Assembly (NCBI GenBank): GCA_043798915.1 | Contig: JAZDOG010000068.1 | Coordinates: 498 to 64,497, forward strand | Length of the DNA: 64,000 nucleotides | Reading direction: 5' to 3' | Source: Pseudomonadota bacterium | GTDB taxonomy: Bacteria > UBA10199 > 2-02-FULL-44-16 > JAAZCA01 | Part shown: one piece after another, positions 1-64,000 of the stretch | Layout of the letters: every line of letters begins with the position of its first letter | Position numbering within the stretch: position 1 is the first letter of the stretch | The notes under the pieces: model-generated | What the model saw: only the letters and a program-made list of their open reading frames with translations | What the model was told of the DNA's origin: nothing | The model's database searches: none | Translations under genes and position numbers: made by a program

Positions 1-162
1 CCGCTCGGGGTCCCCAAGAGCCACTCGATCCGAGAGGAGTACCGGCGCTGCGGCGCCCTGGGCTGCAAGACCTGTCAGCGTGGGCCGGGCCACGGCCCCT
101 ACCGCTACGCCGTCTGGCGAGAGGGCGCCAAGGTCAAGCGGAAGTACCTCGGGAAGGCCTGA
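1..162 (+). CDS. 3' end fragment of an upstream gene running off the window. The C-terminal Cys/His-rich, zinc-ribbon-like tail reads ...CGALGCKTCQRGPGHGPYRYAVWREGAKVKRKYLGKA*.
   Basis: Frame 1 is open from base 1 to the TGA at 160-162. The CxxC...C...H motif and basic tail look protein-like. It is not in the ORF track because there is no start codon in the window. Its stop abuts the proposed IS end. Confidence 0.3.
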   Translation, partial: PLGVPKSHSIREEYRRCGALGCKTCQRGPGHGPYRYAVWREGAKVKRKYLGKA

Positions 163-188
163 GGCTGGCCGGCGGAGGAGGCTTGGCT

Positions 189-1061
189 TCACGCCACCCC
201 CCTCTTCCGACGCTGGCTCCGCCGCTCGAACGCGGCCGGGCTCAGGTACCCGAGCGCCGAGTGGCATCGCTTCTGGTTGTAGAAGACCTCGATGTGGTCG
301 AACACCTTCGCCCGCGCATCGGTCTCGCTCTCGAAGTGCTCCCCCAGCTCGGCCTTGAGACCGCTGAAGAAGGACTCCATCGCGGCGTTGTCGAGACAGT
401 TGCCGCTGCGACTAATGCTGCAGACGATGCCCTGCTTCTGGAGGGCCGCTTGGTAGTCCTCGCAGGTGTAGGGGCTGCCGCGATCCGAATGACAGAGCAA
501 GCCGGCCTCCGGGCACCGGCGGCGGACCGCCATGTCCAAGGCGGCGAGAGTGAGCTGGCGGTCGTTCGTCCTCGAGAGCGCCCAGCCGGCCGCGAAGCGC
601 GCGAACAGATCGAGGACGACCGCGAGGAAGAGCTTGCCGTCGGGGAGGACCAGTTCGGTCGTGTCCTTGACCCAGCGCTGGTTCGGCTGCCCGGCCGAGA
701 AGTCGCGGGCGAGCAGGTTGGGGGCAGCGGGCTGCGCCGGGTCGCTCTTGGTCGTGCACTTGAAGCGTCGCTTCAGCCGGGCCCGCAGACCCTGGTCGTG
801 CATCAACCGGATGACCCGATTGCGCCCGACGCGGACGCCCTGGGCCTGGAGCTGGCCATGGACGCGAGGGCTGCCGTAGTACCGCCTGCCCGCCTCGTAG
901 GCGGCGCGGACCTGCACCTCCAGGCGACGGTCGTCTCGCGAGTGCTTGGACTCGGGGCGCAGGCACCAGGCGTAGTAGCCGGCACGGGAGACATCGAGCG
1001 CCTCGCAGAGCATCGACACCGGGTAGTGGGCCTTCTCCGCCTCGATGAACACGAACCTCAC
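189..1061 (-). CDS. IS3 family transposase OrfB (DDE integrase core). It is expressed as an OrfAB fusion by -1 frameshift.
   Basis: Sequence shows ...HSDRGSPYTC...ISRSGNCLDNAAMESFFSGLKAE..., an rve/DDE integrase signature. The frame stays open upstream to the slippery site. Confidence 0.9.
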   Translation of the reverse strand: MRFVFIEAEKAHYPVSMLCEALDVSRAGYYAWCLRPESKHSRDDRRLEVQVRAAYEAGRRYYGSPRVHGQLQAQGVRVGRNRVIRLMHDQGLRARLKRRFKCTTKSDPAQPAAPNLLARDFSAGQPNQRWVKDTTELVLPDGKLFLAVVLDLFARFAAGWALSRTNDRQLTLAALDMAVRRRCPEAGLLCHSDRGSPYTCEDYQAALQKQGIVCSISRSGNCLDNAAMESFFSGLKAELGEHFESETDARAKVFDHIEVFYNQKRCHSALGYLSPAAFERRSQRRKRGVA

Positions 1062-1375
1062 GTGCTCTCCTTCGCGAAGAAGGCCGCCGCTTTTTTTAGG
1101 ATGTCGCGCTCCATCTGCAGCCGGCGGTTCTCCTTGCGCAACCGCACGAGCTCCTCGCGCTCCATGGCCGTGAGGCCCGACTTGCCGCTGTCGCGGTCCG
1201 CCCTCGCCTGCCCGACCCAGGCGCGCAGCGCCGAGTCGGTCAGGTCGAGATCGCGGGCCACCTCGGCCGGAGTCTTCCCCTCGTCCAACACCAGCCGCAC
1301 CGCCCCCGCCTTGAACGCGGCGGTGAACTCCCTGCGCGCCCTATGCTGCCTGCTCTTCTTGCCCATGGTCGACAC
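1058..1375 (-). CDS. IS3 family transposase OrfA (helix-turn-helix).
   Basis: The 105-aa protein reads MSTMGKKSRQ...LRKENRRLQMERDILKKAAAFFAKEST, the typical IS3 OrfA leucine-zipper/HTH. The A AAA AAA G slippery site lies near its 3' end. Confidence 0.9.
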   Translation of the reverse strand: MSTMGKKSRQHRARREFTAAFKAGAVRLVLDEGKTPAEVARDLDLTDSALRAWVGQARADRDSGKSGLTAMEREELVRLRKENRRLQMERDILKKAAAFFAKEST

Positions 1376-1560
1376 CGTAGCCGCCTTTCATTTGGTGTCC
1401 ACCAAACCGGATCACACCCAGGGGCGGGCGGCCCCTCGATACGCGGCTCACGCCGCTACTCGGGGTGGTCGGGGGGGCGGGGCGGGCGGAGGAATTCCCT
1501 TTGGGAGCACGCGCCATCCGCTAAGATGCGCGGCCTCGAAAGCCCGAGCGAGGAGCGGAC

Positions 1561-3612
1561 ATGACCGACCCCCAGACCCCGAAGGCCGAGGGAGACGACT
1601 TCCCCTCTTTCGTCCCGGCCTCGAACACCACGATGTCCGAGTTCACCATCCGCGCACTGCTGCTCGGCCTGCTGATGTGCGTCATCCTCGGGGCGGCCAA
1701 CGCCTACCTCGGCCTGCGCGCCGGCATGACCATCGCCGCGACCTATCCGGCGGCGGTGATCGGCATGGCCGTGCTCCGCCTCTTCAAAGGATCGATCCTC
1801 GAAGAGAACATGGCCCGCACCGTCGGGTCGGTGGGCGAGTCGATCGCAGCCGGCGCAATCTTTACGCTGCCGGCGTTCTTCCTGGCCAAGGTCTGGCCCG
1901 ATTTCTCAGGAACAACCCACTATCTCGAGGCTACAACGATCATGCTCTTGGGCGGCGTCCTCGGCATCTTCTTCGTGACGATGCTCAGGCGCGTGATGGT
2001 CGAAGACGCAGAGCTGCCGTATCCGGAGTCGGTCGCTGCCGGCGAGATCCACAAGGCCGGGCGCTCTGGAGGGGCAGGCGCGAAGTATCTCTTCAACGCG
2101 CTGATCCTCGGCGCCATCATCCAGCTGGGCACCGAGCTCAAGCTCTTCCTGCCGTCGTATGAGAAATTTGTGAGCTTCTCGAAGGGCGCGGTGAATCTCC
2201 TCTCCGGCAAGGGCGATATCCTGACGAAGATATCCACCGGCGGCGGGGCGCTGATCAAGACCCCGGCAGCATCGCCGGCTTTCATCGGCGTGGGCTACAT
2301 CATCGGGCCCCGCCTCGCGGCCTTGAACTTCGCGGGCGGTTTGCTCGCCTGGGGGCTCTTCGTTCCGCTCCTCATGTTCTTCGTGGGGCCATCCACGCTT
2401 GAGTCGCTCGTCTCTCAGTCCGGCGACAGCGTTTCGTGGGCCAGCCTGGCAGTCGCCACATGGAAGGGACTTGTGAGGCCTATCGCGATAGGCGGCATGC
2501 TGGTGTCGGCCGGCTACACCCTCTATAAGATGCGCAAAAATCTGGCCAGGGGCTTTACGCACTCGCTGGGCGACATAAAGAAGGCCGCCGGGGCGGGAGC
2601 GGCCCAGAGCCGTCTGGACAAGGACATCAGCTTCAAGTTCGTGGCCCCGATGATCTTCGTCGCGGCGGTGCTGATGGGATTCCTCTATTATCATTTCTGC
2701 GGCAACGCCGCGGCCTCCATAGTCGCCGCCGTGGTCATGCTGGTCGCAGGATTCTTCTTCGCCGCGGTCTCCGGCTACCTCGTGGGCCTCATCGGCTCTT
2801 CGAACAACCCGGTCTCAGGTCTCACGGTCTCCACGCTGATAGTGGCGGCGCTCCTGATGGTCTTTCTGGGAGTTTCCGGAATCACAGGCGTGGCTGCAGT
2901 GCTGGGCGTGGCGGCGGTCGTCTGCGTCTCCTCGGCCGTGGCCGGCGAGATGCTGCAGGATCTCAAGGTCGGGCATATCCTCGGCGGCACTCCCTGGAAG
3001 ATGCAGATTGGCAATATCATCGGCGTCATCGTGGCATCCTCTGTGATGTTCCTGCCGCTCATGGTCCTTCACCAGGGCGACATCAACCGCGGCGGCACAG
3101 GTTTCGGCGGGGCTTCGCTCTCGGCGCCGCAGGCAGGCCTCATGGCGATGCTCGCTCAGGGCATCGTCGCCCACGAGATGGCATGGCCGCTCGTGATCGT
3201 CGGCATGCTCATGGCTGTTGCGATGATCTGCGTGCAGGTGCGGAGCCCCATGCTCGTCTCGGTCGGCATGTACCTGCCGTTCGAAGTGAGCGCCACGATC
3301 TTCCTGGGAGGCGTCATCCGTTCCATCGCGGACTGCTTCGCGAAGAAGCGGAAGTTGAACGCCGCGCAGAAAATCAGGATGGACAACAATGGAATCCTCC
3401 TTGCTTCAGGCTTCATAGCCGGCGAGGCCCTGATGGGGCTCGTCATAGCTGCGCTCGCGTTCAAGGAGGTCCGTCTGCCCGAGATATTCAAGGAGCCGTC
3501 GTTTATCGGCGCGCTCGTCGTATTCGTGTTGCTGGCTTTCATACTCGTGCGATATCCGCTCAAGAACGCAGGGAGTCCGGATGAACCAGCGCCCCCATCA
3601 GCAATGGTCTGA
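1561..3612 (+). CDS. OPT-family oligopeptide transporter.
   Basis: The 683-aa polytopic membrane protein has an N-terminus typical of the OPT superfamily (TIRALLLGLLMCVILGAANAYLGLRAGMTIAATYPAAVIG...). A GAGGAG RBS precedes the ATG. Confidence 0.85.
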   Translation: MTDPQTPKAEGDDFPSFVPASNTTMSEFTIRALLLGLLMCVILGAANAYLGLRAGMTIAATYPAAVIGMAVLRLFKGSILEENMARTVGSVGESIAAGAIFTLPAFFLAKVWPDFSGTTHYLEATTIMLLGGVLGIFFVTMLRRVMVEDAELPYPESVAAGEIHKAGRSGGAGAKYLFNALILGAIIQLGTELKLFLPSYEKFVSFSKGAVNLLSGKGDILTKISTGGGALIKTPAASPAFIGVGYIIGPRLAALNFAGGLLAWGLFVPLLMFFVGPSTLESLVSQSGDSVSWASLAVATWKGLVRPIAIGGMLVSAGYTLYKMRKNLARGFTHSLGDIKKAAGAGAAQSRLDKDISFKFVAPMIFVAAVLMGFLYYHFCGNAAASIVAAVVMLVAGFFFAAVSGYLVGLIGSSNNPVSGLTVSTLIVAALLMVFLGVSGITGVAAVLGVAAVVCVSSAVAGEMLQDLKVGHILGGTPWKMQIGNIIGVIVASSVMFLPLMVLHQGDINRGGTGFGGASLSAPQAGLMAMLAQGIVAHEMAWPLVIVGMLMAVAMICVQVRSPMLVSVGMYLPFEVSATIFLGGVIRSIADCFAKKRKLNAAQKIRMDNNGILLASGFIAGEALMGLVIAALAFKEVRLPEIFKEPSFIGALVVFVLLAFILVRYPLKNAGSPDEPAPPSAMV

Positions 3613-3937
3613 GGTTGTGGTCAAAAAAGCGATCGGATGGGAGGACGGCCCCGATGGCGGGGCCGTCCTTCTCGTTCCGCGTTTTCGAAAAGGGCCGCTG
3701 GCGCGCTGGCTGCAGCCCAGGCTCCCGCGTCCATTCATCCGCGTGAAGCTGGACGAGATCGGCAGCTTCGTCTGGCGCGCCCTCGATGGAGGGACGCCGT
3801 TTCAGAAGGTGGCCCTCGCAATGAAGGAGAAGTTCGGCGACCGGGTCGAACCCGCCGAAGTCAGGCTCAAGACCTTTCTCACCATATTGTATAAGGACAA
3901 GTTCATCGAACTCCTGGTTCCCTGCAGTTCTCAGTAG
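3581..3937 (+). CDS. PqqD-family (RRE-like) small protein.
   Basis: The 118-aa protein matches the PqqD pattern ...AVLLVPR...IRVKLDEIGSFVWRALDGGTPFQKVALAMKEKFGDRVEPAEVRLKTFLTILYKDKFIELL. A GGGAG RBS lies 7 nt upstream. It overlaps the OPT gene's 3' end by 32 nt. Confidence 0.5.
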   Translation: MNQRPHQQWSEVVVKKAIGWEDGPDGGAVLLVPRFRKGPLARWLQPRLPRPFIRVKLDEIGSFVWRALDGGTPFQKVALAMKEKFGDRVEPAEVRLKTFLTILYKDKFIELLVPCSSQ

Positions 3938-3988
3938 TGTCCCCAGTATTGACGGGGCGGCGATCATCTGGTAGCCGCATCCTGCGAT

Positions 3989-5323
3989 ATGCCGGAATTC
4001 ACTCAAAAACGGGCATATATCCGCACCTTCGGGTGCCAGATGAACGAGCACGACTCCGTCCGGATTATGGGGATGCTCGAGTCGCTGGGCTATGTCTCGA
4101 GCGGCACCATCGATGATGCCGATCTCATCCTCTTCAACACCTGCACGATCCGCGAGAAGGCGCACCACAAGGCGATGAGCGAAATAGGGCGCGCGCGTCT
4201 CTTCAAGGAGCGGCGAGCTGGAACGCTCGTCGGCGTCTGCGGCTGCGTGGCGCAGGAAGAGCGCGAGGCGATCTTCGAGCGCTATCCCCATGTGGACATC
4301 CTTTTCGGCCCGGACCAGATCGCGCGCCTGCCTGAACTCATCGATGATGCCATGGGAAACAGCCGCGCCTCCGCCCTCGAACTCATCGACGATCCCTCGC
4401 AGTATCGGTTTTTGGGAAACGACGTTCGAGTTTCGAGTCCCGAGTCCCGAGTCTCGGCTTTCGTTTCCATAATGAAAGGCTGCAACTGCGCCTGCAGCTA
4501 TTGCATCGTGCCAAAGGTGCGCGGCCGAGAGGTCTGCCGTCCGGTCGGCGAAATCGTCGACGAGGTCCGGCGGCTCGCCGAGGCCGGGACGAAAGAAGTC
4601 ACGCTTCTCGGACAAAACGTGAACGCGTACCAGGGATCGGTCTCATTTTCCGGCCTCATTCGCCGGATCGCTGATGAAACCGATATCGGCCGCATCCGCT
4701 TCACTTCGCCTCACCCGCGCGATGCAGGAGATGATCTCGTCCGCGAGTATGCGGAGAACGAAAAGCTCATGCCGCACATCCATCTGCCGGTGCAGGCCGG
4801 CAGCAACGCGGTTCTTCGGAAGATGCGCCGGGGCTACACGCGCGAGCGCTATATCGAAATATGCGACGCGCTCCGCGGCGCCCGGCCAGGCATGTCGATC
4901 ACCACTGATATTATAGTCGGCTTCTGCGGCGAGAGCGTCGCGGATTTTGAGGAGACGCTCTCGCTCATGAGGAGGGTCGATTTCGATTCCGCCTTCGCGT
5001 TCAAGTATTCCCCTCGGCCGGGCACAGAGGCGGCCCTGAAATTCGAGGACGACGTGCCTCTCGAGGAGAAGAAAGAGCGCCTCGCGCGGCTGCTTTCGCT
5101 CCAGATTGAGACGTCGCGCCGCAAAAATCAGGCATTCGTGGGGATGGAAGGCGATGCCCTCGCGACCGGCTTCGATAGGATGAACCGCGGCCTCATCACG
5201 GCGAGGCTCCCCGACAACCGCATCGTACATTTCGCTGGCCATGCGGACTCAGTTGGTAATATACTGAAAGTCCGGGTGACCGGTGCGTTTGCAAACTCGC
5301 TTGCGGCGGAGGCAATTCAATGA
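3989..5323 (+). CDS. miaB: tRNA-i6A37 methylthiotransferase MiaB (radical SAM MTTase with TRAM domain).
   Basis: Motifs present are FGCQMNEHDS, the CxxxCxxC radical SAM motif (CNCACSYC) and a C-terminal TRAM domain. Confidence 0.85.
   Translation: MPEFTQKRAYIRTFGCQMNEHDSVRIMGMLESLGYVSSGTIDDADLILFNTCTIREKAHHKAMSEIGRARLFKERRAGTLVGVCGCVAQEEREAIFERYPHVDILFGPDQIARLPELIDDAMGNSRASALELIDDPSQYRFLGNDVRVSSPESRVSAFVSIMKGCNCACSYCIVPKVRGREVCRPVGEIVDEVRRLAEAGTKEVTLLGQNVNAYQGSVSFSGLIRRIADETDIGRIRFTSPHPRDAGDDLVREYAENEKLMPHIHLPVQAGSNAVLRKMRRGYTRERYIEICDALRGARPGMSITTDIIVGFCGESVADFEETLSLMRRVDFDSAFAFKYSPRPGTEAALKFEDDVPLEEKKERLARLLSLQIETSRRKNQAFVGMEGDALATGFDRMNRGLITARLPDNRIVHFAGHADSVGNILKVRVTGAFANSLAAEAIQ
4416..4468. 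repeat. Hairpin-forming micro-repeat inside miaB. Four tandem heptamers YYCGAGT (4425-4452) are flanked by an inverted GGAAACG/CGTTTCC pair.
   Basis: Read directly: ggaaacgacg ttcgagt ttcgagt cccgagt cccgagt ctcgg ctttcgtttcc. The frame is maintained and it encodes ...NDVRVSSPESRVSAF. Confidence 0.5.
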
Positions 5324-5850
5324 TGGCCGAAAAGGATGGCAGGGTGGTGGTGGATTTTGTCGAGATGAAGGTGACCGGTCTCACGATCGACCCATTCACG
5401 AGCATGCCGATAATCATCCTCAAGGACACGGAGGAGAAGTGCGCCCTCCCAATCTGGATCGGGCTGATCGAGGCGTCGGCCATCGCTACTGAGCTGGAGC
5501 ACATCGTGCTCGCAAGGCCGATGACCCACGATCTCCTGAAGGGGATGCTCGAAGCGCTGGGCGCCTCCGTCTCGCGCGTCGAGGTGAACGATCTGGCCGA
5601 CAACACCTTCTATGCAAAGGTCTATTTGCACCGAGGCGAAGAGGATTTCGTCATGGACGCGAGGCCCTCGGACGCCATCGCGATCGCCTTGCGCACAAAG
5701 TCGCCGATATTCGTCGCGCGCCATGTAATAGACAAGTCCCGCAAGATCGATCTCGCCAAAGATGGCGGCACGGACGAGATGCGCAAGCGCAAGTGGACTG
5801 AGATTCTGGAGAACCTCTCGCTAGAGGATTTCGGCAAGTACAAGATGTGA
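5320..5850 (+). CDS. Bifunctional nuclease family protein (BFN/DUF151) with a C-terminal UVR-like motif.
   Basis: Sequence shows PIIILKDTEEKCALPIWIGLIEASAIA...RPMTHDLL...DARPSDAIAIALRTKSPIFV, the canonical BFN domain. Confidence 0.75.
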   Translation: MMAEKDGRVVVDFVEMKVTGLTIDPFTSMPIIILKDTEEKCALPIWIGLIEASAIATELEHIVLARPMTHDLLKGMLEALGASVSRVEVNDLADNTFYAKVYLHRGEEDFVMDARPSDAIAIALRTKSPIFVARHVIDKSRKIDLAKDGGTDEMRKRKWTEILENLSLEDFGKYKM

Positions 5851-5854
5851 AAAA

Positions 5855-6361
5855 ATGATATCCGCAATCAAAGGCAAATCACCCAACATAGATCCAAGCG
5901 CCTTTGTGGCCGGCAATGCCACGGTGCTTGGGGATGTCAGGATCGGAGCGGGCGCTGGGATATGGTTCGGGGCCGTCATCCGCGGCGATTCGAACTCGAT
6001 ATGCGTAGGTTCCAGGACAAATGTGCAGGATCTCTGCGTCCTCCACGTGGACGAGTTGAATCCGCTCAGGATAGGCGACGACGTCACGATAGGGCACCGC
6101 GCCATTCTTCACGGCTGCAGCGTTGGCGACAGGGTGCTCATCGGCATGGGCGCGATCATCATGAACGGTGCCACCATAGGTGACGACTCCATTGTCGGCG
6201 CGGGCGCGCTCGTCACCGAGGGCACAAAAGTTCTGCCGCGCTCACTCCTTATCGGCGTCCCGGCGAAGGTGAAGAGGGAGCTCTCGGATGGCGAGATCGC
6301 CGGCATCCTGCAGGCCGCAAAGCATTATGTGCAGAACGCGGCAGTATATAAGAAGTCTTAA
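5855..6361 (+). CDS. Gamma-class carbonic anhydrase family protein (left-handed beta-helix hexapeptide repeat).
   Basis: Hexapeptide repeats and VLHVDE...IGDDVTIGHRAILHGCSVGDRVLIGMGAI are typical of YrdA/PaaY gamma-CA-like proteins. Confidence 0.8.
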   Translation: MISAIKGKSPNIDPSAFVAGNATVLGDVRIGAGAGIWFGAVIRGDSNSICVGSRTNVQDLCVLHVDELNPLRIGDDVTIGHRAILHGCSVGDRVLIGMGAIIMNGATIGDDSIVGAGALVTEGTKVLPRSLLIGVPAKVKRELSDGEIAGILQAAKHYVQNAAVYKKS

Positions 6362-6362
6362 A

Positions 6363-6453
6363 CTCCCCTCCTTTGTAAGGAGGGGGTGGGGGAGGTAGAT
6401 CGTGGTCTATGCTTGATCTACCCTCCCTATCCCTCCCTTACAAAGGGAGGGGG
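6363..6453. repeat. Palindromic repeat element, copy A (intergenic, just upstream of tilS).
   Basis: Read directly: ctcccctcctttgtaaggagggggtgggggaggtagatc-gtggtctatgctt-gatctaccctccctatccctcccttacaaagggaggggg. Two terminal hairpins flank a central palindrome. Confidence 0.8.
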
Positions 6454-6464
6454 TTTGAAAAATC

Positions 6465-7463
6465 ATGCTGTTTCCCAAGTTCAAAAAATTCATGGCGGAT
6501 AACGACCTCATTCGAGAGGGCGATGGCGTCATCGTCGCGGTCTCCGGCGGCATCGACTCTATGGTCCTCCTCGATCTCTTCTGCCGTGTCGCGGGGCCGA
6601 TGAAGCTCTCCCTCAGGGCGGCGCATGTGAACCACATGCTCCGCGACAGGGCATCAGGCGAGGACGAGGCGCTGGTGCGCAAATTCTGCGGCAAGATGGG
6701 CATCCCCTGCGAAGTCCAGAGGCGCAGGCCTCCGGCAGGCAAAAACCTCCAGGATGCGGCCAGGAGAATTCGGTACGATTTTTTTAAAAGCAGCGCAGAA
6801 AAGGGGAGGGCGTTCTCGATAGCCACCGCCCATCATATGGACGATCAGGCGGAGACGATCCTCCTGCACCTGATTCGCGGCGCGGGGCTCGCAGGTCTCG
6901 CCGGCATGAGGCCGAAGGCGCGCATTGGAGCGCTGAAACTGGTGCGACCGCTCCTCTTTGCATCGAGGGCTGAGATCGAGCAATACGCGAAACAGAGACA
7001 CATCGAATACAACGACGATGCCACGAATGCGACAGTGAAATATGCCCGAAATTCGGTGCGCCATCGCCTGATCCCGCTCCTAAAGGAATTCAATCCGCGA
7101 ATAGTCGAAAACATCGCGGCGATAGGCGACAGGGCGGACGCCGACGAAAAGGCCCTGCGGCTGTTTGCTGAGGAATCGCTCGATCAGGCGCTGACCAGAA
7201 ACAGCCGCGATGAGATATGGCTCTCCCGCCAGGCCTGGCTGCCGCTGCCCCAGGCGGTCAGAGGCCGCATGCTTCGCGCCGCCTTCGAGCGCGCGAGCGG
7301 AAGCGCCAAGGATTTGAATGCCGACCAGCTGTTGCGGATGGATTCGATAGCGGCAGGGCCTCGGCCCTCGGGGTCGTATCGCCTCCCCGCGCCCTGGAAA
7401 TTTCATCGCGATGGCGACCTGATCGGAATCACCCGCAGCGCAAAAAAGTGTGACAGAAAGTGA
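6465..7463 (+). CDS. tilS: tRNA(Ile)-lysidine synthetase TilS.
   Basis: The N-terminal PP-loop SGGIDS (VAVSGGIDSMVLLDLF) is present. The 332-aa length fits a short TilS form. Confidence 0.75.
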   Translation: MLFPKFKKFMADNDLIREGDGVIVAVSGGIDSMVLLDLFCRVAGPMKLSLRAAHVNHMLRDRASGEDEALVRKFCGKMGIPCEVQRRRPPAGKNLQDAARRIRYDFFKSSAEKGRAFSIATAHHMDDQAETILLHLIRGAGLAGLAGMRPKARIGALKLVRPLLFASRAEIEQYAKQRHIEYNDDATNATVKYARNSVRHRLIPLLKEFNPRIVENIAAIGDRADADEKALRLFAEESLDQALTRNSRDEIWLSRQAWLPLPQAVRGRMLRAAFERASGSAKDLNADQLLRMDSIAAGPRPSGSYRLPAPWKFHRDGDLIGITRSAKKCDRK

Positions 7464-7508
7464 CAACTCCCTGACAGAAAGCTGGCGGGTTTTTTAGAAA
7501 TTCCCGGC

Positions 7509-7889
7509 TCACAAGTTCGTGGTTTCGAGGGTGGTTATACGAGTCTCATGATCGTCCAAACGGGCTGCGTGGCCATCTATTTTGGCTGAAAGCCGGCCTT
7601 CCATCTCGTGCATTTCGGTGCGGAGATCCTTTATCTCCCCGCTATGCTTTGTCACTGCAAATTCTACTGCCTCAAGTCTTCGAGAAAGCCGTTGTTCGGA
7701 GGAATCGATCTTCTCCGTCAACACAACACGCGTGTGCTCTACCCCTTCGATCACCTGCTTCATCCCTGACTTAAGGTCTTCGATCAGCACCGCGTTGTAA
7801 TGCGCAATTGTATCCTCCTTGCCAAGCCTAGCGACTGGCGTCTTGACCGAGGAGGATCGTTTTTGCGAGGCGCGTTTAGTTCGTTTCAT
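7509..7889 (-). CDS. Hypothetical coiled-coil protein (126 aa) in a low-GC island.
   Basis: The ORF has a basic N-terminus and heptad-like LEAVEFAVTKHSGEIKDLRTEMHEMEGRLSAKIDGHAARL. Local GC is ~50%, against ~65% in the flanks. Confidence 0.4.
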   Translation of the reverse strand: MKRTKRASQKRSSSVKTPVARLGKEDTIAHYNAVLIEDLKSGMKQVIEGVEHTRVVLTEKIDSSEQRLSRRLEAVEFAVTKHSGEIKDLRTEMHEMEGRLSAKIDGHAARLDDHETRITTLETTNL

Positions 7890-8012
7890 CTGAATCCCCC
7901 TAACCCGACGCGGGCAGGCTTGTCAATCGCGTTCTCGGAAACGGCCAGGTGAGTTCTAGACCGGTCGACGCCTCATCACCGCCCTCTTGATGTTTATCGC
8001 CGATCTCTGCTC

Positions 8013-8507
8013 TCATTTGCCCGCTCTTTTTGGAGAAGATTCCATAAGTTTGAAATATGCCTTGAGGAACATGACGCCCAAGTTCCTGTGGGGTGGAATA
8101 TAGCTTCGAAACTCATCCATCCCGCCAAACCTGCCTTCGGCTCGCCTCCAGAATTCCGGCCAGTTTATATCTTCTCCCGTAAGAATAGCCTCGTTCAGCA
8201 TCTTAAAGAGGGGGTCGTTTACATTCATGGTCCCCGTTCCCTTTGTCGAAATTATATGGGCCTCAGGGGCCCTCTCAAGCACGGCCGATACATTATTATA
8301 TCCACCGCACGACCCGAGCGACACTATCTTTGCAATGCGCGGGATCCTCCCTATTGTTTCTCCCGCGTGAAAACTGTGTCCCCTGTGAACCACCATGATG
8401 GATTGGATGTTTCTTTTGGAAAAGACCTTCTGTATCTCGTCCGGGCCTTTTTCAACGCCTTCGGATGTCGGCTTGTTGGCGTATATCTCGATTCTTTTGC
8501 CTTTCAA
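8013..8507 (-). CDS. Hypothetical protein, probably a 5'-truncated gene remnant. No ATG is present. The frame stays open upstream into the repeat complex, to a TGA near 8615.
   Basis: The protein-like sequence ...RHQYNGKSGWKTEDHGRYVLIESPSLKGKRIEIYANKPTSEG...HRGHSFHAGE...SLGSCGGY continues upstream of the annotated TTG start and ends inside repeat DNA. The region is low-GC. Confidence 0.35.
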   Translation of the reverse strand: MKGKRIEIYANKPTSEGVEKGPDEIQKVFSKRNIQSIMVVHRGHSFHAGETIGRIPRIAKIVSLGSCGGYNNVSAVLERAPEAHIISTKGTGTMNVNDPLFKMLNEAILTGEDINWPEFWRRAEGRFGGMDEFRSYIPPHRNLGVMFLKAYFKLMESSPKRAGK

Positions 8508-8584
8508 AGAAGGGGACTCGATCAGGACGTACCTGCCATGATCCTCTGTCTTCCACCCGCTTTTGCCGTTATACTGGTGCCTCT

Positions 8585-8842
8585 TTTCCCTCTCCCCTCG
8601 TGCCTGCCCGCCGACGGTTCAGTGGCGGGGGAGAGGGTCAGGGTGAGGGGGAAGATCGCACGGATTCCAATATCCCCCTCCCTCCGACTCCCTCCCACAA
8701 GGAGGGTGTTTCCGAAGTGTCATTCCCGCATGATGTAAGCGGGAATCCCCATCAGAAGTTCATGGGGTTCCCGATTTAAGCACTCGGGAATGACAAAATA
8801 GAGGCCTACTGTTACTTCGGAAACACCCTCGCAAGGGGAGGG
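8585..8842. repeat. Composite or degenerate repeat complex related to the palindromic element family.
   Basis: Segment 8585-8687 has cctctcccctcg...cgggggagagggtcagggtgagggggaagatc, which resembles copy B. Segment 8690-8842 has the shape ccctcccacaaggaggg-[internal inverted repeat]-ccctcgcaaggggaggg. The internal inverted repeat reads gtgtttccgaagtgtcattcccg ... cgggaatgaca..acttcggaaacac. Confidence 0.6.
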
Positions 8843-8960
8843 AGAATTTCTAAAGGCACCATACTGAAATAGTTGCGAACCTAAAGTGCTATAAAGGGGT
8901 TGCTTAACCCTGTTTTCTCCGCTATTTTCCCCCGACTCGATAATTTCAAGGAGCCTTCAC

Positions 8961-10895
8961 ATGCCAATACAGAAGAAGGGACCCAGCGGTTTGAAAGGGG
9001 CCCACAAGACGGTTGCCCTCTGGCTCATGATCATCATCATGGTGATGCTCGTGATGCACCTCATGAACCAGCCTGTGCAGAAGGATGAGAAGGTCAATTT
9101 CTCCGACTTCCTCTCCGCCGTGTCCGCCAACGGGATCGAGTCGGTCAGCATCCAGGAGGATGAGTATCGCGGCAAGTTCAAGCCCGACTACAAAAACGGC
9201 GCGCGCTTCGAGACGATCGGCCCCGAGGGGAGCGAGAAGGCCCTGGAGAAGCTCGCGGCCACGGATGCCAAAGTCGAGTATCTGAAGAAGAAGGAGACGC
9301 CGTTCTGGCAGTCGATCCTGATTTCGTGGCTCCCCATGCTCCTGCTCTTCGGGTTTTTCTTCTTCTCCATGAGGCAGATCCAGGTTGGCGGCGGCAAGGC
9401 GATGAGCTTCGGGCGCAGCAAGGCCAAACTAATAGCCGACAGCCAGCGCAAGGTCACCTTCGCCGACGTCGCCGGCATCGAGGAGGCCAAGGACGAGCTG
9501 CGCGAGATCATCGCCTTTCTGCGCGAGCCCAAGAAATTCACGATGCTCGGCGGCCGGATCCCGAAGGGCGTGCTCCTCATGGGGCCCCCGGGATCGGGCA
9601 AGACGCTGCTGGCCCGCGCGGTCGCCGGCGAGGCTGGCGTTCCGTTCTTCTCGATCTCCGGCTCCGATTTCGTCGAGATGTTCGTGGGCGTAGGCGCCGC
9701 ACGCGTGCGCGACCTCTTCGAGCAGGGCAAGAAGAACGCCCCCTGCATCGTCTTCATAGACGAGATCGACGCCGTCGGCCGCCACCGCGGCGCCGGGCTG
9801 GGCGGCGGCCACGACGAGCGCGAGCAGACGCTCAATCAGCTGCTCGTCGAGATGGACGGCTTTGAATCCAATGAAGGCGTCATCATCATGGCGGCGACGA
9901 ACCGACCGGATGTCCTCGATCCGGCGCTTTTGCGCCCCGGCCGCTTCGACAGGCGCGTCGTGGTCCCGAAACCAGACGTCGCCGGGCGGGAGGCTATCCT
10001 CAAGGTCCATTCTACCAACAAGCCGCTCGCGGCCGACGTCATCCTGGGGGTGATCGCCCGCGGGACGCCCGGCTTTTCAGGCGCGGATCTCGAGAGCGTG
10101 GTCAACGAGGCTGCCTTGCTTGCGGCGCGCATCGGCAAAAAACTCATCGAGATGAGCGACTTCGAACTCGCCAAGGACAAGGTCCTCATGGGCTCGGAGC
10201 GCAAGAGCATGATCATCTCGGAGGATGAGAAGAAGAATACGGCGTTCCACGAGGCGGGGCACACGCTTGTAGCAAAACTCACGCCCGGAACGGATCCGAT
10301 CCACAAGGTGACGATCATCCCGCGCGGCATGGCATTGGGGCTTACGCAACAGCTCCCGACCGACGACCGCTATACCCAGAATCGCGTGTTTTGCGAGAAC
10401 TCGCTTTCGATACTCCTTGGCGGTCGCGCCGCTGAGGAGCTCATTTTTCAGCAGCCCACCACCGGCGCCGGCAATGACATCGAGCGGGCCAGCGAACTCG
10501 CGAGAAAAATGGTCTGCGAGTGGGGGATGAGCGACAAGCTTGGGCCGCTCTCGTTCGGCAAAAAAGGCCAGGAGATATTCCTGGGCCGTGAGATCTCGCA
10601 GCACGCGGACTACAGCGAGGACACTGCCCGCGAGATAGACTCCGAGATAAAGAGGTTCGTGATGGAGGGCTACGGGCGGGCCAAAAAGATACTGGCCGAC
10701 AACCGCGACACGCTCACGCGCCTCGCCGAGGCGCTTCTCGAGCACGAATCTCTCTCGAACGATCAGATAGAGAAGATCATGCGTGGCGAAGAACTTGGTC
10801 CGCGCGTGATCTCCGCCGACGAAGCGGCTATTTCGGCTGAGCGCGCGGCAAAAGCCCAGCCATCTTCCACGAAGACCGCGCTTGAAACTGCATGA
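8961..10895 (+). CDS. ftsH: ATP-dependent zinc metalloprotease FtsH.
   Basis: Present are N-terminal TMs, AAA Walker [24 protein letters not shown], the SRH and the HEAGH zinc motif (FHEAGHTL). Confidence 0.95.
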
Positions 10896-11719
10896 GGATC
10901 GGAAGCTATACCTTAAACAAGACCCGCCCTGCGTTGATGGGTATTGTCAACGCAACCCCTGATTCGTTCTCCGACGGTGGCTCATTTTCTGACGCCTCTG
11001 CTGCCATCGAACATGCCTTGAGGCTTGCGGGGGAGGGTGCGGACATCATCGACGTCGGCGGCGAGTCCACGCGCCCCGGCGCGTGGCCGGTTGCGGTGGA
11101 TGAGGAGCAGAGGCGCGCGATCCCGGTGATCGAGGGGATCAGGCGGTGGTCGAAGGTCCCGATCTCCATCGACACCACAAAATCTGCCGTGGCCTCGCGC
11201 GCGCTTCAAGCCGGCGCCGACATGATAAACGACATCAGCGCGGGAAGATTCGACCCGGAGATGCTCCCGCTGGCCGCAAAGGCCCGGGTGCCGATTTGTC
11301 TCATGCACATGCGGGGCGAGCCTCGGACGATGCAGATGGCGCCGCATTACGATAACCTGATGGACGAGATTCGCGCTTTTTTATCCGACGCGATCAGGAG
11401 GGCGATTGCGGCGGGTGTTGCGCGGGATAACATCATCGTTGACCCCGGCATAGGTTTCGGAAAGAGAGCCGAGGACAATCTGAATATCCTCAAAGATCTG
11501 CGTCAGCTCGAGGCCGTCGAAGTCCCCATCCTCATAGGCACATCAAGAAAATCCTTTATTGGTAAGATGCTAGGGTTAGAAGTTAATGAACGACTTGAAG
11601 CCACTCTTGCCACGCTCGCAGCCGCCGTGGATCAAGGCGCATCGATCCTCCGCGTCCATGACGTGGCCCCGGCCAGACGATTTCTGGATATGCATTTGCT
11701 GCTTCGTAAGGAGAATTAA
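10892..11719 (+). CDS. folP: Dihydropteroate synthase.
   Basis: Sequence shows [14 protein letters not shown] and the pterin-binding fold. Start overlaps ftsH stop (ATGA). Confidence 0.9.
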
Positions 11720-11720
11720 T

Positions 11721-12674
11721 ATGCCTGAGGTTGGGAACACACCGCTAATTGAAGTCGATGGCATCTATGCGAAGCTTGAATGCGTGAACCCGTGCGGAAG
11801 CATCAAGGACCGCATCGACAAATACATAATAGAAAAGAGCGAGGAGAATGGTGATTTAAAGCCCGACATGACGCTCGTCGAGGCGACGAGCGGAAACACC
11901 GGCGTGGCGCTGAGCTTTTACGGACGCGAGAAGGGGTATGATGTCACGATTATAATGCCGGAAAATATGACGCGCGAACGCAAAGAGCTGATCACGCGCC
12001 TCGGTGCAAAATTGATCCTGTGTTCCGCCAAGGGAGGTTCTGCTGAGGCGTGCGCGATCAGGGATGAGTTTTTAAAAAAGCCAGGTTACTTCTCCACCAA
12101 TCAGTTTGCGAATGTGTTGAACGCGGAGTGTCACTATAAGACTACCGGCCAGGAAATCATCGGACAGATAAAAGGATATTCCGAAACGATCGATGTCTTT
12201 GTTGCGGCGGTTGGAACCGGGGGCACCTTGATCGGTGTGGCCAGGGCGCTGAAAGAAGCCTATCCCGCCGTCAAAATCATCGCCGTCGAACCGGCCGAAT
12301 CTGCGGTATTGAGCGGAGGGAAGCCAGGGCCACATTCAATCCAGGGTATCGGCGTCGGCTTTATTCCGGATCTGGTAAAGGGCGAGGACGGCAAACTCAA
12401 CAAAATCATCGATGAAATAAAGACCGTCACGAGCGAACAGGCCAAAGAAAGCGCCTTTCAAATAGAAAAAATATCCGGATGTTGTGTAGGCGTCTCTTCA
12501 GGCGCCAATTTCTTCATCGCAAAAGAGATGGCCAAGGGTCATAAGGCCGTCGTGACCGTTTTCCCCGACGGCTATGAAAAATACAAATCGGAAGGCTTGA
12601 AACACTGCAAAAAAGGACGCTGCAAATACGAGCACCTGAGGGATGATGTGTTGAAAGATATCAAGAGCGCCTAG
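11721..12674 (+). CDS. cysK: Cysteine synthase (PLP-dependent, CysK/CysM family).
   Basis: Sequence shows GNTPLIEV...NPCGSIKDRI (PLP lysine)...TSGNTGVALS. An AGGAG RBS precedes the ATG at 11721. The track ORF starting at 11586 is an upstream extension. Confidence 0.8.
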   Translation: MPEVGNTPLIEVDGIYAKLECVNPCGSIKDRIDKYIIEKSEENGDLKPDMTLVEATSGNTGVALSFYGREKGYDVTIIMPENMTRERKELITRLGAKLILCSAKGGSAEACAIRDEFLKKPGYFSTNQFANVLNAECHYKTTGQEIIGQIKGYSETIDVFVAAVGTGGTLIGVARALKEAYPAVKIIAVEPAESAVLSGGKPGPHSIQGIGVGFIPDLVKGEDGKLNKIIDEIKTVTSEQAKESAFQIEKISGCCVGVSSGANFFIAKEMAKGHKAVVTVFPDGYEKYKSEGLKHCKKGRCKYEHLRDDVLKDIKSA

Positions 12675-12765
12675 ACCGACCCCTCGCGATTATGTCTTAT
12701 TCCCTTGATATCTCTGCTGATTTTATATACAAATCCGCCCCTGCGGTTGAAGGGGGGGGAGTGCA

Positions 12766-14142
12766 ATGACGGAGACACGCAAAGGGATATTCGGAACCGA
12801 TGGCGTTCGGGGGCGGGCGAATGAGAATCCGATGGATTCCGACACGGCCCTGGCCCTCGGGCGGGCGGTGGCGGCTATCTTCAAGAACGGTTCTCACCGG
12901 CACCGCATCGTCGTCGGCAAGGACACCCGGCTCTCAGGCTACATGATCGAGACGGCGCTGGCCTCCGGGATCTGTTCAATGGGCGCGGATGTGATGCTCG
13001 TTGGTCCGCTCCCCACGCCGGGGATCGCCTTCATCGCCAAGAGCATGCGCGCCGACGCCGGCGTAGTGATTTCGGCGTCGCATAACCACTTCGACGACAA
13101 CGGAATCAAATTCTTCGACAAGGATGGCTTCAAGCTCCACGATTCGCTGGAATCGAGGATGGAGGAACTTGTTTCCTCGGGCCTCAAAGGGGTCCCCCGT
13201 CCGACGGGCGCCGCGATCGGCCGCGCCCAGAGGATCGAAGACGCCGACGGCCGCTACATCCAGTTCCTGAAAGGGACCTTTCCCAACGAACTGACGCTCG
13301 ACGGCTTGAGACTCGTTGTCGACTGCGCCAACGGGGCCGGCTATCGCGTTGCGCCAGCCGTCTTCCAGGAGCTGGGCGCAGAGGTCATCGAGCTCGGGAC
13401 GCATCCCGATGGCATCAACATCAACGATGGCGTTGGCTCGCTTCATCCGGGAAGGATGTGCGAGCTGGTGCGGAAGGTGCACGCCAATGCCGGCATCGCG
13501 CTGGACGGTGACGCCGACCGCGTCATCATGTGCGACGAGAAGGGGAACGTGGTCGATGGCGATGTGATCCTTGCGCTCGCTGCCGACGACATGAACCGCC
13601 GCGGAGCGCTCGCAAAGAGCACCCTTGTGGCCACGGTGATGAGCAACCTGGCCCTGGACAGGGCGATGAGAGAGAGGGGCATCGAGGTCGTGCGCAGCAA
13701 GGTGGGCGACCGCTACGTCATCTCCGCCATGCGCGAGGGAGGTTACAACCTCGGCGGCGAGCAGTCAGGGCACATAATATTTCTCGATCAGAACACGACC
13801 GGCGACGGCATAGTGGGTGCGCTCGAAGTCCTCTCCTGCATGTGCAGAGACGGGCGGCCGCTCTCTGAGCTGGCAAATATTTTTGAGCCGTATCCGCAGG
13901 TTTGCCTCAATGTGCGCGTGACGCGAAGGCGCGAGTTCACCGCCATTCCTGAGATCGCCAGAACCGTCGAAAATTTCCGGTCGGAACTTGGGCCAGACGG
14001 TCGCCTGCTGCTGCGTTTCTCCGGCACCGAGAACATCGCGCGGGTGCTGGTGGAGGGCTCGGACGGAGGGCGCATCCGCATCATGGCCAACGACCTCGCC
14101 GGCCTTATCGTAACTCATCTCGGCGCACCGCCGGTGATGTGA
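12766..14142 (+). CDS. glmM: Phosphoglucosamine mutase.
   Basis: Sequence shows [10 protein letters not shown]...[15 protein letters not shown] (the active-site Ser). The ftsH-folP-glmM order matches E. coli. Confidence 0.9.
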
Positions 14143-14167
14143 ATCAGCACCTGCGTGCCTTTTTGAA

Positions 14168-14890
14168 ATGATCCTCCTCGGAGTAAATGTAGATCACGTC
14201 GCCACAATCCGCCAGGCCCGGGGGACGACCTACCCGGATGCCATCGAGGCGGCCCGCGCCGCCGTGCGCGGCGGGGCAGACCAGATCACGATCCACCTGC
14301 GCGAGGACAGGCGGCACATCCAGGACCGCGACTTGGAGCGCATGCTGGCGGAGATCGAAAAACCGCTCAATCTCGAGATGGCCGCGGCGGAGGAGATAGT
14401 CGACATCGCCTGCAGGATGAGGCCGGCGACTGCCACCCTGGTGCCCGAGCGTCGCCATGAGCTGACGACGGAGGACGGGCTCGACGTCCTCTCCGGAATA
14501 AATGCGCTTCGCCCGGTGGTCGCGAGGCTCCTCGATGCCGGGATCGCCGTCAGCATGTTCATCGACCCTGAGAGGGAACAGATCGAGGCCAGCATGGAGC
14601 TCGGCGCGCGGGCGGTGGAACTGCACACCGGCGCATTCTGCGATGCTTCGGGAGACGAGCGCGCTGCCAGAGAGCTCGAGCGCTTGAAAATCGCCTCCCG
14701 CTTCGGCGCGAAGAGCGGGATAAAGCTCTGCGCCGGCCATGGGATCAACTATTCGAACGCAGCGCGCATTGCGGGTGCGCTGCCGGACGTCGTGGAGTAC
14801 AACATAGGCCACTCGATCATCGCGCGCTCGATCTTCGTCGGGATGGAGAAGGCGGTCGCGGAGATGAAAGAGCTCCTGGAGGCAAAATGA
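14168..14890 (+). CDS. pdxJ: Pyridoxine 5'-phosphate synthase.
   Basis: Sequence shows MILLGVNVDHVATIRQARGT...HLREDRRHI, the PdxJ signature. Confidence 0.9.
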   Translation: MILLGVNVDHVATIRQARGTTYPDAIEAARAAVRGGADQITIHLREDRRHIQDRDLERMLAEIEKPLNLEMAAAEEIVDIACRMRPATATLVPERRHELTTEDGLDVLSGINALRPVVARLLDAGIAVSMFIDPEREQIEASMELGARAVELHTGAFCDASGDERAARELERLKIASRFGAKSGIKLCAGHGINYSNAARIAGALPDVVEYNIGHSIIARSIFVGMEKAVAEMKELLEAK

Positions 14891-15261
14891 TCATTGGAAT
14901 TGGCGTAGATCTCGTGGATGTGAAGAGGTTCGAGACCATAATCTTTCGCTGGCAGCACAGGTTCTTGAAGCGCGTATTCACCGATACGGAGATACGCTAC
15001 TGCAACACGAAGAAACACCCGGCGCAGCGCTTCGCCACGAGGTTTGCCGCCAAGGAGGCGTTCATCAAGGCGCTCGTCCCCAGGGAGCAGGAGGGGGTGC
15101 GCTATTCCGACATCGAGATCGGCGAGCGCGATCAGAGGCCCGTCATCAACCTCTCGGGCAAAATCGATGAGCTGGCCAGGAAACAAAAGATAAAGCACAT
15201 CCATCTCATGCTCTCGCATGATGGAGACTATGGAATAGCGAACGTTGTGCTCGAGGGTTAA
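14887..15261 (+). CDS. acpS: Holo-ACP synthase.
   Basis: Sequence shows MIIGIGVDLVDVKRFE. The 124-aa gene overlaps the pdxJ stop. Confidence 0.85.
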   Translation: MIIGIGVDLVDVKRFETIIFRWQHRFLKRVFTDTEIRYCNTKKHPAQRFATRFAAKEAFIKALVPREQEGVRYSDIEIGERDQRPVINLSGKIDELARKQKIKHIHLMLSHDGDYGIANVVLEG

Positions 15262-15283
15262 AACCTATCCAGCCAGATTTAAT

Positions 15284-16834
15284 ATGAAACTTGTGACTTC
15301 AAAACAAATGCGCGGGCTCGATCGCGCCGCCATTGAAAAGCATGGGATCGCCTCGCTCGATCTCATGGAGCGCGCGGGCCGGGGCGTGGCGAAAGCTGTA
15401 GCCAGCCTCACGCCGCCGGAGAAAGGGACGGTCGCTATCATCGCCGGCCGCGGCAACAACGGCGGCGACGGGCTCGTTGCAGCGCGACATCTGATCTCGA
15501 TGGGATACGAAGTCGCCGTTTGGCTTCTGGCGGGGCCCTCCGACCTCTCGCCGGACGCCCGCGCGAACTGGGAGTTGCTCGCCCCGCTCACGACGCATCT
15601 GTTCACAATCGCGGATATCGCCGAATTCAATTCCAGATTGCCCCTCATCGAGCGATCGTGCCTGATCGTCGATGCGATCCTCGGCACCGGTCTCGACCGC
15701 GACGTCGCAGGGCTTCCTGCGGCCGCTATCGCAGCGATCAACGCCGCCGGCATTCCGGTCGTGTCGGTCGATATTCCGTCCGGGCTTTCGGCGGATACCG
15801 GAAAACCGCTTGGCGCCGCAGTCCGCGCCGCTGCGACGGTGACCTTCGGCCTGCCGAAGATGGGCCTTGTGGTCGGCGATGGGCCTGTTTTTTCGGGCTC
15901 AATCAAAGTCGTGGATATCGGGATACCGGGTGAGGAGACTGATCGCGTCGAATCTCTGATCGAGCTGATCGAGCCTTCGATGTTCGCGTCCCATTTCGGA
16001 AAGCGCGATCCCTCCGCGCACAAGGGGGCGTTCGGACACGTCGTGGTCTACTCAGGATCGCTGGGGCATCTTGGCGCGGGATATCTCGGGTGCCTGGCGG
16101 CGCTGCGCGCTGGATGCGGGCTCGTCACGTATTGCCTGCCGGAGAAGGCGTTCGTCCGGTTCGATGCGCGCTATCCGGAGGTTATGTGCGATCCGATTGC
16201 GGATGATGCCTCGGCGCATTTTCACCCCAAGGGTCTCGATGCCGCGCTTCGCGTTGCCGATGGAAAGTCGGTTGCGGCGATCGGCCCGGCGATCGGCACA
16301 GAAAAGTCGACGCGCGAATTTGTGAATTCATTCATCGGCAGGATTAAAATTCCGCTCGTCATAGATGCGGATGGACTCAACGTGCTCGATCTCTCTTCCC
16401 TCAGGGGACGCCGCGCGGCCACGATCCTCACCCCGCACCCCGGCGAGATGGGGAGGCTGTCAAAGGCCGCAACTGAGGATGTTCAGGCCGACAGAGTGGG
16501 GCACGCCACCCGTTTCGCAAAGGAACACGGCGTGACGCTCGTCCTCAAGGGGCGCGGGACTGTCGTCGCGAGCCCCGACGGGAGCGCCGCAATAAATCAT
16601 ACGGGCAATGCCGGGATGGCGACGGCTGGGATGGGGGACGCCCTCACTGGCATCGTTGCATCGTTTATCGCGCAGGGGATGGATGTGAAGACGGCCTGTG
16701 TCGCCGCCGTCTACATCCACGGCCTGGCCGGCGACATGGCCGCCGCCGAACACGGCGAGCGCGCGCTGATCACCTCGGATGTGATAGGCAAGCTGGGAAA
16801 GGCGATGAAAAAGATTTCCCCCTCCCCTTTGTAA
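15284..16834 (+). CDS. nnr: Bifunctional NAD(P)H-hydrate repair enzyme Nnr (YjeF_N epimerase plus C-terminal dehydratase).
   Basis: Present are the N-domain IAGRGNNGGDG and the C-domain carbohydrate-kinase fold. The last 6 codons and the TAA stop are supplied by repeat copy B. Confidence 0.85.
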   Translation: MKLVTSKQMRGLDRAAIEKHGIASLDLMERAGRGVAKAVASLTPPEKGTVAIIAGRGNNGGDGLVAARHLISMGYEVAVWLLAGPSDLSPDARANWELLAPLTTHLFTIADIAEFNSRLPLIERSCLIVDAILGTGLDRDVAGLPAAAIAAINAAGIPVVSVDIPSGLSADTGKPLGAAVRAAATVTFGLPKMGLVVGDGPVFSGSIKVVDIGIPGEETDRVESLIELIEPSMFASHFGKRDPSAHKGAFGHVVVYSGSLGHLGAGYLGCLAALRAGCGLVTYCLPEKAFVRFDARYPEVMCDPIADDASAHFHPKGLDAALRVADGKSVAAIGPAIGTEKSTREFVNSFIGRIKIPLVIDADGLNVLDLSSLRGRRAATILTPHPGEMGRLSKAATEDVQADRVGHATRFAKEHGVTLVLKGRGTVVASPDGSAAINHTGNAGMATAGMGDALTGIVASFIAQGMDVKTACVAAVYIHGLAGDMAAAEHGERALITSDVIGKLGKAMKKISPSPL

Positions 16835-16910
16835 GGGGAGGGTCAGGGTGGGGTAGATAGCTGATTCAGTGCTGATCTACCTCCCCCAGCCCCTCCTTAC
16901 AAAGGAGGGG
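16817..16910. repeat. Palindromic repeat element, copy B. It overlaps the 3' end of nnr and the RBS/start region of tsaE.
   Basis: Read directly: cccctcccctttgtaaggggagggtcagggtggggtagatagctgattcagtgctgatctacctcccccagcccctccttacaaaggaggggag. Confidence 0.8.
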
Positions 16911-16933
16911 AGTTGTGCAATCATCGATATAAC

Positions 16934-17353
16934 ATGGAATACACGACAAAATCTCCTGAAGAAACTTTTGAGCTGGCGCGAAAATTTGCAAAGCGCTTGA
17001 AGGCGGACGCCATCCTCGCCCTCACCGGAGAACTCGGCGCCGGAAAGACGAAGTTCGTGCAGGGGCTAGCGGCCGGCCTCGGCGTCCCCAAAAGCATATA
17101 TGTCCGCTCGCCGTCGTTCACGCTCATGAACGAATACGACGGGGGACGCCTGCCGCTCTATCATTTCGATTTTTATCGCCTGAACGAGCCCTCCGAGCTT
17201 GAGGATCTGGGGCTCGAGGAGTACTTCGAAGGCGGGGGCTTGAGCGTGGTCGAATGGGCAGACCGCTTTCCCGGCGCGCTGCCCCGTGACACGGTGCATA
17301 TTGAGTTCAGGATTGTGGATGATGATACAAGGGAGATTGAATTTGCAGGTTAG
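16934..17353 (+). CDS. tsaE: tRNA t6A biosynthesis protein TsaE (YjeE P-loop ATPase).
   Basis: Sequence shows ALTGELGAGKTKFVQGLA. The nnr-tsaE adjacency is conserved. An alternative GTG start lies at 16913. Confidence 0.8.
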   Translation: MEYTTKSPEETFELARKFAKRLKADAILALTGELGAGKTKFVQGLAAGLGVPKSIYVRSPSFTLMNEYDGGRLPLYHFDFYRLNEPSELEDLGLEEYFEGGGLSVVEWADRFPGALPRDTVHIEFRIVDDDTREIEFAG

Positions 17354-17364
17354 GAGGAATTTAA

Positions 17365-18771
17365 ATGGCATATGACCTCGCAATCATCGGCGCAGGGCCA
17401 GGAGGCTACGTCGCAGCCATAAGGGCGGCGCAGCTCGGCAAAAAAGTTGCGCTCATCGAGCGCGACCGCGTGGGCGGCGTCTGCTTGAATCGCGGCTGCA
17501 TACCGACGAAGGCGATGATTTCCTCTGCGCATGCGCTGCACGCCGTCAGGTCGGCCGCGGATTTTGGAATCGATCTGCCGGCGGGTGAAGCGACGGTCGA
17601 TATGGCGAAGATCGCCGCCCGCCGCGACAGGATAGTCGCGCAGTTGAGAGGCGGTGTAGCGGCGCTCCTCAAGGGAAACGGGGTCGAGCTGATTTCCGGC
17701 ACGGCCTCTTTCGTTTCAAAAGGAATCCTCGATGTGAATGGAAATGAAATCGAGGCCGGCAAAATACTCATCGCCACCGGTTCCTCTTGGATGGAACTTC
17801 CCGACCTCAAGATCGACGGCCGCCGCATAGTCACGACCGACGAGGCGCTTGGCTGGACGAGCGTTCCGCCGCGCCTCCTGATCGTAGGCGGCGGTGTCAT
17901 CGGATGTGAATTCGCGTGCATGATGCAGACCTTCGGTTCGAAGGTGACGATCGTCGAGGCGACCCCGTCGATCCTCCCGTTCGTTGAGAAGGCGATCTCG
18001 CGCCTGCTCGACCGCTCGATGAAGGGGCGAGGAATCGAGATCCTCACATCCACGATGGTCAAAGGCGCGGTGGTCCAGGGCAACGAAGTGAAGATTTCTC
18101 TCTCCTCCGGTGAAGAGAGGCTGGCGGATTGCGTGCTCGTCGGGGTCGGCAGAAGGCCCTTCACGGAGGGCTTGGAGTTAGAACGCGCGGGGGTCCTGCT
18201 CACGGAGCGCGGATTCATAAAGGTCGATGAAAATTTCCAGACGAGCGCCGAAGGGGTGTTTGCAATCGGCGACGTGATAGGGGCTCCGATGCTCGCGCAC
18301 GCCGCGAGCGCTGAAGGCATTGCTGCGGTGGAAAGGATGTTTTCGGGACTCGGTACTCGGGACTCGGTACTCGGATACAATCCTTTGTACTGTCCATCGC
18401 CAATATTCACCATGCCCGAAATTGCCTGTGTCGGGCAAACGTCGGAGGGACTGGAACAGAAGGGCATCAAATTCAAGACGGGCAGGTTCGCATATGCGGC
18501 AAACGGCAAGGCCCTCTGCGACGGCGACACGGAGGGGCAGGCCATAGTCCATTCAGATGCAGATGGAAAAATACTCGGCGTTCATGTAACAGGTCACGAT
18601 GCGACGCTCCTCATGGCGGAGGCCGTCCTTGCGATGAGAAAAGGCCTCGCCGCAAAGGATTTCGCCTCGTCGATCCACTCGCATCCGACGCTCTCGGAGG
18701 TTGTCGCGGAGGCAGCGGAGGATGTGGATGGCAGGGCGATACACAAGGCGCCGGCGCGCAGAAAGGAATAG
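17365..18771 (+). CDS. lpdA: Dihydrolipoyl dehydrogenase.
   Basis: Sequence shows [17 protein letters not shown] and the redox disulfide [13 protein letters not shown]. Length is 468 aa. Confidence 0.9.
18345..18375. repeat. Tandem heptamer micro-repeat (ACTCGGN x4, the reverse complement of the miaB CCGAGT repeat) in frame inside lpdA.
   Basis: Read directly: gggactcggtactc gggactcggtactc gg. It encodes an extra [10 protein letters not shown]-like segment relative to typical LpdA. Confidence 0.5.
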
Positions 18772-18778
18772 GCTTGCG

Positions 18779-20023
18779 ATGGCGATAATCGTCCAAAAAT
18801 ACGGCGGAACCTCTGTGGCCGATGTCGGCCGCATCAAATCTGTCGCCGGCCGCGTGGCCGGCACGATGCGCGGCGGAAAGAAGGTGGCCGTCGTCGTCTC
18901 CGCGATGGCGGGCGAGACCGACAGCCTGATCGCGCTGGCGCGCGAGCTTTCGACCGAGCCGGATCCGCGCGCCGTGGACCTCATGCTTGCCACCGGCGAG
19001 CAGAAGAGCGTGGCGATGCTCTCGCTGGCGCTTCGCGAGCTGGGCATCGAATCGGAGGCGTTTCTGGGGCATGAAGCGGGCTTTGTGACGGATGCAAACC
19101 ACGGCCGCGCGCGGATCTTGAGGGTCGAGCCCTCGCGCGTCATGGCGGCGCTCGACGCGGGCCGCGTCGCGATCGTCGCCGGCTTTCAGGGGGCCACGGA
19201 GGAGGGGGAGATCACGACGATCGGGCGGGGCGGCTCGGACACCTCCGCCGTCGCGCTCGCCGCGGCGCTTGGCGCCGAGCTCTGCGAAATCTACACCGAC
19301 GTCGAGGGGGTCCTGACCGCCGATCCGCGCATCTGCGAGAATGCGCGCATCATACCGCGCATTTCATATGAGGAAATGATGGAGCTCGCAGACGCGGGCG
19401 CCAAGGTGGTGCACAGCCGCGCGGTCGAGGTCGCGGCCAAGTACCGCGTCCCCCTCATGGTCAAATCCTCTTTTCCCTCTCCCCTTGAGGGAGAGGGGGG
19501 CGGAACGAGGATCGTCCCCGATGAGGAAGTGTCAGAGGGCGCCGTCGTCTCGGGCATCACCTGTGTGACGGGCGAGGCCAAGGTCGCGATCCGCCGCGTT
19601 CCCGACAAGCTGGGCGTCACGGCGAAGATATTCGCGCCGATCGCGCGCGCCGGAATCAACGTGGACCTCATCATCCAGAACGTGTCGGCGGACGGCTTCA
19701 CCGACCTTACGTTCACCTGCCCCAAGGAAGACCTGCGGCGCGCGATGACGATCGCGGAGGCCGCGGCCAGGGAAGTCAAGGCGGGCAGGGTGGAGGCGGC
19801 CGGCGACATAGCGAAGATCTCCGCGGTGGGGCTCGGGATGCGCAGCCACGCCGGCGTGGCCCACCGCATGTTCGCGGCGCTCTCCCGCGAGGGAATCGGC
19901 ATCCAGATGATCGGCACATCCGAAATCAAGGTCTCGATAGTCACCGACATCAGGCATGCCGAGCTCGCGGTGCGCGTCCTTCACGATGAATTCGGCCTTG
20001 GCGGCGCCAGCCAGTCAGCATGA
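18779..20023 (+). CDS. lysC: Aspartate kinase (with ACT domains).
   Basis: Sequence shows [10 protein letters not shown], the AK fold, and C-terminal ACT repeats. The track ORF starting at 18701 is an upstream extension into lpdA. Confidence 0.9.
19475..19498. repeat. Miniature perfect hairpin (10-bp stem CCCTCTCCCC/GGGGAGAGGG, TTGA loop) in frame inside lysC.
   Basis: Read directly. It encodes PSPLEGEG between the conserved KSSF and GTRIV of aspartate kinase. Its stem motif matches the arms of the large repeat family. Confidence 0.5.
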
Positions 20024-20146
20024 GATTGGCGGGAAATTTGGCGCTTTTTTTCGGTCATTATCAAAATGGTAATTCGTCTTCAACTGCAGCATGTTAAATA
20101 TATAACAAATTCAAGTCGTTAGACGTGTAGTATTTTTTGTTCCCAT

Positions 20147-20162
20147 TGGCACGGGGCTTGCA
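20147..20162 (+). promoter_or_regulatory. sigma54 (-24/-12) promoter upstream of the giant adhesin gene.
   Basis: The sequence TGGCACggggcTTGCA is an exact fit to the TGGCACG-N4-TTGCA consensus spacing. An AT-rich upstream region (20030-20140) could bend DNA for an enhancer-binding protein. The predicted TSS near 20174 is 30 nt before the ATG. Confidence 0.55.
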
Positions 20163-20203
20163 GATTTCCTTATATCGTAGGGGGACTTCATGTGGAGGAT
20201 CTT

Positions 20204-23200
20204 ATGAAGAAACTGTCAGCAGTGATCTCAGCCATCGTGTTGGGATTCGTGGCCTTCGGGGCAGCGGGCAGCGCGCAGGCCGGCTCGCAGTTTTCGCCTC
20301 CGATACCGATGAGATCCGATGTGGGCTCGCATGGTCAGCTGGCCCAGTCGCCCGACACAAAGGTGGACGCGACGAACTTGAAGTTTTTCGAGCATCCAAA
20401 GTATCCGCATCCTGCGCTGGGCGGCAATTACAGCGTCCCAAGCGTGCTTATAAACGGTACCGTCTATCCGATAAGTGACCTCGTTGCCACGCCAGGCCTT
20501 TTGCCCCCGGACAGCAGAAAGTTTGACATAAAGAGTGAGATGCTGGACGCATACGGTCCCCGTCCGGGAGGGTCCCTGGACCCGCTGCATGGTTTTTGCA
20601 CGGGCCCCGTCGGAAATAATGCTTACGAGGATTGTGAGGTGAAAGGTATTGTTAACCCCGTCGGGGTCTTCAGCAGCGTCGATGTCAGCAGGCAACTTCA
20701 GGTGGCTGATATACGCGACGCCCTGCAAAACGAGATGGGCCTCCTCAAAGAACAGGACCCGCTCATCGAGGCGCTCATCGGCAGCTCACATGAAAGCAAG
20801 CTGCCTTATGATGTTCAGACCTATCCGGCGACGGTGATAACAAAGTCTGGATATCTGGATGGGGTCATCGCATATGGGATCGCCGACTTCGATGCGGGCG
20901 TGGTCACAGCCACCTATGATCCGCTGATGCTGTCGATCTCGATGCAGGATGTAGGCAATATAGTATCGCCTGTAAAAGATATCCTCAACCAGCTATACAT
21001 TTCGCCTCTCGCTTTCTTCCGCAAGGACGCAGTCGCGGGAAGGATGAGGCTGGCGGGGTACTCCGGGATGCTCCTGTTCGATCCAAAACAGCTTCCGGCG
21101 AATCCGCTTGAAGTGATGGAACGCCTCCTGTTGTTGCCATCGTCCAATCCGGTCTCTGTGGCCAGCATGCCTGTAGCTGTGAGTTTTTCCGGTGCTGCAG
21201 GATCGGGCGCCTTCAAAACCATACCGGGTTTTGCCGTCGTCAATCAGGCGACGGTCGTCGATTTGGATATGCCGGTCAAGGTGGCGGGACACTCGTACGC
21301 CGATCCCTCAGACTTTCAGACACACAACTGGGGGGATTATCTCGTCCATCAAAATGGCAGCCCGATCACTTCGGCAGAGATGCCTCACCGATTGTTCTCT
21401 TATGCCTCGTTCTGGGGTCAGGGCAGGAAATGGGGTGGTGGCGATCCGACACAACCGGCGGACATGGACAATTTCAATCCCAATGCGGTTTTCACACCCA
21501 AGGTCTTTGCCATGATAGGCCGCGGCGCGTTCGATGCTGCAATGGCGGTGGACACCAAGAGCGGCACAAAATACTCGCTCGTCGTTCCATCGGGCGAGGT
21601 GGCGGAAAACAACACATTCTACCTTTATAAAGTATTTCCATATCCGACGAGCGCCAATCAGGTCTATATCAGGACAACTGTGGCCGATGCCAATCCAACG
21701 CCAATGGGGATGATCATACCGACTCCATATGAGATCGAAGTGCCCCCTGGATTCGCGCCATACGGCATCGCATCGGCCGATATCGACGGCGACGGCTGCG
21801 CCGACTTCGCCGTCACATTCCGCGGTGCCACGACGGTCGCTTTGAAAACACCGTTCAATAACCAAAAAGGCGAGAACGTCGTCTTTCAAAATCCGGCGGA
21901 CCAGACGACAATGTTCAGCAATTATGTCTACATATATAAAGGAGACCCGAATAAAAACTGCGCCATAAGCCCAGCACCGTCGATAAAACAACTGGTCGGG
22001 CCGAAGGGCGTTCAGATTGCTGCCGTTGCCCTCGCGGATATAGACGGAGATAACAAAGTTGACTTGCTCGTCGGCGACCTGATTCCGCGTCAGATCCCGG
22101 ATGGAAAGGACAAAGATAAATACACCGCATATGCCTATCTGTTCTCTTATATCGACGACCCGAACTCGTTACATGATCCGTTTAGTTATCAATCGATCCG
22201 CGTCGGTTTTAACAATTTTGACAACGCGGTGGGGCCGATTTCTGCCGCCGATCTCCTGGATATCGCGAGAGGTGCGGCCACAGGCAAAACTATAGGCGTG
22301 GCGGCCCTTGCGGTGGACAGGCAACAGGATGGATCGAATATAGGCGCGATCAACGGACTGCCGCTGGCCCTGCCGCCGTTTGGCTGTCCCTCCTTGCCCA
22401 GCAATATTGAAGTGAAGAGCGGCCTGGAAGAACTCATCGGCACCGAGCATTGCGGGACAGTTGTGTTGCCGCGCGTTGCGCGCGGGCAGATCATGCCCGG
22501 GCCCCGGGAGATGACCGTGGTGGTGAAGATGGGTGCCAGTGCCCCACCGGGCCCCATATGGACCATCCAGCAGCCAATCTATCGGAAGGTCTGCCCGGCT
22601 GGCTCTGACTGCACTAGTGATGCAGAGTGTTCGGCAAACAAGCCAGTTGGCGGGCCGTGGGTGTGCGCAAATTGCACGTGTCAGTGCAGTCTCACTCAAG
22701 CGTCCTGTCCGCCAGGTCCAGATGAGGTGCTTGATAAAGACAAATGCATATGCACCATACGACCTCCCTTAAGTGGAGGCGGCAAGTGCAATTACAACGG
22801 CAGCGTCGATCTGCCCGGTGAAAAATGCGACACGGCGGGGCTTCCAAAGGACAAATCGGATGCCCAGCTGGCGCAGAAGTGCACAAACCCGCCGCCCGGC
22901 GGAGTGCCAGATGCGTGCGATATGAAGGATTGCACCTGTTCATACAAGCAGCTGGCTTGTGCCAATCAGCTGCTGCCGCTGGCGCCGGGCAAGTGCCAAG
23001 CCGACGGCGACTGCAATAAGGCTGCCGGCGAGAGATGTCTCGTCGATTGCAGCTGTGGAGTCATCACTCCAGCCGTTCCTCCAAGCGCAGGCGCTCCTGG
23101 CGGCGAGACGGGCACCGCATGGATTCCATCCGAGAGCGATTGCACCGCCCAGGTCTTGAGCTGGACGAGCAACGATGCACACGACAAGATGGAAGCGCTC

Positions 23201-24205
23201 AACGATGCCATAGCCAAGGTAACCCTCAAACCCAATTATCAGCTGCTCGTCGAGAACGAGCAGCGAATCCGAATCATCTGCAAGGTCGGCAACGCCTCCA
23301 TGCCGGGAGCGACGAAACAGAGCCTTTCGCTCTCCGTCATCGGCGATCCTCTCCCTGATTCAGCAGACATGATACGTCCATACGCCTTGGTGCAGACCGG
23401 CGGTTCGGTATTCTTGAATTTCTATGATAAGACCAAAATGGAGTACAATATGGTCAAGCCAGTCGAGACGGCGATCAGGATCATGCCGCTGCCTTCGACC
23501 ACGGCCCAGAAGGGGATCACCGCAGGCAAGGCGGACGTCATCCTGCCGTTGCTGACGGGGGATCTTGCGGCCACGGTCCCGATGACGGATATTGTCTCAG
23601 ACATGCCCGTTGCCGTGTCCAGCGATGCCGAAATGATAAATGATATGATCCGGCATCAGATGGTGGCGCTTGGCACCGGCCAGTCCCTCTCACTCAGCGC
23701 GGATGGCATAACCTTCCAGAAGGCGCAGGCTGTCCCCGTCCAGAGCGACAGTCCGCAGTTCGTCCTCCATATAACCACGGTGTCAGCGCCGGCCGACTGC
23801 GCCTCGTTTGCCGGCGTTGAGGGCTACACAGGCTGTCCCCACATAGAGGAACAGAACCTCAATCTCGAAGCGCTCAAGGCTGCGCTGGCCAGCCGCGTCA
23901 CGTCAGGTCAGGAACCGAATGCGAGCATCTTCTCCGGCCTGCCTTGGGAACCCTACCGCAACAACCAGTTCACGCTCGTCCAGGACGTCTATGCCAAGGC
24001 GAACAGCATCGGGGCACTTGCTCCAATACAGCAGAAGTTCGCCTTCCTCACAGTCAACCCGAACTATGCGGGGCAGGGCGGATGCAAGGGCTGCTTTGTG
24101 AGCGGAGCAGTGGCTGATCTCGATTCCGTCCTGCCGACGCTCATCGCCGTCCTCTTCACCGTCGGAGGGATCGCGGCAGGCAGGGTGAGGCGCGGCAGGA
24201 AGTGA
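20204..24205 (+). CDS. Giant secreted, adhesin-like protein with a signal peptide, FG-GAP repeats, a Cys-rich EGF-like module and a C-terminal sorting tail.
   Basis: The signal peptide reads MKKLSAVISAIVLGFVAFGAAGSAQA. FG-GAP-like DxDGDG motifs occur at ASADIDGDGCADFAV and ALADIDGDNKVDLLVGD. About 40 Cys fall within ~180 aa (CTCQC, CICT, CTCSY). The C-terminus reads GGCKGCFVSGAV...LPTLIAVLFTVGGIAAGRVRRGRK*, resembling MYXO-CTERM or exosortase-type tags. Confidence 0.8.
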   Translation: MKKLSAVISAIVLGFVAFGAAGSAQAGSQFSPPIPMRSDVGSHGQLAQSPDTKVDATNLKFFEHPKYPHPALGGNYSVPSVLINGTVYPISDLVATPGLLPPDSRKFDIKSEMLDAYGPRPGGSLDPLHGFCTGPVGNNAYEDCEVKGIVNPVGVFSSVDVSRQLQVADIRDALQNEMGLLKEQDPLIEALIGSSHESKLPYDVQTYPATVITKSGYLDGVIAYGIADFDAGVVTATYDPLMLSISMQDVGNIVSPVKDILNQLYISPLAFFRKDAVAGRMRLAGYSGMLLFDPKQLPANPLEVMERLLLLPSSNPVSVASMPVAVSFSGAAGSGAFKTIPGFAVVNQATVVDLDMPVKVAGHSYADPSDFQTHNWGDYLVHQNGSPITSAEMPHRLFSYASFWGQGRKWGGGDPTQPADMDNFNPNAVFTPKVFAMIGRGAFDAAMAVDTKSGTKYSLVVPSGEVAENNTFYLYKVFPYPTSANQVYIRTTVADANPTPMGMIIPTPYEIEVPPGFAPYGIASADIDGDGCADFAVTFRGATTVALKTPFNNQKGENVVFQNPADQTTMFSNYVYIYKGDPNKNCAISPAPSIKQLVGPKGVQIAAVALADIDGDNKVDLLVGDLIPRQIPDGKDKDKYTAYAYLFSYIDDPNSLHDPFSYQSIRVGFNNFDNAVGPISAADLLDIARGAATGKTIGVAALAVDRQQDGSNIGAINGLPLALPPFGCPSLPSNIEVKSGLEELIGTEHCGTVVLPRVARGQIMPGPREMTVVVKMGASAPPGPIWTIQQPIYRKVCPAGSDCTSDAECSANKPVGGPWVCANCTCQCSLTQASCPPGPDEVLDKDKCICTIRPPLSGGGKCNYNGSVDLPGEKCDTAGLPKDKSDAQLAQKCTNPPPGGVPDACDMKDCTCSYKQLACANQLLPLAPGKCQADGDCNKAAGERCLVDCSCGVITPAVPPSAGAPGGETGTAWIPSESDCTAQVLSWTSNDAHDKMEALNDAIAKVTLKPNYQLLVENEQRIRIICKVGNASMPGATKQSLSLSVIGDPLPDSADMIRPYALVQTGGSVFLNFYDKTKMEYNMVKPVETAIRIMPLPSTTAQKGITAGKADVILPLLTGDLAATVPMTDIVSDMPVAVSSDAEMINDMIRHQMVALGTGQSLSLSADGITFQKAQAVPVQSDSPQFVLHITTVSAPADCASFAGVEGYTGCPHIEEQNLNLEALKAALASRVTSGQEPNASIFSGLPWEPYRNNQFTLVQDVYAKANSIGALAPIQQKFAFLTVNPNYAGQGGCKGCFVSGAVADLDSVLPTLIAVLFTVGGIAAGRVRRGRK

Positions 24206-24231
24206 CAGGATGCACATCGATGAAGCACCGG

Positions 24232-24263
24232 CGGCCCGGGGCAATTCCCCGGGCCGTTTTTTT
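24232..24263 (+). terminator. Rho-independent terminator after the adhesin gene.
   Basis: Read directly: cggcccgggg-caatt-ccccgggccg followed by TTTTTTT. Confidence 0.7.
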
Positions 24264-24339
24264 CTAATTAGGTGTCTTTAGCCTGAATCTCCATAAAATC
24301 CACCGATATCCAGATGTTCATCACGCGAGGGGGGAGAGG

Positions 24340-25659
24340 ATGAAAATCATCCGGGCTGGGCTGGTGGCGGCAGGTCTTGTCATTGCGGTTCTTTCAGCTG
24401 GCACAGCATATGCGCTGACCCGCAACGCCAGCGTCGTCACCGTAAACCCCACGACCGACGGGGGCAAGTACATCACGATCCATCAGTCGCAGACGCTCCC
24501 GCAGTGGAGCTTCCATACGGGCGGCACCTTCGACTACGCCTATGAACCTCTCGAATATGCCAATTCGTCCGGCAATCGTCGTCGCGGAATTGTGGACGAC
24601 CTGCTGATGATGAACGTCCAGGGAGCCATCGGCTGGACGGACTGGTGGTCGACCGGCATCAACGTCCCGTTCGCCATTTGGGAGACGTTCTATAATCCCA
24701 ACCAGACCGCCGCAGCCGTGCGCAAGCAGACCCACATGGGCAAGATGGGCGACATGAGGCTGGAGATGAAATTCCGCTGTCTCGACATCGAGCGCTATCA
24801 CGTGGGCCTCGCGGTGGTTCCGTACTTTTACTTCCCGACCGGAAAGTCTTCGACCTTCCTCGGCAACGGAATGTGGTCGCCCGGCGGCGATATCGTCTTC
24901 GACGCCGACATCAAGAACCGCGTCTTCCTCTCCTTCAACACGGGCTTCCGATACTTCAAGAGCACGCGCTATGACACCAACAACACGAACGCCGTCCTCG
25001 CGAGCACCATGAAGCTGGGACTCGGCATCAACGTGAGGATCACTGATTCGTGGGCGGGACTTGGCGAGGTGTGGTCGGAGTCGGTCCTCAAGGGCTTCTT
25101 CAAAAACCAGCTCCAGAACCCGGCTGAGTTCCTCGTCGGCGGCCGCTTCACGCCGCAGAGCATGGCGAAGGGCCTGGGCGTAACGCTTGCAGCCGGGCGG
25201 GGTTTGACAAAAGGACCGGGCGACCCTAAATTCCGCGTCCTGGCCGGCGTGAGCTACAGCCGTCTGCACGTGCCGCCGCCGCCGCCGCCGGTCAACGTGG
25301 AGGCCATGGTCGAAGAGAAGATCGTCATCACGCAGAAGATCCACTTCGAGTTCAACAGGTCGATCATCAGGCCGATTTCCTATCCGATCCTCGACGACGT
25401 GGCCGACCTCCTGCTGCGCAATCCGCAGATCAAGAGGATCAGGGTGGAAGGGCACACCGACTGGATCGGCGGCGACGCCTACAACCAGAAGCTCTCTGAA
25501 GGGCGCGCCAGGGCCGTGCGCGACTATCTGATCAAGAAGGGCATAGAGCCCGACAGGCTCGAGGCCGTTGGCTACGGCAAGAGCCGGCCGATCGCGGACA
25601 ACAACACCGTCCAGGGCCGCGCGAGCAACCGCCGCACGGAGTTCACGGTGGTGCAGTGA
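24340..25659 (+). CDS. OmpA-family outer membrane protein (N-terminal barrel-like domain, poly-Pro linker, C-terminal OmpA peptidoglycan-binding domain).
   Basis: Present are a signal peptide, a PPPPPPV linker and the C-terminal OmpA_C motif (...RVEGHTDWIGGDAYNQKLSEGRARAV...NRRTEF). Confidence 0.8.
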   Translation: MKIIRAGLVAAGLVIAVLSAGTAYALTRNASVVTVNPTTDGGKYITIHQSQTLPQWSFHTGGTFDYAYEPLEYANSSGNRRRGIVDDLLMMNVQGAIGWTDWWSTGINVPFAIWETFYNPNQTAAAVRKQTHMGKMGDMRLEMKFRCLDIERYHVGLAVVPYFYFPTGKSSTFLGNGMWSPGGDIVFDADIKNRVFLSFNTGFRYFKSTRYDTNNTNAVLASTMKLGLGINVRITDSWAGLGEVWSESVLKGFFKNQLQNPAEFLVGGRFTPQSMAKGLGVTLAAGRGLTKGPGDPKFRVLAGVSYSRLHVPPPPPPVNVEAMVEEKIVITQKIHFEFNRSIIRPISYPILDDVADLLLRNPQIKRIRVEGHTDWIGGDAYNQKLSEGRARAVRDYLIKKGIEPDRLEAVGYGKSRPIADNNTVQGRASNRRTEFTVVQ

Positions 25660-25690
25660 CGGTTGCATGAGGCCGCAAATGTGCTAGAAG

Positions 25691-25720
25691 AGGGGGAGCG
25701 CACTCGCTCCCCCTTTTTTA
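25691..25720 (+). terminator. Rho-independent terminator after the OmpA-like gene.
   Basis: Read directly: agggggagcg-cact-cgctccccct followed by TTTTTT. Confidence 0.7.
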
Positions 25721-27867
25721 TGAATATGTCACCCGAGCATCAAAATCGTCATCCCCTCGCCACGCCCGTGCAGTATGTCAAGGGCGTGGGGCCCGCTGTC
25801 GCGGCGAAGCTCGCCAGGATGGGGATCATGACCGTCGGCGACCTGCTCGTCGTGACGCCCATCCGCTATATCGACCGCCGCCAGATCCTTCCCATCTCGG
25901 AGCTCACGCCGGGGAAGGACCGGACCGTCGTCGGCGCAGTGGCCAAGTGCGGCATCAGTTTCATGGGGAAGCGAAAGAAGCGCATCTATGAGATCGTCAT
26001 CGACGACGGCACGGGGCATGTCTCAGCGAAATTCTTCAACTTCAGCCAGCGCTACTTCGAGCAGAAGTACCCGGTGGGCGCCCGGCTCATCGCCTCCGGC
26101 GACTTGAGCGAGTTTGGGGTGAGGCTCCAGTTCATCCATCCGGAGATGGAGGTCTTCACCGGTGCGGAGGACGAGGCCGCATCCACCGGCAGGATCGTGC
26201 CGGTCTATCCGCTTACTGAAGGCCTCTATCAGAAGTCGATGCGCAAGATCGTGCGGAACGCCTGGGACGTCTTCAACGCGCACATACACCCGATCTTCCC
26301 GGAGGCCTTTGCAGAGAAACACCATCTCTCCGATCCGTGGCAGTGCCTGCAGGAGATGCATTTTCCGTCTCCTGACCTCGACCCGGAGCTCCTGACGATC
26401 GGCCGCTCCGCCGCGCACCGGACGCTCATCTTCGACGAGTTCTTCTTCCTGGAACTCGGGTTGGCCCTCAGGCGCCGTAACGTCGCGACGAAGCAGGGCA
26501 TCGCGTTTCCGCGCGCGGAGGCGGGACACAATAAATTCGTCGGCTCGCTGCCCTTCATTCTCACCGGCGCGCAGTCGCGCGTGATCGGCGAAATTTTCTC
26601 CGACATGGACCGGCCGCTGCCGATGAACCGGCTGCTCCAGGGGGACGTGGGCTCTGGCAAGACGGTGGTGGCACTGGCTGCGGCGCTCAGGGCGATCGAT
26701 GCGGGCTATCAGGCGGCGCTCATGGCGCCCACGGAGATACTGGCCGAGCAGCACTTCGCCACGATCACGGCGCTCGCCAAGCCGCTCGGCGTCGAGCATC
26801 GCCTCCTCACCTCGTCGGTGAAGGGCACCGAAAGGAAGGATGGCCTCGAGGGAATTGCCAGCGGCGCGGTGAGGCTCGCCGTCGGGACGCACGCGCTGAT
26901 CCAGGAGGGTGTTAACTTCGAAAAGCTCGGGCTCATCGTCGTGGACGAACAGCACCGCTTCGGAGTGATGCAGCGCGCGGCGATCCGCGAGAAGGGCTCG
27001 AGGTCCGGCGATCTCCTCTTCCCCGACGTCCTCATCATGACCGCCACCCCGATCCCGCGCACGCTCGCGATGACGCTCTACGGCGATCTGGACGTGTCGG
27101 TGATAGACGAGCTGCCGAAGGGGAGGCTCCCGATCATCACGAAGCTCTATGAGGAGAACCGCCGCGAAAAGCTCTATGAGGGGATGCTCCACGAGCTGAA
27201 GGCTGGCCGGCAGGTCTACGTGGTCTATCCGCTGATCGAGGAGAGCGAGAAGCTCGACTTGAAAAACGCCACCGACATGTCGAAGGAGCTAGCGCGCGTC
27301 TTCGAGCCGGAGTTCAGCGTCGCGCTCCTCCACGGCAAGATGCGCGGCCACGAAAAAGAGAGAATTATGGGCGAGTTCAAGTCGGGCGCGGTCCACATCC
27401 TCGCCGCGACGTCGGTTGTCGAGGTGGGCGTCGATGTGCCGAACGCATCCGTGATGGTGGTCGAGCACGCCGAGCGTTTCGGGCTTGCGCAGCTGCATCA
27501 GCTCCGGGGCAGGGTGGGGCGGTCGAATCATCAATCATGGTGCATCCTGATGGCGGACTACAGGCGTTCGGAGGATGCGCGGCAGAGATTGAAGGTGATG
27601 ACCGAGACCACCGACGGCTTCAAGATCGCCGAGGAGGACCTGGCGATTCGCGGCCCCGGCGAGTTCCTGGGCACCCGCCAGTCCGGCCTGCCGCCGTTCA
27701 GGATCGCAAACCTTGCAAGGGACGTTGGCATCCTCTCTCAAGCGCGCGAGGCGGCGTTTCGAATGATCGAAGAAGACCCGGTGCTCGAGAACCCGGAACA
27801 CCGCCGTATCAAAGAAGTCCTCCTCACCCGCTGGGCCGGCAAACTCAATTTTGCGGATATAAGTTGA
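25720..27867 (+). CDS. recG: ATP-dependent DNA helicase RecG.
   Basis: Present are the wedge domain, helicase motif I GDVGSGKT and a DEQH box. The track start at 25663 would read through the upstream terminator hairpin, so a start at 25720 or 25726 is more likely. Confidence 0.9.
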   Translation: MNMSPEHQNRHPLATPVQYVKGVGPAVAAKLARMGIMTVGDLLVVTPIRYIDRRQILPISELTPGKDRTVVGAVAKCGISFMGKRKKRIYEIVIDDGTGHVSAKFFNFSQRYFEQKYPVGARLIASGDLSEFGVRLQFIHPEMEVFTGAEDEAASTGRIVPVYPLTEGLYQKSMRKIVRNAWDVFNAHIHPIFPEAFAEKHHLSDPWQCLQEMHFPSPDLDPELLTIGRSAAHRTLIFDEFFFLELGLALRRRNVATKQGIAFPRAEAGHNKFVGSLPFILTGAQSRVIGEIFSDMDRPLPMNRLLQGDVGSGKTVVALAAALRAIDAGYQAALMAPTEILAEQHFATITALAKPLGVEHRLLTSSVKGTERKDGLEGIASGAVRLAVGTHALIQEGVNFEKLGLIVVDEQHRFGVMQRAAIREKGSRSGDLLFPDVLIMTATPIPRTLAMTLYGDLDVSVIDELPKGRLPIITKLYEENRREKLYEGMLHELKAGRQVYVVYPLIEESEKLDLKNATDMSKELARVFEPEFSVALLHGKMRGHEKERIMGEFKSGAVHILAATSVVEVGVDVPNASVMVVEHAERFGLAQLHQLRGRVGRSNHQSWCILMADYRRSEDARQRLKVMTETTDGFKIAEEDLAIRGPGEFLGTRQSGLPPFRIANLARDVGILSQAREAAFRMIEEDPVLENPEHRRIKEVLLTRWAGKLNFADIS

Positions 27868-27885
27868 AGTATCTCTTGAAGCGTC

Positions 27886-28491
27886 CTACTTCTTCATCGC
27901 CTTATCCACACATTCGGCGCGGAATAACCTGTCGTCCACGCGCGTTAGCAGCTTCTTCTGTTTGGGGGTCAGGAGCTGCGTGTGGGGGATGTCGACAAGG
28001 TGCTCGGCGATGAACCGGATCGACTTCTCCGTCGTCATCCAGCTCCGACTGTCGAAGCGCTTCAAATTGACGGGGCGCGAGAAGGTGCGGAGCGTGCGTT
28101 CCAGGCGCATGTTGAAATAGATGTCGAAGTAGCTCATGACGAGCTCTCGCAGCGTGCGGTAGACAGGCTCGCGCCATCGGCAGCCGGCATAGTTGGACTT
28201 GGCGACTGCGCCCCAGTGGCCGGCGACCCGGTACACGGCGATGACGTGGTCGGTGTCCTGATGGGCCTCCATATCGAGGATCAGCGGTGGAAATCCCAGC
28301 GCGCGCATGGCTGCAGCCGCAAAGACCGCCCCTTCGAGGCACTGCGCCGTGCTTTCCTTTAGCACCCTGCGCGGCGACCACGCAGTAAATTTCAAGTGAT
28401 ATGGCATGGCGTCCAGTGCGCGCTGAACCCCGTATGGCGTCTTGAAGCTGCGCAGCTTTTTGAGCTCGGCCGGCGTGAATGATGTTATCAT
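27886..28491 (-). CDS. Hypothetical protein (201 aa) with conserved Cys/His/Asp residues.
   Basis: A clean ORF between convergent recG and divergent lipA. Sequence shows ...AQCLEGAVFAAAAMRALGFPPLILDMEAHQDTDHVIAVY..., a possible papain-like or transglutaminase-like triad. No family was recognised. Confidence 0.5.
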   Translation of the reverse strand: MITSFTPAELKKLRSFKTPYGVQRALDAMPYHLKFTAWSPRRVLKESTAQCLEGAVFAAAAMRALGFPPLILDMEAHQDTDHVIAVYRVAGHWGAVAKSNYAGCRWREPVYRTLRELVMSYFDIYFNMRLERTLRTFSRPVNLKRFDSRSWMTTEKSIRFIAEHLVDIPHTQLLTPKQKKLLTRVDDRLFRAECVDKAMKK

Positions 28492-28597
28492 ATCGATGCC
28501 GGATTATACGGTTCCGCCCGCGAACTGGCAATTCTAAATCCTCATGGAGCCATCTTTAGGCCGTTGACCCTGTGCCTTCCTGTGCTATGCCTATGGC

Positions 28598-29539
28598 GTG
28601 AACGGACGATCGACAGATAGCTCCAGGAGGAGGCTTCCTGAATGGCTCAAGAAACGGGCTGTTCCGGGTGAAGCTATCCACGCGATCAAGCGCGGCCTGC
28701 GCGACAGTGCGCTCCACACCGTCTGCGAAGAGGCCCGCTGTCCCAACCTCGGCGAATGTTTCTCACGCGGCACCGCGACGATGATGATCATGGGCGATAC
28801 CTGCACTCGCCGCTGCGGCTTCTGTGCGGTGAAGGGCGGCGTTCCTGGGCCGCTCGATGCCGGAGAGCCCTCGCGCGTGGCCCTGCAGGTCAAGGTGATG
28901 AAACTCAAGCATGCCGTGGTAACCTCCGTCACGCGCGACGACCTCCCGGATGGCGGCGGCGCGCATTTTGCGCAGACGATAGCCGAGATAAGAAGGCTCT
29001 GCCCCGAAATCACGATCGAGGTCCTGACGCCCGACTTCTGCGGCAGCGAAGAGGCGATAGGGACGGTCTGCAGCGCAGCTCCGGATATATTCAACCACAA
29101 CATCGAGACGGTCGAGCGGCTGACGCCCGTCGTGCGCGATCGCAGGGCAAGTTATCGACGGTCGCTTGATGTATTGAGGATAGCAGCCAAAACCCTCCCC
29201 TTTGTAAGGGGAGGGAAGGGTGGGGTAGATCATGATCTACCTCCCCTAACCCCTCCTTACAAAGGAGGGGGACTAATCAAGTCAGGGCTGATGGTGGGCC
29301 TGGGCGAGACCTGCAATGAAGTGGCCGGCGCCCTCCTGGACCTCAAAGAAGCGGGCTGCGACATCGTGACGATCGGCCAATACCTGCGCCCATCGAAGGA
29401 TGCGCTGCCGGTGGTCAGCTATGTTGAACCTTCGACCTTCGAAAAGTATAGAGAAAATGCTTTAAATATCGGATTTAAGACTGTGTTTTCAGGCCCTTTT
29501 ATTCGTAGTTCATATCTGGCCGATAAGGCGCTACTTTAA
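28598..29539 (+). CDS. lipA: Lipoyl synthase.
   Basis: Sequence shows LHTVCEEARCPNLGEC, then CTRRCGFCAV (radical SAM), then ...SGLMVGLGET. It carries a 27-codon in-frame insertion from repeat copy C. GTG start. Confidence 0.9.
   Translation: MNGRSTDSSRRRLPEWLKKRAVPGEAIHAIKRGLRDSALHTVCEEARCPNLGECFSRGTATMMIMGDTCTRRCGFCAVKGGVPGPLDAGEPSRVALQVKVMKLKHAVVTSVTRDDLPDGGGAHFAQTIAEIRRLCPEITIEVLTPDFCGSEEAIGTVCSAAPDIFNHNIETVERLTPVVRDRRASYRRSLDVLRIAAKTLPFVRGGKGGVDHDLPPLTPPYKGGGLIKSGLMVGLGETCNEVAGALLDLKEAGCDIVTIGQYLRPSKDALPVVSYVEPSTFEKYRENALNIGFKTVFSGPFIRSSYLADKALL
29193..29271. repeat. Palindromic repeat element, copy C, inserted in frame inside lipA.
   Basis: Read directly: ccctcccctttgtaaggggagggaagggtggggtagatcatgatctacctcccctaacccctccttacaaaggaggggg. 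It is translated as TLPFVRGGKGGVDHDLPPLTPPYKGGG. Confidence 0.85.
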
Positions 29540-29558
29540 GGAAGGGAGCCGCTGATCT

Positions 29559-30014
29559 ATGCCAACCGCTGCCCAATCTATAGAGATAAAGGCGCCGGTC
29601 GAGCGCGTCTTCGACGTCGTCACCGATTTTGCGAGCTACCCCAAATTTCTCCCGGACATGGAAGAGGTGGAGGTGCTCGAGTCGGGCGAGAGGAGCGCGA
29701 AGGTTTCTTTCACCACGAGGCTCATCAAAAGGGTGAACTACATCCTCGCGTTTGACCTGAAGAGGCCACGGGGCGCGACGTGGAAGCTCGCCGGCGGTGA
29801 CGGTGTGGTCAAGAAGAACACGGGGGCATGGAGGTTTAAGAAGCTCGGGGCGAATCTCACGGAGCTCGAGTTTTCAGCCGACATGGAACTCGGGATATGG
29901 ATGCCTTCCTCCGTCGTCGGTGCGCTCATAAGCTCGCATCTGCCCTCGATGCTCGAGTGCTTCAAGAAGCGCGCGGAGAGGAAGACAGTCAAAAGGACGA
30001 CGAAGAAGAGCTGA
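29559..30014 (+). CDS. SRPBCC-superfamily protein (polyketide cyclase/dehydrase-like, RatA/COQ10-like).
   Basis: The 151-aa protein starts IEIKAPVERVFDVVTDFASYPKFLPDMEEVEVL, a typical START/Bet v1-like N-terminus. Confidence 0.65.
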   Translation: MPTAAQSIEIKAPVERVFDVVTDFASYPKFLPDMEEVEVLESGERSAKVSFTTRLIKRVNYILAFDLKRPRGATWKLAGGDGVVKKNTGAWRFKKLGANLTELEFSADMELGIWMPSSVVGALISSHLPSMLECFKKRAERKTVKRTTKKS

Positions 30015-30018
30015 ATCG

Positions 30019-30795
30019 CTATTCTGCAAAACCCTTCAACCTCATCTCCTGCAGTATGTCGCGCGCTGCGGGGTCGCTGCCCGAGGCCACGAGCGCGGCC
30101 TTGAATTTCGCCGCGCCCTTCCAGCCCTGATCGAAGAGGACCACGCGCGCGGTGGGTACGGGTTTTGACTCCGTTATGACCTTGAGCGCCTTGGCCCATG
30201 GCGCGGAGAGCTTGGCGAGCGTTGCGGCCTCTGTGGGGGTCAGTATCGCGGTCGCATTCAATTTCCCTTCGCCGATATCCTTGAGCTTGGCGATCAGCTG
30301 GGCCGTGGCCTGGATGTTTGCGCTGGCAGGGAGATCAGGGAAGAGTTCGCCCCTGACAAAGGCAACCCCCAGAGGTTCACTGGAGAGGATCTGCCAGCCG
30401 GCGGCCGGTTTCCCGTCGCGCCCTACGAGGGCGTAGCGCTCGGTGGAAGCACCCCCAGGAAGAGGAATGGTAGAAAGAATGACGTCTGCGCCGCTTATCT
30501 TGTCGCGGTTTTGCACCCAGGCAGCGTAGCTTACAATTCCCACGGCCGGTTGCTCCCTTTTGATGTATGTTACGCCATCCGGGACCACGTTGAAATACTT
30601 TCCCGTCACGGCGTCCGGCGTCATCTTTCCGCCGACGTACTTGAAGAAGGCGTCGAGGACAGGAGCAGCCTCTGCGGTGGAGCCCGCCTCGCCCGGATAC
30701 CAGAAGATCATCTTGACGTTCCCCGCATGCGCGGCTGAAGCGGAGATGGAGATGAGAAACAGCAGGGTGATCGCGACCGCGCTCTTGAGTTTCAT
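30019..30795 (-). CDS. Periplasmic protein with a signal peptide (possible solute-binding or YfiR-like fold). Function unknown.
   Basis: The signal peptide reads MKLKSAVAITLLFLISISASAAHA, with an AAGGA RBS. The track ORF extends further to 30918, without support. Confidence 0.5.
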   Translation of the reverse strand: MKLKSAVAITLLFLISISASAAHAGNVKMIFWYPGEAGSTAEAAPVLDAFFKYVGGKMTPDAVTGKYFNVVPDGVTYIKREQPAVGIVSYAAWVQNRDKISGADVILSTIPLPGGASTERYALVGRDGKPAAGWQILSSEPLGVAFVRGELFPDLPASANIQATAQLIAKLKDIGEGKLNATAILTPTEAATLAKLSAPWAKALKVITESKPVPTARVVLFDQGWKGAAKFKAALVASGSDPAARDILQEMRLKGFAE

Positions 30796-30912
30796 TGTAA
30801 TCATCCTTTCGAAATTGGTTTCCGCGATTGATAGACAATGTCCTCTTTTTGTCAAGCGCAGCCGTGTATTGGTTTTGACACACCTGAAGACCCATGGTAA
30901 TTTCTGAAGAAT

Positions 30913-31902
30913 ATGCACGCCATAACCGATACCTCCGGCCGGCCATACGATGTCTCCGTCATAGTCCCGTTTCTGAACGAGAGGGAGAATCTTCCGCAGC
31001 TGCAGGCGGAGCTGATCGCGGCGCTTTCCGGGACCGGGAGGAGCTTTGAGATCATATTTGTCGACGACGGATCGACGGACGGCGGTGCGGATCTGGTCGG
31101 GGAGCTCTCCGGCAAGGACTCGCGCGTCAAGCTCATCCAGTTCACGCGAAACTTCGGCCAGACGGCGGCCCTCGCCGCCGGTTTTGCGAAGGCAAGCGGG
31201 CGGATATATGTCGCGATAGACGCCGACAACCAGAACGATCCGGCCGACATCCCCAGGCTCCTGGCCAAACTCGATGAGGGCTACGACGCAGTCTCAGGAT
31301 GGAGAAAAAAGCGACAGGACAAACTCATCACGCGCAGGGCGCCTTCGGCGGCCGCCAACCGCCTGCTCTCGGCGGTGACCGGCGTCAAACTCAAGGACTA
31401 CGGCTGCTCGCTCAAGGCATATCGCGCCGAGTACATCGACTCGATCGACCTCTACGGCGAGATGCACCGCTTCATCCCCGCGCTCGCGCACATGGCCGGC
31501 GCGCGTGTGGCAGAGATTCCGGTCGGCCACCGCCTGCGCACGAGCGGCAAGTCGAAATACGGGCTCATCCGCATCTTCAAAGTCCTGATCGACCTGGCCA
31601 CGGTCAAGTTCCTCTCCACCTATGCGACCAAGCCAGGCTATCTCTTCGGTGGAATCGGGTCGGTGCTGTGCCTTGCGGGGCTCGCTTCGAGCGCCGAGGT
31701 CATAATAGAGAAATTTGTGAATGGGACGTATGCGCACAGGAATCCATTTCTCATGCTGGCGGTCTTCCTCTTCTCTCTCGGCGTGCAGCTGATCCTCATG
31801 GGGCTCATCGCCGAACTCATGGTGAGGACATATCATGAGTCGCAGGGGAAACCGATTTATCTGGTGAAGAAGACCGTCAACCTTGTGCGATCGGACGAGT
31901 GA
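30913..31902 (+). CDS. GT2-family polyprenyl-phosphate glycosyltransferase (DPM1/ArnC-like) with C-terminal TM helices.
   Basis: Sequence shows VSVIVPFLNERENL...FVDDGSTDG...VAIDADNQNDPADIP plus two C-terminal TM segments. Confidence 0.8.
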   Translation: MHAITDTSGRPYDVSVIVPFLNERENLPQLQAELIAALSGTGRSFEIIFVDDGSTDGGADLVGELSGKDSRVKLIQFTRNFGQTAALAAGFAKASGRIYVAIDADNQNDPADIPRLLAKLDEGYDAVSGWRKKRQDKLITRRAPSAAANRLLSAVTGVKLKDYGCSLKAYRAEYIDSIDLYGEMHRFIPALAHMAGARVAEIPVGHRLRTSGKSKYGLIRIFKVLIDLATVKFLSTYATKPGYLFGGIGSVLCLAGLASSAEVIIEKFVNGTYAHRNPFLMLAVFLFSLGVQLILMGLIAELMVRTYHESQGKPIYLVKKTVNLVRSDE

Positions 31903-33785
31903 TGTGCGGCATCTGCGGAATAATCCACGATGAACCGGCGCGCCCCGTCGAGAGGAATCTCCTCGAGGCGATGAACCGGACCATGATCCACCGCGGGCCA
32001 GACGATGAGGGATACTTCGTCGGCCGCGGCTCGGGGCTTGGCGTGCGCAGGCTATCGATCATGGACGTCCAGGGCGGCCACCAGCCCATGTCCTCTGAGG
32101 ACGGCAAGGTCTACGCCGTCTGCAACGGAGAGATATATAACTTCAGGGAACTTCGCAGCGAGCTCGAGGGCAGGGGGCACGTCTTCCGTTCGTGCTCCGA
32201 CTCGGAGGTCCTTCCGCACCTGTATGAGGAGAGCGGCGCGGATCTGCCGCAGAGATTGAACGGTATGTTCGGACTCGCCGTGTGGGATGAACCGGAGCGC
32301 ACCCTCATCCTCGCCCGCGATCGGATGGGCGAAAAGCCGCTCTACTGGACGCACCAGCACGGAATCTTTGCATTCGGCTCCGAGCTCAAGGCGATCATCG
32401 TGCATCCGGAAATCAATCCGTCGGTCGACCGCAGTTCGCTCTCGAAATACCTGGCCTTCGAGTACATCCCCGCGCCGCACACGATCTTCGAGGGCATCAA
32501 CAAGCTCGAACCGGGCCACCTCCTGATCCTTAGGAAAAACCAGGTCACGGTGCGCTCATACTGGGACGTCCCGACGGGCAGGGAAATAGGCGGCGTCTCG
32601 GAGAAGGACGCGGCCAGGGAAATATTGCGGCTCCTCGAACAATCCGTGCAGAGGCGGCTCATGAGCGATGTGCCGCTGGGCGTCTTCCTCTCCGGCGGGG
32701 TCGATTCATCCTCGATCGTGGCGATGATGTCGAAGCTTCGGGATCCCAGGGATATCAAGACCTTTTCGATCGCCTTCGAGGAGGTGTCGTTTGACGAGTC
32801 GTCGCATGCGAAGAGGGTGGCCGCGCATTTCGGGACGGACCATCGGGAGAAACTCTTCACCTCCGCCGAATTGATCAAGCTCCTGCCCGAGGTCACGGCC
32901 TTCTTGGACGAGCCGCTCGGCGACGCTTCCATATTGCCCACATACGCCCTTTCGAAATTCACGCGGCAGAGCGTGACGGTGGCCCTCTCCGGCGACGGCG
33001 GCGACGAGCTCTTCGCCGGCTACCCCACGTTCCAGGCCGAGAAGTGCATGCGCGCCTACAGGGCGCTGCCCGCGTTTTTGAGGGAGCGGGTCATTGAGCC
33101 CGTGATGCGGGCGCTGCCGGTCTCCGATGCGAACATGAGCTTCGATTTCAAGCTCAAGCAGTTCATCAAGGGCGCCAACGTCGACAATCCGGAGCGCCTG
33201 TTCATATGGATATGCTCTTTCTCGCCGGAGGAACAGCAGCGGCTTCTGGCGCACGATCTGCCGGAGGGGATGCTCTCCGATATCCAGCGCCATGCGGCCG
33301 CCGCGCGCGATGCCTCCGGCGGCAACAGGATCCTCTACCTATACAAGAAGCTCTATCTTGCCGAGGACCTGCTGACGAAGATCGACAGGGCCTCGATGGG
33401 CGCCTCCCTCGAGGCGCGCGCGCCGTTCCTCGACCACGATCTCGTCGAATTCGTCGCGCGCCTGCCCTATGAGATGAAGCTCCACGGCTTCACGACCAAA
33501 TACATACTCAAGAAGGCGATGAGGCCGCTCTTGCCGAAGGGGATCGCCTCTCGGCCCAAAAAGGGATTCGGCATACCGGTCGCTCAGTGGGTCAAGGGGC
33601 CGCTGAAGGAGATGTTCCAGGACCTCTTCGAGGCGGGTCGCATCAGGAGTGAAGGTTTCTTCCGCCCGGGTGAAATATCCCGGCTCCTCCGCGATCACAT
33701 GGACGGCCGGGCGGACAACCGCAAGAAACTCTGGACCCTCTTCATGTTCGAGCAGTGGCTCCAGCGGTTTGGGATCAAGTCTTAA
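31902..33785 (+). CDS. asnB: Asparagine synthase (glutamine-hydrolysing).
   Basis: Present are the N-terminal nucleophile MCGI, the GATase-2 domain and the SGGVDSS PP-loop. Confidence 0.9.
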
Positions 33786-33843
33786 GAACGCTTTAAATAT
33801 TAAGAGATTGACAGCTTGCCAACCCGATTGTAATTCCAGCGAC

Positions 33844-36342
33844 ATGCCTGAACGACACTACAACCCTGCCGAAATCGAATCCAAGTGGCAGAAGCACTGG
33901 GAGAAGAAGGGGCTCTTCAAGGTGAAGGAGGTCCCAGGGCAGAAGAAGTATTACCTCCTCGAGATGCTCCCGTACCCCTCCGGGCGGCTTCACATGGGGC
34001 ACGTGCGCAACTACACGATAGGCGACGTCGCGACGCGCTGCCGCATGATGCAGGGCTTCAAGGTGCTGCACCCAATGGGCTGGGATGCCTTCGGCATGCC
34101 CGCCGAGAACGCCGCGATCAAGGAGGGCGTCCACCCCGCCAAGTGGACGAAGTCGAACATCGATTACATGCGCGGGCAGTTCAAGCGCCTCGGATGCTCC
34201 TATGACTGGGAGCGCGAATTCGCCACGTGCGACCCCGATTACTACCGATGGGACCAGCTGATATTCGTGCGGATGTTCGAGAAGGGATGGGCCTACAAGA
34301 AGAGCTCCCAGATCAACTGGTGCCCGACATGCCAGACGGTGCTGGCCAACGAGCAGGCCGAGGGAGGCGTCTGCTGGCGCTGCGACTCGGGGGTGGTGGG
34401 CAAACCGATGTCGCAATGGTTCTTCAGGATCACCGATTACGCCGAGGAGCTCCTCCGCGACATCGACGAAAAGCTCACGGGCTGGCCGGAGCGCGTCCGC
34501 ATCATGCAGCGCGAGTGGATCGGAAAGAGCGTGGGCGCCTTGATCAGATTTCCCCTCCTTTGTAAGGAGGGGAAAGGGGAGGTAGACCATGATCTACCCC
34601 ACCCTAACCCTCCCCTTACAAAGGGGAGGGAATTTATCGAGGTCTTCACGACGCGCCCGGACACGATCTTCGGCGTCACCTTCATGAGCATCGCGTGCGA
34701 GCACCCGCTCGTTAAGGAATTCGTGAAAGGGACCGGCCAGGAGAGGGCGGTCGCGGCGTTTGCCGAGAAGAGCTCCCACATCGACCACGAGGCCAGGCTC
34801 GCAAACACATATGAGAAGGACGGCGTCTTCACCGGCGCATATTGCATAAACCCGATGACGGGCGCGCGCGTGCCGATCTACGCCGCCAACTTCGTCCTCA
34901 TGGACTACGGCACGGGTGCTGTGATGGCGGTGCCGGCGCACGACCAGCGCGATTTTGAATTCGCGAAAAAATACAAGCTCCCTGTCAAGGTCGTGATCCA
35001 GCCGGAAGGGGAGAAGCTCGATGCAAGAGCGATGGCTGAAGCCTGGGAGGGACCGGGGACGCTCGTCGATTCGGGCGAGTTCACCGGAATGAACAGCGAG
35101 GCCGCGATCCGCGCCATCTCGGAGCACTTTGCGAAGAAAAAGATCGGCGGGCCGGCGGTCACGTATCGTCTGAAGGACTGGTGCATCTCGCGTCAGCGCT
35201 ACTGGGGCGCACCCATCCCCATCATCTATTGCGACTCATGCGGGACAGTGCCTGTCCCGGATAAGGACCTGCCCGTTGTCCTTCCTCATGACGTGGAGTT
35301 CACCGGCGAGGGCGGCTCGCCGATAGCCAAACTCGAGTCATTCGTGGACACCAAATGCCCCAGGTGCAAGGGAAAGGCGCGGCGCGAGACCGACACGATG
35401 GACACGTTCGTCGAGTCGTCGTGGTACATGCTGCGCTATGCATGCCCCAAATACGACAAGGGGCCTGTCGATCCGAAGATGATCGAGTACTGGCTTCCGG
35501 TCGATCAGTACATCGGCGGGATCGAACATGCCGTCGGGCATCTCATCTACTGCCGCTATTTCACCAAGGTGATGCGCGACTTGGGGATGCTCAAGCTCGA
35601 CGAGCCGGTGAAGAACCTGATGACGCAGGGGATGGTCTACAAGGACGGCGCCAAGATGAGCAAGTCGAAGGGGAACGTCGTCGACCCTGACGACATGATC
35701 GCCAAGTTCGGCGCCGACACCGTGAGGCTCTTTTCGCTCTTCGCCGCGCCGCCTGAGAAAGACCTCGAGTGGAGCGAGCGAGGGGTGGAAGGGGCGCACC
35801 GCTTCCTCATCCGCGTATGGCGCATCGTCTCGGCGTGGAAAGAGGGAGGAGGCGGAAAGGGTGCAAAGGCGACAGAAGATATCGGGCAGTGGCGAAACCG
35901 CACGATCCAGCGCGTCACCGAGGATGTAGACCGTTACCATTTCAACACCGCGATCGCTGCGGTGATGGAGTACGTCAACTTCCTCTACGGCCTCAAGGTG
36001 CAGGATATCCCTGCGGAGGCGATCGAGACGCTCATACTCCTCGTCTCCCCGTTTGCGCCGCACGCGGCGGAGGAACTCTGGGAGCTCTTGGGGCATTCGA
36101 AGTCGACCCTCCACGAGCCGTGGCCGGCGTTCGATCCTGCGAAGGCGCAGGGCTACACGGTGACCTACATCGTGCAGGTTGGCGGCAAGATGCGAGACAA
36201 GCTCGATCTCCCCATCGATATGCCCGAGGAGGACGTGAAGGCCGCGGCCCTAGCCTCGGCGAAAGTTGCTGCGCATCTCGAAGGCAAGGCGCCCCAAAAG
36301 GTGATCTTCGTCCCGAAGAGGCTCGTGAATATTGTGGTGTGA
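33844..36342 (+). CDS. leuS: Leucyl-tRNA synthetase.
   Basis: Present are [12 protein letters not shown] (start of the CP1 editing domain) and KMSKS. It carries a ~27-codon in-frame insertion from repeat copy D just before VFTTRPDT. Confidence 0.95.
34551..34629. repeat. Palindromic repeat element, copy D, inserted in frame inside leuS.
   Basis: Read directly: cccctcctttgtaaggaggggaaaggggaggtagaccatgatctaccccaccctaaccctccccttacaaaggggaggg. It is translated as [26 protein letters not shown]. Confidence 0.85.
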
Positions 36343-36360
36343 ACCCTCCTGTTATATCGT

Positions 36361-36389
36361 TTGACAATTTAGCTTATTGGTTCTACAAT
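36361..36389 (+). promoter_or_regulatory. Near-consensus sigma70 promoter for vapBC.
   Basis: TTGACA, then a 17-nt spacer, then TACAAT. An AGGAGG RBS lies 5 nt before the ATG at 36418. Confidence 0.55.
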
Positions 36390-36417
36390 TAACTCAAAAG
36401 TATTACAGGAGGCCTAA

Positions 36418-36627
36418 ATGACATACGGTCGCGTTTCACCGAAATATCAGATCGTCATCCCGAAAGAAGTGCGCAAGGTCGTGGACATAAAGCCTGGCCA
36501 GAGGCTCATGATCTACGCCAAGGACAATGTCATCTATCTCATCCCGGAAGTGGGTGTCTCCCAGCTGAGAGGCATCTGCAAGGGAGTGAAGACTTCTGGC
36601 GTCCGTGAAAGGGAAGACAGAATATGA
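36418..36627 (+). CDS. vapB: AbrB/SpoVT-type antitoxin (VapB-like).
   Basis: Sequence shows VSPKYQIVIPKEVRKVVDIKPGQRLMIY, a swapped-hairpin AbrB fold. It overlaps the downstream PIN gene by 4 nt. Confidence 0.8.
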   Translation: MTYGRVSPKYQIVIPKEVRKVVDIKPGQRLMIYAKDNVIYLIPEVGVSQLRGICKGVKTSGVREREDRI

Positions 36628-37004
36628 AGCTTCTCATCGATTCCTCGGCCTGGCTTGAATATCTCTCTGATAGTCCAAAGGCAAAAGGGTTGGAAAGATA
36701 CTTCAAGCCTCCGCACAAGGTCGTGCTTCCTTCTATCGTCGCATACGAGGTCTACAAGAGAATCAAGGCGGAAAGAGGGGAACGTTCGGCGGTCATTGTC
36801 CTTGCCCAGATGGAGAGGATTTCAACATCCCTGCTCTCAATCGACCAAGGGCTTGCCGTGAAGGCAGCCGATGTGAGCATTGAACATAAGCTCCCGATGG
36901 CCGACGCCTTCATTTATGCAACGGCGTTATCCACCGGTTCGACCGTCCTCACTTTAGATGCCCATTTTAAGGGTCTTAAACAGGTACAGTTCATAGCAAG
37001 TTGA
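36624..37004 (+). CDS. vapC: PIN-domain toxin VapC.
   Basis: Sequence shows MKLLIDSSAWLEYL, with acidic residues ...YEVY...DAFIYATA...LTLDAHF, typical of PIN. Confidence 0.85.
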   Translation: MKLLIDSSAWLEYLSDSPKAKGLERYFKPPHKVVLPSIVAYEVYKRIKAERGERSAVIVLAQMERISTSLLSIDQGLAVKAADVSIEHKLPMADAFIYATALSTGSTVLTLDAHFKGLKQVQFIAS

Positions 37005-37056
37005 ACATGCTGCTTGCTTTTTCGCTGATGACGGAGCAGCTCTCTGAACTTCTTTT

Positions 37057-38058
37057 ATGCCTCGAATAGATATAACAGAATTAGACAAGGAACTGAGGCA
37101 GGGAAAGATCCGGCCGCTTTATATCATAGCAGGCGCCGAATATCACCTGGCCTCCCAATCGCTCCGGAGCATCAAGGAGGCCGTCGGGAAGGGTGGCGCT
37201 GGCGAATCCCCGGCGAAGAGCCTTTCGGGAAGGGAGGTCCGCGCCGATGCGGTGATCGACGATCTGCGGATGGTCCCGATGCTCGGCGGCAGGGTGCTCG
37301 TCGTGATACGCGAGGCGGAGGGGATCCCCAAGGCATCGCTCGAGAGGCTTGCCGACTATGCCGCCGCGCCCGTCGAGGCATCCACGCTCGTGCTCGTCGC
37401 GGAGAAGATGGACGGCCGCACGCGCTTCATGCAGACGGCTGCCAAAAGCGGGGCGATCATCGATTGCAAGCCGCTCTACCTGGACAAGGTGCCGTTCTGG
37501 ATCAACATGGAGGTGAAGAGGCAGGGGCGGCAGATGTCGATGGAGGCCGCCAAATTCCTGGCCGAGATGATCGGCAGCGATTTGGGGCAGCTTTCGCAGG
37601 CGATCGAACGCATCCTCCTCTACGTAGGGGTGCGCCGGATGGTCGAACTCAAGGACGTCGAGCAGGCGGTCTCGGAGACGCACCAGCACACGATATTCGA
37701 GCTCACCGACGCCGTGGGAACGCAGCGCCTGCCGAAGGCGCTCTCGCTCCTGCACGGCATCCTTGAGAACGGCGAATCGCCGATCCTGGTCCTCAACATG
37801 ATAGCCAGGCACTTCCGCATACTCATGAAGGCGAAGGACATCGCCGGAAGGGTCGAGAAAGAGAGCGAAGTCGCGAAATATCTCGGGGTGCATGCGTTTT
37901 TTGCGAAGAACTATATCGCGCAGGCGCGAAATTTTTCGAACGGGGAGCTGAAGGCCTGTTTCAGGACGCTCCACCGCTGCGACAGGGAGCTCAAGTCCAG
38001 CAGGCTGGGGAGGGAACGGATATTCGAGCGCGCGTTTTTTGCGATGATAGGGCGATAG
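37057..38058 (+). CDS. holA: DNA polymerase III delta subunit.
   Basis: A 333-aa clamp-loader delta fold (PLYIIAGAEYHLAS...). The holA-rpsT neighbourhood matches B. subtilis. Confidence 0.75.
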   Translation: MPRIDITELDKELRQGKIRPLYIIAGAEYHLASQSLRSIKEAVGKGGAGESPAKSLSGREVRADAVIDDLRMVPMLGGRVLVVIREAEGIPKASLERLADYAAAPVEASTLVLVAEKMDGRTRFMQTAAKSGAIIDCKPLYLDKVPFWINMEVKRQGRQMSMEAAKFLAEMIGSDLGQLSQAIERILLYVGVRRMVELKDVEQAVSETHQHTIFELTDAVGTQRLPKALSLLHGILENGESPILVLNMIARHFRILMKAKDIAGRVEKESEVAKYLGVHAFFAKNYIAQARNFSNGELKACFRTLHRCDRELKSSRLGRERIFERAFFAMIGR

Positions 38059-38059
38059 A

Positions 38060-38335
38060 CTAAGCGCGTGCTGCGGCGACTGCTTTCGTGAGCCTCGATA
38101 TCAGGCGGGATGCCTTCTTGTAGTGGATGATGCCCTTGCTGGCCGTCCGGGCGATGATCGGCACGACCTCCTTCAATGCTTCCGGTGTGCGGTCGGCCCT
38201 CGCCTTTTTGATCGCCGTCTTCATCTTCGAAAGGACCTGCTTATTCTTGGCCCGGAGCTTTATGTTCTGCCGGTCGCGCTTTATGGACGAAGCGTGGCGC
38301 CCCTTGCCTATCTTTTTCTTGATTATCGCAGCCAT
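38060..38335 (-). CDS. rpsT: 30S ribosomal protein S20.
   Basis: Sequence reads MAAIIKKKIGKGRHASSIKRDRQNIKLRAKNKQVLSKMKTAIKKA.... A GGAGA RBS lies upstream. The track ORF from 38377 is an N-terminal extension. Confidence 0.9.
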   Translation of the reverse strand: MAAIIKKKIGKGRHASSIKRDRQNIKLRAKNKQVLSKMKTAIKKARADRTPEALKEVVPIIARTASKGIIHYKKASRLISRLTKAVAAARA

Positions 38336-38406
38336 GGCAAATCTCCTCGTTGCAAAATGGAGGGGAGCTGCTAACATGCAGCCCCCTGATTGTCAAGGAA
38401 TCGCTC

Positions 38407-40005
38407 ATGAAGCACGAACATGCCCAAATCAGCAGGCGCGTCGGAACGGTGAGCTTCTACACGTTCCTGTCCCGCATCCTGGGGCTGGCGCGCGACTCCG
38501 TGATGGCCTGGGCCTTCGGGGCCACGCGCATCGCGGACGCTTTCTATGTCGCATTCCGCATCCCCAACCTCCTCAGGCGCCTGGTCGCGGAGGGTGCGCT
38601 CACGATCGCCTTCGTTCCGATCTACACCGAGCACCTGCGAAAGTCCCGAAGCGATGCGCGCGAGGCGGCCTCGGCTGTCTTCACGTATCTGTCGCTTTTC
38701 CTCGTGCTCCTCGTCGTCATGGGGATCGCATTCGCCCCGTGGCTCGTGAAGCTGATCGCATGGGGGTTCTGTAGCACCCCCGAAAAGTTCGATCTCACCG
38801 TCTATCTCACGCGCCTCATGTTCCCGTACATCTTCCTGATCAGCCTCGTGGCACTGGCGATGGGGATGCTCAATTCCCTCAAGCACTTCAGGGCGCCGGC
38901 AGCCTCGCCGATCCTGCTGAACGTGGGCATCATCTTCGGCGCCGTAGTCCTCTCGCGCTTCTTCGCGGTACCGGCGACCGGTCTCGCCCTGGGCGTCCTG
39001 CTCGGCGGCGTCATGCAGCTCGCCCTCCAGATACCGCCTCTCATGCGGGAAGGGATGCTGCCGCGCCTCAATTTCAACTGGCGGCATCCAGCCCTCAAAG
39101 GGCTTTTGCTCCTGATGGGCCCCTCGGCATTCGGGGCGGCGGTGTACCAGCTTAACGTGATCATAATCACGTTTATCGCCTCATTCCTCCCCGAGGGGAG
39201 CGTCTCGTATCTCTGGTACGCCGACCGCGTGTCCGAGTTTTCTCTGGGAATTTTTTCGATAGCCGTCGCCACCGCCGCGCTTCCGACCCTCTCCGAACAC
39301 GCCGCCGATGGAAATACTGGTGCGCTCAAGGAGACGATGAACTATTCGCTCAGGCTCGCGTTCCTGATAGATATCCCGGCCGCGGTCGGTCTGTTCATCC
39401 TTGCCAGGCCGGTCGTCTCCACGCTCTTCGAGCGAGGCGCGTTTACCCATGAGGCCACGGTCGCCACGGCGGGCGCTCTTGCGTTTTTCGCGCTGAAGAT
39501 ACCGTTCGTGTCGGGCGTCAGGAACCTCGTCCCGGGTTTTTTCTCCCTCAAGGATGCCAAGACCCCGGTCTTCACAGCCATCATCGCCGTCGTAGTCAAC
39601 ACCGTAGCGGCGGTTGTCCTGATGGGCAGGATGCTCCATCTGGGGTTGGCGCTTGCGCTCGTCGTGTCCTCGGCTGCTAACTTCTTCATCCTCCTCTATC
39701 TCTTCAGGCGAAAGGTCGGGATCATAGGCGGCATGAAGATCATAAAGTCGCTCGTCAAGACCTGTATCGCCAGTGGCGCGATGGCCGCTGTGCTCATCGC
39801 GATCATGCGCTTCACAGAGCAGTTTTTGGTTGGTTCGTTCCTGGCAAGGGCGGCCTATCTGCTCTCGCTCGTCCTCGTCGGCTCTATCGTATTCATAGCG
39901 ACGACGAGGCTGATAAACCCCGAGGAGTACAAGGCGCTCGCAGGCCTGATGGCGCGGCGAAAGAAAGTGGCAATCATCCCGCCACAGAACGGAATGCCTT
40001 CATAA
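38407..40005 (+). CDS. murJ: Lipid II flippase MurJ (MviN).
   Basis: The N-terminus [50 protein letters not shown] is the MurJ signature. There are 14 TM segments. Confidence 0.9.
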
Positions 40006-40189
40006 AACTTTTGATCGATCGGTCGTATGTCCGCTCCGCCTCCGGCGGAAAGAGGCAGCCCGGCAACTCGTCGTTCTTCCTGTGATAAGCGATACACTCG
40101 CAGCAGCGCCCCTTGCGCGCGCACGGCTCATAGGTGCATGTGCAATCGATCTTAGTTTTCTGGCTTTTGCATTCCATTCGCTGCCTCAA
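39974..40189 (-). CDS. Small Cys-rich protein (71 aa, 8 Cys), possibly a zinc-binding or redox protein.
   Basis: Sequence shows [47 protein letters not shown].... Its non-GC-driven composition suggests a real gene. It overlaps the 3' ends of murJ (32 nt) and of the permease gene (38 nt). Confidence 0.4.
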
Positions 40190-41672
40190 TATATTTCCGC
40201 ATCACGCTCTTTCGCCGGCCATAGCTGAAGTAGATCACGAGCCCGATCAGGAGCCACACGAAGAGGCGCAGCCAGTTCTCCGACGGCAGCGAGAACATCA
40301 GCATCAGGCAAGAGGCTATGCCCAGGATCGGCACGACCGGGACGAACGGAACGCGGAAGGGCCGCGGCGTCTGCGGATTGGTCTTCCTCATGATGAGGAC
40401 CGCCAGACAGACCATGACGAACGCAAGGAGGGTGCCGATGTTGACGAGTTCCGCGAGGATCCTCAGGGGCACGACGGCCGCTGTGACGGCCACGAACGCG
40501 CCTGTGAGGATCGTCGATTTCCACGGCGTGCGGAAGCGCTCGTGCACGGATGCGAAGAAGCTTCGGGGCAGGAGCCCGTCTCGGGCCATGGCGAGCAGGA
40601 CGCGCGATTGCCCGAGCATCATGGCCATCAGCACGGAGGTGATGCCCGCGAGCGCGCCGAGGGCGATGATCAACTGCGCCCAGGGAAGCCCCACCTGTTT
40701 GAACGCCTCCGCAATCGGCGCGTCGATGTTGATCTGGTTATAGGGGACCATGCCGGTGATGATTGCGGAGACCGCTATGTAGAGCACCGTGCATATGAGC
40801 AGCGAGGCTATGATGCCGATCGGGATGTCGCGCTTCGGATTTACTGCCTCCTCCGCCTGCGTCGAGACCATGTCGAAGCCGATGTAAGCGAAGAAGATCA
40901 CCGCGGCGCCGGCCAGCATCCCGAGCGGTTGGCCGTTCGCGCTGGTTTGCCCCAGCACCGTCTTTCCAAAGATGCTCAGGCCCCCCAGTCCGAACGGGGC
41001 GAACGGATACCAGTTTTCAGGTTTCACGTAGAAGGCGCCGACCGCTATCACGAAGAAGACGACCGCGATCTTGATGGCCACCATGACAGCGTTGAGTCGG
41101 GCGCTCTCCTTGATACCTATGACGAGGATAGCGGTCAGGATCACTGTGATGATGATCGCCGGCAAATTGATGATCGTGCCTGTCGCTACTATCTGCCCGA
41201 TGGCTGTGTCGAAGTCGAACGGCGTCCTCGACAGGGCATAGGGGACATTGATGCCGAATATTCCTATGAGGTTTTGAAAATAATGCGACCAGCCGTGGGC
41301 GACCGCCGAGGAGGCCATCGCATATTCGATCACCAGGTCCCAGCCGATGATCCATGCGAAGAGCTCGCCCATCGTCGCGTATGCATATGTGTAAGCGGAG
41401 CCGGCGACCGGCGTCATCGCCGCGAATTCGGCGTAGCAGAGCGCGGCCATGATGCAGGCGAACCCCGAGACGACAAACGAGAGCATGAGCGCCGGGCCGG
41501 CCTTGTCGTGCGCGGCCACACCAGTGAGGACGAATATGCCCGTGCCGATGATACAGCCTATTCCCAGGGCCGTCAGCGCAACTGGCCCGAGCACCCTCTT
41601 GAGACGACCCGCTCCCTCCATCTCTTTGAGGATTAGCTCCACCGGTTTTCTTGCAAAGAGCTGGCCTTTCAT
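40152..41672 (-). CDS. APC-family amino acid permease.
   Basis: A 506-aa polytopic protein. The N-terminus [24 protein letters not shown] is typical of the AAT/CAT subfamily. Confidence 0.9.
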
Positions 41673-41998
41673 TTTTCCCCCTTCCTCTTCAACATCAGAT
41701 CAATGATTCCGTAGGCCCACAAAAAAACGAGCGCGAGGATGCAGCGGAGGATAAGCCTCTTGTCTTCGACCCAAGCGCGCGAAATCGCCTCGAGCGCCGG
41801 CATGACAGAGTTGCTGGATGCGGAGAGCGTCTGCAGCGCATGAGAGACGGATATCGCAAAATACAGGATAGGGAGAAAGATGAAGATGATAGTGAGGACG
41901 CCGATCAGATATCCCTTTGTTTTGAGGCCCACCAGGACGTGCCCGCTCCCTGGCATTACGAACGCGTTCATGATGATTGCGAGTCTCCAGTTCTTCAT
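41669..41998 (-). CDS. Small integral membrane protein (109 aa, 3 TM).
   Basis: ATGA start/stop overlaps on both sides (mazG, permease) suggest a translationally coupled operon member. Confidence 0.5.
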   Translation of the reverse strand: MKNWRLAIIMNAFVMPGSGHVLVGLKTKGYLIGVLTIIFIFLPILYFAISVSHALQTLSASSNSVMPALEAISRAWVEDKRLILRCILALVFLWAYGIIDLMLKRKGEK

Positions 41999-42768
41999 GT
42001 CTTTTTCTTGGCCTCTTCCCAGTGATCATCCCATTCTTTTGCCGAAAGCGACTGAAGCGCGCGCCCGGTGCGCTTCGTCTCATCCTCAATGTGATTGAAG
42101 CGCCCCGTGAAGCGCTCGGTGGCGCGGCGGAGCGCTCCCTCCGGATCGATCCCCAGAAAGCGGCCGAGGTTGGCCATCGTGAAGAGGAGATCGCCGTACT
42201 CGTGATCGACAGCTGATTCGTCCTCGCTCTCCCTCGCCTCGTGCAACTCGCGCGCCTCCTCCTCGACCTTCGCGAGGATTCCCTCCGCGTCGGGCCAGTC
42301 GAAGCCAACGCGCGAGCTCTTCTCTCCGATCCGGTAGGCCTTGAGCAGAGCGGGCAGGGACCTCGGGACGCCGCCGAGAACGGATTCCTTGCCCTCCGAT
42401 TTTTTGAGCTCCTCCCAGCGCTTCAAGACCTCTCCCGATCCCGAGACCTTCGCGTCGCCGAATACGTGAGGATGCCGGTGGATGAGCTTCTTCGCGATCC
42501 CGTCGATGACATCGCATATATCGAAGCGCTTCTCTTCATCAGCAATCTGGGAATAGAAGAGGATCTGAAGGAGAAGGTCGCCCAGCTCTTCTCGGAGGCC
42601 GTCGAGGTCGTTCCGGTCTATCGCGTCGAGGACCTCGTGCGTCTCTTCGAGCGTATGCGCGGCGATGTCCTTATAGGACTGCTCGCGGTCCCACGGGCAG
42701 CCATCGGGCGCGCGCAATTTCGCCATTATCCCGACCAGCTCCTCGAATTTTTTGCCGATGTCAGTCAT
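41995..42768 (-). CDS. mazG: Nucleoside triphosphate pyrophosphohydrolase MazG.
   Basis: Sequence shows RAPDGCPWDREQSYKDIAAHTLEETHEV...LLFTMANLGRFLGIDPE, a tandem MazG domain. Confidence 0.85.
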   Translation of the reverse strand: MTDIGKKFEELVGIMAKLRAPDGCPWDREQSYKDIAAHTLEETHEVLDAIDRNDLDGLREELGDLLLQILFYSQIADEEKRFDICDVIDGIAKKLIHRHPHVFGDAKVSGSGEVLKRWEELKKSEGKESVLGGVPRSLPALLKAYRIGEKSSRVGFDWPDAEGILAKVEEEARELHEARESEDESAVDHEYGDLLFTMANLGRFLGIDPEGALRRATERFTGRFNHIEDETKRTGRALQSLSAKEWDDHWEEAKKKT

Positions 42769-43241
42769 CTGGTCAATTTCATGATCTCGTTGCGCGCGGA
42801 TGGAAATTTCTTCAGGAGAGTCTCTCTGTTTCCAAGCTCGAATTTTGAAAATTCAAAGCCGGGTGAAACCGTGCAGCCGACCAGCGCCCAGCTGCCCCCC
42901 TCATTCAGATAAGAGCCGAACCAGTCCCCCGCCGGCATGACATACTGTGGTACCTGCCCATTGGCAAAATTTGAGCCTATGACGGTCTTGATCACGCTGC
43001 CCTCGTCCAAAATTTGGACTATAGTGATGGGGTCGCCGGCGTAGAAGTGCCACAGCTCATCGGAATCGATCCGGTGCAGGGCGGAGAAAGACTCAGGGAC
43101 GAGCATAAAATATATCGCGGTCGAGCAACTTCTACCTCCGAATTTGCCGCCCGACCTGTACGTCTCGCGATAATACCCGCCCTCCGGATGTGGTTTCAGA
43201 TCCAGGGACTTGGCTATCTCTTTCGCTGTTTGCTTGCTCAT
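42765..43241 (-). CDS. Cupin-domain protein (DUF985, cupin_5-like).
   Basis: Sequence shows LDLKPHPEGGYYRETYRS...TAIYFML, a cupin beta-barrel. A GGGAGGA RBS before the second ATG (43241) favours that start. Confidence 0.7.
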   Translation of the reverse strand: MSKQTAKEIAKSLDLKPHPEGGYYRETYRSGGKFGGRSCSTAIYFMLVPESFSALHRIDSDELWHFYAGDPITIVQILDEGSVIKTVIGSNFANGQVPQYVMPAGDWFGSYLNEGGSWALVGCTVSPGFEFSKFELGNRETLLKKFPSARNEIMKLTR

Positions 43242-43365
43242 GCATCCTCCCATGCAACCCTGTTCCGTCTGTACATAACTTCAGGCCATTTGCCAAACAA
43301 AAACCCGGTGACAACGCTATTTTATCCATTGCATTTCGCGCTGTTGCACAGCATTATCTCGCGCC

Positions 43366-43821
43366 GTGATACTTCTCAAGAGTTACTTCATAGATACAAC
43401 CGAAGAGGTCGACGTAATCTCTATAATACACGAGATAAACCGAACCATTCGGGAGGCAGGGGTTCAGGATGGCCTCATGACTGTGGCTATTCCTGCGCCA
43501 GGCGGCGCGGTGACAGTCCTCGAACCGCTCCCCGATATCGTGCAGCAGTTCAAAGAGGCGATCCGCGTCTTCCCCGGAGAGGGGATGGAGGTCAGGAACA
43601 AACGCAAGGAGGATATCTCCGTGAGTCCACGGGTCACGGCTGCGATGATCGGCAAGACGCTTCAGGTCCCGATCGGCGGCGGAAAGCTGATGCTCGGGCC
43701 GCGCGAGGAGGTCGTCCTGATCGACATCGAACGGAACGGCCGGAGGAGGGAGTTCTGCGTGCAGATCATGGGCGAAGCCGCCGAGGCGAAGGAGCAGAAA
43801 GGCCAGACGAGGAGAAAGTAA
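43366..43821 (+). CDS. YjbQ/UPF0047-family protein.
   Basis: The C-terminus ...LQVPIGGGKLMLGPREEVVLIDIERNGRRREFCVQIMGE matches the YjbQ family. GTG start, no clear RBS. Confidence 0.55.
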   Translation: MILLKSYFIDTTEEVDVISIIHEINRTIREAGVQDGLMTVAIPAPGGAVTVLEPLPDIVQQFKEAIRVFPGEGMEVRNKRKEDISVSPRVTAAMIGKTLQVPIGGGKLMLGPREEVVLIDIERNGRRREFCVQIMGEAAEAKEQKGQTRRK

Positions 43822-43852
43822 CAGCGTCTGCCAACGAAGGACGAGGGGAATA

Positions 43853-46276
43853 ATGGCTAACTCGCCGATCAAAAAATTCGCCGATCTTCTAAAAAGGTTC
43901 GGCGGCGGTTGTTTTGAAAATATGCAGGCGCTGCTCAGCGGGAAAGCTGTGTCATGGCTGGGTTTCATCGCGCTTGCGATCGCAGCGACAAGTCTTGCGA
44001 CCGTCTCCATTCAGCGAATTCCGACGAACCTCACGGAGGGGATGATCGCCGCGCGCAACATCAAGGCGGATCGCAACTACGAGATCATTGACGATGAGGC
44101 CACGCAGAAGTTCAAGGACGACGCGACATCGGGCATCCTGCCGATCTATGACTTCGATGAGCGCGTGGGAAAAAGCATAGAGGAGCGCATCCGCGATGCC
44201 TTTGTAAACGCGAGGCACAGCCTTGAAACGCCCACCAACTCAGAGCAGGAGATCAACGCCGCTTTCGCCGAGAAGCTCGGCGTCGCGCCCACGTCGGTCC
44301 AGATGCAGGCCCTGATGACCGAGCAATTCAGCCTGCATGCCGAGACGGTGCTCGCCGGCCTCTTGCGCAGGGTCATGTCGCAGCCGATTGTGCCCGAAAG
44401 GGCATCGCTGGATGCCCTGAAGGAAAAAGGGATCATTTTGAGGCGGATAGCGCTTGTCGCTGCGGGCGAACGTGGCGAACCGGGCGAGCGTTTCGTCGAG
44501 AAGACAATCACGGATGTGAGCCGGATTCGTTCCACCGACGAGGCCAGACAGGGGATAGAAAAAAATCCCATTGTGACGGCTGGCTTCAAGAGCCCTGACA
44601 CGGCCTCCGCAATCGTCGCCCTGGCCGGCCTCCTGATCGATCCGAACTGCCTGATGAACAGGGAAGAGACCGACAGAAGGAGGGAGGAAGCGGCGGCGGG
44701 CGTCAAGAGCGTGATCCTCAAGGTCAATGCCGGCGAGATGATCGTCCGCGAGGGCTCGCGCTATGAGCCATGGCAGATCAAGGTGCTGCACGGCATACAG
44801 AAGGAACGCCGCCGGGGCATGTACTCGATTGAGTTCCTCGGCACGTCGATCCTGGTGTTTCTCTTCATGCTCGTCCCTTTTTATCTGGCCGAAAAGTTTT
44901 TCAAAAGGGTGCACGCCACCCGCTCGGACCATCTCCTCATGGCGGTCGTGGGGCTCTCGATACTCGCCATCATGCGGCTTTCCCTCATACTGGCGCCGGC
45001 AGTCCACGATGCGATCTTCTTCAGCGTCCCCACGTCTGCTCTGGTCTATGCCATACCGATCGCCGGGGGCGCGATGCTGATCAGGATGTTTCTCGGTCCG
45101 GAGATCACGCTCGTGTTCGCCCTGGCCTTGAGCGGGATCGCAGGTTTGTTTGCCGAGACCGACGCGCGGTTTGTGGCCTTCTGTTTCATCGGCAGCTGCG
45201 CGGCCATCATGGGCATAGCGGAGGCCGACCGCCGCAGCAGGATCCTCATGGCAGGGGCGATCACAGGCGCCGTGGGGGCCGTCGCTGTCGCGGGCATATC
45301 GCTCGTTGCGATGGCCTCAGGCACCGGAACGCTTTCGGCGGCCGATCTCGCATGGGGTGTCGTGTTTGCGCTCGTCGGAGGTGTCGGCTGCTCCATCTTC
45401 ACGATGATCGTGGCGCCGGTCGTGGAATCGGTGTCCGGCTACACCTCGGACATCAAGCTCCTGGAACTTGCAAACCTCAATCATCCTCTGCTCCGCGAAC
45501 TCATCGTGCGCGCGCCAGGCACCTACCACCACTCTCATATGGTGGGCATCCTGTGCGAGGCTGCCGCAGAGGCGATAGGCGCCAAGGCACTCCTCGTGCG
45601 TGTCGGCGCATATTACCACGACATAGGCAAGATGAAGAAACCCTTCTATTTTGTGGAGAACGCAAAACCGGGCGAGAACAAACATGAGCGCCTGACGCCG
45701 CACATGTCCGCCCTCATCGTCGCAGCCCACGTGAAGGACGGCGAGGAAATGGCCGCCTCCGGCAGAATTCCCAAGGTGATCACCGACATGATTCCGGAGC
45801 ACCACGGCACCCGCCTCATTAGTTTCTTCTACGAGAAGGCGAAGGAGAAAGAGAAGGAGGAAGGGGCGGAGCAGAAGTCCGATCCCAAGGATTTTGCTTA
45901 TATGGGTCCCAAACCGCAGAGTCGCGAGGCCGCGATACTCATGCTCGCCGATGCGACTGAGGCGGCGGTGAGGGCGCTCAAGGAGAAGAGTTCCACGCGC
46001 ATACAGCAGACTGTGCAGCGCGTGATCACTGAGATATTTGCCGAGAAACAGCTGGACGAATGCGAGATCACGCTCAAGGACTTGAACGAAATCTCTCGCG
46101 CGTTCGTGCGCATACTGCTGGGCATCTATCATGCCCGCATCGAATACCCGAAGGACACCGAGCATGAGAAGCCGGAGAAGAGCATCGTCGACGAGACCTC
46201 GACGGGCGCGGATACTGCTGACAAACAGCCACCCGCGCCTCAGGGCCGGCACGGCAGCGGTCAAGCGGGCGCTTGA
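43853..46276 (+). CDS. 7TM receptor with intracellular HD hydrolase (PgpH/YqfF-like, a putative cyclic-dinucleotide phosphodiesterase).
   Basis: Present are an extracellular 7TMR-HDED region, a 7TM block and an HD domain (HHSHMVGILCE...YYHDIGKM...PEHHGT). Confidence 0.8.
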   Translation: MANSPIKKFADLLKRFGGGCFENMQALLSGKAVSWLGFIALAIAATSLATVSIQRIPTNLTEGMIAARNIKADRNYEIIDDEATQKFKDDATSGILPIYDFDERVGKSIEERIRDAFVNARHSLETPTNSEQEINAAFAEKLGVAPTSVQMQALMTEQFSLHAETVLAGLLRRVMSQPIVPERASLDALKEKGIILRRIALVAAGERGEPGERFVEKTITDVSRIRSTDEARQGIEKNPIVTAGFKSPDTASAIVALAGLLIDPNCLMNREETDRRREEAAAGVKSVILKVNAGEMIVREGSRYEPWQIKVLHGIQKERRRGMYSIEFLGTSILVFLFMLVPFYLAEKFFKRVHATRSDHLLMAVVGLSILAIMRLSLILAPAVHDAIFFSVPTSALVYAIPIAGGAMLIRMFLGPEITLVFALALSGIAGLFAETDARFVAFCFIGSCAAIMGIAEADRRSRILMAGAITGAVGAVAVAGISLVAMASGTGTLSAADLAWGVVFALVGGVGCSIFTMIVAPVVESVSGYTSDIKLLELANLNHPLLRELIVRAPGTYHHSHMVGILCEAAAEAIGAKALLVRVGAYYHDIGKMKKPFYFVENAKPGENKHERLTPHMSALIVAAHVKDGEEMAASGRIPKVITDMIPEHHGTRLISFFYEKAKEKEKEEGAEQKSDPKDFAYMGPKPQSREAAILMLADATEAAVRALKEKSSTRIQQTVQRVITEIFAEKQLDECEITLKDLNEISRAFVRILLGIYHARIEYPKDTEHEKPEKSIVDETSTGADTADKQPPAPQGRHGSGQAGA

Positions 46277-46619
46277 TCGCTTGACCTGCAGGTCCGGAGG
46301 ATGGGTCAGCATCGTCTTCATCGACGACCGCAGCATAGCCGCGCTCGCCGGCAGATTTCGGGAGGAAGGGCGCGCTACGGACGTGCTTGCGTTTGATTAT
46401 ACGCCCGACGCACAGAAGGGAAGCCTGTCTGGAGAAATCTTCATCTCGCTCGACACGGCGCTCCGCCAGGCCCGCGAGCGGGCGATGCCGGTGGAGAAGG
46501 AGCTCATCCTCCTTTCCGTGCACGGCCTCCTTCACCTTTCTGGATTGGGCGATGAAACGCGCAGCGAGTGGCGCGCGATGCGGAGGGCGGAGTTTGAAAC
46601 GATGATGCAAATTGTATAA
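46164..46619 (+). CDS. ybeY: Endoribonuclease YbeY (rRNA maturation). Start uncertain.
   Basis: The zinc-binding motif HGLLHLSGLGDE and VSIVFIDD are present. The frame is open from 46131. Any ATG start overlaps the upstream gene by more than 100 nt. The ybeY-lnt adjacency is conserved. Confidence 0.7.
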   Translation: MRSRRRASSTRPRRARILLTNSHPRLRAGTAAVKRALDRLTCRSGGWVSIVFIDDRSIAALAGRFREEGRATDVLAFDYTPDAQKGSLSGEIFISLDTALRQARERAMPVEKELILLSVHGLLHLSGLGDETRSEWRAMRRAEFETMMQIV

Positions 46620-46637
46620 AAGTTATCGGAGAATACA

Positions 46638-48206
46638 TTGGCTATGAAAAAGACACATCAGATACTGCTCGCGGTGCTCAGCGGCATACTGGTCTGCATC
46701 TCGTTCCCGACGCTCATCGCAGGCGTCCATCTCCCGGAGATGGGGTGGGTGGCATGGATTGCGCTCGTGCCGCTCATCATAGCCTTGCGCCGGGCTTCCC
46801 CAAGGAGGGCATTTTCGCTCGCGTTCCTCTCCGCCATCATATGGTACGGCGGGTCGCTCTTCTGGGTCTACAGGGCCATGCACACATTCGGCCATCTGCC
46901 GGCGTTCACGAGCCTGCTCGTCCTCCTGCTGCTGGTGCTGGTCGTCGCCGCCTACACAGCCCTGGCTCCGATGCTCGCCAGGTTCATCGAATCGCGCTTC
47001 CGCGGCGAACTCATCGTCTGGCTCCCGGCGGCATGGACGGCCGTCGAGATCCTGCGCAATTACGGGCCGTGCAACGGCTTTCCGTGGTCGAACCTCGCAA
47101 TGTCGCAATGGCGCCTGCTCCCCCTCATCCAGATAGCGGATCTCGTGGGCATCTACGGGATCATCTTCCTCATCGTCTGGTTCAATGTCATGGTGGCGGA
47201 GATCATCCTGAAAATTCGCGGCGAGGAGGTCCGATTCTTTATCCCGAAGATCGCGATGACCGCTCTGCTCACCGTGTCCGTTCTCTGCTACGGTCTGATC
47301 AGGCTCCATACATTGCCGCGCTCGATCGCCTCATTTCCTTCGCTCTCTGTGGGAATCGTGCAGGGCAACATCGCCCAGGAGGAGAAGTGGGACAAGGAGA
47401 AGGCAAGCGCCAATCTGGCTATCCTTCGCGCGGGTTCGAAGAGGCTTGCCGACTCCGGCGTCGAGATGATCGTCTGGCCGGAATCTTCCTTTCCATGGCC
47501 CGTGGAAACAAACAACACCCAGATCGATCCGATAGCGCTCGGCCTCGTCAGTGGATTGGGCAATACCCCGTACACGCTCTTCGGCGCGATATCAGAGACG
47601 CCTGACGGCAACTATTACAACAGCGCGCTCCTCTTCGACGGCGAGGGCGCCGTCATCGGCCGTTATCACAAGGCGCACCTCGTGCCATTCGGCGAATACG
47701 TGCCTTACGGCAAGCTGCTCTTCTTTGCGAAGAAGCTGACGCAGCCGGTGGGGAATTTCATCGAAGGCGAGACATCTGAGCCGCTGGTTGCCGGGTTCAA
47801 CAAGGCGGGAATACTCATCTGCTACGAGGATATATTCCCCGAGATAGCCCGGAATGAGACGCTGTCGGGCGCCGGATTCTTCGCAAACCTCACGAACGAC
47901 GCATGGTATGGCGTATCATCGGCACCGTACCAGCACCTGGCGCTCTCGGTCTTTCGCGCGGTCGAGAACAGGAGATTCCTGATCCGCGCCACAAACAGCG
48001 GCGTCTCTGCGGTGGTGATGCCCACGGGGCAGACCACGGTCGAGTCGGGGATCTTCGAGCGCGCGCTGATAGTTTCGCCGATCGCGGCCATCGACACGCT
48101 CTCGCCATACACGCTCTATGGCGATTGGTTCGCGTGGGCCTGTGTGGCATATACGATCTTTGGTGCCATGATGGCATTTGTTGTTAAATTGAAGAAGCGA
48201 TATTAA
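46638..48206 (+). CDS. lnt: Apolipoprotein N-acyltransferase.
   Basis: Present are an N-terminal multi-TM domain and a CN-hydrolase domain (ILICYEDIFPE with the catalytic Cys). A possible ATG start lies at 46644. Confidence 0.9.
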   Translation: MAMKKTHQILLAVLSGILVCISFPTLIAGVHLPEMGWVAWIALVPLIIALRRASPRRAFSLAFLSAIIWYGGSLFWVYRAMHTFGHLPAFTSLLVLLLLVLVVAAYTALAPMLARFIESRFRGELIVWLPAAWTAVEILRNYGPCNGFPWSNLAMSQWRLLPLIQIADLVGIYGIIFLIVWFNVMVAEIILKIRGEEVRFFIPKIAMTALLTVSVLCYGLIRLHTLPRSIASFPSLSVGIVQGNIAQEEKWDKEKASANLAILRAGSKRLADSGVEMIVWPESSFPWPVETNNTQIDPIALGLVSGLGNTPYTLFGAISETPDGNYYNSALLFDGEGAVIGRYHKAHLVPFGEYVPYGKLLFFAKKLTQPVGNFIEGETSEPLVAGFNKAGILICYEDIFPEIARNETLSGAGFFANLTNDAWYGVSSAPYQHLALSVFRAVENRRFLIRATNSGVSAVVMPTGQTTVESGIFERALIVSPIAAIDTLSPYTLYGDWFAWACVAYTIFGAMMAFVVKLKKRY

Positions 48207-48218
48207 ACAGGGGGTTGT

Positions 48219-49329
48219 ATGAGCAAGGAACTCAAGGAAAAGTTTGAAATGCTGCAGCAGAAACTCACCGCCATCCGGGGGCATCTTTGACGTAGAGGGA
48301 AAGCGCAGGCGCATGGCAGAGATAGACTCTCTCGCCCATGACCCATCGTTCTGGAACGACACGCGCGCAGCTGGAAAACTCACGAAGGAGCGGGAGGGAC
48401 TCGCCTCCGTGCTGGCTTCATACGAGAGGCAGGTGAAGGCGCTCGCCGACGCCGATGCGATCCTGGAGCTCTCAGAGTCCGGTGAGACCGGGGATCTGGT
48501 GGGCGAAGCCCTGGCCGAGCTGGACGGGGTGGAGAAGGCGATCGCGGAGATGGAGTTCGCTCGTATGCTCTCGGGCGAGCTGGACCGCAACAGCGCGATC
48601 CTCTTCATCAATGCCGGCGCCGGCGGCACCGAGGCCTGCGACTGGGCGGAGATGCTGCTGCGTATGTACAGGCGCTGGGCAGAGGCCAAGGGATATTCAA
48701 ATAATGTCGTCGACTTCACGCCGGGCGACGGCGCCGGCTTCAGGAGCGTCACCTTGACGGTCGAGGGCGAGTACGCCTACGGCTATCTCAGGGCGGAGAA
48801 CGGCGTCCACAGGCTCGTCCGCATCTCGCCCTTCGACGCCAACAAGCGCCGCCACACATCCTTCGCGTCCGTGTTCGTCTTCCCCGAGATCGAGGACGAC
48901 ATCGAAGTCGAGATACGCGACGAGGACCTGCGCATCGACACATACCGGGCCGGCGGCGCCGGCGGCCAGCACGTCAACAAGACCGACTCCGCCGTCCGCA
49001 TCACGCATCTGCCCACCAACATCGTGGTCGCCTGTCAGAACGAGCGCAGCCAGCACCAGAACAAGGCGGTGGCGATGCGCGTCCTGCGCTCGAAGCTCTA
49101 CGAGCTTGAGGTGGAGAAGCGCAAGGCGGATCAGGCGGAACTTGAGAAGGGGAAGAAGAAGATCGAATGGGGCTCGCAGATCCGCTCCTATGTCCTGCAG
49201 CCCTATCGACTCATCAAGGACCATCGCACAGGGGTCGAGGTCGGCAACGTCGACGCGGTCCTCGACGGCGATATAGACGGCTTCATAAGGGAGTTTCTCC
49301 TCCACAGCAATGGCTACAAAAAATTTTAA
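48219..49329 (+). CDS. prfB: Peptide chain release factor 2, with programmed +1 ribosomal frameshift at CTT TGA C (48285-48291).
   Basis: Frame 0 reads [23 protein letters not shown]. The +1 frame continues DVEGK... through SPF and GGQ ([14 protein letters not shown]). An internal SD-like GGGGG lies 3 nt upstream of CUU UGA, the classic prfB autoregulatory site. Confidence 0.9.
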
Positions 49330-49350
49330 TAAAGACAGGTATGTCTTTCC
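49330..49350. terminator. Weak AT-rich hairpin between convergent prfB and the histidine kinase gene (possible bidirectional terminator).
   Basis: Read directly: aaagaca-ggta-tgtcttt in a T/A-rich context. The stem is only 7 bp. Confidence 0.3.
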
Positions 49351-50613
49351 TTATGTTCTCAGGTCCTTGGGCAACGTTATAGTGAATTTCGTCCCCTTGT
49401 CGCTTTCCGATTCAACCGAGATATCCCCTTTGTGCATGTCCACAATATCCTTTGCTATCGACAGGCCCAGCCCTGTGCCGGAGACGCCGTTTTTTTCAGT
49501 TTCATTGACCCGGTAGTATCTGTCGAATATTCTGCCGATATCGTCCTTGGATATTCCCATGCCGGTATCACGGACTGTCATGGTAATATTCTTCTCGCCT
49601 TCCTCCAGAGAAAAGTCGATGCGGCCCTTGGGCCTGTTGTACTTGATCGCGTTTTCCATCAGATTGCTTATAACCTCGTTGAGTTTATCGGAATCGCCCC
49701 ATATCTCTATCCTCTTATCCGGGATGGCGCCTTCCAGTATGATGCCTTTCTTTTTAGCGATCATCCCCAGCGAATCAAGTATGCCTTTTGCGGTCTCAGT
49801 AACGTCAAAGAGATTCCTTTTTATCCCGTCCCTGTCCCGGATCATGCTGTCCGACAGCAATATGTCGTCTATCATACGCGCCATGCGCTGCACGTTCGCC
49901 ACTGAAATGTCGAGGTACTTTTTCTGCTTTTCATTTATCTGGCCGCTTACGCCATCAAGCATCAGCCAAAGCGCCTCATTTATCGTCGCAAGCGGCGTCT
50001 TCAGGTCATGGGTGACGTTTGAAAGGAGCTCGCTGTTCTTTTTGTCATTTTTTGCGATCTGTTCCTCCAACCGCATGGCATCTATCGTTACGGCGGCAAA
50101 ATCCGCTATCGCCTTTAACAGGACAAGATCGTATTTTCTGAATATATCCCTGGATGTCTTATTGTTGACGTTCATCACCCCTATCGTCCTGTTGCGCATC
50201 TTAAACGGCACGCTCAACAATGAATTATTGTAGTACCTTCCGTCCGACCTCGGCGTGAAACGCGCGTCCTTCGTTATATCTTTTATCAGGAGCGGTTCTC
50301 CTGTTTTGCCGACCCAGCCTGAGATACCCTCGCCTATCTGCGCGCTGGCATTGCGCGTTGCCTTTTCATCGATGCCCTTCGCTGTCTTCACGACAAGCTG
50401 CTTCCTGGTACTGTCGATGAGCATTATCGAGACCATCTCCACGGACATATAAGATGCTACCCTGTTGACGAGTATCTTCAGACAATCTTCAATATCCATG
50501 GCGGACAAGAGCTCTGTCGCTATGGAATGCGATATCCTTAACGCGTAAGAACGTCCTGCAGGTGAATTGACAAGTCCGCCGCGCACATCCTTCGCATTTC
50601 TCTTCATCCTCAA
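49351..50613 (-). CDS. Cytoplasmic sensor histidine kinase (GAF, HisKA, HATPase_c). No adjacent response regulator.
   Basis: The H-box reads NVTHDLKTPLATI. N, G1 and G2 boxes are present, and an N-terminal GAF domain. No TM segments. Confidence 0.8.
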   Translation of the reverse strand: MRMKRNAKDVRGGLVNSPAGRSYALRISHSIATELLSAMDIEDCLKILVNRVASYMSVEMVSIMLIDSTRKQLVVKTAKGIDEKATRNASAQIGEGISGWVGKTGEPLLIKDITKDARFTPRSDGRYYNNSLLSVPFKMRNRTIGVMNVNNKTSRDIFRKYDLVLLKAIADFAAVTIDAMRLEEQIAKNDKKNSELLSNVTHDLKTPLATINEALWLMLDGVSGQINEKQKKYLDISVANVQRMARMIDDILLSDSMIRDRDGIKRNLFDVTETAKGILDSLGMIAKKKGIILEGAIPDKRIEIWGDSDKLNEVISNLMENAIKYNRPKGRIDFSLEEGEKNITMTVRDTGMGISKDDIGRIFDRYYRVNETEKNGVSGTGLGLSIAKDIVDMHKGDISVESESDKGTKFTITLPKDLRT

Positions 50614-50742
50614 TCCTCCTCAGTCACTCGCGGGACTTCTTCCGCTGTATATCGTGATCCAGGGAAGCCGGCAAGGGCTTTTGTGCCTTGATTGCTGAGC
50701 TTCACACGACATGTGATGAGCGGAGGGAGCCAAGGCATCAAC

Positions 50743-53139
50743 TCAATCCTTCACATCGACTCCCATGTAGGGGACGATCGTTTTCTTTTCGGGTGACTTG
50801 ATGAGGACGATCGTCCTGGAATCGGGCCAGAGCCGGATTTTCCCGCCCTCGATATCCACCTGCTCCTGAATTCCTGTGTCGTAGGTGACGCGGAAGCGTT
50901 TTGGGTTTTTGGGATTCTGGATCATAGGACTTTCATCGCAGGATTGGCATAGCCGCGATCTCCTCGGGATGTCGGACATTCCCATATAGATGTTGTGAAC
51001 GACCTCTGTGGCATTATTGCGCCAGGTCTGCCCCGCCAGTTGCTGGTTCCCGTCTTTTCTTATCTCGACCTTCCAGTGGAGGATGGGATCTTCGTAGAGG
51101 CCTTCCACGGGGCGAATGTGGCCGTCTTCCGCAATATCGTAATTGATGTGGGTGAAGGGGTCCTGATACCGGCCGGCCGGAAAATTGACCCTGATGTCTT
51201 TGATTTTTTTGTCGGGATCAAACAGCGCATCCTCTGCCGCTCGCTGAACATGAAGAAAGAGGAATTCCTCCCCGATCCTGGGGTCATCGGCAAAATAGGC
51301 TCGCTTGAAACAGACGGTGTTCTTGTCGCCAAAAATGCCGGGATCCGCCTCCTTGAGACCCGTTTCGAAACTTCCGAACATGAGCAGCTGCGCGTGCTGT
51401 CGGGCGAGGTTTTTGTCGAGGGCGAATTGGCGCTGGTACTGATTCTCGAGGAGCTTCTCGTCGGAAATATCCGTCGAAGGCCGCTCTGGGATGTAGCTCT
51501 TTCTCCCATCCGGGGCGGAGGGCTCCGGTTTCGGGACTCCTGGAAAGATCATCCGCCGGTTGAAGGGATCCCCTCCCGGGCCAAAGGGAAAGGTGTTGTG
51601 ACTCTCAAGATGACCTTCATAGTCATAGAGGGCAAAGGCGTCCTGTCCGTATTTGTAGCGCGGGCCCTGAAATCCGAGCTGAAATTTGTCGGCCGTCAAA
51701 AACGTGAGCGACGTCGGCCATGTATCCTTGTTGAAAAGCATCGGCTTGTCGTGGTTGTCGATAAAGGGGGCAAACTGGATGCGCTGATGGGCCGAAAGCG
51801 ATGCATAATGTTTGAGATACTGATGCATGCGGCCGAGGGGTTTTCCATTTCCCCAGACGTCATGGACGGCCTGCTGAAATCCAAAATCAAAAAAATGCAT
51901 ATAGGGAGTGTTATAGACACGAAACACCGTGCCGTTGGGATCGCTCGGTTCCCCATCGTCTTTGTACTCGCCGGCATTGAACCATTCGCCGGTGATCAAA
52001 AGATATCGCTTTTTTGAAGCCACCGCTTTTTCCACGAGGGGGAGTATAAATTTTGGATCCATGTGTTTGATGACGTCGAACCGAAATCCGTCGACCAGTC
52101 TTAAAAAGTAGAGCGCGCTCTTTTGGAGCACGTCGGCAACGAGGAGATTTTTGGTGTTGAACTGGGCCAGATCGGCGAGGGAATAGGTCCTCAGCATTTC
52201 AATAATTTTTTGTCCTGCGGGCGTATCGGGGTCGGGGTTGGGCTGAGTCCAGTTGTTGATCTCCGGGGTGTGCAGCCAGAAGCGCTTTGGATCATCGGCG
52301 ACGGCATCATATTCATTGGATTTGAGCCCCAGCGCTTCATGCTCTTTCCAGTAGTCCCAATACTTTCCGTCGCCGATGTAAAGTTTTCCCATGTCAGGGG
52401 AGTATCCATTCGTCCTTCTGGGCCCCGCGTGATGAAGGTTGCTGTCCAGTTGAACGCCGACGCCATGACCATTGAGGGAGGTGACCAGATTTTTAAAATC
52501 CTGTTCCGTCCCGTACCGGGGTTGAATTCTCGTGAGATGGCTCATCCAGTAATTGTGGTATGCGGAGGCCCCTCCCTCGGCGGTCCCCCGAAGGTTGTCC
52601 TGAATTGGCCCTAAGTAAATCGCTTCGCTCATGCGGGAGAGCCATTCGGCTTCTTGCCCGATGCCCTTGAAGTCCCCGCCCTGAAAGAGGCGCGGGTTCG
52701 ACGGATCAGTCGTCTTTCGAATGATCTCGTCACACAGATAGGAAGGAATCTGGTCCTCACAGGCGTTTGCGGGGATGTCATTGGCGGCATCCCCATTTTT
52801 GAAACGGTCCGTCGAAAAAATGTGGAACACCGTCATGGGCTGGGCCGCAGTGATGACACTGGCCCCTTGATGGAACCAGGCGATGTCGGTGTCGCTTTTG
52901 TGAGGAGATGCTTTTGTGTATCTGACTTCGGATTGGTCAATGTAGCCGTCTTTGTTGGCGTCCTTCACCCATCGCCACGGAATTTTTTCGCGCATCTTCC
53001 TTTCATACTGATCGGCGTAGATGTTGAATGTCTCCGGGCGCATCCCTGAAAAAATGCGGGTGGCGGATTCGCGCGTCATACGGTTCCCCCTCGAACATGC
53101 CCCGATGCACCTTCCCCCGAAGGCCCCAGCAATCAACAT
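50743..53139 (-). CDS. GH13 (alpha-amylase family) glycoside hydrolase with a ~300-aa N-terminal extension. Start uncertain.
   Basis: GH13 regions II DGFRFDVIKHM, III GEWFNAG and IV FIDNHD are present. GC is lower than surrounding genes. Confidence 0.8.
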   Translation of the reverse strand: MLIAGAFGGRCIGACSRGNRMTRESATRIFSGMRPETFNIYADQYERKMREKIPWRWVKDANKDGYIDQSEVRYTKASPHKSDTDIAWFHQGASVITAAQPMTVFHIFSTDRFKNGDAANDIPANACEDQIPSYLCDEIIRKTTDPSNPRLFQGGDFKGIGQEAEWLSRMSEAIYLGPIQDNLRGTAEGGASAYHNYWMSHLTRIQPRYGTEQDFKNLVTSLNGHGVGVQLDSNLHHAGPRRTNGYSPDMGKLYIGDGKYWDYWKEHEALGLKSNEYDAVADDPKRFWLHTPEINNWTQPNPDPDTPAGQKIIEMLRTYSLADLAQFNTKNLLVADVLQKSALYFLRLVDGFRFDVIKHMDPKFILPLVEKAVASKKRYLLITGEWFNAGEYKDDGEPSDPNGTVFRVYNTPYMHFFDFGFQQAVHDVWGNGKPLGRMHQYLKHYASLSAHQRIQFAPFIDNHDKPMLFNKDTWPTSLTFLTADKFQLGFQGPRYKYGQDAFALYDYEGHLESHNTFPFGPGGDPFNRRMIFPGVPKPEPSAPDGRKSYIPERPSTDISDEKLLENQYQRQFALDKNLARQHAQLLMFGSFETGLKEADPGIFGDKNTVCFKRAYFADDPRIGEEFLFLHVQRAAEDALFDPDKKIKDIRVNFPAGRYQDPFTHINYDIAEDGHIRPVEGLYEDPILHWKVEIRKDGNQQLAGQTWRNNATEVVHNIYMGMSDIPRRSRLCQSCDESPMIQNPKNPKRFRVTYDTGIQEQVDIEGGKIRLWPDSRTIVLIKSPEKKTIVPYMGVDVKD

Positions 53140-53254
53140 CTCGCGACAATCGATGCAGACTTGCAGGAACTACCCCAAAACGATGGGGGTGTATAGCGTG
53201 CTTTGGGGAAGCGGGCAAGGGGTTTTGATATGCACCCCTGACGGTTTTTCCGGC

Positions 53255-53290
53255 AAAAAAAAGGCTGCCCGAAAGGGGCAACCCTTTTTC
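53255..53290 (-). terminator. Rho-independent terminator, bidirectional in form, downstream of the membrane protein gene.
   Basis: The plus strand reads AAAAAAAA-ggctgccc-gaaa-ggggcaacc-CTTTTTC. On the minus strand the hairpin is followed by U8. Confidence 0.7.
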
Positions 53291-53309
53291 AGTTTCTTTG
53301 AAGAATCCC

Positions 53310-53726
53310 TTATGCCGTGGCGGTCTTGGGCGTAAACGTCGTCTGCCCGAAGACGAGCATGAGGAAGAAGACGATGTTGGCGATCGGCACCAGCCCGATC
53401 ATTATGCCCCACCAGCCGGGCTTGCCCAGCCTCTCTGCGATAGCCATCCATACCATTATCAGGATGACGAAGTTGACTATCGGGATGAGCATGAGGAGCA
53501 ACCACCACATCGGCTTATCCGCGAGCTTGAAGAGCAGGAACAAGTTCGCAATCGGAATGATCGCCCAGACGAAGGTCGATCCGAAGGGCATCCCCATCTT
53601 TTTGCCCAGCCGCGCGATGCAGTAGGCGAAGAAGACGTAGAACAGTATCCACACAATGACCATCCCCACGCCGATCCCGCTGCCCATCTGGCTCATCTGC
53701 ATCTCCATCATCTTCTGTTGATCCAT
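53310..53726 (-). CDS. Small integral membrane protein with an internal duplication (PLDc_N-like IPIVN motif).
   Basis: Two repeats occur: ...WAIIPIANLFLLFKLADKP and MWWLLLMLIPIVNFVILIMVWMAIAERLGKP, then GWWGIMIGLVPIANIVFFL. An AAGGGGGG RBS precedes the ATG at 53726. The track ORF extends to 53777. Confidence 0.5.
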   Translation of the reverse strand: MDQQKMMEMQMSQMGSGIGVGMVIVWILFYVFFAYCIARLGKKMGMPFGSTFVWAIIPIANLFLLFKLADKPMWWLLLMLIPIVNFVILIMVWMAIAERLGKPGWWGIMIGLVPIANIVFFLMLVFGQTTFTPKTATA

Positions 53727-53811
53727 GGTCCCCCCCTTGTGAGATTTTGAGTGCCACAAAGGTAGCAGAATTTTCAAACAGTGTCATCTTCAAATTACGG
53801 CACATTACCCC

Positions 53812-53839
53812 TTGACTTCCGCCGGCTTATAAATATAAC
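53812..53839 (+). promoter_or_regulatory. Candidate sigma70 promoter for lysS.
   Basis: TTGACT, then a 16-nt spacer, then TATAAC, about 60 nt upstream of the ATG. Confidence 0.35.
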
Positions 53840-53897
53840 TCTGCGAAATTTCAGACTTTTCGGCACGACGCATGCACGCCGCAAGGGGGAAATCCAA

Positions 53898-55388
<1,491 letters not shown>

Positions 55389-55393
55389 TCAGA

Positions 55394-56638
55394 ATGAACT
55401 TCACCACATGGGTAGCTCTCAGATATCTCATGTCGCGCAGGGCGGGCCGCTATGCGCCCCTGCTCACGGCAACCGCCGTGGCGAGCGTGGCGCTCGGCAT
55501 GCTGGCCCTGATCCTCGTGATGTCGGTGATGCGCGGCTTCAGGCAGGAACTCGCCAGCCGCCTCCTCGGTTTCAACGCCCACATAACGCTCTCCCGCTCG
55601 GCAGACGCAGGGCCGCTCGCGCGAGATGATGTCGAAGCGCTCGTCCCCAAGAGCAAGCTCCGCGACGCGGCGCCATTTGTCCAGGGCGAGATTATCGCCC
55701 AGTCGGCCGCGTCGGGCGAGCTCCTGGCGCAGGGCGCGCGCGTGCGCGGGATTGAGCCGGACTGGCTGGGCGCCATGGGCAAGGTTCGCTTCTATTTTCC
55801 CGAGGACAGCGCGGGATTTGACTCGCTCAAGGCCCTGCCAGGCGGGCTGCCAGGGGCGATCATAGGCAACGAGGTCGTCGCGCAGCTCTCCGTGCACCCG
55901 GACTTCGGCGATCGCGTCGACCTGGTCGCACCGCTGGCGGAGGTGGGGCCGACAGGCGAGCTCACCCCCAACGAGCGGCGTTTCGCTGTGACCGGGGTCT
56001 TCCTCTCCGGCGTGTTCGACTACGACAGCAAATATATACTCGTGGCCTTGTCTGAGGCGAAGAGACTCCTGGGCGAGCAGGCCGAGGAGGGCTGGCAGAT
56101 AAGGCTCACCGATGCAGCGAATGTCGCCGGGATCCTCTCTTCGATGAAGGCGAAGCTCCCCGCGGGCTGGAAGGCGGAGGGGTGGAACGAACAGAACCGC
56201 AAGCTCTTCGCGGCGCTCAAGCTCGAGCGCACCGCGATGGCCGGCGTCCTCATCATGGTCATGCTCATCGCATCGTTCGCAATCGTGGGCGTGGTGCTGC
56301 TCCTGACGGCGGCCAAGCGGAAGGACATAGCGATCCTCGAGGCTATTGGCTTGACGGAGCGCGGCGTGGGCCGGATATTCATCGCGCATGCCGCCCTGAT
56401 CGGCGCCGCGGGTTCTCTGATCGGCCTCGTCGCAGGCCTTGGAATCTGTTTCGCGCTCGAACGCTATCCGATCCGGCTCCCGGCGTCATACTATCTCGAC
56501 TGGCTGCCCGTGGATACGAACCCGGTCGCGGCGGTCGCCTTCGCGCTCGTGGGCGTGGCGATAGCTGTCGTGTCGTCGATATATCCGGTGAGGCAGGCGA
56601 TGAAGCTCAGCCCGGTCGAGGTGTTGAGGTATGAATAA
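55394..56638 (+). CDS. lolC: Lipoprotein-releasing system permease (FtsX/MacB-like). The LolC versus LolE assignment is tentative.
   Basis: A 4-TM FtsX-fold permease with a large periplasmic loop. It sits in a lolC-lolE-lolD cluster after lysS. Confidence 0.75.
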   Translation: MNFTTWVALRYLMSRRAGRYAPLLTATAVASVALGMLALILVMSVMRGFRQELASRLLGFNAHITLSRSADAGPLARDDVEALVPKSKLRDAAPFVQGEIIAQSAASGELLAQGARVRGIEPDWLGAMGKVRFYFPEDSAGFDSLKALPGGLPGAIIGNEVVAQLSVHPDFGDRVDLVAPLAEVGPTGELTPNERRFAVTGVFLSGVFDYDSKYILVALSEAKRLLGEQAEEGWQIRLTDAANVAGILSSMKAKLPAGWKAEGWNEQNRKLFAALKLERTAMAGVLIMVMLIASFAIVGVVLLLTAAKRKDIAILEAIGLTERGVGRIFIAHAALIGAAGSLIGLVAGLGICFALERYPIRLPASYYLDWLPVDTNPVAAVAFALVGVAIAVVSSIYPVRQAMKLSPVEVLRYE

Positions 56639-56642
56639 CTGA

Positions 56643-58040
56643 ATGTCACTCACGCATTTCATAAGCAGCCGTTTCAACGCGCGCGCCTCGCTCCCGCGCT
56701 CCATCCGCGCGATGCGCGCTGTCGCGATGACCGGCATCGCCATCGCGGTGGCAGCGCTGGTCGTCGCCACGTCGATCGGCCGCGGCTTTGAGAACCGCTA
56801 CCGCCGCGCGCTCATGGACTTCAACGCGCACATCGTCGTCATGGGCGGCGGCGAGATCGAGGATTCGCGCGATGTGACGGACCGCCTCGGCGTCGTCAGA
56901 TATTCATCCGGCGAGGATGCCAGCTTCGCAAGGCGATGGGCATGGGCGCTGCCGTGCCTGCGATGGCTCGATCATCTCTCCGGCAATCCGGCGATCGGAA
57001 GATTCATCCCCGCGAGCCTGGGGGAATTTGAAAAGCGGGTTGATGATGCGGCGGGCAGGGGAGTCCTGTCCTCCACGCCATTTCTCTATCGCGAGGCGCT
57101 GTCGGTCGGCGGCGGAAAGATACGCGGTGTCGTGGTCAAGGGGATAGACCCAGCCACGGTGAGGGATGTCAACGGCATGTCGATAACCCTTTTCGACGAA
57201 GGCAGGCCGCTTGAAGCTGCGATGGGCGCGGCCGGCGGAGAAGGGATCCCGGTCGTGGCAGGCCGGGCCCTGGCCCGCGAGTTCGGCGTCGACGGCAAAC
57301 CTTTCGACTTGAAGCTCATGATCCCCAAACTTGGGAAGGGGCAGAAGGGCGGCAGGCAGTTCGAGACGGTGCGCATAGTCGGCACCTTCGAGTCCGGGAT
57401 GCAGGACTACGACGCGCAGTTCATCCTCATGGCGCTTCCCCAGGCGCGCCGGCTTTTTCACGTCGCGCCAGGCGTGATCAGCGGTGTCGAGCTCAAGCTT
57501 GACGATCCGCAGCGCGCCGATGAAGTCGCAGCGAGGATCGACGAGAAGATGGGGCCGCATTACCGCGGAATCACGTGGAGCGAATTGAACCGCGAGCTCC
57601 TCTCCGCCGTCCGCCTCGAGCGGCTGGTCTCCGCCGTGATCATGGGGATCATGGTGGTCGTCGCCGCGCTCAACATCGTGGCGGTGCTCGTGCTCATGAC
57701 GATCTACAGGTTTCACGAGATATCCATCCTCAAGGCGCTGGGGCTTCCCGAGCGAAGAGTGCTCGCGCTGCTCACCAGGGGAGGATCGCTCATCGGCCTC
57801 TGGGGTGTCCTGGCCGGGCTCGCGATCGGAATCGGGATCGCAGAGGCAGCCGGCAGGCTCAACCTCATCCCGCTCGAGCCCGATATCTATCTGATCGCCT
57901 CGCTTCCAATTGACATTTCGCCGTTAATATGCGGAATGATAACGCTCTTTTGCATCGCAGTGGGTTTTTTGACATCGCTCTCCGCATCACGAAGTTTGAG
58001 TCGCATCCCGGTGGCCGAGGGGCTGCAGATGGGAAGGTAA
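56643..58040 (+). CDS. lolE: Second lipoprotein-releasing system permease (FtsX/MacB-like).
   Basis: A paralogous FtsX-fold permease immediately upstream of lolD. Confidence 0.75.
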   Translation: MSLTHFISSRFNARASLPRSIRAMRAVAMTGIAIAVAALVVATSIGRGFENRYRRALMDFNAHIVVMGGGEIEDSRDVTDRLGVVRYSSGEDASFARRWAWALPCLRWLDHLSGNPAIGRFIPASLGEFEKRVDDAAGRGVLSSTPFLYREALSVGGGKIRGVVVKGIDPATVRDVNGMSITLFDEGRPLEAAMGAAGGEGIPVVAGRALAREFGVDGKPFDLKLMIPKLGKGQKGGRQFETVRIVGTFESGMQDYDAQFILMALPQARRLFHVAPGVISGVELKLDDPQRADEVAARIDEKMGPHYRGITWSELNRELLSAVRLERLVSAVIMGIMVVVAALNIVAVLVLMTIYRFHEISILKALGLPERRVLALLTRGGSLIGLWGVLAGLAIGIGIAEAAGRLNLIPLEPDIYLIASLPIDISPLICGMITLFCIAVGFLTSLSASRSLSRIPVAEGLQMGR

Positions 58041-58049
58041 ATTCGTTTC

Positions 58050-58739
58050 ATGGATTCCATGGCTCTTCTCAAGGCGGTCGGTGTTTCCAAGGCCTACACC
58101 GATATGTCGGAACCGGTGTGGGTTCTGCGCGACCTGGATTTTGAAATCGGAAGGGGGGAACTGGTCGGGATATTCGGCGCCTCCGGCGCAGGCAAATCCA
58201 CGTTCCTGCACGTCCTCGGAGGAATAGATCATCCCAGCTCCGGCGCAGTCTATGCCGGCGGCAATGCGCTCCGTGGGATGAAGGCCGATGATCTGGCCCG
58301 CTTCAGAAACAGGGGCGTGGGGTTCGTCTTCCAGTTCTATCATCTGCTCGCGGAGTTCACGGCGCTTGAAAACGTCATGCTGCCGGCTCTCATAGCCGGC
58401 ATATCAAAGCGCGAGGCCGCGGGGCAGGCGGGGGAAGCGCTGGAAGCGATGGGGCTCTCCGCGCGCGCGAACCACAGGCCGGCGATGCTCTCGGGCGGCG
58501 AACAGCAGAGGGTTGCGCTGGCGCGGGCGGCGGTGCTTCAGCCGCCCGTGATACTGGCCGACGAACCGACCGGCAACCTCGACCACGAGACGGGGGATCA
58601 GGTTTTTGAGTATCTCCTGGGTCTCAACAGAAAGAGCGGGATGGCGCTTGTGATCGTCACCCACAACCGCGATCTCCTGAAACAGCTGCCAAAAGCATAT
58701 GAGCTGAAGGATGGAAAATTACATGAAATATGGAGGTAA
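58050..58739 (+). CDS. lolD: Lipoprotein-releasing system ATP-binding protein LolD.
   Basis: Present are Walker A GASGAGKST, the signature LSGGEQQRVALARA and Walker B ILADEPTGNLD. Confidence 0.9.
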   Translation: MDSMALLKAVGVSKAYTDMSEPVWVLRDLDFEIGRGELVGIFGASGAGKSTFLHVLGGIDHPSSGAVYAGGNALRGMKADDLARFRNRGVGFVFQFYHLLAEFTALENVMLPALIAGISKREAAGQAGEALEAMGLSARANHRPAMLSGGEQQRVALARAAVLQPPVILADEPTGNLDHETGDQVFEYLLGLNRKSGMALVIVTHNRDLLKQLPKAYELKDGKLHEIWR

Positions 58740-61017
58740 AATAGCGGCAGCAGTCATTGCCTTCTCAGTCCTTGGCGCGCTTGCGCTGCCTGCCGTCTCT
58801 TTTGCGGGCGGGGGGGCGATCCAGTCCATAGAGTTTGTCGGCAACAGGAGGACTCCCTCCGAAACGATCAAGACCACCGTCAAAACATCGGCCGGCCAGT
58901 CGCTGGATGTGCAATCGATCGACCGGGACATCAAGGCCCTCTACGGGCTCGGCCAGTTCAGCGACATACGCGTCGAGAGCGATCCCGCACCCGGTGGCAT
59001 CAAGCTCAAATACATCTTCGAGGAGAAGCCGGTGGTCGCCGAAATCGACTTCTCCGGAAACCGCAAGATAAAATCCGACGATCTTCGCAAGGATACCACT
59101 CAGCGCACATTCTCGGTGCTCGACCAGCGCGCCATCGCCGAGACGATCGAAAAGATCCGCGCAGCCTATGCGAAGAAGGGCTATTATCTGGCAGACGTCG
59201 ACTACCACATCGAATCCACCGAGGAAGGCGAGTCGAAGCTCGTCTTCGACATCCACGAGCACCAGGGGGTGTCGGTGCGGAGGGTGCTCTTCATCGGCAA
59301 CAAGGTCTACAAGGACAAGGAGCTGCGCGGCGTCATCAAGACCCAGCAGAAGAATCTCATAGGGTTTCTCACCGGCGCCGGCAAATATGAAGAGGAGATG
59401 CTGCGCAACGACGCCCTGATGCTCACCTATTTCTATCTCAACCACGGCTATCTCAAGGTGAAGGCCTCACCGCCGAAGGTGACGATATCCAAGGACAAGC
59501 GCTACATCTTCGTGACGTTCCAGGTTCATGAGGGCAGCCAGTACAAGATAGGCAAGATCGGCATCTCCGGCGACGTCCTGACGACGCAGGAAGAACTCAC
59601 GGCTCTCCTCAAGACGAAGAAGGGCGAAACCTACTCGCAGAAGACGCTCGAAGAGGACGTGATGGCCTTGACCGAGCGCTACGGCGACGAGGGCTACGCA
59701 TACGCGAGCATCAACCCGGACACGGCCCCGGACGACGAGAAGCTGACGGCCGACATCGACATCCGCATCGGCAAGGGCAAGCGCATCAAGGTGGAGCGCA
59801 TCAACATCTCCGGCAACGCGACGACGCGCGACAAGGTGATACGCCGCGAGATGGAACTCATGGAGAACGACCGCTTCAGCGAACGGCTCCTCCGAAAGAG
59901 CCGTGAGAAGCTCATGAAGCTGGGCTATTTTGAAGAGGTGAACTTCGCCACGCCGCGCGGCAGCCGCGACGACACGATGGTGCTCAACGTAACGGTCAAG
60001 GAAAAGCCCACGGGCAGCTTCAACATAAGCGCCGGTTTCTCCACATACGAGAACTTCATATTCAACGCGTCGGTGCAGAAGGAAAACTTCTTCGGCTACG
60101 GCGTCTCCGGCCAGCTCTCGGCTGAGCTGTCGAGCAAGCGGCAGCTCTTCATGCTCTCCGCCAACGATCCGTATTTCCTCGGCTCACAGTGGAGCGCCGG
60201 ATTTTCGGGCTACAGGAACGGATTCGCCTTTACCGACTTCACCCGCATAGCGACCGGCGGCGATGTCTCGGTGGGCCACCGTTTCCTGGACAACTTCTCT
60301 GCGCAGCTGACCTATCAGCTCGAAAAGGTTCAGGTCTCCGACTTCAACTATATCGTCCCGCAGGTATTCCGCCAGAACGCATCGGGCGTCACCTCGGAGC
60401 TCAATCTTGCGTTCGCGAGGGACAGCCGCGACAACAGGATCACGCCCCACAAGGGCCTCTACACCACTTTGACGCAGGAGGTCTCGGGGACGAAGCTTGG
60501 CGGCACCAACGATTTCTACAGGATCAACTGCCGGAACATGTTCTATTATCCGATCTGGAAAAGCCTGATCTTCCAGCAGTTCGCCCGCATCGGTTACATC
60601 AAGAGCCTCAACAATCAGCTGGTGCCGCTCTACGAGCGCTTCTTCACCGGCGGCTCCAACTCGCTCAGGGGCTATTTTCCCAACTCGGTCGGCCCCAAGG
60701 TGAGAATTCCAGCGTCGACCGGGGGCGGAGTCACCGACTTCGTCTACGGCGGCAACAAGCTGATGCTCTTCCTCACGGAGCTCGAAATCCCGATATATGA
60801 CAAGGGAGGCATCCGCGGAGTCGTGTTCTTCGACGCGGGCAACACATATGCGGAAAACGAGAATTACTCGTTCGCGAATCTACGCACCGACTACGGCTTC
60901 GGCATCCGCTGGAATTCCCCCATGGGTCCGCTGCGCTTCGAGTGGGGCTTCCCGATAGCCCGCCGCCCGGGTGAGGATCCGGTCCAGTTCAACTTCACAA
61001 TCGGTAATTACTTCTAG
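58723..61017 (+). CDS. bamA: Outer membrane protein assembly factor BamA.
   Basis: Present are a signal peptide, POTRA repeats and a C-terminal 16-strand barrel ending ...FNFTIGNYF. Confidence 0.9.
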   Translation: MKYGGKIAAAVIAFSVLGALALPAVSFAGGGAIQSIEFVGNRRTPSETIKTTVKTSAGQSLDVQSIDRDIKALYGLGQFSDIRVESDPAPGGIKLKYIFEEKPVVAEIDFSGNRKIKSDDLRKDTTQRTFSVLDQRAIAETIEKIRAAYAKKGYYLADVDYHIESTEEGESKLVFDIHEHQGVSVRRVLFIGNKVYKDKELRGVIKTQQKNLIGFLTGAGKYEEEMLRNDALMLTYFYLNHGYLKVKASPPKVTISKDKRYIFVTFQVHEGSQYKIGKIGISGDVLTTQEELTALLKTKKGETYSQKTLEEDVMALTERYGDEGYAYASINPDTAPDDEKLTADIDIRIGKGKRIKVERINISGNATTRDKVIRREMELMENDRFSERLLRKSREKLMKLGYFEEVNFATPRGSRDDTMVLNVTVKEKPTGSFNISAGFSTYENFIFNASVQKENFFGYGVSGQLSAELSSKRQLFMLSANDPYFLGSQWSAGFSGYRNGFAFTDFTRIATGGDVSVGHRFLDNFSAQLTYQLEKVQVSDFNYIVPQVFRQNASGVTSELNLAFARDSRDNRITPHKGLYTTLTQEVSGTKLGGTNDFYRINCRNMFYYPIWKSLIFQQFARIGYIKSLNNQLVPLYERFFTGGSNSLRGYFPNSVGPKVRIPASTGGGVTDFVYGGNKLMLFLTELEIPIYDKGGIRGVVFFDAGNTYAENENYSFANLRTDYGFGIRWNSPMGPLRFEWGFPIARRPGEDPVQFNFTIGNYF

Positions 61018-61148
61018 TATCCTGGACAATACCTTGTTTTCAGGCTCATTATTTGCTCTTGTTTTTCCTTAAAAGTTATAATAGAAGTCCGCAACTTTAC
61101 AAATAAACTATAAACTTTGCAGACAAACCATATAAGGAGGTAAGCGTC

Positions 61149-61703
61149 ATGAAGAAGTTCGCATTGGCAGTGGCAGTGGCGATGATAGTGGCAGGTGCAG
61201 CTCAGGTGGCAAAAGCCAGCAACGACAAGGCCGGCGGCGAGGCCGCAGCGAGCACCGGCAACAAATTTGGCTATGTCGATTTGAACCGCGCCCTCAATGA
61301 GGTGGCTGAGGGCAAGGCGGCCAAGGCAAAGCTCGAGGCGGACGGGAAGGCCAAGAAACAGAAGCTCGAGATCATGCAGAACGACCTGAAAAAGATGAAG
61401 GAAGATCTCGACAAGCAGCGCCTGATCCTCTCGGCCGACGCCATGAAGGAGAAGGAAGGCCAGTTCCAGCAGAAATTCATGGAGCTGCAGAAGACGAGCA
61501 ATGAGTTTGCACAGACCTTTGCCGATGCGGAAGCGTCTGCCATCAAGCCCATCAGCGAGAAGATGCAGAAGGTGATTCAGCAGATCGGGGCAAGCGAGGG
61601 CTACACCATGATCGTCCCCCGCGAGATGGCGCTCTATTCGCCAGCTGGCGCGGACCTCACCGAGCGGGTGATAACTGCCTACAACAGCGGCAAAGGCAAG
61701 TAG
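61149..61703 (+). CDS. skp: Periplasmic chaperone Skp/OmpH.
   Basis: A signal peptide and GYVDLNRALNEV with coiled-coil tentacles. It lies downstream of bamA, as in many Proteobacteria. Confidence 0.8.
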   Translation: MKKFALAVAVAMIVAGAAQVAKASNDKAGGEAAASTGNKFGYVDLNRALNEVAEGKAAKAKLEADGKAKKQKLEIMQNDLKKMKEDLDKQRLILSADAMKEKEGQFQQKFMELQKTSNEFAQTFADAEASAIKPISEKMQKVIQQIGASEGYTMIVPREMALYSPAGADLTERVITAYNSGKGK

Positions 61704-61713
61704 TTCAATCGAA

Positions 61714-61793
61714 CTGTCATTGCGAGCAAAGCGAAGCAATCTCTACTTAAGACAGAGAGATTGCTTCGTCGCTTTCGCTCCTCGCAATGACAG
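61714..61793. repeat. Long imperfect inverted repeat (stem-loop) between the two skp paralogs.
   Basis: The arms read ctgtcattgcgagcaaagcgaagcaatctct and agagattgcttcgtcgctttcgctcctcgcaatgacag, with an acttaagac loop. It is a possible terminator, attenuator or REP-like element. Confidence 0.6.
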
Positions 61794-61808
61794 CATGAAG
61801 GCGCATCG

Positions 61809-62372
61809 ATGCGAATCTTATTCGCTGGATTGATTGCAATTGCTGCGGCTCTGCTTCTCGCCGCCGGATCCTTGTCGGCAGGCGTGCGGGATGAGGGCCT
61901 GTCGGGCGGGGCTCAGAAGATCGGCTACGTCGATTTCAATCGCGCCCTGAATGAAGTCTCCGACGGAAAACGCGCAAAGCAGAGGCTCAAGGACGAGTTC
62001 CAGGAGAAACAACAGCAGCTCGATCGCCTGCAGGCTGAACTGGGGAAGTCCAAGGACTCGATCGATCGCGACCGTCTCCTGCTCTCCCCGGAGGCGGTAG
62101 ACGAGAAAGAGCAGAATTACCGGCGAAAATTCTCCGAACTTCAGCAGAGGCTCGAATCGTTCAAGAAAGAGATGAGCACAAAAGAATCAGAGCTCACCAA
62201 GGACATCCTCGGCCGGCTTCGCTCGATCGTTCGCGACATCGGAAAGGACGAAGGCTACACGTTGATCCTCGAGAAATCGCAGGATGTCGTGCTGTTCGCC
62301 CCCGAGGGCGGCGATCTGACAAGCCGCGTGATAAACGCTTACGACCGCGGCCGCGGCGGAAAGAAAAAGTAG
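61809..62372 (+). CDS. skp: Second periplasmic chaperone Skp/OmpH paralog.
   Basis: A signal peptide and GYVDFNRALNEV. Same architecture as the upstream copy. Confidence 0.8.
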   Translation: MRILFAGLIAIAAALLLAAGSLSAGVRDEGLSGGAQKIGYVDFNRALNEVSDGKRAKQRLKDEFQEKQQQLDRLQAELGKSKDSIDRDRLLLSPEAVDEKEQNYRRKFSELQQRLESFKKEMSTKESELTKDILGRLRSIVRDIGKDEGYTLILEKSQDVVLFAPEGGDLTSRVINAYDRGRGGKKK

Positions 62373-62377
62373 CTAAT

Positions 62378-63031
62378 ATGGGACTCGATCAGAATCTTCT
62401 TGATATCCTCGTTTGCCCTCAGTGCAAAGGGGCCCTTGCCTCAGTGGAGGGAAACCGGGGTCTGGTCTGCAACCGCTGCAAGATCAAGTTTCCAGTCCGA
62501 GACGGAATCCCCATCATGCTCATCGAGGAAGCGGTGGACTTGAGGGCCGGCCCTCGAGCCCCGGACGGGAGCGCTGTCCGGCTTCCCCGCGTCGCGTTTC
62601 GCGTCATCGACGGGCCGGACAACAACATGACCTTCCAGCTGGAGCAGGGGACCTGCCGCGCAATAGGGCGCACCAGCGCCGATCCCAACAAGACGACCGT
62701 CTTCAACGTCGATCTGGCGCTTACCCTGGACGAGGGAACGAGGAGCCTGGTCCTCGAATATGTAGCCAGGCAGTTTCGAAAGGCCGGAGGAGGGGCTGCG
62801 GCGCCCGGCGAACGCCTGGGGCAATTCCGCCGAGCCCCTGACATCGTCCTCACCGATTCAAGCCTCTCGAGGCTCCATGCAATGATCTTTTCCGATGAGT
62901 CCGGAGTAGGGATACTCGACCTCGTGAGCAAGAACGGCACCTACGTGAACGGCCAGGAGGTGGAGTCAAAAATCCTGAAGCATGGAGACACGATCGAGCT
63001 GGGCGAAACGACGATTTCTTTTGAGGGATAA
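62378..63031 (+). CDS. Trm112/YcaR-like zinc-ribbon (DUF343) fused to a C-terminal FHA domain.
   Basis: The N-terminus is LLDILVCPQCKGAL...LVCNRCKIKFPVRDGIPIML. The C-terminus is ...LHAMIFSDESGVGILDLVSKNGTYVNGQEV...LKHGDTIELG. Confidence 0.6.
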   Translation: MGLDQNLLDILVCPQCKGALASVEGNRGLVCNRCKIKFPVRDGIPIMLIEEAVDLRAGPRAPDGSAVRLPRVAFRVIDGPDNNMTFQLEQGTCRAIGRTSADPNKTTVFNVDLALTLDEGTRSLVLEYVARQFRKAGGGAAAPGERLGQFRRAPDIVLTDSSLSRLHAMIFSDESGVGILDLVSKNGTYVNGQEVESKILKHGDTIELGETTISFEG

Positions 63032-63036
63032 TTTTT

Positions 63037-63915
63037 ATGAGATCAATGACCGGCTATGGCACTGCTGAGGGGCGCGTGGAAAAAGGGCTCCTCTTCGTCG
63101 AGATAAAGAGCATCAACCACCGTTTCAGCGAGTTCAACGTCAAAATCCCCGGGCGAATGAGCATCCTCGAACCCCTCATCCGAAGCTATCTGCAGCCGCT
63201 CTTCCAGCGCGGGAAGGTCGACATCTTCTTCAAGGAGAAGGAACCCCTCTTCGGCGGCGTCACTATCTCCATAGACACGGAGCTCGCCCGCAAATACCAC
63301 CGGACCATCGAGAAGCTCAGGCGGGAACTCAAGATCAAAGTGGAAGGCGATTTTCTCCAGACCGTCGGGCTCGACCGTCTCATCAAAGTCGAAGAGCACG
63401 AGGGTTCCTACGATCGGCTGTGGGGGCAGATCGGCGCATTGCTCAAAAAGGCGGTCGCCCATGTGATCAAGATGCAGATGAAGGAGGGAGAGCATCTCGG
63501 GCGGGACCAGGCGCAGAGGCTCACAAACGTGAACCTCCTGGTGAAAAATATCCGGAGCCAGTCGGCCAGGGTGATGGGCCAGAACTTCGACCGCGTTCGC
63601 CGCAAAGCCATGAAGGGCAATCAGGAGGGGGAGGTCGACGAGCAGAGGCTGCAGATGGAGGTGGCTTTCCTGGGCGGCAGGCAGGACATCGCCGAGGAGA
63701 CCACGCGCCTGGAAAGCCACGTCAAACAATACGCAGGGCTCTTGCGCCTGAAAAAGGAGCCCATCGGCCGCAAACTCGATTTTATCCTGCAGGAGATGAA
63801 CCGCGAGATCAACACGATCGGCTCAAAGGCTGCCGATGCGCATATCTCCCGGATGGTCGTCGACTGCAAGGCCGAGCTGGAGAGGCTCAAGGAGCAGGTC
63901 CAGAATGTTGAATGA
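63037..63915 (+). CDS. yicC: YicC-family stress-induced protein (UPF0701).
   Basis: Present are the MRSMTGYG N-terminal signature and a C-terminal DUF1732 region. Confidence 0.9.
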   Translation: MRSMTGYGTAEGRVEKGLLFVEIKSINHRFSEFNVKIPGRMSILEPLIRSYLQPLFQRGKVDIFFKEKEPLFGGVTISIDTELARKYHRTIEKLRRELKIKVEGDFLQTVGLDRLIKVEEHEGSYDRLWGQIGALLKKAVAHVIKMQMKEGEHLGRDQAQRLTNVNLLVKNIRSQSARVMGQNFDRVRRKAMKGNQEGEVDEQRLQMEVAFLGGRQDIAEETTRLESHVKQYAGLLRLKKEPIGRKLDFILQEMNREINTIGSKAADAHISRMVVDCKAELERLKEQVQNVE

Positions 63916-64000
63916 AATATCGCACCTGAATTTCCCGCCTGAAATTGATTCCTTGTAAAACATTGCAAAATTAGCTACTTGATTGCATAACTTTACAAGA

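Follow-up and report, generated by a model that had tools for sequence, protein, structure and literature searches.

The ~260-bp block that separates a cut-short gene from ftsH is best read as repeat DNA, in which two kinds of non-autonomous, hairpin-forming element form a mosaic at the breakpoint of the truncation, and not as an RNA gene (probability roughly 0.75). In this reading, part 1 of the block would derive from a G-rich palindromic element and have decayed since. Part 2 is an inverted doublet (TGTCATTCCCGC-loop-GCGGGAATCC) of the type known from the Neisseria transformation sequence (NTS) and the Ssn-related motif (SRM); an outer stem of 15 bp encloses it, and it is placed between G-rich hairpins. 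Judging from published work on this family, the hairpins may act as folded single-stranded DNA and may be recognized by an enzyme encoded elsewhere in the genome (an Ssn nuclease, a RAYT transposase, or both). Between tilS and ftsH, the mosaic appears to lie in an island of horizontally acquired DNA, at the very point where the first ~130 codons of an acquired gene, together with its upstream partner gene, are lost. From this position, a deletion or rearrangement most likely had its breakpoint at the repeats, which may have caused the truncation. For annotation, this means that the block belongs under repeat DNA and should not be listed among candidate riboswitches or sRNAs, and that the neighboring 164-aa ORF should be entered as a gene remnant. 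The block is ordinary as a class, and its interest is modest: it lies in the long-loop SRM doublet set among G-rich hairpins, and in the G-rich family.

Setting and anatomy of the block

The window is the whole stretch of 64 kb that was analyzed. It is taken from a metagenome-assembled contig assigned to a “Pseudomonadota bacterium”, and all searches of host DNA cover this length. The tilS-ftsH interval (Table 1) stands out by its composition, with a GC content of 0.49-0.53 over 7500-8580 vs 0.58-0.68 in both flanks. The repeat block ends 116 bp before the ATG of ftsH.

Table 1. Coordinates of the genes, repeats, and hairpins in and around the tilS-ftsH interval (window positions).
Feature	Position	Strand	Sequence or remark
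tilS	6465-7463	+	
Lineage-specific lower-GC island, tilS-ftsH interval	7464-8584		contains the coiled-coil ORF and the cut-short gene
Small coiled-coil ORF	7509-7889	-	
ORF in question, apparent 3′ remnant of an uncharacterised family	8013 to ~8582	-	no ATG; annotated TTG start at 8507; ~130 N-terminal residues gone
Repeat block	8585-8845		
Part 1, probable degenerate G-rich family copy	8588-8706	-	H1, imperfect arms 8629-8652/8673-8696, and H2
Hairpin H1	8588-8637		CCCTCTCCCC (8588-8597) pairs with GGGGAGAGGG (8628-8637); perfect 10-bp stem, 30-nt loop
Segment directly after H1			GAGGGTCAGGGTGAGGGGGAAGATC
Part 2	8688-8844		doublet core at 8718-8795
Hairpin H2	8690-8706		CCCTCCC-ACAA-GGAGGG
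Outer stem of part 2	8704-8828		GGGTGTTTCCGAAGT (8704-8718) pairs with ACTTCGGAAACACCC (8814-8828), 15 bp
Internal inverted repeat	8706-8728 and 8785-8826		GTGTTTCCGAAGTGTCATTCCCG (8706-8728) pairs with CGGGAATGACA...ACTTCGGAAACAC (8785-8826)
NTS/SRM-type inverted hairpin doublet	8718-8795		REPIN-like architecture
Doublet left unit	8718-8750	+	TGTCATTCCCGC-ATGATGTAA-GCGGGAATCCCC
Inner hairpin, first	8722-8746		ATTCCCGC/GCGGGAAT
Doublet central hairpin	8747-8767		CCCCAT/ATGGGG
Doublet right unit	8764-8795	-	GGGGTTCCCGA-TTTAAGCAC-TCGGGAATGACA
Inner hairpin, second	8768-8790		TTCCCGA/TCGGGAA
Hairpin H3	8826-8842		CCCTCGCAAGGGGAGGG; G-rich, resembles a terminal hairpin
ftsH-proximal region	8900-8960	+	3′ of the repeat block; read from the sequence
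Putative promoter	8900-8928	+	TTGCTT (8900-8905), 17-nt spacer, TATTTT (8923-8928); weak, a guess by eye
AAGGAG ahead of ftsH	8948-8953	+	read from the sequence
ftsH	8961-10895	+	ATG at 8961
folP	from 10892	+	

The preliminary description portrayed the block as a set of nested hairpins, and every sequence feature that it quoted is present at its position. A repeat finder returned one pair of 31-nt arms (8688-8718/8814-8844, 84% complementary) and, inside this pair, a second one of 32 nt (8718-8749/8764-8795, 78% complementary). The outer stem of part 2 encloses the doublet and leaves an unpaired bulge of 18 nt at 8796-8813. When 8580-8860 is folded as RNA, the predicted energy amounts to -144.2 kcal/mol for the + strand (z -7.75) and -152.3 kcal/mol for the - strand (z -9.64), and on either strand none of 200 shuffled sequences folds as well. 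Such a near-equal fold strength on both strands is expected of a DNA palindrome. In single-stranded DNA folding, part 2 reaches a z of -10.7, compared to -2.9 for part 1. The arm sequence of part 2 is unique in the 64 kb, and 8700-8830 is without a match in a plasmid collection searched by blastn.

The two repeat families

The core of part 2 was traced with the pattern TGTCATTCCCG-N40-70-CGGGAATGACA in a collection holding one genome per prokaryotic species. The pattern occurs in at least 120 loci, which are spread over CPR bacteria, Bacteroidota, Pseudomonadota (Alpha-, Beta-, Gamma-, and “Delta”-proteobacteria), Chloroflexota, Planctomycetota, Omnitrophota, and other phyla. Hairpin, spacer, and inverted hairpin follow each other in this order in all matches listed, and the common architecture among them is TGTCATTCCCGC-GAAA-GCGGGAATCCAG, a spacer of 15-35 nt, and the inverted unit. 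Of the bases common to the window and these loci, 22 were fixed by the search pattern itself. The partner arm was left unspecified in the pattern and is nevertheless found in 227 of 260 half-elements among the matches listed. In these, the pair that adjoins CCCG/CGGG is C-G in 189 cases, A-T in 20, T-A in 15, and non-Watson-Crick in three; by these counts, the variation at this pair is compensatory and the hairpin covaries. The loop measures 4 nt in 190 and 9 nt in 19 of the half-elements listed. Both hairpins of the window take the minor 9-nt form, and the right one is the A-T variant. A hidden Markov model built from 129 doublets matches 8717-8797 of the window with an E value of 2e-11 (nhmmer). 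On this evidence, the core belongs to a widespread doublet family of the NTS/SRM/REPIN kind.

The NTS has the sequence CGTCATTCCCGCGMAVGCGGGAATCYRG and contains dRS3, ATTCCC-N8-GGGAAT (PMC11893778). The SRM is its degenerate relative and is written as HGTCWYN(0-2)YYVSBRHN(0-5)WNVSBRGN(0-2)RNCYNB (PMC11893778). Ssn proteins (cd10448) are small and of the GIY-YIG type; they bind the hairpin and cleave it solely as single-stranded DNA, and SRMs flank ssn genes across phyla (PMC11893778, Nat Commun 2025). The SRM expression matches 8718-8750 of the window on the + strand, and the right unit of the doublet is off by one position. In total, the window holds two matches, compared to 0.65 expected by chance per 64 kb, so the expression alone is weak evidence and the doublet model gives far stronger support for membership. 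The strict NTS pattern has no match in the window, as the loop is 9 nt long and the first base is a T. The strict dRS3 pattern is likewise without a match in the window, where 8722-8746 reads ATTCCC-N13-GGGAAT.

In two of the other loci, from Desulfosarcina widdelii and from a Rickettsiales MAG, genes for 97-aa GIY-YIG proteins (PF01541, E 3e-13) are found 45-68 bp from the doublets, which agrees with the published association (PMC11893778). This association, the SRM match, and the intact hairpin stems would fit a host that keeps the doublet as a functional Ssn target, as is the case for NTS repeats in Neisseria. The doublet would then mark the DNA next to it, so that single strands that enter the cell or are being replicated are cleaved, and in this way shape recombination around ftsH. 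That explanation is unlikely. The doublet occurs only once in 64 kb, no GIY-YIG homolog (tblastn E > 0.3) and no ssn gene are found in the window, the loops have 9 nt instead of the usual 4, the right unit deviates from the SRM expression, and natural competence of the organism is without evidence. No transposase is apparent in the window either; on inspection, its ORF list comprises housekeeping-type genes only.

The second family is a G-rich palindromic element of ~80-95 bp, of which four clean copies are present in the window (6363-6453, 16819-16912, 29192-29272, and 34550-34631). It is constructed from a terminal hairpin CCCCTCC-TTTGTAA-GGAGGGG, inner arms GGGGAGGTAGATC and GATCTACCCCACC, and a variable centre. 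A scan for the terminal hairpin recovered the element in at least 120 metagenome loci with centres of 0 to ~80 nt. A covariance model (R1) was built from an alignment of 26 metagenome copies, independently of the window, and it scores the four window copies with 73-92 bits (E 1e-16 to 1e-21). The family is therefore real and dispersed, with abundant copies in this genome as well as in environmental metagenomes. Its hairpin sequences returned no match in a full-text literature search. Two of the window copies sit in frame inside lipA and leuS. Among the metagenome matches listed, one of 34 is intragenic and most are intergenic.

Part 1 of the block resembles this family with a far lower score. 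R1 assigns it 17.8 bits (8605-8710, - strand) with an E value of ~0.007, where background matches fall at 0.04-0.07, and nhmmer gives an E value of 0.2. An exact 13-mer, GAGGGTCAGGGTG, is common to part 1 and the copy at 16819-16912, and the modules follow in the same order. H1 carries its 30-nt loop where the family has TTTGTAA, and the arms are eroded. The resemblance to the copy at 16819-16912 that had been proposed earlier thus holds for the 13-mer and the module order and is weak by the R1 score. With moderate confidence, part 1 can be considered a decayed member of the family, and the assignment is borderline. It had also been proposed that the terminal hairpins of the family surround a different internal repeat. 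These hairpins are present as quoted, but the G-rich ends of part 2 (H3) are not significant against R1 (E 2.5).

The two elements meet in the middle of the block. The doublet is bracketed by H3 and by H2, the latter being at the same time the right end of part 1. The segments 8687-8706 and 8823-8842 form a direct repeat of 75% identity, and H3 is additionally complementary to the H2 region. A precedent for nesting is provided by a metagenome locus (L214:6521-6668), where a G-rich element that is itself complete has an SRM-like doublet at its centre. The composite was considered as a regular architecture and rejected: among the matches listed, none of 131 doublets has a G-rich hairpin within 60 nt, and among 34 G-rich elements there is one with a doublet inside. 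Given this rarity, the block is read as two repeats, of which one lies within or next to the other. It is a long shot that the two families are not independent and that SRM doublets land preferentially in the centre or terminal hairpin of the G-rich element. If they did, the block and L214 would represent an as yet undescribed kind of mobile unit with two tiers, a hairpin within a hairpin, and its G-rich carrier would also be able to settle in frame in lipA and leuS.

The gene remnant and the approach to ftsH

On the - strand, the frame to the left of the block contains neither a stop codon nor an ATG between 8618 and 8013, and the stop codon upstream of it (TGA at 8621-8619) lies in the loop of H1. 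The lack of an ATG and the open frame up to a TGA inside the block had been noted in the preliminary description, and both are confirmed. The ORF is matched by no Pfam domain and has 98 homologs, the complete ones of which measure 293-352 aa, compared to 164 annotated and 201 open codons here. The named homologs are from Bacteroidota only, and the closest are metagenome proteins with 57-64% identity. The ORF aligns to the C-terminal ~190 residues of the homologs with the invariant HRGHS and GSCGG motifs intact. The similarity to the homologs continues upstream past the annotated TTG (8507) to the residues HQYNGK at ~8579, and no Shine-Dalgarno sequence is read ahead of this TTG.

Homologs were additionally searched against the window by tblastn. 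Homolog residues from ~128-137 to the C-terminus map onto 8576-8025, so that ~130 N-terminal residues are missing; these first ~130 residues find no match anywhere in the 64 kb. Between the end of the homology and the block's left edge lie ~10 bp at most. By these alignments, the gene is truncated and what is left is its 3′ remnant. In two loci (L249 and L247), the homolog is preceded by a partner gene of ~437 aa, with the two partners being 30% identical to each other, and tblastn detects no such gene in the 64-kb window. It had been suggested that an insertion cut off the 5′ end of the gene. The loss of the 5′ end is borne out by the 98 homologs and by tblastn, whereas an insertion is not: the far side of the block runs directly into the upstream region of ftsH. 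Since the 5′ half does not continue across the block and the partner gene is absent, a simple insertion is not shown. The event is one of three, namely a deletion or rearrangement that ended at the repeats, the arrival of a fragment that was already cut short, or a collapse in the assembly.

In the last case, a short-read assembler would have jumped between similar repeats and dropped the 5′ half together with the partner gene, and the junction of gene and repeat would be an artefact. The contig is metagenome-assembled, the homology stops about 10 bp or less from the repeat edge, and doublets in other assemblies often lie at contig ends among the matches listed, which indicates that these repeats do break assemblies. 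The flanks, however, show the same synteny as in relatives, with tilS to the left and ftsH-folP to the right, so that the contig is soundly joined overall. In addition, the sequence of part 1 has diverged from that of the remaining window copies, which lowers the probability that identical repeats were collapsed. An artefact is accordingly improbable, and a real mosaic of repeats at the breakpoint is the preferred reading.

The relatives also bear on the block itself. The best TilS homologs are at most 58% identical to that of the window, and relatives with 51-54% identity keep the gene order tilS-ftsH-folP-glmM-pdxJ. Their tilS-ftsH spacer measures 65 bp in L241 and 127 bp in L245 and L246, and L243 carries a different extra gene at this spot. 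Neither a G-rich hairpin nor an SRM-like motif is found in these loci. From the short, block-free spacers it follows that the 1.5 kb from tilS to ftsH are lineage-specific in their entirety, and with the block absent from the relatives, a conserved leader or sRNA of ftsH is disfavored.

A structured small RNA or a cis-acting leader of ftsH had been offered earlier as an alternative for the ~150-nt core, and the very stable predicted fold would suit it. A precedent exists in the Francisella sRNA FtrB (RF02748), which was detected on Northern blots with a probe that carries an SRM-like hairpin (GAGATTCCCGCCTACGCGGGAATGAC); such repeats can evidently be transcribed. The core shares the SRM-like hairpin with FtrB and gives a weak match to it at 8703-8819, but the score of 15.5 bits compares to a gathering score of 66 (E 8.6), and the core is not a member of this family. 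In a relaxed Rfam scan of 8450-9000, the other matches were miRNA-like hairpins of 14-24 bits, and all matches including FtrB remained below threshold. At gathering thresholds, Rfam returns nothing for the whole window, and the canonical doublets of 18 further loci match no Rfam family either. In 8300-9100, a search with ARAGORN yields neither a tRNA nor a tmRNA gene. The block ends upstream of the sole candidate promoter (Table 1), and by the criteria of the promoter scan no + strand promoter lies between the block and ftsH or flanks the core. The only + strand terminator-like site of the scan, at 8896-8911, is located ~50 bp downstream of the block, and such sites are no commoner here than in shuffled sequences. 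Taken with the equally strong fold of both strands, the complete absence of the block from relatives with tilS-ftsH-folP synteny, and the recurrence of its dispersed components in unrelated contexts, ORFs included, this makes an RNA improbable, and the sequence gives no sign of a dedicated RNA at the block.

Comparison with known systems

The doublet resembles the NTS/SRM elements in its core (TGTCATTCCCGC...GCGGGAATCC), in the orienting 5′ GTCAT and 3′ CC, and in its ability to form a hairpin. The spread across phyla and the GIY-YIG genes that adjoin doublets at two loci are likewise shared. It differs in its 9-nt loop, where most copies have 4 nt, in its single copy per 64 kb, in the unmatched strict NTS and dRS3 patterns, in the second unit that is one base off, and in the lack of an ssn gene in the window. 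With the doublet of the window, the reach of the NTS/SRM doublet extends to an uncultured lineage and to a long-loop variant, and the doublet can nest inside another repeat family.

The REP sequence of Neisseria is ATTCCCGCGCAGGCGGGAATC, and its inverted doublets (REPINs) go together with a Group 2 RAYT transposase (bioRxiv 10.1101/2021.07.10.451892). The window doublet shows the same architecture, with two opposed, REP-like hairpins (8718-8750 and 8764-8795) that lie less than 130 bp apart, have arms of 78% complementarity, and form one long hairpin with the z of -10.7 given above; the REP core is related as well. Unlike a REPIN, the doublet is nested inside another repeat, and inspection of the ORF list reveals no apparent RAYT.

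Mosaic repeat clusters are known as BIMEs in E. coli and as NIMEs in Neisseria. The block is comparable to them as an intergenic cluster in which palindromic units of different kinds, together with linkers, alternate in their orientation. In contrast to BIMEs, its unit sequences are unrelated to theirs, it combines two element types only, and the composite is rare in the samples analyzed here.

Rickettsia palindromic elements (RPEs) are short palindromes that can sit in frame within essential genes without destroying them. The G-rich family shares with RPEs the copies in frame within essential genes, here lipA and leuS. It differs in being G+C-rich and in belonging to another host lineage, with most of its metagenome copies being intergenic (one of 34 intragenic among the matches listed). 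The G-rich element may in the end be more important than the block itself, as it could become a second, GC-rich example of the RPE phenomenon.

The truncated gene and the tilS-ftsH site

The family of the truncated gene consists of proteins of about 300-350 aa, for which no match was found in Pfam. Two motifs, HRGHS and GSCGG, are invariant throughout the family and, speculatively, might represent a His/Cys catalytic pair. In L249 (2881-4194) and L247 (1-1212), the homologue-bearing loci whose context was retrieved, the family member is preceded by a partner gene of ~437 aa that gave no Pfam matches where it was scanned.

A different extra gene lies between tilS and ftsH in the related locus L243 (4556-5881) and encodes a protein of 441 aa with a PTS-HPr domain. 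The tilS-ftsH intergenic site has therefore acquired foreign DNA more than once.

Positions in the window of the truncated gene and of clean G-rich copies inside coding sequences
Feature	Position	Strand	Host gene	Remark
Truncated gene	8013-8582	-		family of proteins P0002-P0098, uncharacterised
G-rich palindromic element, clean copy	29192-29272		lipA (28598-29539, +)	in frame
G-rich palindromic element, clean copy	34550-34631		leuS (33649-36342, +)	in frame

SRM-type hairpins and their doublets

Inverted pairs of hairpins that follow the loose Ssn-related motif (SRM doublets) can be arranged in tandem, as in L032 (6860-7488, an Acidobacteriaceae MAG), where a unit containing the doublet recurs in three copies with a period of ~272 bp, and in L095 (7340-7845), where the three copies have a period of ~210 bp. 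At L005, L009, L038, L084 (Candidatus Hatepunaea meridiana) and other genome loci, the doublets of one genome have their spacer and flanking inverted repeats in common (e.g. ACCCTCCCATTT...AAATGGGAGGGT). The universal hairpin pair thus forms the core around which longer MITE-like families, each specific to its genome, are built. Contig ends are where many of the copies are situated.

The Northern probe published for the Francisella tularensis sRNA FtrB (Rfam RF02748), GAGATTCCCGCCTACGCGGGAATGACTACCGACG, is itself a hairpin of the type shared by the Neisseria transformation sequence (NTS) and the SRM. Because of this resemblance, FtrB may be a transcribed copy of the NTS/SRM repeat family and not a Francisella-specific invention. 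The loose SRM pattern matches the window at a second place, CGTCATCCTGCCGTTGCTGACGGGGGATCTTG (23536-23567, +), which falls inside the large ORF 20123-24205; this match is at chance level, as 0.65 are expected per window.

The G-rich palindromic element

The G-rich element is widespread, with at least 120 loci in JGI metagenomes (L121-L240), and a full-text literature search with variants of the hairpin sequence and a shorter core string returned no match to its hairpin. In A3, the alignment of metagenome copies, the two halves are consistently unequal: the CCCCTCC hairpin is accompanied by GGGGAGGTAGA on one side and the CCTCCCC hairpin by GGTGGGGTAGA on the other, so that every copy has an orientation. 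With the covariance model R1, one strand of the copies outscores the other by 3-10 bits. The majority of the metagenome copies are intergenic, a long open frame spanning 1 of 34.

L240 is a syntenic relative, with ~65-70% nucleotide identity across glmM and the yjeF-like gene. Downstream of the latter it carries a G-rich element (~2680-2767) at the same junction as window copy 16819-16912. The shared position points to either a hotspot or an insertion that is old.

Both lipA and leuS, the essential genes with the in-frame copies, are intact. LipA gains LPFVRGGKGGVDHDLPPLTPPYKGGG, and residues 197-222 of the query are unmatched in the PDB LipA structure 5exi. LeuS gains 28 residues at the position of a variable loop ahead of the conserved VFTTRPDT. 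In its in-frame copies within intact essential genes, the G-rich element resembles the Rickettsia palindromic elements in behaviour.

Follow-up and report, generated by a model that had tools for sequence, protein, structure and literature searches.

A palindromic repeat supplies the last codons and the stop codon of nnr at an nnr-tsaE junction

Introduction

Previous studies on REPINs and BIMEs described them as inverted doublets of REP sequences, and their mobilisation by RAYT transposases is presumed (PMC3116915, PMC6006769). By definition, a REP has a hairpin whose loop measures 2-5 nt and which is preceded, at 0-2 nt on its 5' side, by GT[AG]G (PMC6006769). RPEs are palindromic repeats that sit in-frame in unrelated housekeeping genes, where they add a peptide and leave the ORF intact (PMC10969869). 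Other small non-autonomous elements, namely ERIC, BOX/RUP, BRE, Correia and Coxiella QMITE1, have reading frames that fuse with host ORFs, and some extend 3' ends (PMC3184786, PMC10969869). The REP2 repeats of Neisseria and the IR repeats of Borrelia bring along a promoter together with an RBS and an ATG (PMC3184786). The extension of gene ends by repeats is a kind of event already known.

The repeat described here was found in a 64,000-nt stretch of DNA (the window), where one copy, copy B, lies at the junction of nnr and tsaE. It resembles REPINs and BIMEs in that short G+C-rich palindromes are set as an inverted doublet on either side of a variable spacer, a single hairpin can form from the entire element, stem changes are compensatory, target-site duplications are lacking, and many copies are dispersed (PMC3116915, PMC6006769). 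Its two ends differ from each other, as the Y and Z REPs of E. coli BIMEs slightly do. On the contrary, its terminal hairpins have no 5' GT[AG]G (GTAG lies 9-10 nt 3', and the nominal loop is 7 nt), two of the four window copies are intragenic whereas REPs are predominantly extragenic, and a motif scan of all ORFs at 117 loci and in the window found only two RAYT-like ORFs (L033 and L081), neither flanked by the repeat. By broad-sense criteria the element is MITE-like, being small, non-coding and without a transposase gene, having terminal inverted repeats and, as copy B, extending the 3' end of nnr; however, two marks of classical MITEs, target-site duplications and a related IS, were not found for this repeat. 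By description it also resembles RPEs, since it lies in-frame in LipA, in LeuS and in the LpdA of a second locus (L118) with the ORF intact, but RPEs are ~100-150 bp long and restricted to Rickettsia, whereas this repeat is 70-200 nt long, high in G+C and present in Nitrospirales and other phyla. Like Neisseria REP2 and Borrelia IR, it lies directly upstream of genes with an SD-like sequence. Unlike them, with their accessible RBS and start codon, it holds its GGAGG in a perfect hairpin, predicted to be inaccessible, and brings no start codon.

We show herein that Nnr has a repeat-encoded tail together with the repeat's own stop; the repeat would have landed on or next to the nnr stop codon. 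The reading that we prefer, with a probability of roughly 0.7, is that a REPIN/MITE-type repeat, small, mobile and non-coding, inserted here once, that the tail is tolerated, that tsaE is translated from its own ATG, and that copy B serves as neither terminator nor RBS.

Results

The repeat at the end of nnr

The junction contains the following features.

15284..16834, + strand: nnr, bifunctional NAD(P)H-hydrate repair enzyme (YjeF_N and Carb_kinase; Pfam PF03853, PF01256), 516 aa, 100% identical to a database protein
16818..16912, + strand: copy B of the palindromic repeat (core 16820-16910), recognised by repeat pattern and fold
16820..16842, + strand: left terminal hairpin, CCCTCCCC (16820-16827), TTTGTAA (16828-16834) and GGGGAGGG (16835-16842), encoding P-S-P-L and the nnr stop; local fold -19.1 kcal/mol
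16832..16834, + strand: nnr stop codon TAA, where loop and 3' arm of the left hairpin meet, by ORF reading and exact match to the NCBI 516-aa product
16846..16887, + strand: inner palindrome, conserved boxes GGGTGGGGTAGAT and GATCTACCTCCCCC flanking a variable core; local fold -22.2 kcal/mol
16890..16910, + strand: right terminal hairpin, CCCCTCC (16890-16896), TTACAAA (16897-16903) and GGAGGGG (16904-16910); local fold -16.1 kcal/mol

The window holds four copies of the repeat, all nested palindromes of 77-95 nt. The motif of copy B is not a chance product; the 21-nt hairpin pattern occurs eight times in the window (two hairpins in each copy) against 0.00 expected from 100 shuffles. The RNA of copy B is predicted to fold at -60.7 kcal/mol (z = -6.3), and the region at -60.9 kcal/mol (z = -5.1). 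Rfam gave no match at the gathering score over the whole window, and a permissive scan returned only sub-threshold look-alikes of miRNA precursors, as it does with any long hairpin.

The nnr ORF ends in AAG ATT TCC CCC TCC CCT TTG TAA. An earlier note had assigned the last six codons, ISPSPL, and the TAA to the left hairpin of copy B. This is right for SPSPL and the stop, but the Ile codon (16814-16816) is flanking DNA that fits the conserved K-x-I of relatives, so that five codons are repeat-derived, the first Ser codon spanning the element boundary. That the repeat supplies the last residues and the stop is borne out by this ORF reading and by the S[SP]PL-tailed orthologues, as the hairpin is present in all six with readable DNA (the window, L118, L217, L121, L119 and L216). 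The check proposed in the note, a comparison with relatives lacking the element, did not refute it, since none of the six that were read (L122-L127) has an S[SP]PL tail. Their Nnr ends differ, and in at least four of them nnr overlaps tsaE: by 4 nt through ATGA or GTGA in L122, L123 and L124, and through ATGA in L126 too. In L127 nnr extends 17 nt into tsaE, and in L125 it stops at TAG before the contig end. Among the loci with a tailed Nnr, L119 looks rearranged.

Tailed Nnr proteins are scattered over at least five separate tips of the tree, each with an untailed sister, and the insertions are therefore taken to be independent. One ancestral insertion common to the window and L118 was ruled out, closer relatives being repeat-free with an nnr/tsaE overlap. 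In L120 a different repeat family gives Nnr the tail FPSP and a TGA stop. Given this unrelated repeat doing likewise, the recurrence in the tree and the natural variability of Nnr C-termini in the alignment of orthologues, we do not follow the suggestion that the element has been exapted as a gene terminus; the tail fits passive tolerance of the shortest possible tail and not recruitment. Over 180 hairpins the stop-giving frame is not enriched (15, versus 11 and 15). Insertions in this frame may simply be the survivors, because it gives the shortest tail of the three. Among the relatives found, no empty-site allele lies nearer than 72% protein identity; as neither a closer such site nor a transposase partner was found, we infer mobility and the exact insertion point.

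Other copies and the repeat family

The other three copies in the window are as follows.

6365..6451, - strand: copy A, intergenic, running opposite to B; a hexapeptide-repeat gene has its TAA 3 nt ahead of the copy, and a tilS-like gene its ATG 13 nt past it
29193..29270, + strand: copy C, 78 nt, in-frame within lipoyl synthase LipA (28598-29539), encoding ...LPFVRGGKGGVDHDLPPLTPPYKGG...
34552..34630, - strand: copy D, 79 nt, in the reverse orientation to B and C and in-frame within leucyl-tRNA synthetase LeuS just before TTRPDT, encoding 26 residues

Copy C makes a 26-residue insertion relative to the LipA of M. tuberculosis (5exi) in what is annotated as an intact 313-aa protein, and the copy D segment of LeuS is predicted to be a low-confidence loop between two strands. 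At the edges of both inserts there are residues of native appearance. In L118 a copy lies in-frame inside LpdA. These in-frame copies within essential enzymes are more notable than the nnr tail. Of the window copies, A is intergenic, B spans the end of a gene, and C and D are intragenic; in the wider sample most lie at gene junctions. Minimal copies have two of their three frames closed, and they carry GTGG directly before the inner palindrome GGTAGATC..GATCTACC.

More than 117 matching stretches were found in species genomes, and 35 distinct complete elements were read; the hosts are many environmental MAGs, mostly Nitrospirales, plus several other phyla. Matches also fall in complete Nitrospirales chromosomes, among them OZ245029.1 and OY820905.2. 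The ~35-nt ends are mutual inverted copies with consistent small differences, and 31 of the 35 complete elements have two different ends. Pairing is better within the local hairpins (mean 13.9 of 14 Watson-Crick pairs over the 35 elements) than between the distant arms (10.2 of 14). Hairpins with six different stem sequences are perfectly complementary in 168 of 180 cases; the hairpin ends are kept by compensatory changes. No target-site duplication is seen in 28 of 32 complete elements, and the other four share a single base; the left flank is rich in T and the right flank in A. L118 contains six near-identical copies within 7.5 kb, which points to recent proliferation.

Several leads on the origin of the family were followed. 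The only widely spaced pair of ends examined (1.9 kb apart, at L016) encloses ordinary host genes and not an autonomous element. Viral contigs yielded ten single hairpins, no complete element and no evidence of phage carriage. An array of tRNA genes interleaved with repeats was suspected at L010, but ARAGORN finds no tRNAs there. A 41-aa repeat peptide gave one weak match in protein databases, and an exhaustive HMMER search with a 30-aa query yielded three weak matches, each in several stretches, that resemble G/P-rich proteins. Diagnostic 14-17-mers of the repeat are absent from 8 million full texts. The family is apparently undescribed, while its REPIN/MITE/RPE-like kind is known.

The start of tsaE

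Two starts come into question for tsaE.

16913..16915, + strand: TTG, the NCBI-annotated start (146 aa), 4 nt past GGAGG; only the 146-aa product, not that of 139 aa, is on record
16934..17353, + strand: tsaE from ATG, the start that fits orthologue N-termini (MEYTTKSPEET versus VKHKTTSPEET, MKHTTRSPEET and MNKTITDSPEET)

The SD-like GGAGG (16904-16908) lies in the 3' arm of the right hairpin. The note had placed this arm where tsaE needs its SD. Indeed, AAGGAGGGGAG (16902-16912) is directly upstream of the tsaE ORF, but its GGAGG is 25 nt from ATG 16934, which is too far, and only 4 nt from TTG 16913. With an SD taken as an accessible GGAGG-type motif ~5-10 nt 5' of the start, tsaE has none, and none was found before ATG 16934; within the window, nnr and pdxJ likewise lack one. 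The GGAGG has a predicted probability of being unpaired of 0.03, versus 0.70 for the SD of lpdA, in folding predictions that leave aside ribosome helicase activity and RNA-binding proteins. Translational coupling via the long hairpin was rejected, since a ribosome modelled on the nnr stop, holding the left arm open, makes the GGAGG less accessible and not more (0.0001). The spacer between the repeat and the ATG (16913-16933, 21 nt) has 33% GC, versus 59% in the window. With the orthologues fitting the distant ATG, the GGAGG paired and the spacer low in GC, copy B does not appear to be the translation-initiation region of tsaE, and an RBS role is possible only if TTG 16913 is the true start.

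The strongest competitor of our reading takes the right arm, AAGGAGGGGAG, as a working SD for tsaE from TTG 16913, which replaced the coupling once given by an ATGA overlap. The NCBI pipeline picks this TTG, directly after GGAGGGGAG, which would make the repeat arm the SD; the ATG has no SD of its own; element-free relatives rely on overlap, so that some replacement would be useful; and RBS-carrying repeats such as Neisseria REP2 are known (PMC3184786). In other genomes (the tsaE and pdxJ junctions of L118, L216, L075 and L011) the next ATG follows 8-13 nt past the G-rich arm, which is the sole SD-like motif at these sites, with the tsaE ATG of L118 and L216 at 9 nt, and the repeat may donate an RBS there. 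In the window, however, a GGAGG that is almost always paired, a short spacing of 4 nt, a spacer typical for non-coding DNA and a 7-residue TsaE extension seen in none of seven relatives make such a role unlikely. An SD-like run beside a gene is expected from design alone, because the palindromic repeat has an outward G-rich arm at both ends.

RNA-level roles and assembly

The idea of an intercistronic terminator finds no footing at this junction. On the + strand a T-run is missing after both stems, the family as a whole has A-rich DNA on its 3' side, and no intrinsic terminator, sought as a G+C-rich stem with a U-run, occurs in 16500-17200; a promoter scan found none. A selected regulator acting at the RNA level is a broader proposal, in which the stop-codon hairpin tunes both genes through slower termination of nnr, a block to 3'-5' decay, or a cut by a double-strand RNase that uncouples nnr from tsaE. 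It accords with the great stability of the structure (-60.7 kcal/mol, z = -6.3), with the nnr stop lying inside a stem-loop, and with two precedents: REPs less than 16 nt from a stop codon reduce translation in E. coli, as cited in PMC12306157, and Correia elements are bound by RNase III, with cleavage or protection as the outcome (PMC2649163). The nnr-tsaE junction has also been occupied repeatedly in several lineages, which could reflect selection and not merely a hot spot. Yet the structure has no U-tract and so is not an intrinsic terminator, the same repeat lies within the coding sequence of LipA, LeuS and LpdA, where a regulator would be senseless, and the six closest relatives read do without it, at least four overlapping nnr and tsaE instead. 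Recurrence is, moreover, expected by chance when nearly every junction has a copy, as with the six in 7.5 kb of L118. We therefore consider a selected regulator improbable.

Mis-joins in a metagenome-assembled contig are a scarcely credible source of the copies, even though the window derives from a MAG, assemblers can be misled by short repeats and L119 seems rearranged, because the long essential ORFs that contain copies C and D stay exactly in frame, the L118-type junction is identical in independent assemblies and samples (L118, L135, L136 and L217), and the DNA on both sides of copy B follows the conserved operon order pdxJ-acpS-nnr-tsaE-lpdA.

Discussion

In the single-insertion reading, a mobile palindromic repeat with two different hairpin ends and a variable core would have inserted on or next to the nnr stop, at a point reconstructed as ...AAG ATT T/AG, the native Nnr probably ending in ...AMKKI and a stop. 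The nnr frame, as the ORF itself shows, runs five codons (SPSPL) into the repeat and stops at the TAA of the first hairpin; the tail would be tolerated rather than recruited. The tsaE gene would have been displaced ~100 nt downstream of the nnr stop; on the alignment and the folding, it is most likely translated from its own ATG 16934 without the repeat's help, since the GGAGG is too far off and locked in a stable helix. Effects on expression would then be side-effects of the highly stable RNA fold around the stop codon, with slowed nnr termination, an exonuclease barrier and a double-strand RNase site as candidates.

A wider reading, which we put forward only tentatively and think rather doubtful, is that of an undescribed cross-phylum palindromic family that is nearly harmless wherever it lands. 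It would keep one frame open per strand, form floppy loops in essential enzymes, neutralise its SD-like arm with an anti-SD-like arm, and be moved without target-site duplication by a hairpin-recognising enzyme. The stem CCUCCUU/AAGGAGG resembles an SD:anti-SD duplex. Insertion is possibly guided by sites that resemble the repeat's own arms. If this wider reading were true, free-living bacteria would have in this family a counterpart of RPEs that remodels proteins and operon junctions.

On our reading, neither the five C-terminal residues of Nnr nor the TTG annotated as the start of TsaE is a conserved feature; both are by-products of the repeat, and automatic annotation probably mis-starts tsaE owing to the repeat's GGAGG. 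In-frame insertion into essential enzymes has been documented mainly for Rickettsia, and here it is made by a repeat common in Nitrospirales MAGs. The copies in LeuS, LipA and LpdA form a natural set of loop insertions, and the family lends itself to asking how insertion sites are selected by a repeat that makes no target-site duplication.

Results

The nnr end lies within a repeat copy

nnr, the gene of a bifunctional NAD(P)H-hydrate repair enzyme with YjeF_N and Carb_kinase domains, is the long open reading frame upstream of copy B (the repeat copy between nnr and tsaE), and its product is identical to a 516-aa NCBI MAG protein. By inspection, copy B is a nested palindrome at 16817-16910 with three parts:

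16820-16842, + strand: left hairpin, CCCTCCCC-TTTGTAA-GGGGAGGG
16846-16887, + strand: inner palindrome, GGGTGGGGTAGAT...GATCTACCTCCCCC
16890-16910, + strand: right hairpin, CCCCTCC-TTACAAA-GGAGGGG

This repeat copy is real: the window contains the 21-nt hairpin pattern eight times (two hairpins in each of four copies, A to D), against none in 100 shuffles. nnr ends ...AAG ATT TCC CCC TCC CCT TTG TAA, with the TAA at 16832-16834. The earlier note had ascribed the last six codons and the stop to the repeat; the stop and five codons do come from it, but the Ile codon is flanking DNA. As a description, a repeat-supplied tail and stop is correct. Excision of 16818-16910 would leave ...AAG ATT TAG, i.e., a reconstructed native end ...AMKKI*.

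Apart from the window protein, six of 116 full-length relatives of Nnr end in S[SP]PL or FPSP ("tailed"), and the DNA behind all six was read. The TTTGTAA hairpin, in either orientation, lies at the nnr end in L118, L217, L121, L119 and L216, while in L120 a different G/C-rich palindromic repeat gives FPSP and a TGA stop. The same Nnr end without an element was sought among the relatives and none was found; judging from these loci, the tail tracks a repeat. Nnr proteins of element-free relatives end in ...AIKEIER, ...AMKRISKDA, ...AINSINK or ...AMKQIT, and nnr and tsaE overlap in at least four of the six element-free loci read, by ATGA or GTGA in L122, L123, L124 and L126 and by 17 nt (nnr into tsaE) in L127. 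In a neighbor-joining tree, the tailed proteins occupy five or more separate tips, each beside an untailed sister, and among 80 metagenome tsaE loci the element occurs only in the L118 population; the insertions at the nnr end are thus independent events. The second repeat family (CCCCTCACCCTGA CCCTCTCCC-loop-GGGAGAGGG ... GGGTGAGGGTGGGGGTAG) occupies the nnr-tsaE junction at L120 1590-1622 and L130 about 195-290.

The start of tsaE

The right arm of copy B had also been proposed to provide the ribosome-binding region of tsaE. The NCBI start of tsaE is TTG 16913, 4 nt past GGAGG. ATG 16934, which lies 25 nt from GGAGG, yields MEYTTKSPEET. This product agrees with seven relatives, in which gene overlap or context fixes the start and the lead is 6-7 residues long. 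The spacer from one candidate start to the other (21 nt, 16913-16933) contains 33% GC, as against 59% for the window. Moreover, in the predicted RNA ensemble the probability that GGAGG is unpaired is 0.03, compared to 0.70 for the Shine-Dalgarno (SD) sequence of the neighboring lpdA. When the left arm is held open, mimicking a ribosome terminating on TAA, this value is predicted to fall to 0.0001, since under that condition the right arm forms its own hairpin. For copy B, a fold into three local hairpins (-57.4 kcal/mol) and a single long hairpin (-60.7 kcal/mol) are predicted to have nearly equal energies; neither leaves GGAGG unpaired. The nnr and pdxJ genes of the window also lack an SD sequence. 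From the start alignment, spacer composition, distance, predicted pairing and these SD-less genes, we think that the repeat does not act as the tsaE ribosome-binding site (RBS) in copy B. The deposited TTG start is likely a mis-annotation, probably drawn by the GGAGG of the repeat; alignment and GC content favor ATG 16934.

RBS donation elsewhere in the repeat family is not a dead idea: at the tsaE and pdxJ junctions of L118, and in L216, L075 and L011, an ATG lies 8-9 nt past the G-rich arm, with no other SD-like motif. The junction occupied by copy A (6359-6467) is a second one where a repeat arm is the sole SD-like motif.

The 3' end of 16S rRNA (GGAUCACCUCCUUA) is resembled by GATCTACCTCC of the repeat. 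The right hairpin stem CCUCCUU/AAGGAGG (16874-16910, and all copies) matches an anti-SD:SD duplex in sequence, so that an SD-like arm is paired with an anti-SD-like arm; this likeness may be a coincidence.

In-frame copies in LipA and LeuS

The other window copies are as follows:

6365-6451: copy A, intergenic; starts 3 nt past the stop codon (TAA) of a hexapeptide-repeat protein gene and extends, with its G-rich arm, to 13 nt upstream of a tilS-like gene (start codon ATG)
29193-29270: copy C, in-frame within lipoyl synthase (LipA)
34552-34630: copy D, inverted relative to B and C; in-frame within leucyl-tRNA synthetase (LeuS)

Copies C and D add 20-26 residues to LipA and LeuS, both annotated by NCBI as intact with the repeat-encoded segments included. 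Compared with solved LipA structures, the window LipA carries an insertion of 20-26 residues, and the LeuS segment is absent from 60 LeuS relatives. In an AlphaFold model of the region, the latter is predicted to be floppy: a low-confidence loop that connects two strands, whereas the rest of the fold is confident. It lies directly ahead of the TTRPDT motif in the editing domain. Minimal copies leave exactly one of three frames open per strand, and LipA and LeuS use that frame.

At both sites, residues encoded by the outer arms resemble those found at equivalent positions in element-free orthologues: FPL... and ...GRE in LeuS (34549-34640) and K-x-x-P-x-V in LipA (29189-29280). The net gain of LeuS, ~20 residues, is less than expected from a 79-nt repeat. 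Coincidence may account for this, as may an insertion coupled to a small deletion, or preferential targeting of sites that resemble the arms.

The repeat family

The 21-nt hairpin pattern was matched against one genome per species (596 Gb), which gave at least 117 stretches. Among the matches listed, hosts were mostly Nitrospirales or Nitrospira MAGs, and other labels included Deltaproteobacteria, Pseudomonadota, Planctomycetota, Acidobacteriota and candidate phyla. Since about 17 single matches are expected by chance at uniform composition, isolated matches in odd phyla weigh little; paired matches do count.

The 35 distinct complete elements among the matches listed share one plan: a CCTCCCC hairpin adjoining GG(T/A)GGGGTAG, a variable core of 6-150 nt, and a CCCCTCC hairpin adjoining GGGGAGGTAG. 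The two ends are unlike each other in 31 of the 35. Of 180 hairpins, with six different stem sequences among them, 168 have perfectly complementary stems, so compensatory changes preserve the local hairpins; these average 13.9 Watson-Crick pairs of 14, as against 10.2 for long-range pairing of the outer arms. No target-site duplication was found in 28 of 32 complete elements checked, and the left flanks are rich in T, the right flanks in A. L118 carries six near-identical copies in 7.5 kb, one of them within lpdA and in frame, a pattern that points to recent proliferation.

In two L118 copies (5877-5985 and 6534-6640, one of them in lpdA), a different small palindrome, TCCGCCAGAGGCGGA TCCGCCTTTGGCGGA, interrupts the loop of the right hairpin, with TTA on one side and CAAA on the other, and L119 and L121 diverge directly past TTTGTAA; further insertions therefore seem to target the A/T loop. 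The CCCCTCC-TTTGTAA-GGAGGGG hairpin is also a module of a different composite repeat (GGAGGGGTGGCAGCCGCTTCGGCTGACGGGGTGG) in Acidobacteriota (L035, L048, L068, L077) and viral contigs (L208, L209, L214), which suggests a recognition unit common to several element types.

Discussion

The best explanation for the tail and stop of nnr is that a selfish repeat produced them incidentally and that they are tolerated. The earlier note had regarded the element as exapted into a gene terminus, a view disfavored by several observations. Beyond the conserved ...K-x-I, Nnr C-termini differ in length and sequence; the tail is shorter in the nnr frame than in the other two frames through copy B; and the stop-giving frame is no commoner across the 180 hairpins (15, compared to 11 and 15 for the others). 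Where almost all junctions of a genome carry a copy, recurrent nnr-tsaE insertion is to be expected.

A terminator or attenuator role is not supported for copy B, with no T-run after either stem on the + strand of the copy B region, an A-rich 3' flank across the family and no Rfam match for the repeat. By analogy, effects on translation or RNase III-type processing are plausible as side-effects of a stable structure on the nnr stop codon: in E. coli, an upstream gene is translated less when a REP lies <16 nt from its stop codon (cited in PMC12306157), and Correia elements bind RNase III, followed by cleavage or protection (as outlined in PMC2649163).

The closest architecture is that of REPINs/BIMEs, likewise inverted doublets of slightly different palindromic units with compensatory stems and no target duplication (PMC3116915, PMC6006769). 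Unlike these, the terminal hairpins of the present repeat lack the canonical 5' GT[AG]G tag, and no RAYT gene flanked by the repeat was found in the loci scanned. Classical MITEs differ in their target-site duplication. Diagnostic 14-17-mers of the repeat had no occurrence in the searchable literature, and the family is apparently undescribed. Gene-end extension by repeats is already documented: sections of PMC3184786 and PMC10969869 describe open frames of RPE, ERIC, BOX/RUP, BRE and QMITE1 fused with host genes, internally or as 3' extensions, and the former also describes RBS-bringing repeats (Neisseria REP2 and Borrelia IR). The main significance of the present repeat lies in how broadly the family occurs and in the copies that sit in frame within essential enzymes, rather than in the nnr-tsaE junction.

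Follow-up and report, generated by a model that had tools for sequence, protein, structure and literature searches.

What kind of protein is encoded by the giant gene at positions 20,204–24,205 (stop codon included) of the 64,000-nucleotide stretch of DNA analysed here (the window), and does it act together with the outer-membrane protein encoded downstream? The gene and all features described below lie on the forward strand. The product comprises 1333 amino acids, one fewer than given in the first-pass annotation, and is identical to P0001, which was deposited as a 'VCBS repeat-containing protein' from a MAG. It belongs to a family of about 48 cluster representatives out of 1.84 billion, each of which comes from an uncultured MAG. 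Family members span 1300–1900 aa and share 28–38% sequence identity; beyond these 48 representatives, the profile search yielded just generic FG-GAP repeat proteins. Tandem paralogues of the gene were found in two loci (L004 and L005). The giant protein is probably a surface receptor or adhesin with a myxosortase-type lipid anchor and a layout like that of TraA/TraB.

A sigma-54 (-24/-12) promoter, TGGCACGGGGCTTGCA (20,147–20,162), precedes the gene. It matches the TGGCACG-N4-TTGCA consensus exactly, with the start codon 57 nt downstream, and was the sole match within the window, even with one mismatch allowed (exact matches expected from base composition: approximately 0.018). The intergenic region upstream (20,024–20,146) is AT-rich, with a GC content of 35% versus 59% window-wide, and a ribosome-binding site read from the sequence (GGAGG, 20,194–20,198) lies 5 nt before the ATG at 20,204. 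Ten of the 11 related transcription units carry a -24/-12 element 39–64 nt upstream of the start codon, against just five other matches in 485 kb of searched strand. Equivalent elements were found upstream of orthologues in L002, L004, L005 (two), L006, L007, L010, L012 and L013, and the unrelated-looking analogue in L014 is preceded by one as well. Both the exact promoter and the AT-rich upstream region noted earlier were thus confirmed, and promoter conservation makes sigma-54 dependence of the gene a well-supported prediction. An imperfect palindrome, GCGGGAAATTTGGCGC (20,029–20,044; 82% complementary), followed by a T-run, is located approximately 105–118 nt upstream of the -24 element and might represent either an activator-binding site or a weak terminator of lysC. 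The upstream regions of the relatives are enriched in a palindrome, CTCATTTTGAG, of which the window has only a version with three mismatches. The exact -24 GG and -12 GC, the correct spacing, the AT-rich upstream region and the conservation across orthologues are those of promoters controlled by sigma-54 and enhancer-binding proteins, whereas the window holds no activator gene and the upstream activator site is at most a candidate. Neither the window nor the compared loci showed rpoN or an activator (enhancer-binding protein) gene.

The encoded protein has a modular anatomy. A Sec signal peptide, MKKLSAVISAIVLGFVAFGAAGSAQA (aa 1–26; 20,204–20,281), with an AQA|G cleavage site and no lipobox, was read from the sequence and is conserved in the family, in agreement with the secretion proposed earlier. 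The following N-terminal conserved region (aa 27–219; 20,282–20,860) was delimited by invariant alignment columns, including F30, P33, P35, KFF..HP, GFC and VAD.R, and was modelled with a pLDDT below 30. An integrin-alpha-like FG-GAP beta-propeller head (approximately aa 220–745; 20,861–22,438), with conserved motifs including FFRKD..RMRLAGYS, NPN and LPPFGCP, was recognised by Pfam (FG-GAP_3, 37.4 bits versus a cutoff of 26.9), AlphaFold and Foldseek. The AlphaFold model, built from 43 input sequences, has an overall pLDDT of 74, with values mostly of 80–97 for aa 339–739, and integrin alpha chains made up approximately 45 of the 50 PDB matches listed by Foldseek (best E 5.6e-7, probability 1.0). 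The FG-GAP repeats described earlier were borne out, and the model supports an integrin-alpha-type propeller. Two motifs of the DxDxDG type, the calcium-loop-like DIDGDGCADF (aa 526–535; 21,779–21,808; Cys532 invariant in the family) and the calcium loop DIDGDNKVDLLVGD (aa 612–625; 22,037–22,078; D620 and G624 invariant), link the head to the propellers of integrin alpha and bacterial FG-GAP (VCBS) proteins, and integrin alpha headpieces are its best structural matches. Unlike integrin alpha, the window protein has just two recognisable FG-GAP repeats, approximately 10% sequence identity to integrins with TM-scores of 0.3–0.4 on the target, no beta-subunit partner, and bacteria-specific flanking domains.

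A conserved linker motif, RGQIMPGPREMTVV (aa 760–773; 22,481–22,522), follows the head according to the family alignment; in relatives it is preceded by an insert of 400–700 aa, variable and either Cys-rich or of low complexity, which the window protein lacks. The Cys-rich module (aa 797–951; 22,592–23,056) contains 22 of the 34 cysteines of the protein within 155 aa; the module itself stood, whereas the earlier figure of about 40 cysteines in approximately 180 aa did not. Its proposed likeness to EGF, TSP or metallothionein found no support; the relatives' modules contain CGNG..GE.CD repeats with weak, sub-threshold matches to myxo_disulf_rpt (TIGR02232) and DUF4215. The structure prediction suggested in the first-pass annotation covered the module but modelled its first half poorly; the module is presumably a disulfide-bonded stalk. 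Alignment and AlphaFold delimit a conserved C-terminal alpha/beta domain of approximately 330 aa (aa 956–1289; 23,069–24,070), with pLDDT mostly 75–94, no Pfam match and no PDB relative, which is presumably membrane-proximal. An intrinsic terminator (24,230–24,265; 12-bp stem with 10 G-C pairs, then a T-run) ends the single-gene transcription unit. This strong terminator, whose core was placed at 24,230–24,258, lies between the giant gene and the ompA-like gene, which form two transcription units, not one operon.

The extreme C-terminus bears on how the protein is anchored. The signature GGCKGC (aa 1292–1297; 24,077–24,094), with an invariant Cys1297 and an almost invariant Cys1294, is the presumed lipidation and cleavage site, and is followed by a transmembrane helix, VLPTLIAVLFTVGGIAAG (aa 1309–1326), and the basic cluster RVRRGRK (aa 1327–1333; helix and cluster at 24,128–24,202). 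The tripartite layout noticed in this one sequence proved to be family-wide: 43 of 49 members carry GGCxC, a 7–14-aa spacer, a helix and an R/K cluster (most of the other six look truncated or were removed by a strict filter), and the tail is present in every complete member. Among all C-terminal sorting models, MYXO-CTERM came closest, matching 14 of 41 family tails, whereas any other model matched at most five; one tail, that of P0003, exceeded the curated MYXO-CTERM cutoff (28.1 versus 20 bits). The window protein's own tail matched no sorting-signal HMM, including MYXO-CTERM at E<=10, and the family tails lent no support to PEP-CTERM or GlyGly-CTERM. Of the earlier suggestion of an exosortase or MYXO-CTERM-type tag, the MYXO-CTERM part is therefore retained for the family and the exosortase part is not. 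No CPBP protease and no T2SS genes were seen in the window or the compared loci, and the window holds neither a sorting enzyme nor a bEBP, for both of which the first-pass annotation had advised a genome-wide search. Dedicated sorting systems usually serve several substrates, and no other protein with the same tail was found in the approximately 240 kb sampled.

Like MYXO-CTERM (TIGR03901; myxosortases MrtX, MrtC and MrtP), the family tail is tripartite, lies at the extreme C-terminus with the helix followed by an Arg cluster, and has an invariant Cys and frequently a second one (GCGC-like). It differs in that the window tail falls below detection, the tail was seen on a single protein family here, and the spacer is longer, though the TraA tail, which has the same layout, is similar in this respect (approximately 13 aa; PMC11980579). 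In the family tails, Pro often occurs within the helix or at its edge, whereas MYXO-CTERM helices are described as free of Pro and charged residues (10.1101/2023.06.07.544157). MYXO-CTERM is known from Myxococcota and Bradymonadales; the window comes from an uncultured groundwater bacterium.

The downstream gene (24,340–25,659) encodes a TraB-like outer-membrane protein of 439 aa, identified by Pfam and NCBIfam profile matches. It starts with a signal peptide, and all the parts ascribed to it earlier were found: a beta-barrel (approximately aa 26–306), a PPPPPP linker (aa 312–317), an OmpA peptidoglycan-binding domain (aa 336–431; PF00691, 87 bits) and an intrinsic terminator read from the sequence (GGGGGAGCGcactCGCTCCCCC+T6, that is, GGGGGAGCG-cact-CGCTCCCCC + T6; 25,692–25,719), directly after which the recG ATG lies at 25,720. 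The barrel (aa 17–304) aligned to positions 8–292 of the TraB profile (E 1.6e-18), the only family that it matched, and the protein scored 180 bits versus the TraB cutoff of 700. P0260, a more distant relative, shows the complete arrangement of barrel, TSP3 and OmpA. The order giant gene, OmpA-like gene, recG is kept in the window and in L002, L004, L005, L006 and L007, as well as in L014, where the head of the giant protein is unrecognisable. L008 and L015 have the OmpA-like gene without the giant gene, and L001 the reverse.

The first-pass annotation had assigned the locus to no characterised system, but the closest is TraA/TraB, in which TraA is a myxobacterial kin-recognition receptor. The two proteins are the outer-membrane-exchange pair of Myxococcus xanthus (PMC3325183, PMC12045341). 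Shared with this pair are a secreted receptor whose N-terminal head carries calcium-binding motifs and is followed by a Cys-rich stalk, a membrane-proximal part and a tripartite tail containing Cys; a receptor gene directly upstream of a barrel-plus-OmpA gene, whose barrel matches only the TraB model; and a fast-evolving receptor with a conserved partner. However, TraA has a PA14 head, whereas the window protein has an integrin-like propeller plus extra domains (approximately 720 aa), is twice as long, has a large additional C-terminal domain, lacks TIGR04201 repeats and matches no TraA model in NCBIfam. The partner has a poly-Pro rather than a TSP3 linker and falls short of the TraB cutoff; traA and traB share a 4-bp overlap, whereas a terminator splits the window genes into separate units; sigma-54 control is described for traAB nowhere in the TraA/TraB literature considered; and the hosts are Myxococcus and an uncultured lineage of uncertain phylum, respectively. 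The pair is best read as resembling TraA/TraB in layout while belonging to neither family.

Two other readings of the giant protein itself were weighed. It is unlikely that the tail is a mere membrane anchor of an unlipidated, uncleaved inner-membrane protein facing the periplasm, with the CxC forming a structural disulfide. The unmatched window tail, the lack of a sorting enzyme nearby and of other tagged proteins in the sampled DNA fit this reading, but G-G-C-x-C stands at a fixed distance ahead of the helix in every complete member despite approximately 30% tail identity, a third of the tails match MYXO-CTERM, one of them above cutoff, and a propeller-and-stalk protein of 1300–1900 aa is hard to fit into the periplasm. 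Moreover, according to Haft, short sorting-signal models need lineage-specific rebuilding, so missed tails are expected (10.1101/2023.06.07.544157). Still less probable is a catalytic head on a surface-tethered enzyme, such as a polysaccharide lyase or a dehydratase-type FG-GAP propeller. FG-GAP/VCBS propellers are known in bacterial enzymes, the aldos-2-ulose dehydratase propellers 4a7y and 4a7z were among the Foldseek matches, and hydrolases are numerous among the MYXO-CTERM and GlyGly-CTERM substrates (PMC11980579), but no enzyme-family HMM in Pfam or NCBIfam and no PDB sequence relative was matched, integrin chains dominated the structural matches listed, and the head–stalk–base layout and tandem paralogues suit a receptor or adhesin.

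It is quite possible, by contrast, that the giant protein acts alone, the OmpA-like protein being the lineage's general outer-membrane-to-peptidoglycan tether by recG and their adjacency an inherited order. The tsaE-lpd-lysC ... recG-lipA region is conserved core-genome synteny, each gene has its own terminator, OmpA-like proteins are 55–74% identical over approximately 100 clusters versus 28–38% for the giant protein, and either gene occurs without the other, the OmpA-like gene still preceding recG in L008. These features weaken the proposed partnership; for the joint surface module envisaged earlier, adjacency was confirmed and a link beyond synteny was not. Against independent action, even in L014 the position just ahead of the OmpA-like gene is occupied by a sigma-54-driven gene for a Cys-rich giant protein bearing the tail tag; the only family match of the barrel, TraB, is a known partner of a MYXO-CTERM receptor (PMC12045341); and Myxococcus shows the same contrast between conserved TraB and polymorphic TraA.

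Under the preferred reading of a lipid-anchored receptor or adhesin, an enhancer-binding activator would drive transcription of the single giant gene from the sigma-54 promoter to its own terminator. The product would be exported by Sec and fold into a head (N-terminal region and calcium-binding propeller), a disulfide-rich stalk and a base formed by the C-terminal domain, the terminal helix holding it at first in the inner membrane. MYXO-CTERM proteins undergo lipidation, MrtX cleavage and T2SS export (PMC11980579, 10.1101/2023.06.07.544157); by analogy, a Cys of GGCKGC would be lipidated, after which a myxosortase-like protease of the CPBP family would cut off the helix and Arg tail. On the surface, the head would bind a ligand presented by other cells or by surfaces, most likely as an adhesin or receptor, and the TraB-like neighbour is a plausible partner that may couple it to peptidoglycan. 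This reading is weakened by the unmatched window tail, the frequent Pro and longer spacer of the family tails, the lack of sorting, T2SS, rpoN and activator genes in the DNA compared, the single tagged family in approximately 240 kb, and the separate termination, stronger conservation and independent occurrence of the OmpA-like gene. The first-pass observation was partly confirmed and its interpretation partly supported, and what emerges is a rare, very large, probable surface protein that combines an integrin-like head, a Cys-rich stalk and a MYXO-CTERM-like tail beside a TraB relative.

The gene for the giant secreted protein (hereafter, the big gene) occupies 20204-24205 (+) and encodes 1333 amino acids, not the 1334 first counted. 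An exact match to the sigma-54 consensus (TGGCACGGGGCTTGCA) was read from the sequence at 20147-20162 (+), followed by a ribosome-binding site (GGAGG, 20194-20198, +) 5' of the ATG at 20204. It is the sole match to this consensus across the 64-kb window, even at one mismatch, and about 0.018 exact matches of this type would be expected from the window composition. The 123-nt intergenic stretch 5' of the -24 element has a GC content of 35%, compared with 59% for the window, in agreement with the AT-rich upstream region described in the first-pass annotation. At the other end, a strong terminator at 24230-24258 (+), with a 12-bp stem containing 10 G-C pairs and a T-run, follows the stop codon; therefore, the big gene is a single-gene unit.

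The same promoter type was searched for in loci of relatives (numbered L001, L002 and so on), accepting matches with at least 10 of the 11 specified bases and with the GG of the -24 and the GC of the -12 element intact (context TGGCAC-N5-TTGCW). A -24/-12 element was located 39-64 nt 5' of the start in the window, L002, L004, L005 (both paralogues), L006, L007, L010, L012 and L013, and big-gene promoters made up 10 of the 15 matches fitting this rule in 485 kb of searched strand. It also lies 5' of a positional analogue in L014. L001 is the only orthologue without the element and has a sigma-70-like TTGAGT..TATAAT instead (L001 9920-9970). This locus also lacks the OmpA-like neighbour, and methyltransferase and M48 peptidase genes come next. 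With its exact consensus, plausible distance to the start and retention in orthologues, the sigma-54 promoter proposed at first reading was borne out, and, as far as can be judged from sequence, we regard it as real and conserved.

No rpoN or enhancer-binding-protein gene was found among the window genes. A sorting enzyme (CPBP), an activator and rpoN were also sought among 10 unclear window ORFs, and none was seen; these ORFs encode an amylase-family protein, a GAF histidine kinase, a 7TM-HD receptor, a PALP enzyme, an OPT transporter and small DUF proteins. Two well-formed ORFs, at 27886-28491 (-, 201 aa) and 8013-8507 (-, 164 aa), had no Pfam match. Two overlapping ORFs (189-1375, -) lie where the window is richest in GC (1-2000, 68% GC); from the look of their translations, we take them to be an IS3-family transposase pair. 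Rfam gave no match in the window, L004 or L005.

Additional elements accompany these promoters. The palindrome CTCATTTTGAG was strongly enriched 84-190 nt upstream in the relatives. Its exact form occurs twice in 242 kb (window and loci), at L004 9749 and L010 2846, and both copies are located 105-188 nt 5' of big-gene sigma-54 promoters. When one mismatch was allowed (copies at L006 4309, L006 13851 and L010 2825), five of ten copies lay at most 260 nt 5' of such promoters, against an expectation of 0.12. The window version, at about 20064-20074, has three mismatches. This palindrome is a candidate enhancer-binding-protein site. Moreover, three promoters (L004 about 9890-9935; L005 about 9905-9945 and about 19360-19400) have runs of a CGTACGC-like heptamer directly 5' of their -24 element. 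Between the ComEA-like and big genes (L004 9380-9700; L005 9420-9720) lies a conserved intergenic element whose long ends are complementary (gaagtgtgg ... ccacacttcc) and for which Rfam gave no match.

In L006, a consensus sigma-54 element (TGGCACCCTCCTTGCA) is also located at 13935-13950, just past recG, and the gene that starts at 13977 encodes another giant protein rich in Cys (>2705 aa), whose Cys-rich repeats are of the Dicty_CTDC type. The element and this protein hint that giant Cys-rich surface proteins may form a sigma-54 regulon in this lineage.

The layout of the window protein was derived from the family alignment. A Sec signal peptide (aa 1-26, cleavage between AQA and G, no lipobox) is followed by a conserved N-domain (aa 27-745) in which many residues are invariant (GFC, FFRKD..RMRLAGYS, NPN and LPxFGCP among them), the motif RGQIMPGPREMTVV (aa 760-773), a Cys-rich module (aa 797-951), a conserved C-domain (aa 956-1289) and the tail (aa 1290-1333). 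In relatives, a variable Cys-rich or low-complexity insert of 400-700 aa precedes RGQIMPGPREMTVV; the window protein is without it. All the sequence motifs named in the first-pass annotation were located in the protein.

The FG-GAP repeats reported there were recovered by Pfam, with FG-GAP_3 (PF13517) at 37.4 bits against a gathering score of 26.9 and, besides, only a weak FG-GAP match; DxDxDG loops are present at aa 526-535 and 612-625. An AlphaFold model built from 8 sequences was poor (pLDDT 50) and was superseded by one from 43 sequences (pLDDT 74), in which aa 339-739 were of high confidence, aa 749-860 poor and aa 861-1289 good. In the Foldseek search of the PDB, about 45 of the 50 matches listed were integrin alpha chains (best E 5.6e-7, probability 1.0). 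Since integrin alpha chains dominate these matches, the head is predicted to be an integrin-alpha-type beta-propeller. PDB sequence profile searches gave only marginal integrin FG-GAP matches (E 0.6) with one family profile (A1) and nothing with another (A4), and no solved relative of the C-domain was found with either the family profile or the AlphaFold model.

The Cys-rich module is indeed present, but with 22 cysteines in aa 797-951 and 34 in the whole protein rather than the roughly 40 first assigned to it. Readings of the module as EGF-, TSP- or metallothionein-like found no support in Pfam or NCBIfam, the latter giving nothing at E<=10. Plain CGNG..GE.CD repeats are present in the relatives from L006 and L007, and the relatives' Cys repeats score below threshold against TIGR02232 (myxo_disulf_rpt; 15.2 and 11.5 vs 20.8 bits) and DUF4215 (22.3 vs 27). 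The window module is a degenerate version of these repeats.

The tail of the window protein (aa 1292-1333) reads GGCKGC / VLPTLIAVLFTVGGIAAG / RVRRGRK, so the Cys motif, hydrophobic helix and Arg-rich end seen at first reading stand and are common to 43 of the 49 family members, in the form G-G-C-x-C, a spacer of 7-14 aa, a hydrophobic helix and an R/K cluster. Of the six members without a detected tail, most look truncated or fell to a strict filter. In the tail alignment (A3), one Cys never varies and another occurs in at least 90% of sequences, with the consensus GGGCGC; the rest is about 30% identical.

The nature of this signal was assessed with sorting-signal models. Neither the window protein nor four C-terminal slices of it matched any such model at E<=10, and the curated cutoff of the MYXO-CTERM model (TIGR03901.2, 20 bits) was missed. 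Across the family, 14 of 41 tails matched TIGR03901 (E<=10), five matched LPXTG and at most two matched any other model; the tail of one relative (P0003) scored 28.1 bits alone, above the curated cutoff, and 19.7 within the full protein. In the proposed HMM check of the C-terminus, MYXO-CTERM was the best-matching model for the family tails, and the window tail matched none. The exosortase-type reading found no support: the window tail has no PEP-CTERM match and no PEP motif, and only two of 41 family tails matched, at E 1.7. GlyGly-CTERM/rhombosortase was likewise rejected, with no motif, no window-tail match and none of 41 family tails.

The 34-aa MYXO-CTERM model generalises poorly and has to be rebuilt for individual lineages; GCGC is typical of the signal, and its helices are without Pro or charged residues (Haft, 10.1101/2023.06.07.544157). 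The window helix begins with VLPT, and in many members Pro occurs within the helix or at its border, for example, IAPFVIVMLVPIGG; this is a probable difference from the published signal. The tail of TraA, GGAFCCGTTADATPAGSTTFLLLLAAGLTFLRPRRPAR (PMC11980579), has a long-spacer layout like that of the family tails. The family tail HMM gave it 11.6 bits, above 2000 of 2000 full shuffles, although 3.5% of signature-only shuffles reach this score and invented generic tails score 8-10 bits; this lends weak support to a kinship of the tails. We describe the tail as MYXO-CTERM-like rather than as a proven member. Known signals of this type involve Cys lipidation, cleavage by a CPBP myxosortase and T2SS-dependent surface display (PMC11980579). 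By analogy, the Cys of the big protein would be lipidated and the chain cut by a CPBP myxosortase, after which the protein would be displayed on the surface via the T2SS. A genome with MYXO-CTERM sorting would be expected to have a cognate myxosortase of the CPBP family (NF040914 core) and several to dozens of tagged proteins. Neither the tested window proteins nor the locus tables include a CPBP gene, and no protein outside the family carries this tail in the about 240 kb sampled.

The family is rare. A word-indexed search of 5.8 billion proteins returned the window protein, deposited as a MAG-derived 'VCBS repeat-containing protein', and seven relatives of 1552-1864 aa with 28-38% identity. 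When 1.84 billion cluster representatives were searched exhaustively with a HMMER profile, 48 proteins (1233-2219 aa), all of them from uncultured MAGs, spanned the whole N-domain at E<=1e-30, and below this tier there were only generic FG-GAP repeat proteins. In a scan of 185,579 species genomes, five family loci were found, every one in uncultured MAGs. NCBI labels range over Deltaproteobacteria (groundwater), Pseudomonadota, Myxococcales, Pseudobdellovibrionaceae and 'bacterium'. More than 90% of the family's length is without annotation. L004 (15330-20162) and L005 (19458-24287) each hold a second paralogue, about 1610 aa long, that ends in the same tail. In L004 it follows directly after the first; in L005 it is preceded by a sigma-54 promoter of its own, and spermine synthase and HEPN/nucleotidyltransferase genes lie between the paralogues.

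Downstream, as the first-pass annotation had it, an OmpA-family gene (24340-25659, +) with its own terminator is located, a hairpin and T-run at 25692-25719 (+) directly 5' of the recG ATG. In its 439-aa product, a signal peptide and an N-terminal domain are followed by PPPPPP and an OmpA domain. The best NCBIfam match was exchanger_TraB (NF033763), at 180 bits in two stretches. Searched alone, the N-domain (aa 17-304) aligned with positions 8-292 of the 522-position profile (66 bits, E 1.6e-18), its sole NCBIfam match, and is homologous to the outer-membrane barrel of TraB. Profile positions 293-383 (the TSP3 segment) were unmatched, and the PPPPPP linker stands there instead. TraB itself combines a signal peptide and an outer-membrane barrel with TSP3 repeats and an OmpA domain, and forms a 1:1 complex with TraA (PMC12045341). 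A profile search from the OmpA-like protein found 107 relatives. One of them (P0260) has a barrel, TSP3 (PF02412) and OmpA, with 25% identity over the barrel, and the barrels of some others weakly match PF13557. The curated TraB cutoff is 700 bits, which neither the window protein (180) nor its relatives (160-230) reach; by these profile scores, the OmpA-like protein is TraB-like, not TraB.

Whether the two neighbours are functional partners is, in our estimate, about an even question. The gene order lysC, big gene(s), OmpA-like gene and recG is shared by the window, L002, L004, L005, L006 and L007, which speaks for pairing. So does L014, where the OmpA-like protein has 42% identity and the upstream slot again holds a giant protein gene (4119-7940, 1273 aa) with a sigma-54 promoter (TGGCATGGGGATTGCA) at -46. 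This analogue has a signal peptide, an FG-GAP-like loop (LNDDDCSDLAI), a Cys-rich middle and a KCGGCK..helix..RRYN tail, and the family HMMs (N-part, propeller, Cys module and C-domain) found nothing significant in it. A fast-evolving receptor next to a conserved partner is also the arrangement of TraA and TraB. On the other hand, the two window genes are separately terminated, with a 134-nt gap and the strong terminator between them, and identity across the lineage differs (55-74% for the OmpA-like protein vs 28-38% for the big protein). Moreover, L008 and L015 have the OmpA-like gene but no big gene, L001 has the big gene but no OmpA-like gene, and the whole region is core-genome synteny.

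The window pair differs from the known one. TraA has a PA14-like variable domain after its signal peptide, for which Pfam gave no match in the big protein, whose head is an FG-GAP propeller; the TraA Cys repeats are of the TIGR04201 type, whereas the Cys module of the big protein is without an NCBIfam match; and traA and traB form an overlapping bicistronic operon, whereas a gap and a terminator lie between the window genes, although their adjacency is conserved. The window finding does not qualify as TraA, as TraB or, for the window sequence itself, as TIGR03901. It is best described as a variant of Cys-tag surface sorting with a TraAB-like layout, not as a member. What we regard as real, and as more specific than the first-pass annotation had it, is a rare giant surface protein, dependent on sigma-54, whose head is an integrin-like propeller, whose stalk is presumably rich in disulfides and whose base is a novel domain, with a MYXO-CTERM-like Cys tag and a TraB-like barrel-OmpA neighbour; a function in adhesion, recognition or membrane exchange, a sorting enzyme and an activator are what we infer for it. 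In its fullest form, the reading would make the pair the TraA/TraB counterpart of an uncultured, probably non-myxobacterial lineage, serving contact-dependent recognition, adhesion or outer-membrane exchange with an integrin-like head, a sigma-54 activator and a new lineage-specific branch of myxosortases, and this we consider improbable.

To our knowledge, MYXO-CTERM sorting and TraAB-type kin recognition have so far been described only in Myxococcota and Bradymonadales. Here, one rare family joins a MYXO-CTERM-like tail, myxobacterial-type Cys repeats, a TraB-like neighbour, an integrin-type head and sigma-54 control. Should both the sorting and the partnership prove real, the Cys-tag/CPBP system would be wider than known, the TraAB-like scaffold would have a second, structurally different head, and organisms still beyond cultivation would offer a defined promoter and regulon for study. 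If they are not, the family would still exemplify cleanly a giant surface protein that is specific to one lineage, evolves fast and has a conserved regulatory signature.

What the first reader, a model, noticed from the sequence alone, without database searches (positions are those of the whole stretch)
29193..29271. Palindromic repeat family inserted in frame into essential genes, lipA copy
A ~79-bp self-complementary element is embedded in frame in lipoyl synthase. Its shape is a CCCTCC-TTTGTAA-GGAGGG hairpin at each end around the palindrome GTAGATCATGATCTAC. It lies between the conserved ...SLDVLRIAAK and KSGLMVGLGET, where E. coli LipA has only a short linker. It adds 27 residues (TLPFVRGGKGGVDHDLPPLTPPYKGGG) without interrupting the ORF. 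The element has exactly one stop-free frame per orientation, reading GTA GAT CAT GAT CTA. The other two frames hit TAG, TGA or TAA. That open frame is the one used here and in leuS. This resembles Rickettsia palindromic elements (RPEs), the textbook case of selfish repeats tolerated inside protein-coding genes. At least four full and several degenerate copies fall within 64 kb, so the element is abundant genome-wide and probably mobile (MITE-like). Such a family has apparently not been described for a lineage like this one.
Basis: partly seen in the sequence, partly recalled or inferred. Interest (0 to 1): 0.85.

Follow-up and report, generated by a model that had tools for sequence, protein, structure and literature searches.

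The report
Palindromic mobile repeat inside lipoyl synthase
A 79-base self-complementary repeat sits in frame inside the essential lipoyl synthase gene, adding a floppy loop to the protein, and it appears to be the stripped-down remnant of a small, undescribed genetic unit that carries a DUF559 nuclease gene between the same hairpin ends.

Summary
Window 29193-29271 is a 79-nt near-perfect palindrome in frame in lipA. It is one of exactly four complete copies in the window; the others are in frame in leuS, overlapping the nnr stop codon, and abutting a stop codon upstream of tilS. No degenerate copies were found. LipA orthologues normally have a 2-4 residue linker here, and the insert is modelled as a disordered loop. 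The RPE/MITE-like reading is supported and extended. The ends occur mainly in Nitrospirota MAGs and in the window's own poorly sampled lineage. Three syntenic relatives carry the element at the same lipA site, as different subfamilies and once inverted. A fourth carries an unrelated palindrome there. Relatives whose fetched contigs lack the family have empty sites. Full-length versions (444-455 nt) hold a DUF559 (Vsr-like nuclease) gene between the same termini, and a relative has a decaying intermediate. All 12 metagenomic DUF559 genes at least 56% identical to the query are flanked by these termini. I found no description of this in the searchable literature. In-frame repeats are a known kind of feature, but the nuclease-only parent unit is a new variant. 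Whether DUF559 drives mobility is inferred, and no target-site duplication was found.

The parts
29193..29271 (+). The flagged element (copy c3), 79 nt, orientation B end to A end, in frame in lipA. It encodes residues 199-225 of LipA.
29193..29215 (+). B-end terminal hairpin CCCTCCCC-TTTGTAA-GGGGAGGG. It is followed by the inner module GGGTGGGGTAGA (29219-29230).
29225..29240 (.). Central palindrome GTAGATCATGATCTAC. This is where the two inner ends meet. In full-length units a DUF559 gene lies here, with its ATG directly after GTAGATC in relative L116.
29249..29271 (+). A-end terminal hairpin CCCCTCC-TTACAAA-GGAGGGG(G). It contains the reverse complement of the 21-mer used for the collection scans.
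28598..29539 (+). lipA (lipoyl synthase), the host gene, 313 aa. Identical to NCBI MAG protein P0001.
34551..34630 (-). Copy c4, 80 nt, opposite orientation (A end to B end along the + strand), in frame in leuS. It encodes about [28 protein letters not shown] in the hairpin leading into the CP1 editing domain, just before TTRPDT.
33844..36342 (+). leuS (leucine--tRNA ligase), the host gene. The mechanical ORF starts at 33649, but the database protein P0122 (832 aa) corresponds to 33844.
16820..16911 (+). Copy c2, 92 nt, orientation B to A, with a longer centre that contains stops. It overlaps the 3' end of nnr/yjeF, and the gene's TAA stop (16832-16834) is the loop of the element's first hairpin, so the last few codons are element-encoded.
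6364..6450 (-). Copy c1, 87 nt (the palindrome extends to 6360-6457), orientation A to B, intergenic. It starts at the TAA stop of a gamma carbonic anhydrase gene (6359-6361), and its GGGAGGGGG end lies 11 nt before the tilS ATG (6465).

Best explanation
The 79-nt sequence is a non-autonomous, MITE-like palindromic repeat. Each end is a module of about 36-40 nt: a 7-8 bp C-rich/G-rich hairpin with a TTTGTAA loop, then GG(G/T)G(A/G)GGTAGA. The two modules face each other. The short element is best read as an internal-deletion derivative of a 444-455 nt unit in which the same two modules bracket a DUF559 gene of about 120 aa (Vsr-like PD-(D/E)XK nuclease fold), always read from the B end to the A end. 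The copy landed in DNA coding for a short linker between a helix and a strand of the LipA barrel. It arrived in the only stop-free frame and with a net length that is a multiple of three, so it is translated as a Gly/Pro-rich, probably disordered loop and was not purged. The same applies to the leuS copy. Shown: the repeat family, its anatomy, in-frame status, loop location, empty versus filled orthologous sites, different subfamilies and orientations at the same site, and the tight physical association of the termini with one DUF559 clade. Inferred: that the short elements derive from the DUF559 unit by deletion (probability about 0.7); that DUF559 is the enzyme that moves them in trans (about 0.35); and that insertion prefers targets resembling the element's own ends (CCC...GG, which are Pro/Gly codons and Shine-Dalgarno-like GGAGG), which would explain why protein loops and gene starts are hit repeatedly (about 0.3).
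For: Family and anatomy: four copies and eight end modules in the window. In the fetched loci there are 187 end modules and 56 two-ended elements, 53 of them 71-199 nt. In frame and in a loop. Presence/absence: syntenic relative L123 has an empty lipA site and L209 an empty leuS site, and neither has any end module in 21-22 kb, whereas occupied relatives have 1-9.6 ends per 10 kb. Recurrent insertion or conversion: flanking lipA DNA is 64-72% identical between genomes while the elements are 85-99% identical. The L116 lipA copy shares its minimal centre with L116's own intergenic copy (97%). The L118 lipA copy matches an intergenic copy of another genome (97%). The L119 copy is inverted. The frame through the left arm differs between the window (PFVRGG) and L116/L118 (PLCKG). 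DUF559 link: L005 and L059 hold a DUF559 ORF (Pfam E 8e-32 and 1e-33) exactly between the ends. It is also adjacent to such hairpins in L074, L024, L040, L052, L037 and L116. L116, a close relative of the window, has GATC-type ends around a DUF559 gene that has lost its catalytic core, which is a decay intermediate. Reverse test: of 80 metagenomic DUF559 loci chosen by protein similarity alone, all 12 at >=56% identity are flanked by the end modules in the right geometry. Also, 38 of 55 have significant flanking inverted repeats, and 47 of 58 have a >=8-bp hairpin upstream against 6 of 938 control windows. Vsr-like nucleases are an established homing endonuclease family (PMC2677866, PMC3239194).
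Against: No target-site duplication or sharp insertion boundary could be defined. No DUF559 gene lies in this 64-kb window, so an active partner in this genome is not shown. DUF559 has no demonstrated activity; the closest solved structure, 3HRL, is a structural-genomics 'endonuclease-like protein'. A lone PD-(D/E)XK nuclease is not a known transposase. Classical homing does not explain spread to many unrelated sites. 75 of 187 ends are solo, and these are not explained. The leuS copies of the window and L210 share junctions exactly, which fits common descent there rather than repeated insertion. The LipA tree is too star-like to decide between the two. The target-resemblance idea rests on two genes and one or two empty sites.
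Confidence: 0.72

Rival explanations
1. There was one ancient insertion in lipA (and one in leuS), inherited vertically. The element looks young and subfamily-specific because gene conversion with other genomic copies keeps homogenising it, and palindrome-mediated flipping explains the inverted copy. There is no insertion hot spot.
For: The window and L210 leuS copies share orientation, phase and both junctions. P0002 and P0003 LipA, both occupied, are sisters in the tree. The element is far more conserved than its flanks, which conversion would also produce.
Against: The four occupied LipA sequences do not form a clade, and the window groups with none of them, although support is poor. Left-junction phase differs between copies. 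Unrelated palindromic elements occupy the same codon gap in P0010 and P0037 LipA, and about 20 LeuS proteins have other inserts there, so repeated insertion at these loops clearly happens. The five closest LeuS relatives are empty while more distant ones are occupied.
Confidence: 0.25
2. The repeats are REP/REPIN-like or otherwise moved by a host-encoded transposase (a RAYT/IS200-type Y1 enzyme or a DDE enzyme) that lies outside the sampled DNA. DUF559 is then a passenger or a selfish nuclease gene that itself homes into the repeats, not their engine.
For: A GTAG motif lies next to each hairpin, and two inverted modules form a longer hairpin, as in REPINs. 75 solo ends exist with no DUF559 nearby. 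Small extra palindromes nest inside the hairpin loops, showing these hairpins are targets for other elements. DUF559 is not a known transposase.
Against: In every full-length unit the gene bracketed by the ends is DUF559, with constant polarity, across Nitrospirota, Nitrospinota, Elusimicrobia and the window's lineage. The reverse test scored 12 of 12. GTAG lies on the inner (3') side of the terminal hairpin, unlike canonical REPs (my own knowledge of REP anatomy). No Y1 transposase was seen between the ends, but the window's ORFs were not all scanned.
Confidence: 0.2
3. The in-gene copies have been taken over for a function: an RNA structure that slows translation or stabilises the mRNA, or a useful protein loop. 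They are kept by selection rather than merely tolerated.
For: The RNA fold is very stable (-55.8 kcal/mol). The palindrome is kept intact in four diverged lipA genes, and frames are preserved even with nested inserts. Intergenic copies often place AAGGAGGGG 9-11 nt before a start codon.
Against: Most orthologues, including syntenic relatives, lack the insert. The peptide differs by frame and orientation between genomes, so no protein-level function is conserved. The insert is modelled as disordered. The same sequence occurs in unrelated genes and between genes.
Confidence: 0.08
4. It is an assembly or binning artefact: a repeat wrongly joined into lipA.
For: The source is a metagenome-assembled genome. 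Short repeats can mislead assemblers.
Against: The ORF stays open, and the flanks on both sides align to LipA without loss. The identical protein is deposited at NCBI. Independent assemblies from JGI and ENA show the same element at the same site in three other genomes.
Confidence: 0.02

Closest known systems
Rickettsia palindromic elements (RPEs; Ogata et al. 2000, 2002, as summarised in PMC10969869)
   Same: Short palindromic repeats found both between genes and in frame inside unrelated housekeeping genes. They have an open frame, are translated as extra peptide segments compatible with the fold, and occupy sites that are empty in orthologues.
   Different: The lineage is different (uncultured free-living bacteria and Nitrospirota, not obligate intracellular Rickettsia). 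The element is shorter (71-135 nt against about 100-150). The ends are G/C-rich hairpins. In the loci sampled only a minority of copies are in genes. A candidate parent unit with a DUF559 gene is identified here. Sequence relatedness to RPEs was not tested.
Bacterial MITEs (for example Correia, ERIC, Nezha; review PMC10969869)
   Same: Small size, no coding capacity of their own, long terminal inverted repeats, many dispersed copies, empty and filled orthologous sites, and a longer relative that shares the ends. The review states that in-frame fusions with host ORFs occur.
   Different: No target-site duplication was found. The longer relative encodes only a roughly 120-aa Vsr-like nuclease-fold protein, not a DDE or Y1 transposase.
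REP/REPIN elements with RAYT transposases
   Same: Hairpin modules with an adjacent GTAG, arranged as inverted pairs that form a long hairpin. They are very abundant and closely similar within a genome.
   Different: The gene flanked by the modules is DUF559, not a Y1 transposase. GTAG is on the inner side of the hairpin. Copies occur inside genes, whereas REPs are by definition extragenic.
Vsr-like (EDxHD) homing endonucleases such as I-Bth0305I (PMC2677866, PMC3239194)
   Same: A small PD-(D/E)XK/Vsr-fold nuclease gene behaving as selfish DNA. The invariant D...E-x-D-G-x-x-H residues in the DUF559 alignment fit that fold. There is a weak match to a 'homing endonuclease' model.
   Different: Homing endonuclease genes spread to one cognate site, usually within introns, inteins or as free-standing genes. 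Here the gene sits between hairpin inverted repeats, and its gene-less derivatives are scattered over many unrelated sites.

Membership tests
MITE | Small (under about 500 bp), with no transposase gene of its own | tested here: met
   79 nt; copies in the window and loci range 71-199 nt
MITE | Terminal inverted repeats | tested here: met
   End modules of about 36-40 nt in inverted orientation; 8 HMM hits for 4 elements
MITE | Multiple dispersed copies | tested here: met
   4 copies in 64 kb; up to 9.6 ends per 10 kb in relative L121
MITE | Target-site duplication flanking each copy | tested here: inconclusive
   50 copies show no direct repeat. T at -1 and A at +1 only extend the palindrome. 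Boundaries are blurred by similarity between the ends and the targets.
MITE | A longer autonomous element with the same ends that encodes the transposase | tested here: inconclusive
   Units of 444-455 nt with the same ends exist and encode DUF559. DUF559 is not a known transposase, and its activity cannot be tested here.
MITE | Empty and filled orthologous sites | tested here: met
   lipA in L123 and leuS in L209 are empty; L116, L118, L119 and L210 are filled
Rickettsia palindromic elements | Palindromic repeat inserted in frame in protein-coding genes and translated as an added segment | tested here: met
   In frame in lipA, leuS and (in L074) an AcrB-family gene. Translation itself cannot be tested here.
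Rickettsia palindromic elements | Sequence membership in RPE families 1-10, in the Rickettsia lineage | not tested
   No RPE sequences were available to compare. The host lineage is clearly not Rickettsia: about 59% G+C, and relatives are labelled Pseudomonadota, Deltaproteobacteria or bacterium MAGs.
REP/REPIN-RAYT | The repeats flank a RAYT (Y1, IS200-like) transposase gene | tested here: not met
   The gene between the ends is DUF559 (PF04480), with no Y1_Tnp match. The whole genome is not available.
REP/REPIN-RAYT | Extragenic location | tested here: not met
   Two of the four window copies are inside genes and a third overlaps a gene end
Vsr-like homing endonuclease gene | PD-(D/E)XK / Vsr-like nuclease fold | tested here: met
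   PF04480 at E 1e-33; PDB 3HRL at E 5e-21; invariant D53, E64, D66, H70
Vsr-like homing endonuclease gene | Cleaves the empty cognate site and is copied there by repair (a single target) | not testable with these tools
   This needs biochemistry. The scatter of copies over many unrelated sites argues against simple homing.
Curated RNA families (Rfam 15) | Match at the gathering score | tested here: not met
   No hit in the window or in four full-length units. Only sub-threshold microRNA-hairpin noise on the element.

The most novel reading that the evidence does not exclude
Small DUF559 genes bracketed by C/G-rich hairpin inverted repeats are a widespread, unrecognised class of nuclease-only mobile units in environmental bacteria. 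They shed gene-less MITE-like derivatives, and their insertion is guided by resemblance between the hairpin ends and the target (CCC...GGG, meaning Pro/Gly codons and Shine-Dalgarno-like GGAGG). That would steer them into loop-coding DNA and gene starts, and would explain why the same loops of LipA and LeuS are hit again and again. It would also give the large DUF559 family its first proposed biological role.
Probability: 0.3. Interest if true: 0.8.

Novelty: new variant of a known kind. Interest (0 to 1): 0.62.

Why it matters
In-frame selfish repeats are best known from Rickettsia. Here the same phenomenon appears in free-living, uncultured bacteria. Two essential enzymes are each hit at one loop, and the same loops are occupied in several genomes by different subfamilies and by unrelated palindromes. 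That makes the loops natural markers of permissive sites in LipA and LeuRS. It also raises a testable question: do the elements aim at such sites, or do they merely survive there? The tight bracketing of one DUF559 clade by the same termini gives a concrete, testable hypothesis for a large domain family of unknown function, and for how a repeat family without a transposase might spread. Practically, these repeats add spurious-looking Gly/Pro-rich segments to annotated proteins and fragment metagenome assemblies.

Tried and rejected
1. I searched the 5.8-billion protein database with the two element-encoded peptides joined together, to count host proteins with in-frame copies. Only 2 candidates were retrieved and the window's own LipA was not among them, so the result says nothing.
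2. An exact-sequence look-up of the window LipA and of P0001 found no contig on record, so the source record name could not be obtained.
3. The 1,914-nt pair of ends in L007 was examined as a possible autonomous element. It only brackets ordinary helicase-like genes.
4. I tested whether the G-rich segment after each terminal hairpin covaries with that hairpin's 3' arm across DUF559 subfamilies. Own-locus matches were no better than cross-locus matches (4.72 against 4.76 of 7; permutation p about 0.48), so I dropped the idea.
5. A stem covariation test on hairpins I had selected for perfect pairing would have been circular, so I did not run it. The enrichment against control windows is reported instead.
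6. A target-site duplication search over 50 copies found nothing.
7. A bootstrapped LipA tree, intended to decide between inheritance and repeated insertion, was star-like with support too low to decide. The planned LeuS tree was not run.
8. A scan of viral contigs with the 21-mer found only 4 contigs, so phages are not a major reservoir.
9. The Acidobacteriota hits to the 21-mer are hairpin plus T-run, so they look like ordinary terminators and were not counted as family members. One of them, L040, does lie next to a DUF559 gene.
10. Rfam and PADLOC gave no meaningful classification.
Full report
OBSERVATION. Window 29193-29271 reads CCCTCCCCTTTGTAAGGGGAGGG-AAG-GGTGGGGTAGATCATGATCTACCTCCCC-TAA-CCCCTCCTTACAAAGGAGGGG(G). 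It lies inside a 313-aa ORF (28598-29539). That ORF is lipoyl synthase by NCBIfam (TIGR00510, E 4e-106), and the match comes in two stretches that break at about residue 200. As a single strand the region folds at -55.8 kcal/mol, with z = -5.3 against dinucleotide shuffles. The terminal 23-mer occurs three times within three mismatches against none expected. Translating all six frames confirms that this copy has one stop-free frame per orientation and that lipA uses it. Repeat finding and an HMM built from end modules give exactly eight ends, which makes four complete elements and nothing weaker at E <= 10. The 'several degenerate copies' are therefore not confirmed. Rfam has no family for the element.

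THE FOUR COPIES. The two ends are not identical. End A is CCCCTCC-TTTGTAA-GGAGGGG followed by GGGGAGGTAGA. End B is CC(C)TCCCC-TTTGTAA-GGGGAGG(G) followed by GG(G)TGGGGTAGA.
- Copy c3 (lipA) runs B to A along the + strand.
- Copy c2 (16820-16911) also runs B to A. It overlaps the end of nnr/yjeF, and the gene's TAA stop is the loop of the element's first hairpin.
- Copy c4 (34551-34630) runs A to B and is in frame in leuS.
- Copy c1 (6364-6450) runs A to B. It begins at the stop codon of a gamma carbonic anhydrase gene and ends 11 nt before the tilS start.
The two in-frame copies have the short centre GTAGAYCATGRTCTAC. The other two have centres of 27-28 nt that contain stops.

WHERE IN THE PROTEINS. 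In M. tuberculosis LipA (5EXI) and human LIAS (8UGO), the residues corresponding to the insert form a linker of 2-4 residues between the helix ...SLxVLxxA and the strand KSGLMVGLGE. Of 111 LipA homologues that could be anchored, 100 have the plain linker. An AlphaFold2 model of the window protein is confident overall (mean pLDDT 84, pTM 0.85). Residues 200-225 are coil, with pLDDT below 50 at 204-219, between helix 186-199 and strand 226-233. By the usual topology of beta/alpha barrels, a helix-to-strand loop lies on the face opposite the catalytic ends of the strands. That is an inference; I could not measure distances in the model. In LeuRS the insert sits in the beta-hairpin that leads into the CP1 editing domain, directly before TTRPDT (T. 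thermophilus 1H3N, residues about 236-243). The net gain in LipA is 22 residues (66 nt), less than the 79-nt element, because the element's ends now encode the Leu-Pro and Gly that orthologues have there anyway.

WHOSE GENOME. The LipA and LeuS proteins are identical to NCBI MAG proteins labelled 'Pseudomonadota bacterium', on a contig of 64,687 nt. The next-best homologues are only 66% (LipA) and 74% (LeuS) identical, and they come from unnamed or loosely named MAGs. The lineage is therefore poorly sampled and I cannot place it more precisely.

THE FAMILY ELSEWHERE. The 21-mer shared by all four copies was scanned against one genome per species. Of the 80 listed with titles, 52 are Nitrospirota MAGs by my count, and the rest are spread over several phyla. 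In Nitrospirales the same ends (with GTAGAG instead of GTAGATC) flank centres of very different length. Across all loci I found 187 end modules, 75 of them solo, and 56 two-ended elements: 53 of 71-199 nt, two of 444 and 455 nt, and one 1,914-nt pair. Most copies are intergenic and abut gene ends. In-frame copies in long ORFs are a minority: lipA and leuS here, lipA in relatives, and an AcrB-family transporter in an Elusimicrobia MAG.

SAME SITE, DIFFERENT GENOMES. The closest LipA homologues come from syntenic loci (recG-lipA-(glpX)-SRPBCC-squalene-hopene cyclase). Three of them (L116, L118, L119) carry this element at the same codon gap, at the DNA level, with the palindrome intact. They are not simple orthologous copies.
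- L116 has a 72-nt form with centre GTAGATCTAC. It is 97% identical to L116's own intergenic copy.
- L118 has a CTCCCCC...GGGGGAG / TCAGAGGGGG variant that is 97% identical to an intergenic copy in a different genome (L121). It also has a second small palindrome nested in a hairpin loop.
- L119 is inverted (A to B) and also carries a nested insert.
- The reading frame through the left arm differs between the window (PFVRGG) and L116/L118 (PLCKG).
Flanking lipA DNA is 64-72% identical between these genomes, while the elements are 85-99% identical. A fourth syntenic relative (L121) has an unrelated palindromic element at the same place, and so does P0037. Syntenic L123 is empty. At leuS, the five closest homologues are empty. 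P0128 (L210) and P0138 carry this element in the window's orientation, and about twenty others carry unrelated extra peptides at the same point. L123 and L209, which have the empty sites, contain no end module in 21-22 kb; occupied relatives have 1-9.6 per 10 kb. Together this supports repeated insertion (or conversion from other copies) into two permissive loops. The window and L210 leuS copies share their junctions exactly, so common descent is possible there. The LipA tree is too poorly resolved to decide.

THE DUF559 LINK. The two mid-sized elements, L005 (Nitrospirales, 455 nt) and L059 (Nitrospinae, 444 nt), each contain an ORF of about 120 aa exactly between the ends. Both ORFs are DUF559, PF04480, at E 8e-32 and 1e-33. 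tblastn found DUF559 ORFs in nine of the loci, which had been chosen only for the 21-mer, and eight of the nine lie next to such hairpins. In L005, L059, L074 and L116 the ORF always reads from end B to end A. L116 belongs to the window's own lineage and has the same GATC-type ends...GGTGGGGTAGATC-ATG...(ORF)...AATGATCTACCTCCCC. Its DUF559 has lost the catalytic core and reads out through end A in the '...DLPP' frame that lipA uses. It is therefore an intermediate between the full unit and the 79-nt element, whose centre GTAGATCATGATCTAC is what remains when everything between the inner ends is removed.

I then ran the reverse test. I fetched 80 metagenomic DUF559 loci by protein similarity alone. 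All 12 with at least 56% identity to the query are flanked by this family's end modules in the expected geometry; 11 have both ends and one is cut by the contig end. The modules fade out below about 55% identity. More distant DUF559 genes are still bracketed by inverted repeats in 38 of 55 cases. A perfect pyrimidine-arm hairpin of at least 8 bp lies within 160 nt upstream in 47 of 58 cases, against 6 of 938 control windows. The window itself has no DUF559 gene.

WHAT IS KNOWN. A 2024 review states that in-frame MITE-ORF fusions are not unusual and that Rickettsia RPEs are the extreme case (PMC10969869). Only 25 papers in the searchable library mention DUF559. None does so in a title or abstract, and none appears, from its title and abstract, to describe it as a repeat-flanked unit. 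Nothing relevant was found for Nitrospira MITEs. Vsr-like nucleases are a recognised homing endonuclease family (PMC2677866, PMC3239194). The closest solved structure to the DUF559 ORF is 3HRL, an uncharacterised 'endonuclease-like protein'. PADLOC gives only weak nuclease-domain hits. The library does not cover most subscription journals, so 'undescribed' means undescribed as far as I could search.

MECHANISM. Shown: the anatomy, the in-frame and loop status, the empty and filled sites, the subfamily pattern, and the DUF559-termini association. Inferred:
- The short elements are deletion derivatives of the DUF559 unit (about 0.7).
- DUF559 acts on the hairpin termini to move them in trans (about 0.35).
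- Insertion favours targets resembling the ends (about 0.3). The empty lipA site reads CTC CCG CAG GGC. Many insert-free LeuS relatives with longer loops have Phe-Pro ... Gly at the junctions. Several intergenic copies place AAGGAGGGG 9-11 nt before a start codon.
Because CCN and GGN are the Pro and Gly codons, such a preference would steer the element into loop-coding DNA. No target-site duplication was found. Solo ends are unexplained. A lone nuclease is not a known transposase, and a RAYT-type or other host enzyme remains a live alternative.

VERDICT. The phenomenon is of a known kind. The family is new as far as I can tell, and its nuclease-only parent unit makes it a new variant. Interest 0.62.

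Noticed in passing
window 8688-8844: A different composite palindromic element in an intergenic region. Outer arms are at 8688-8718 / 8814-8844 (CTCCCTCC-CACAA-GGAGGG hairpin style). Inner arms are at 8718-8749 / 8764-8795 (TGTCATTCCCGC...GCGGGAATCCC and its partner). It does not match the end-module HMM.
   Followed up: partly
L121:4888-5850 (lipA of a syntenic relative); also protein P0037: An unrelated palindromic repeat (GTCATCGCGAGGAGCCGAAGGCGACG...CGCCTCGCAATGACAC; peptide ...SSRGAEGDVAIPRNQGDCFGASAPRNDT) is inserted in frame at exactly the same LipA loop. P0037 has a similar '...LPRCARNDI' peptide there.
   Followed up: partly
L118:10001-10939, L119:1359-2396, L023, L093; protein P0138: Small secondary palindromes (for example CCCTCGACAAAGCTCGGGGCATGC and CCGCCCGAGGCAGATCAGCCTCTGGCTGA) are nested inside the TTTGTAA loops of the terminal hairpins. 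In the in-gene copies the reading frame stays open. The hairpin loops seem to be targets for yet another element.
   Followed up: no
window 6444-6467; L116:2450-2532; L121:2130-2229: The element's terminal AAGG(G)AGGGG lies 7-11 nt upstream of the start codon of the next gene (tilS in the window, lipA in L116, recG in L121). Intergenic copies may therefore supply or replace Shine-Dalgarno sequences, or they may insert at them.
   Followed up: partly
LeuS homologues P0165-P0223: About 20 LeuS proteins from other lineages carry unrelated extra peptides (for example ...PPNPSLKKGGEGGF......TNAPTHQRTNA......GTFPSQRGTSPS...) at the same point before TTRPDT. Several look like translated palindromic repeats. 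This hairpin is a general landing pad.
   Followed up: partly
window 4427-4456 and 18344-18373: Short runs of a repeated 7-8-mer (CGAGTTTCGAGTCCCGAGTCCCGAGTCTCG and CGGGACTCGGTACTCGGGACTCGGTACTCG) are 87% complementary to each other although 14 kb apart.
   Followed up: no
L029 and L058 (two contigs of one Nitrospirales MAG); L049: The 12 nt outside the hairpin ends are also conserved between copies (CTGCCTCTTCTT... / ...ACAGGACAC). In Nitrospirales the repeated unit therefore extends beyond the termini as I defined them.
   Followed up: no
window 33649-33843: The mechanical leuS ORF starts 65 codons upstream of the start used by the deposited protein (33844) and overlaps the preceding 628-aa ORF (31899-33785). 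The upstream extension is probably not translated.
   Followed up: no
NCBIfam hit PRK09767: The DUF559 ORF matches the NCBIfam model PRK09767, described only as 'DUF559 domain-containing protein' (E 5e-21, below that model's cutoff). Whether DUF559 genes in cultured model organisms are flanked by hairpin repeats was not checked. If they are, that would offer a tractable experimental system.
   Followed up: no
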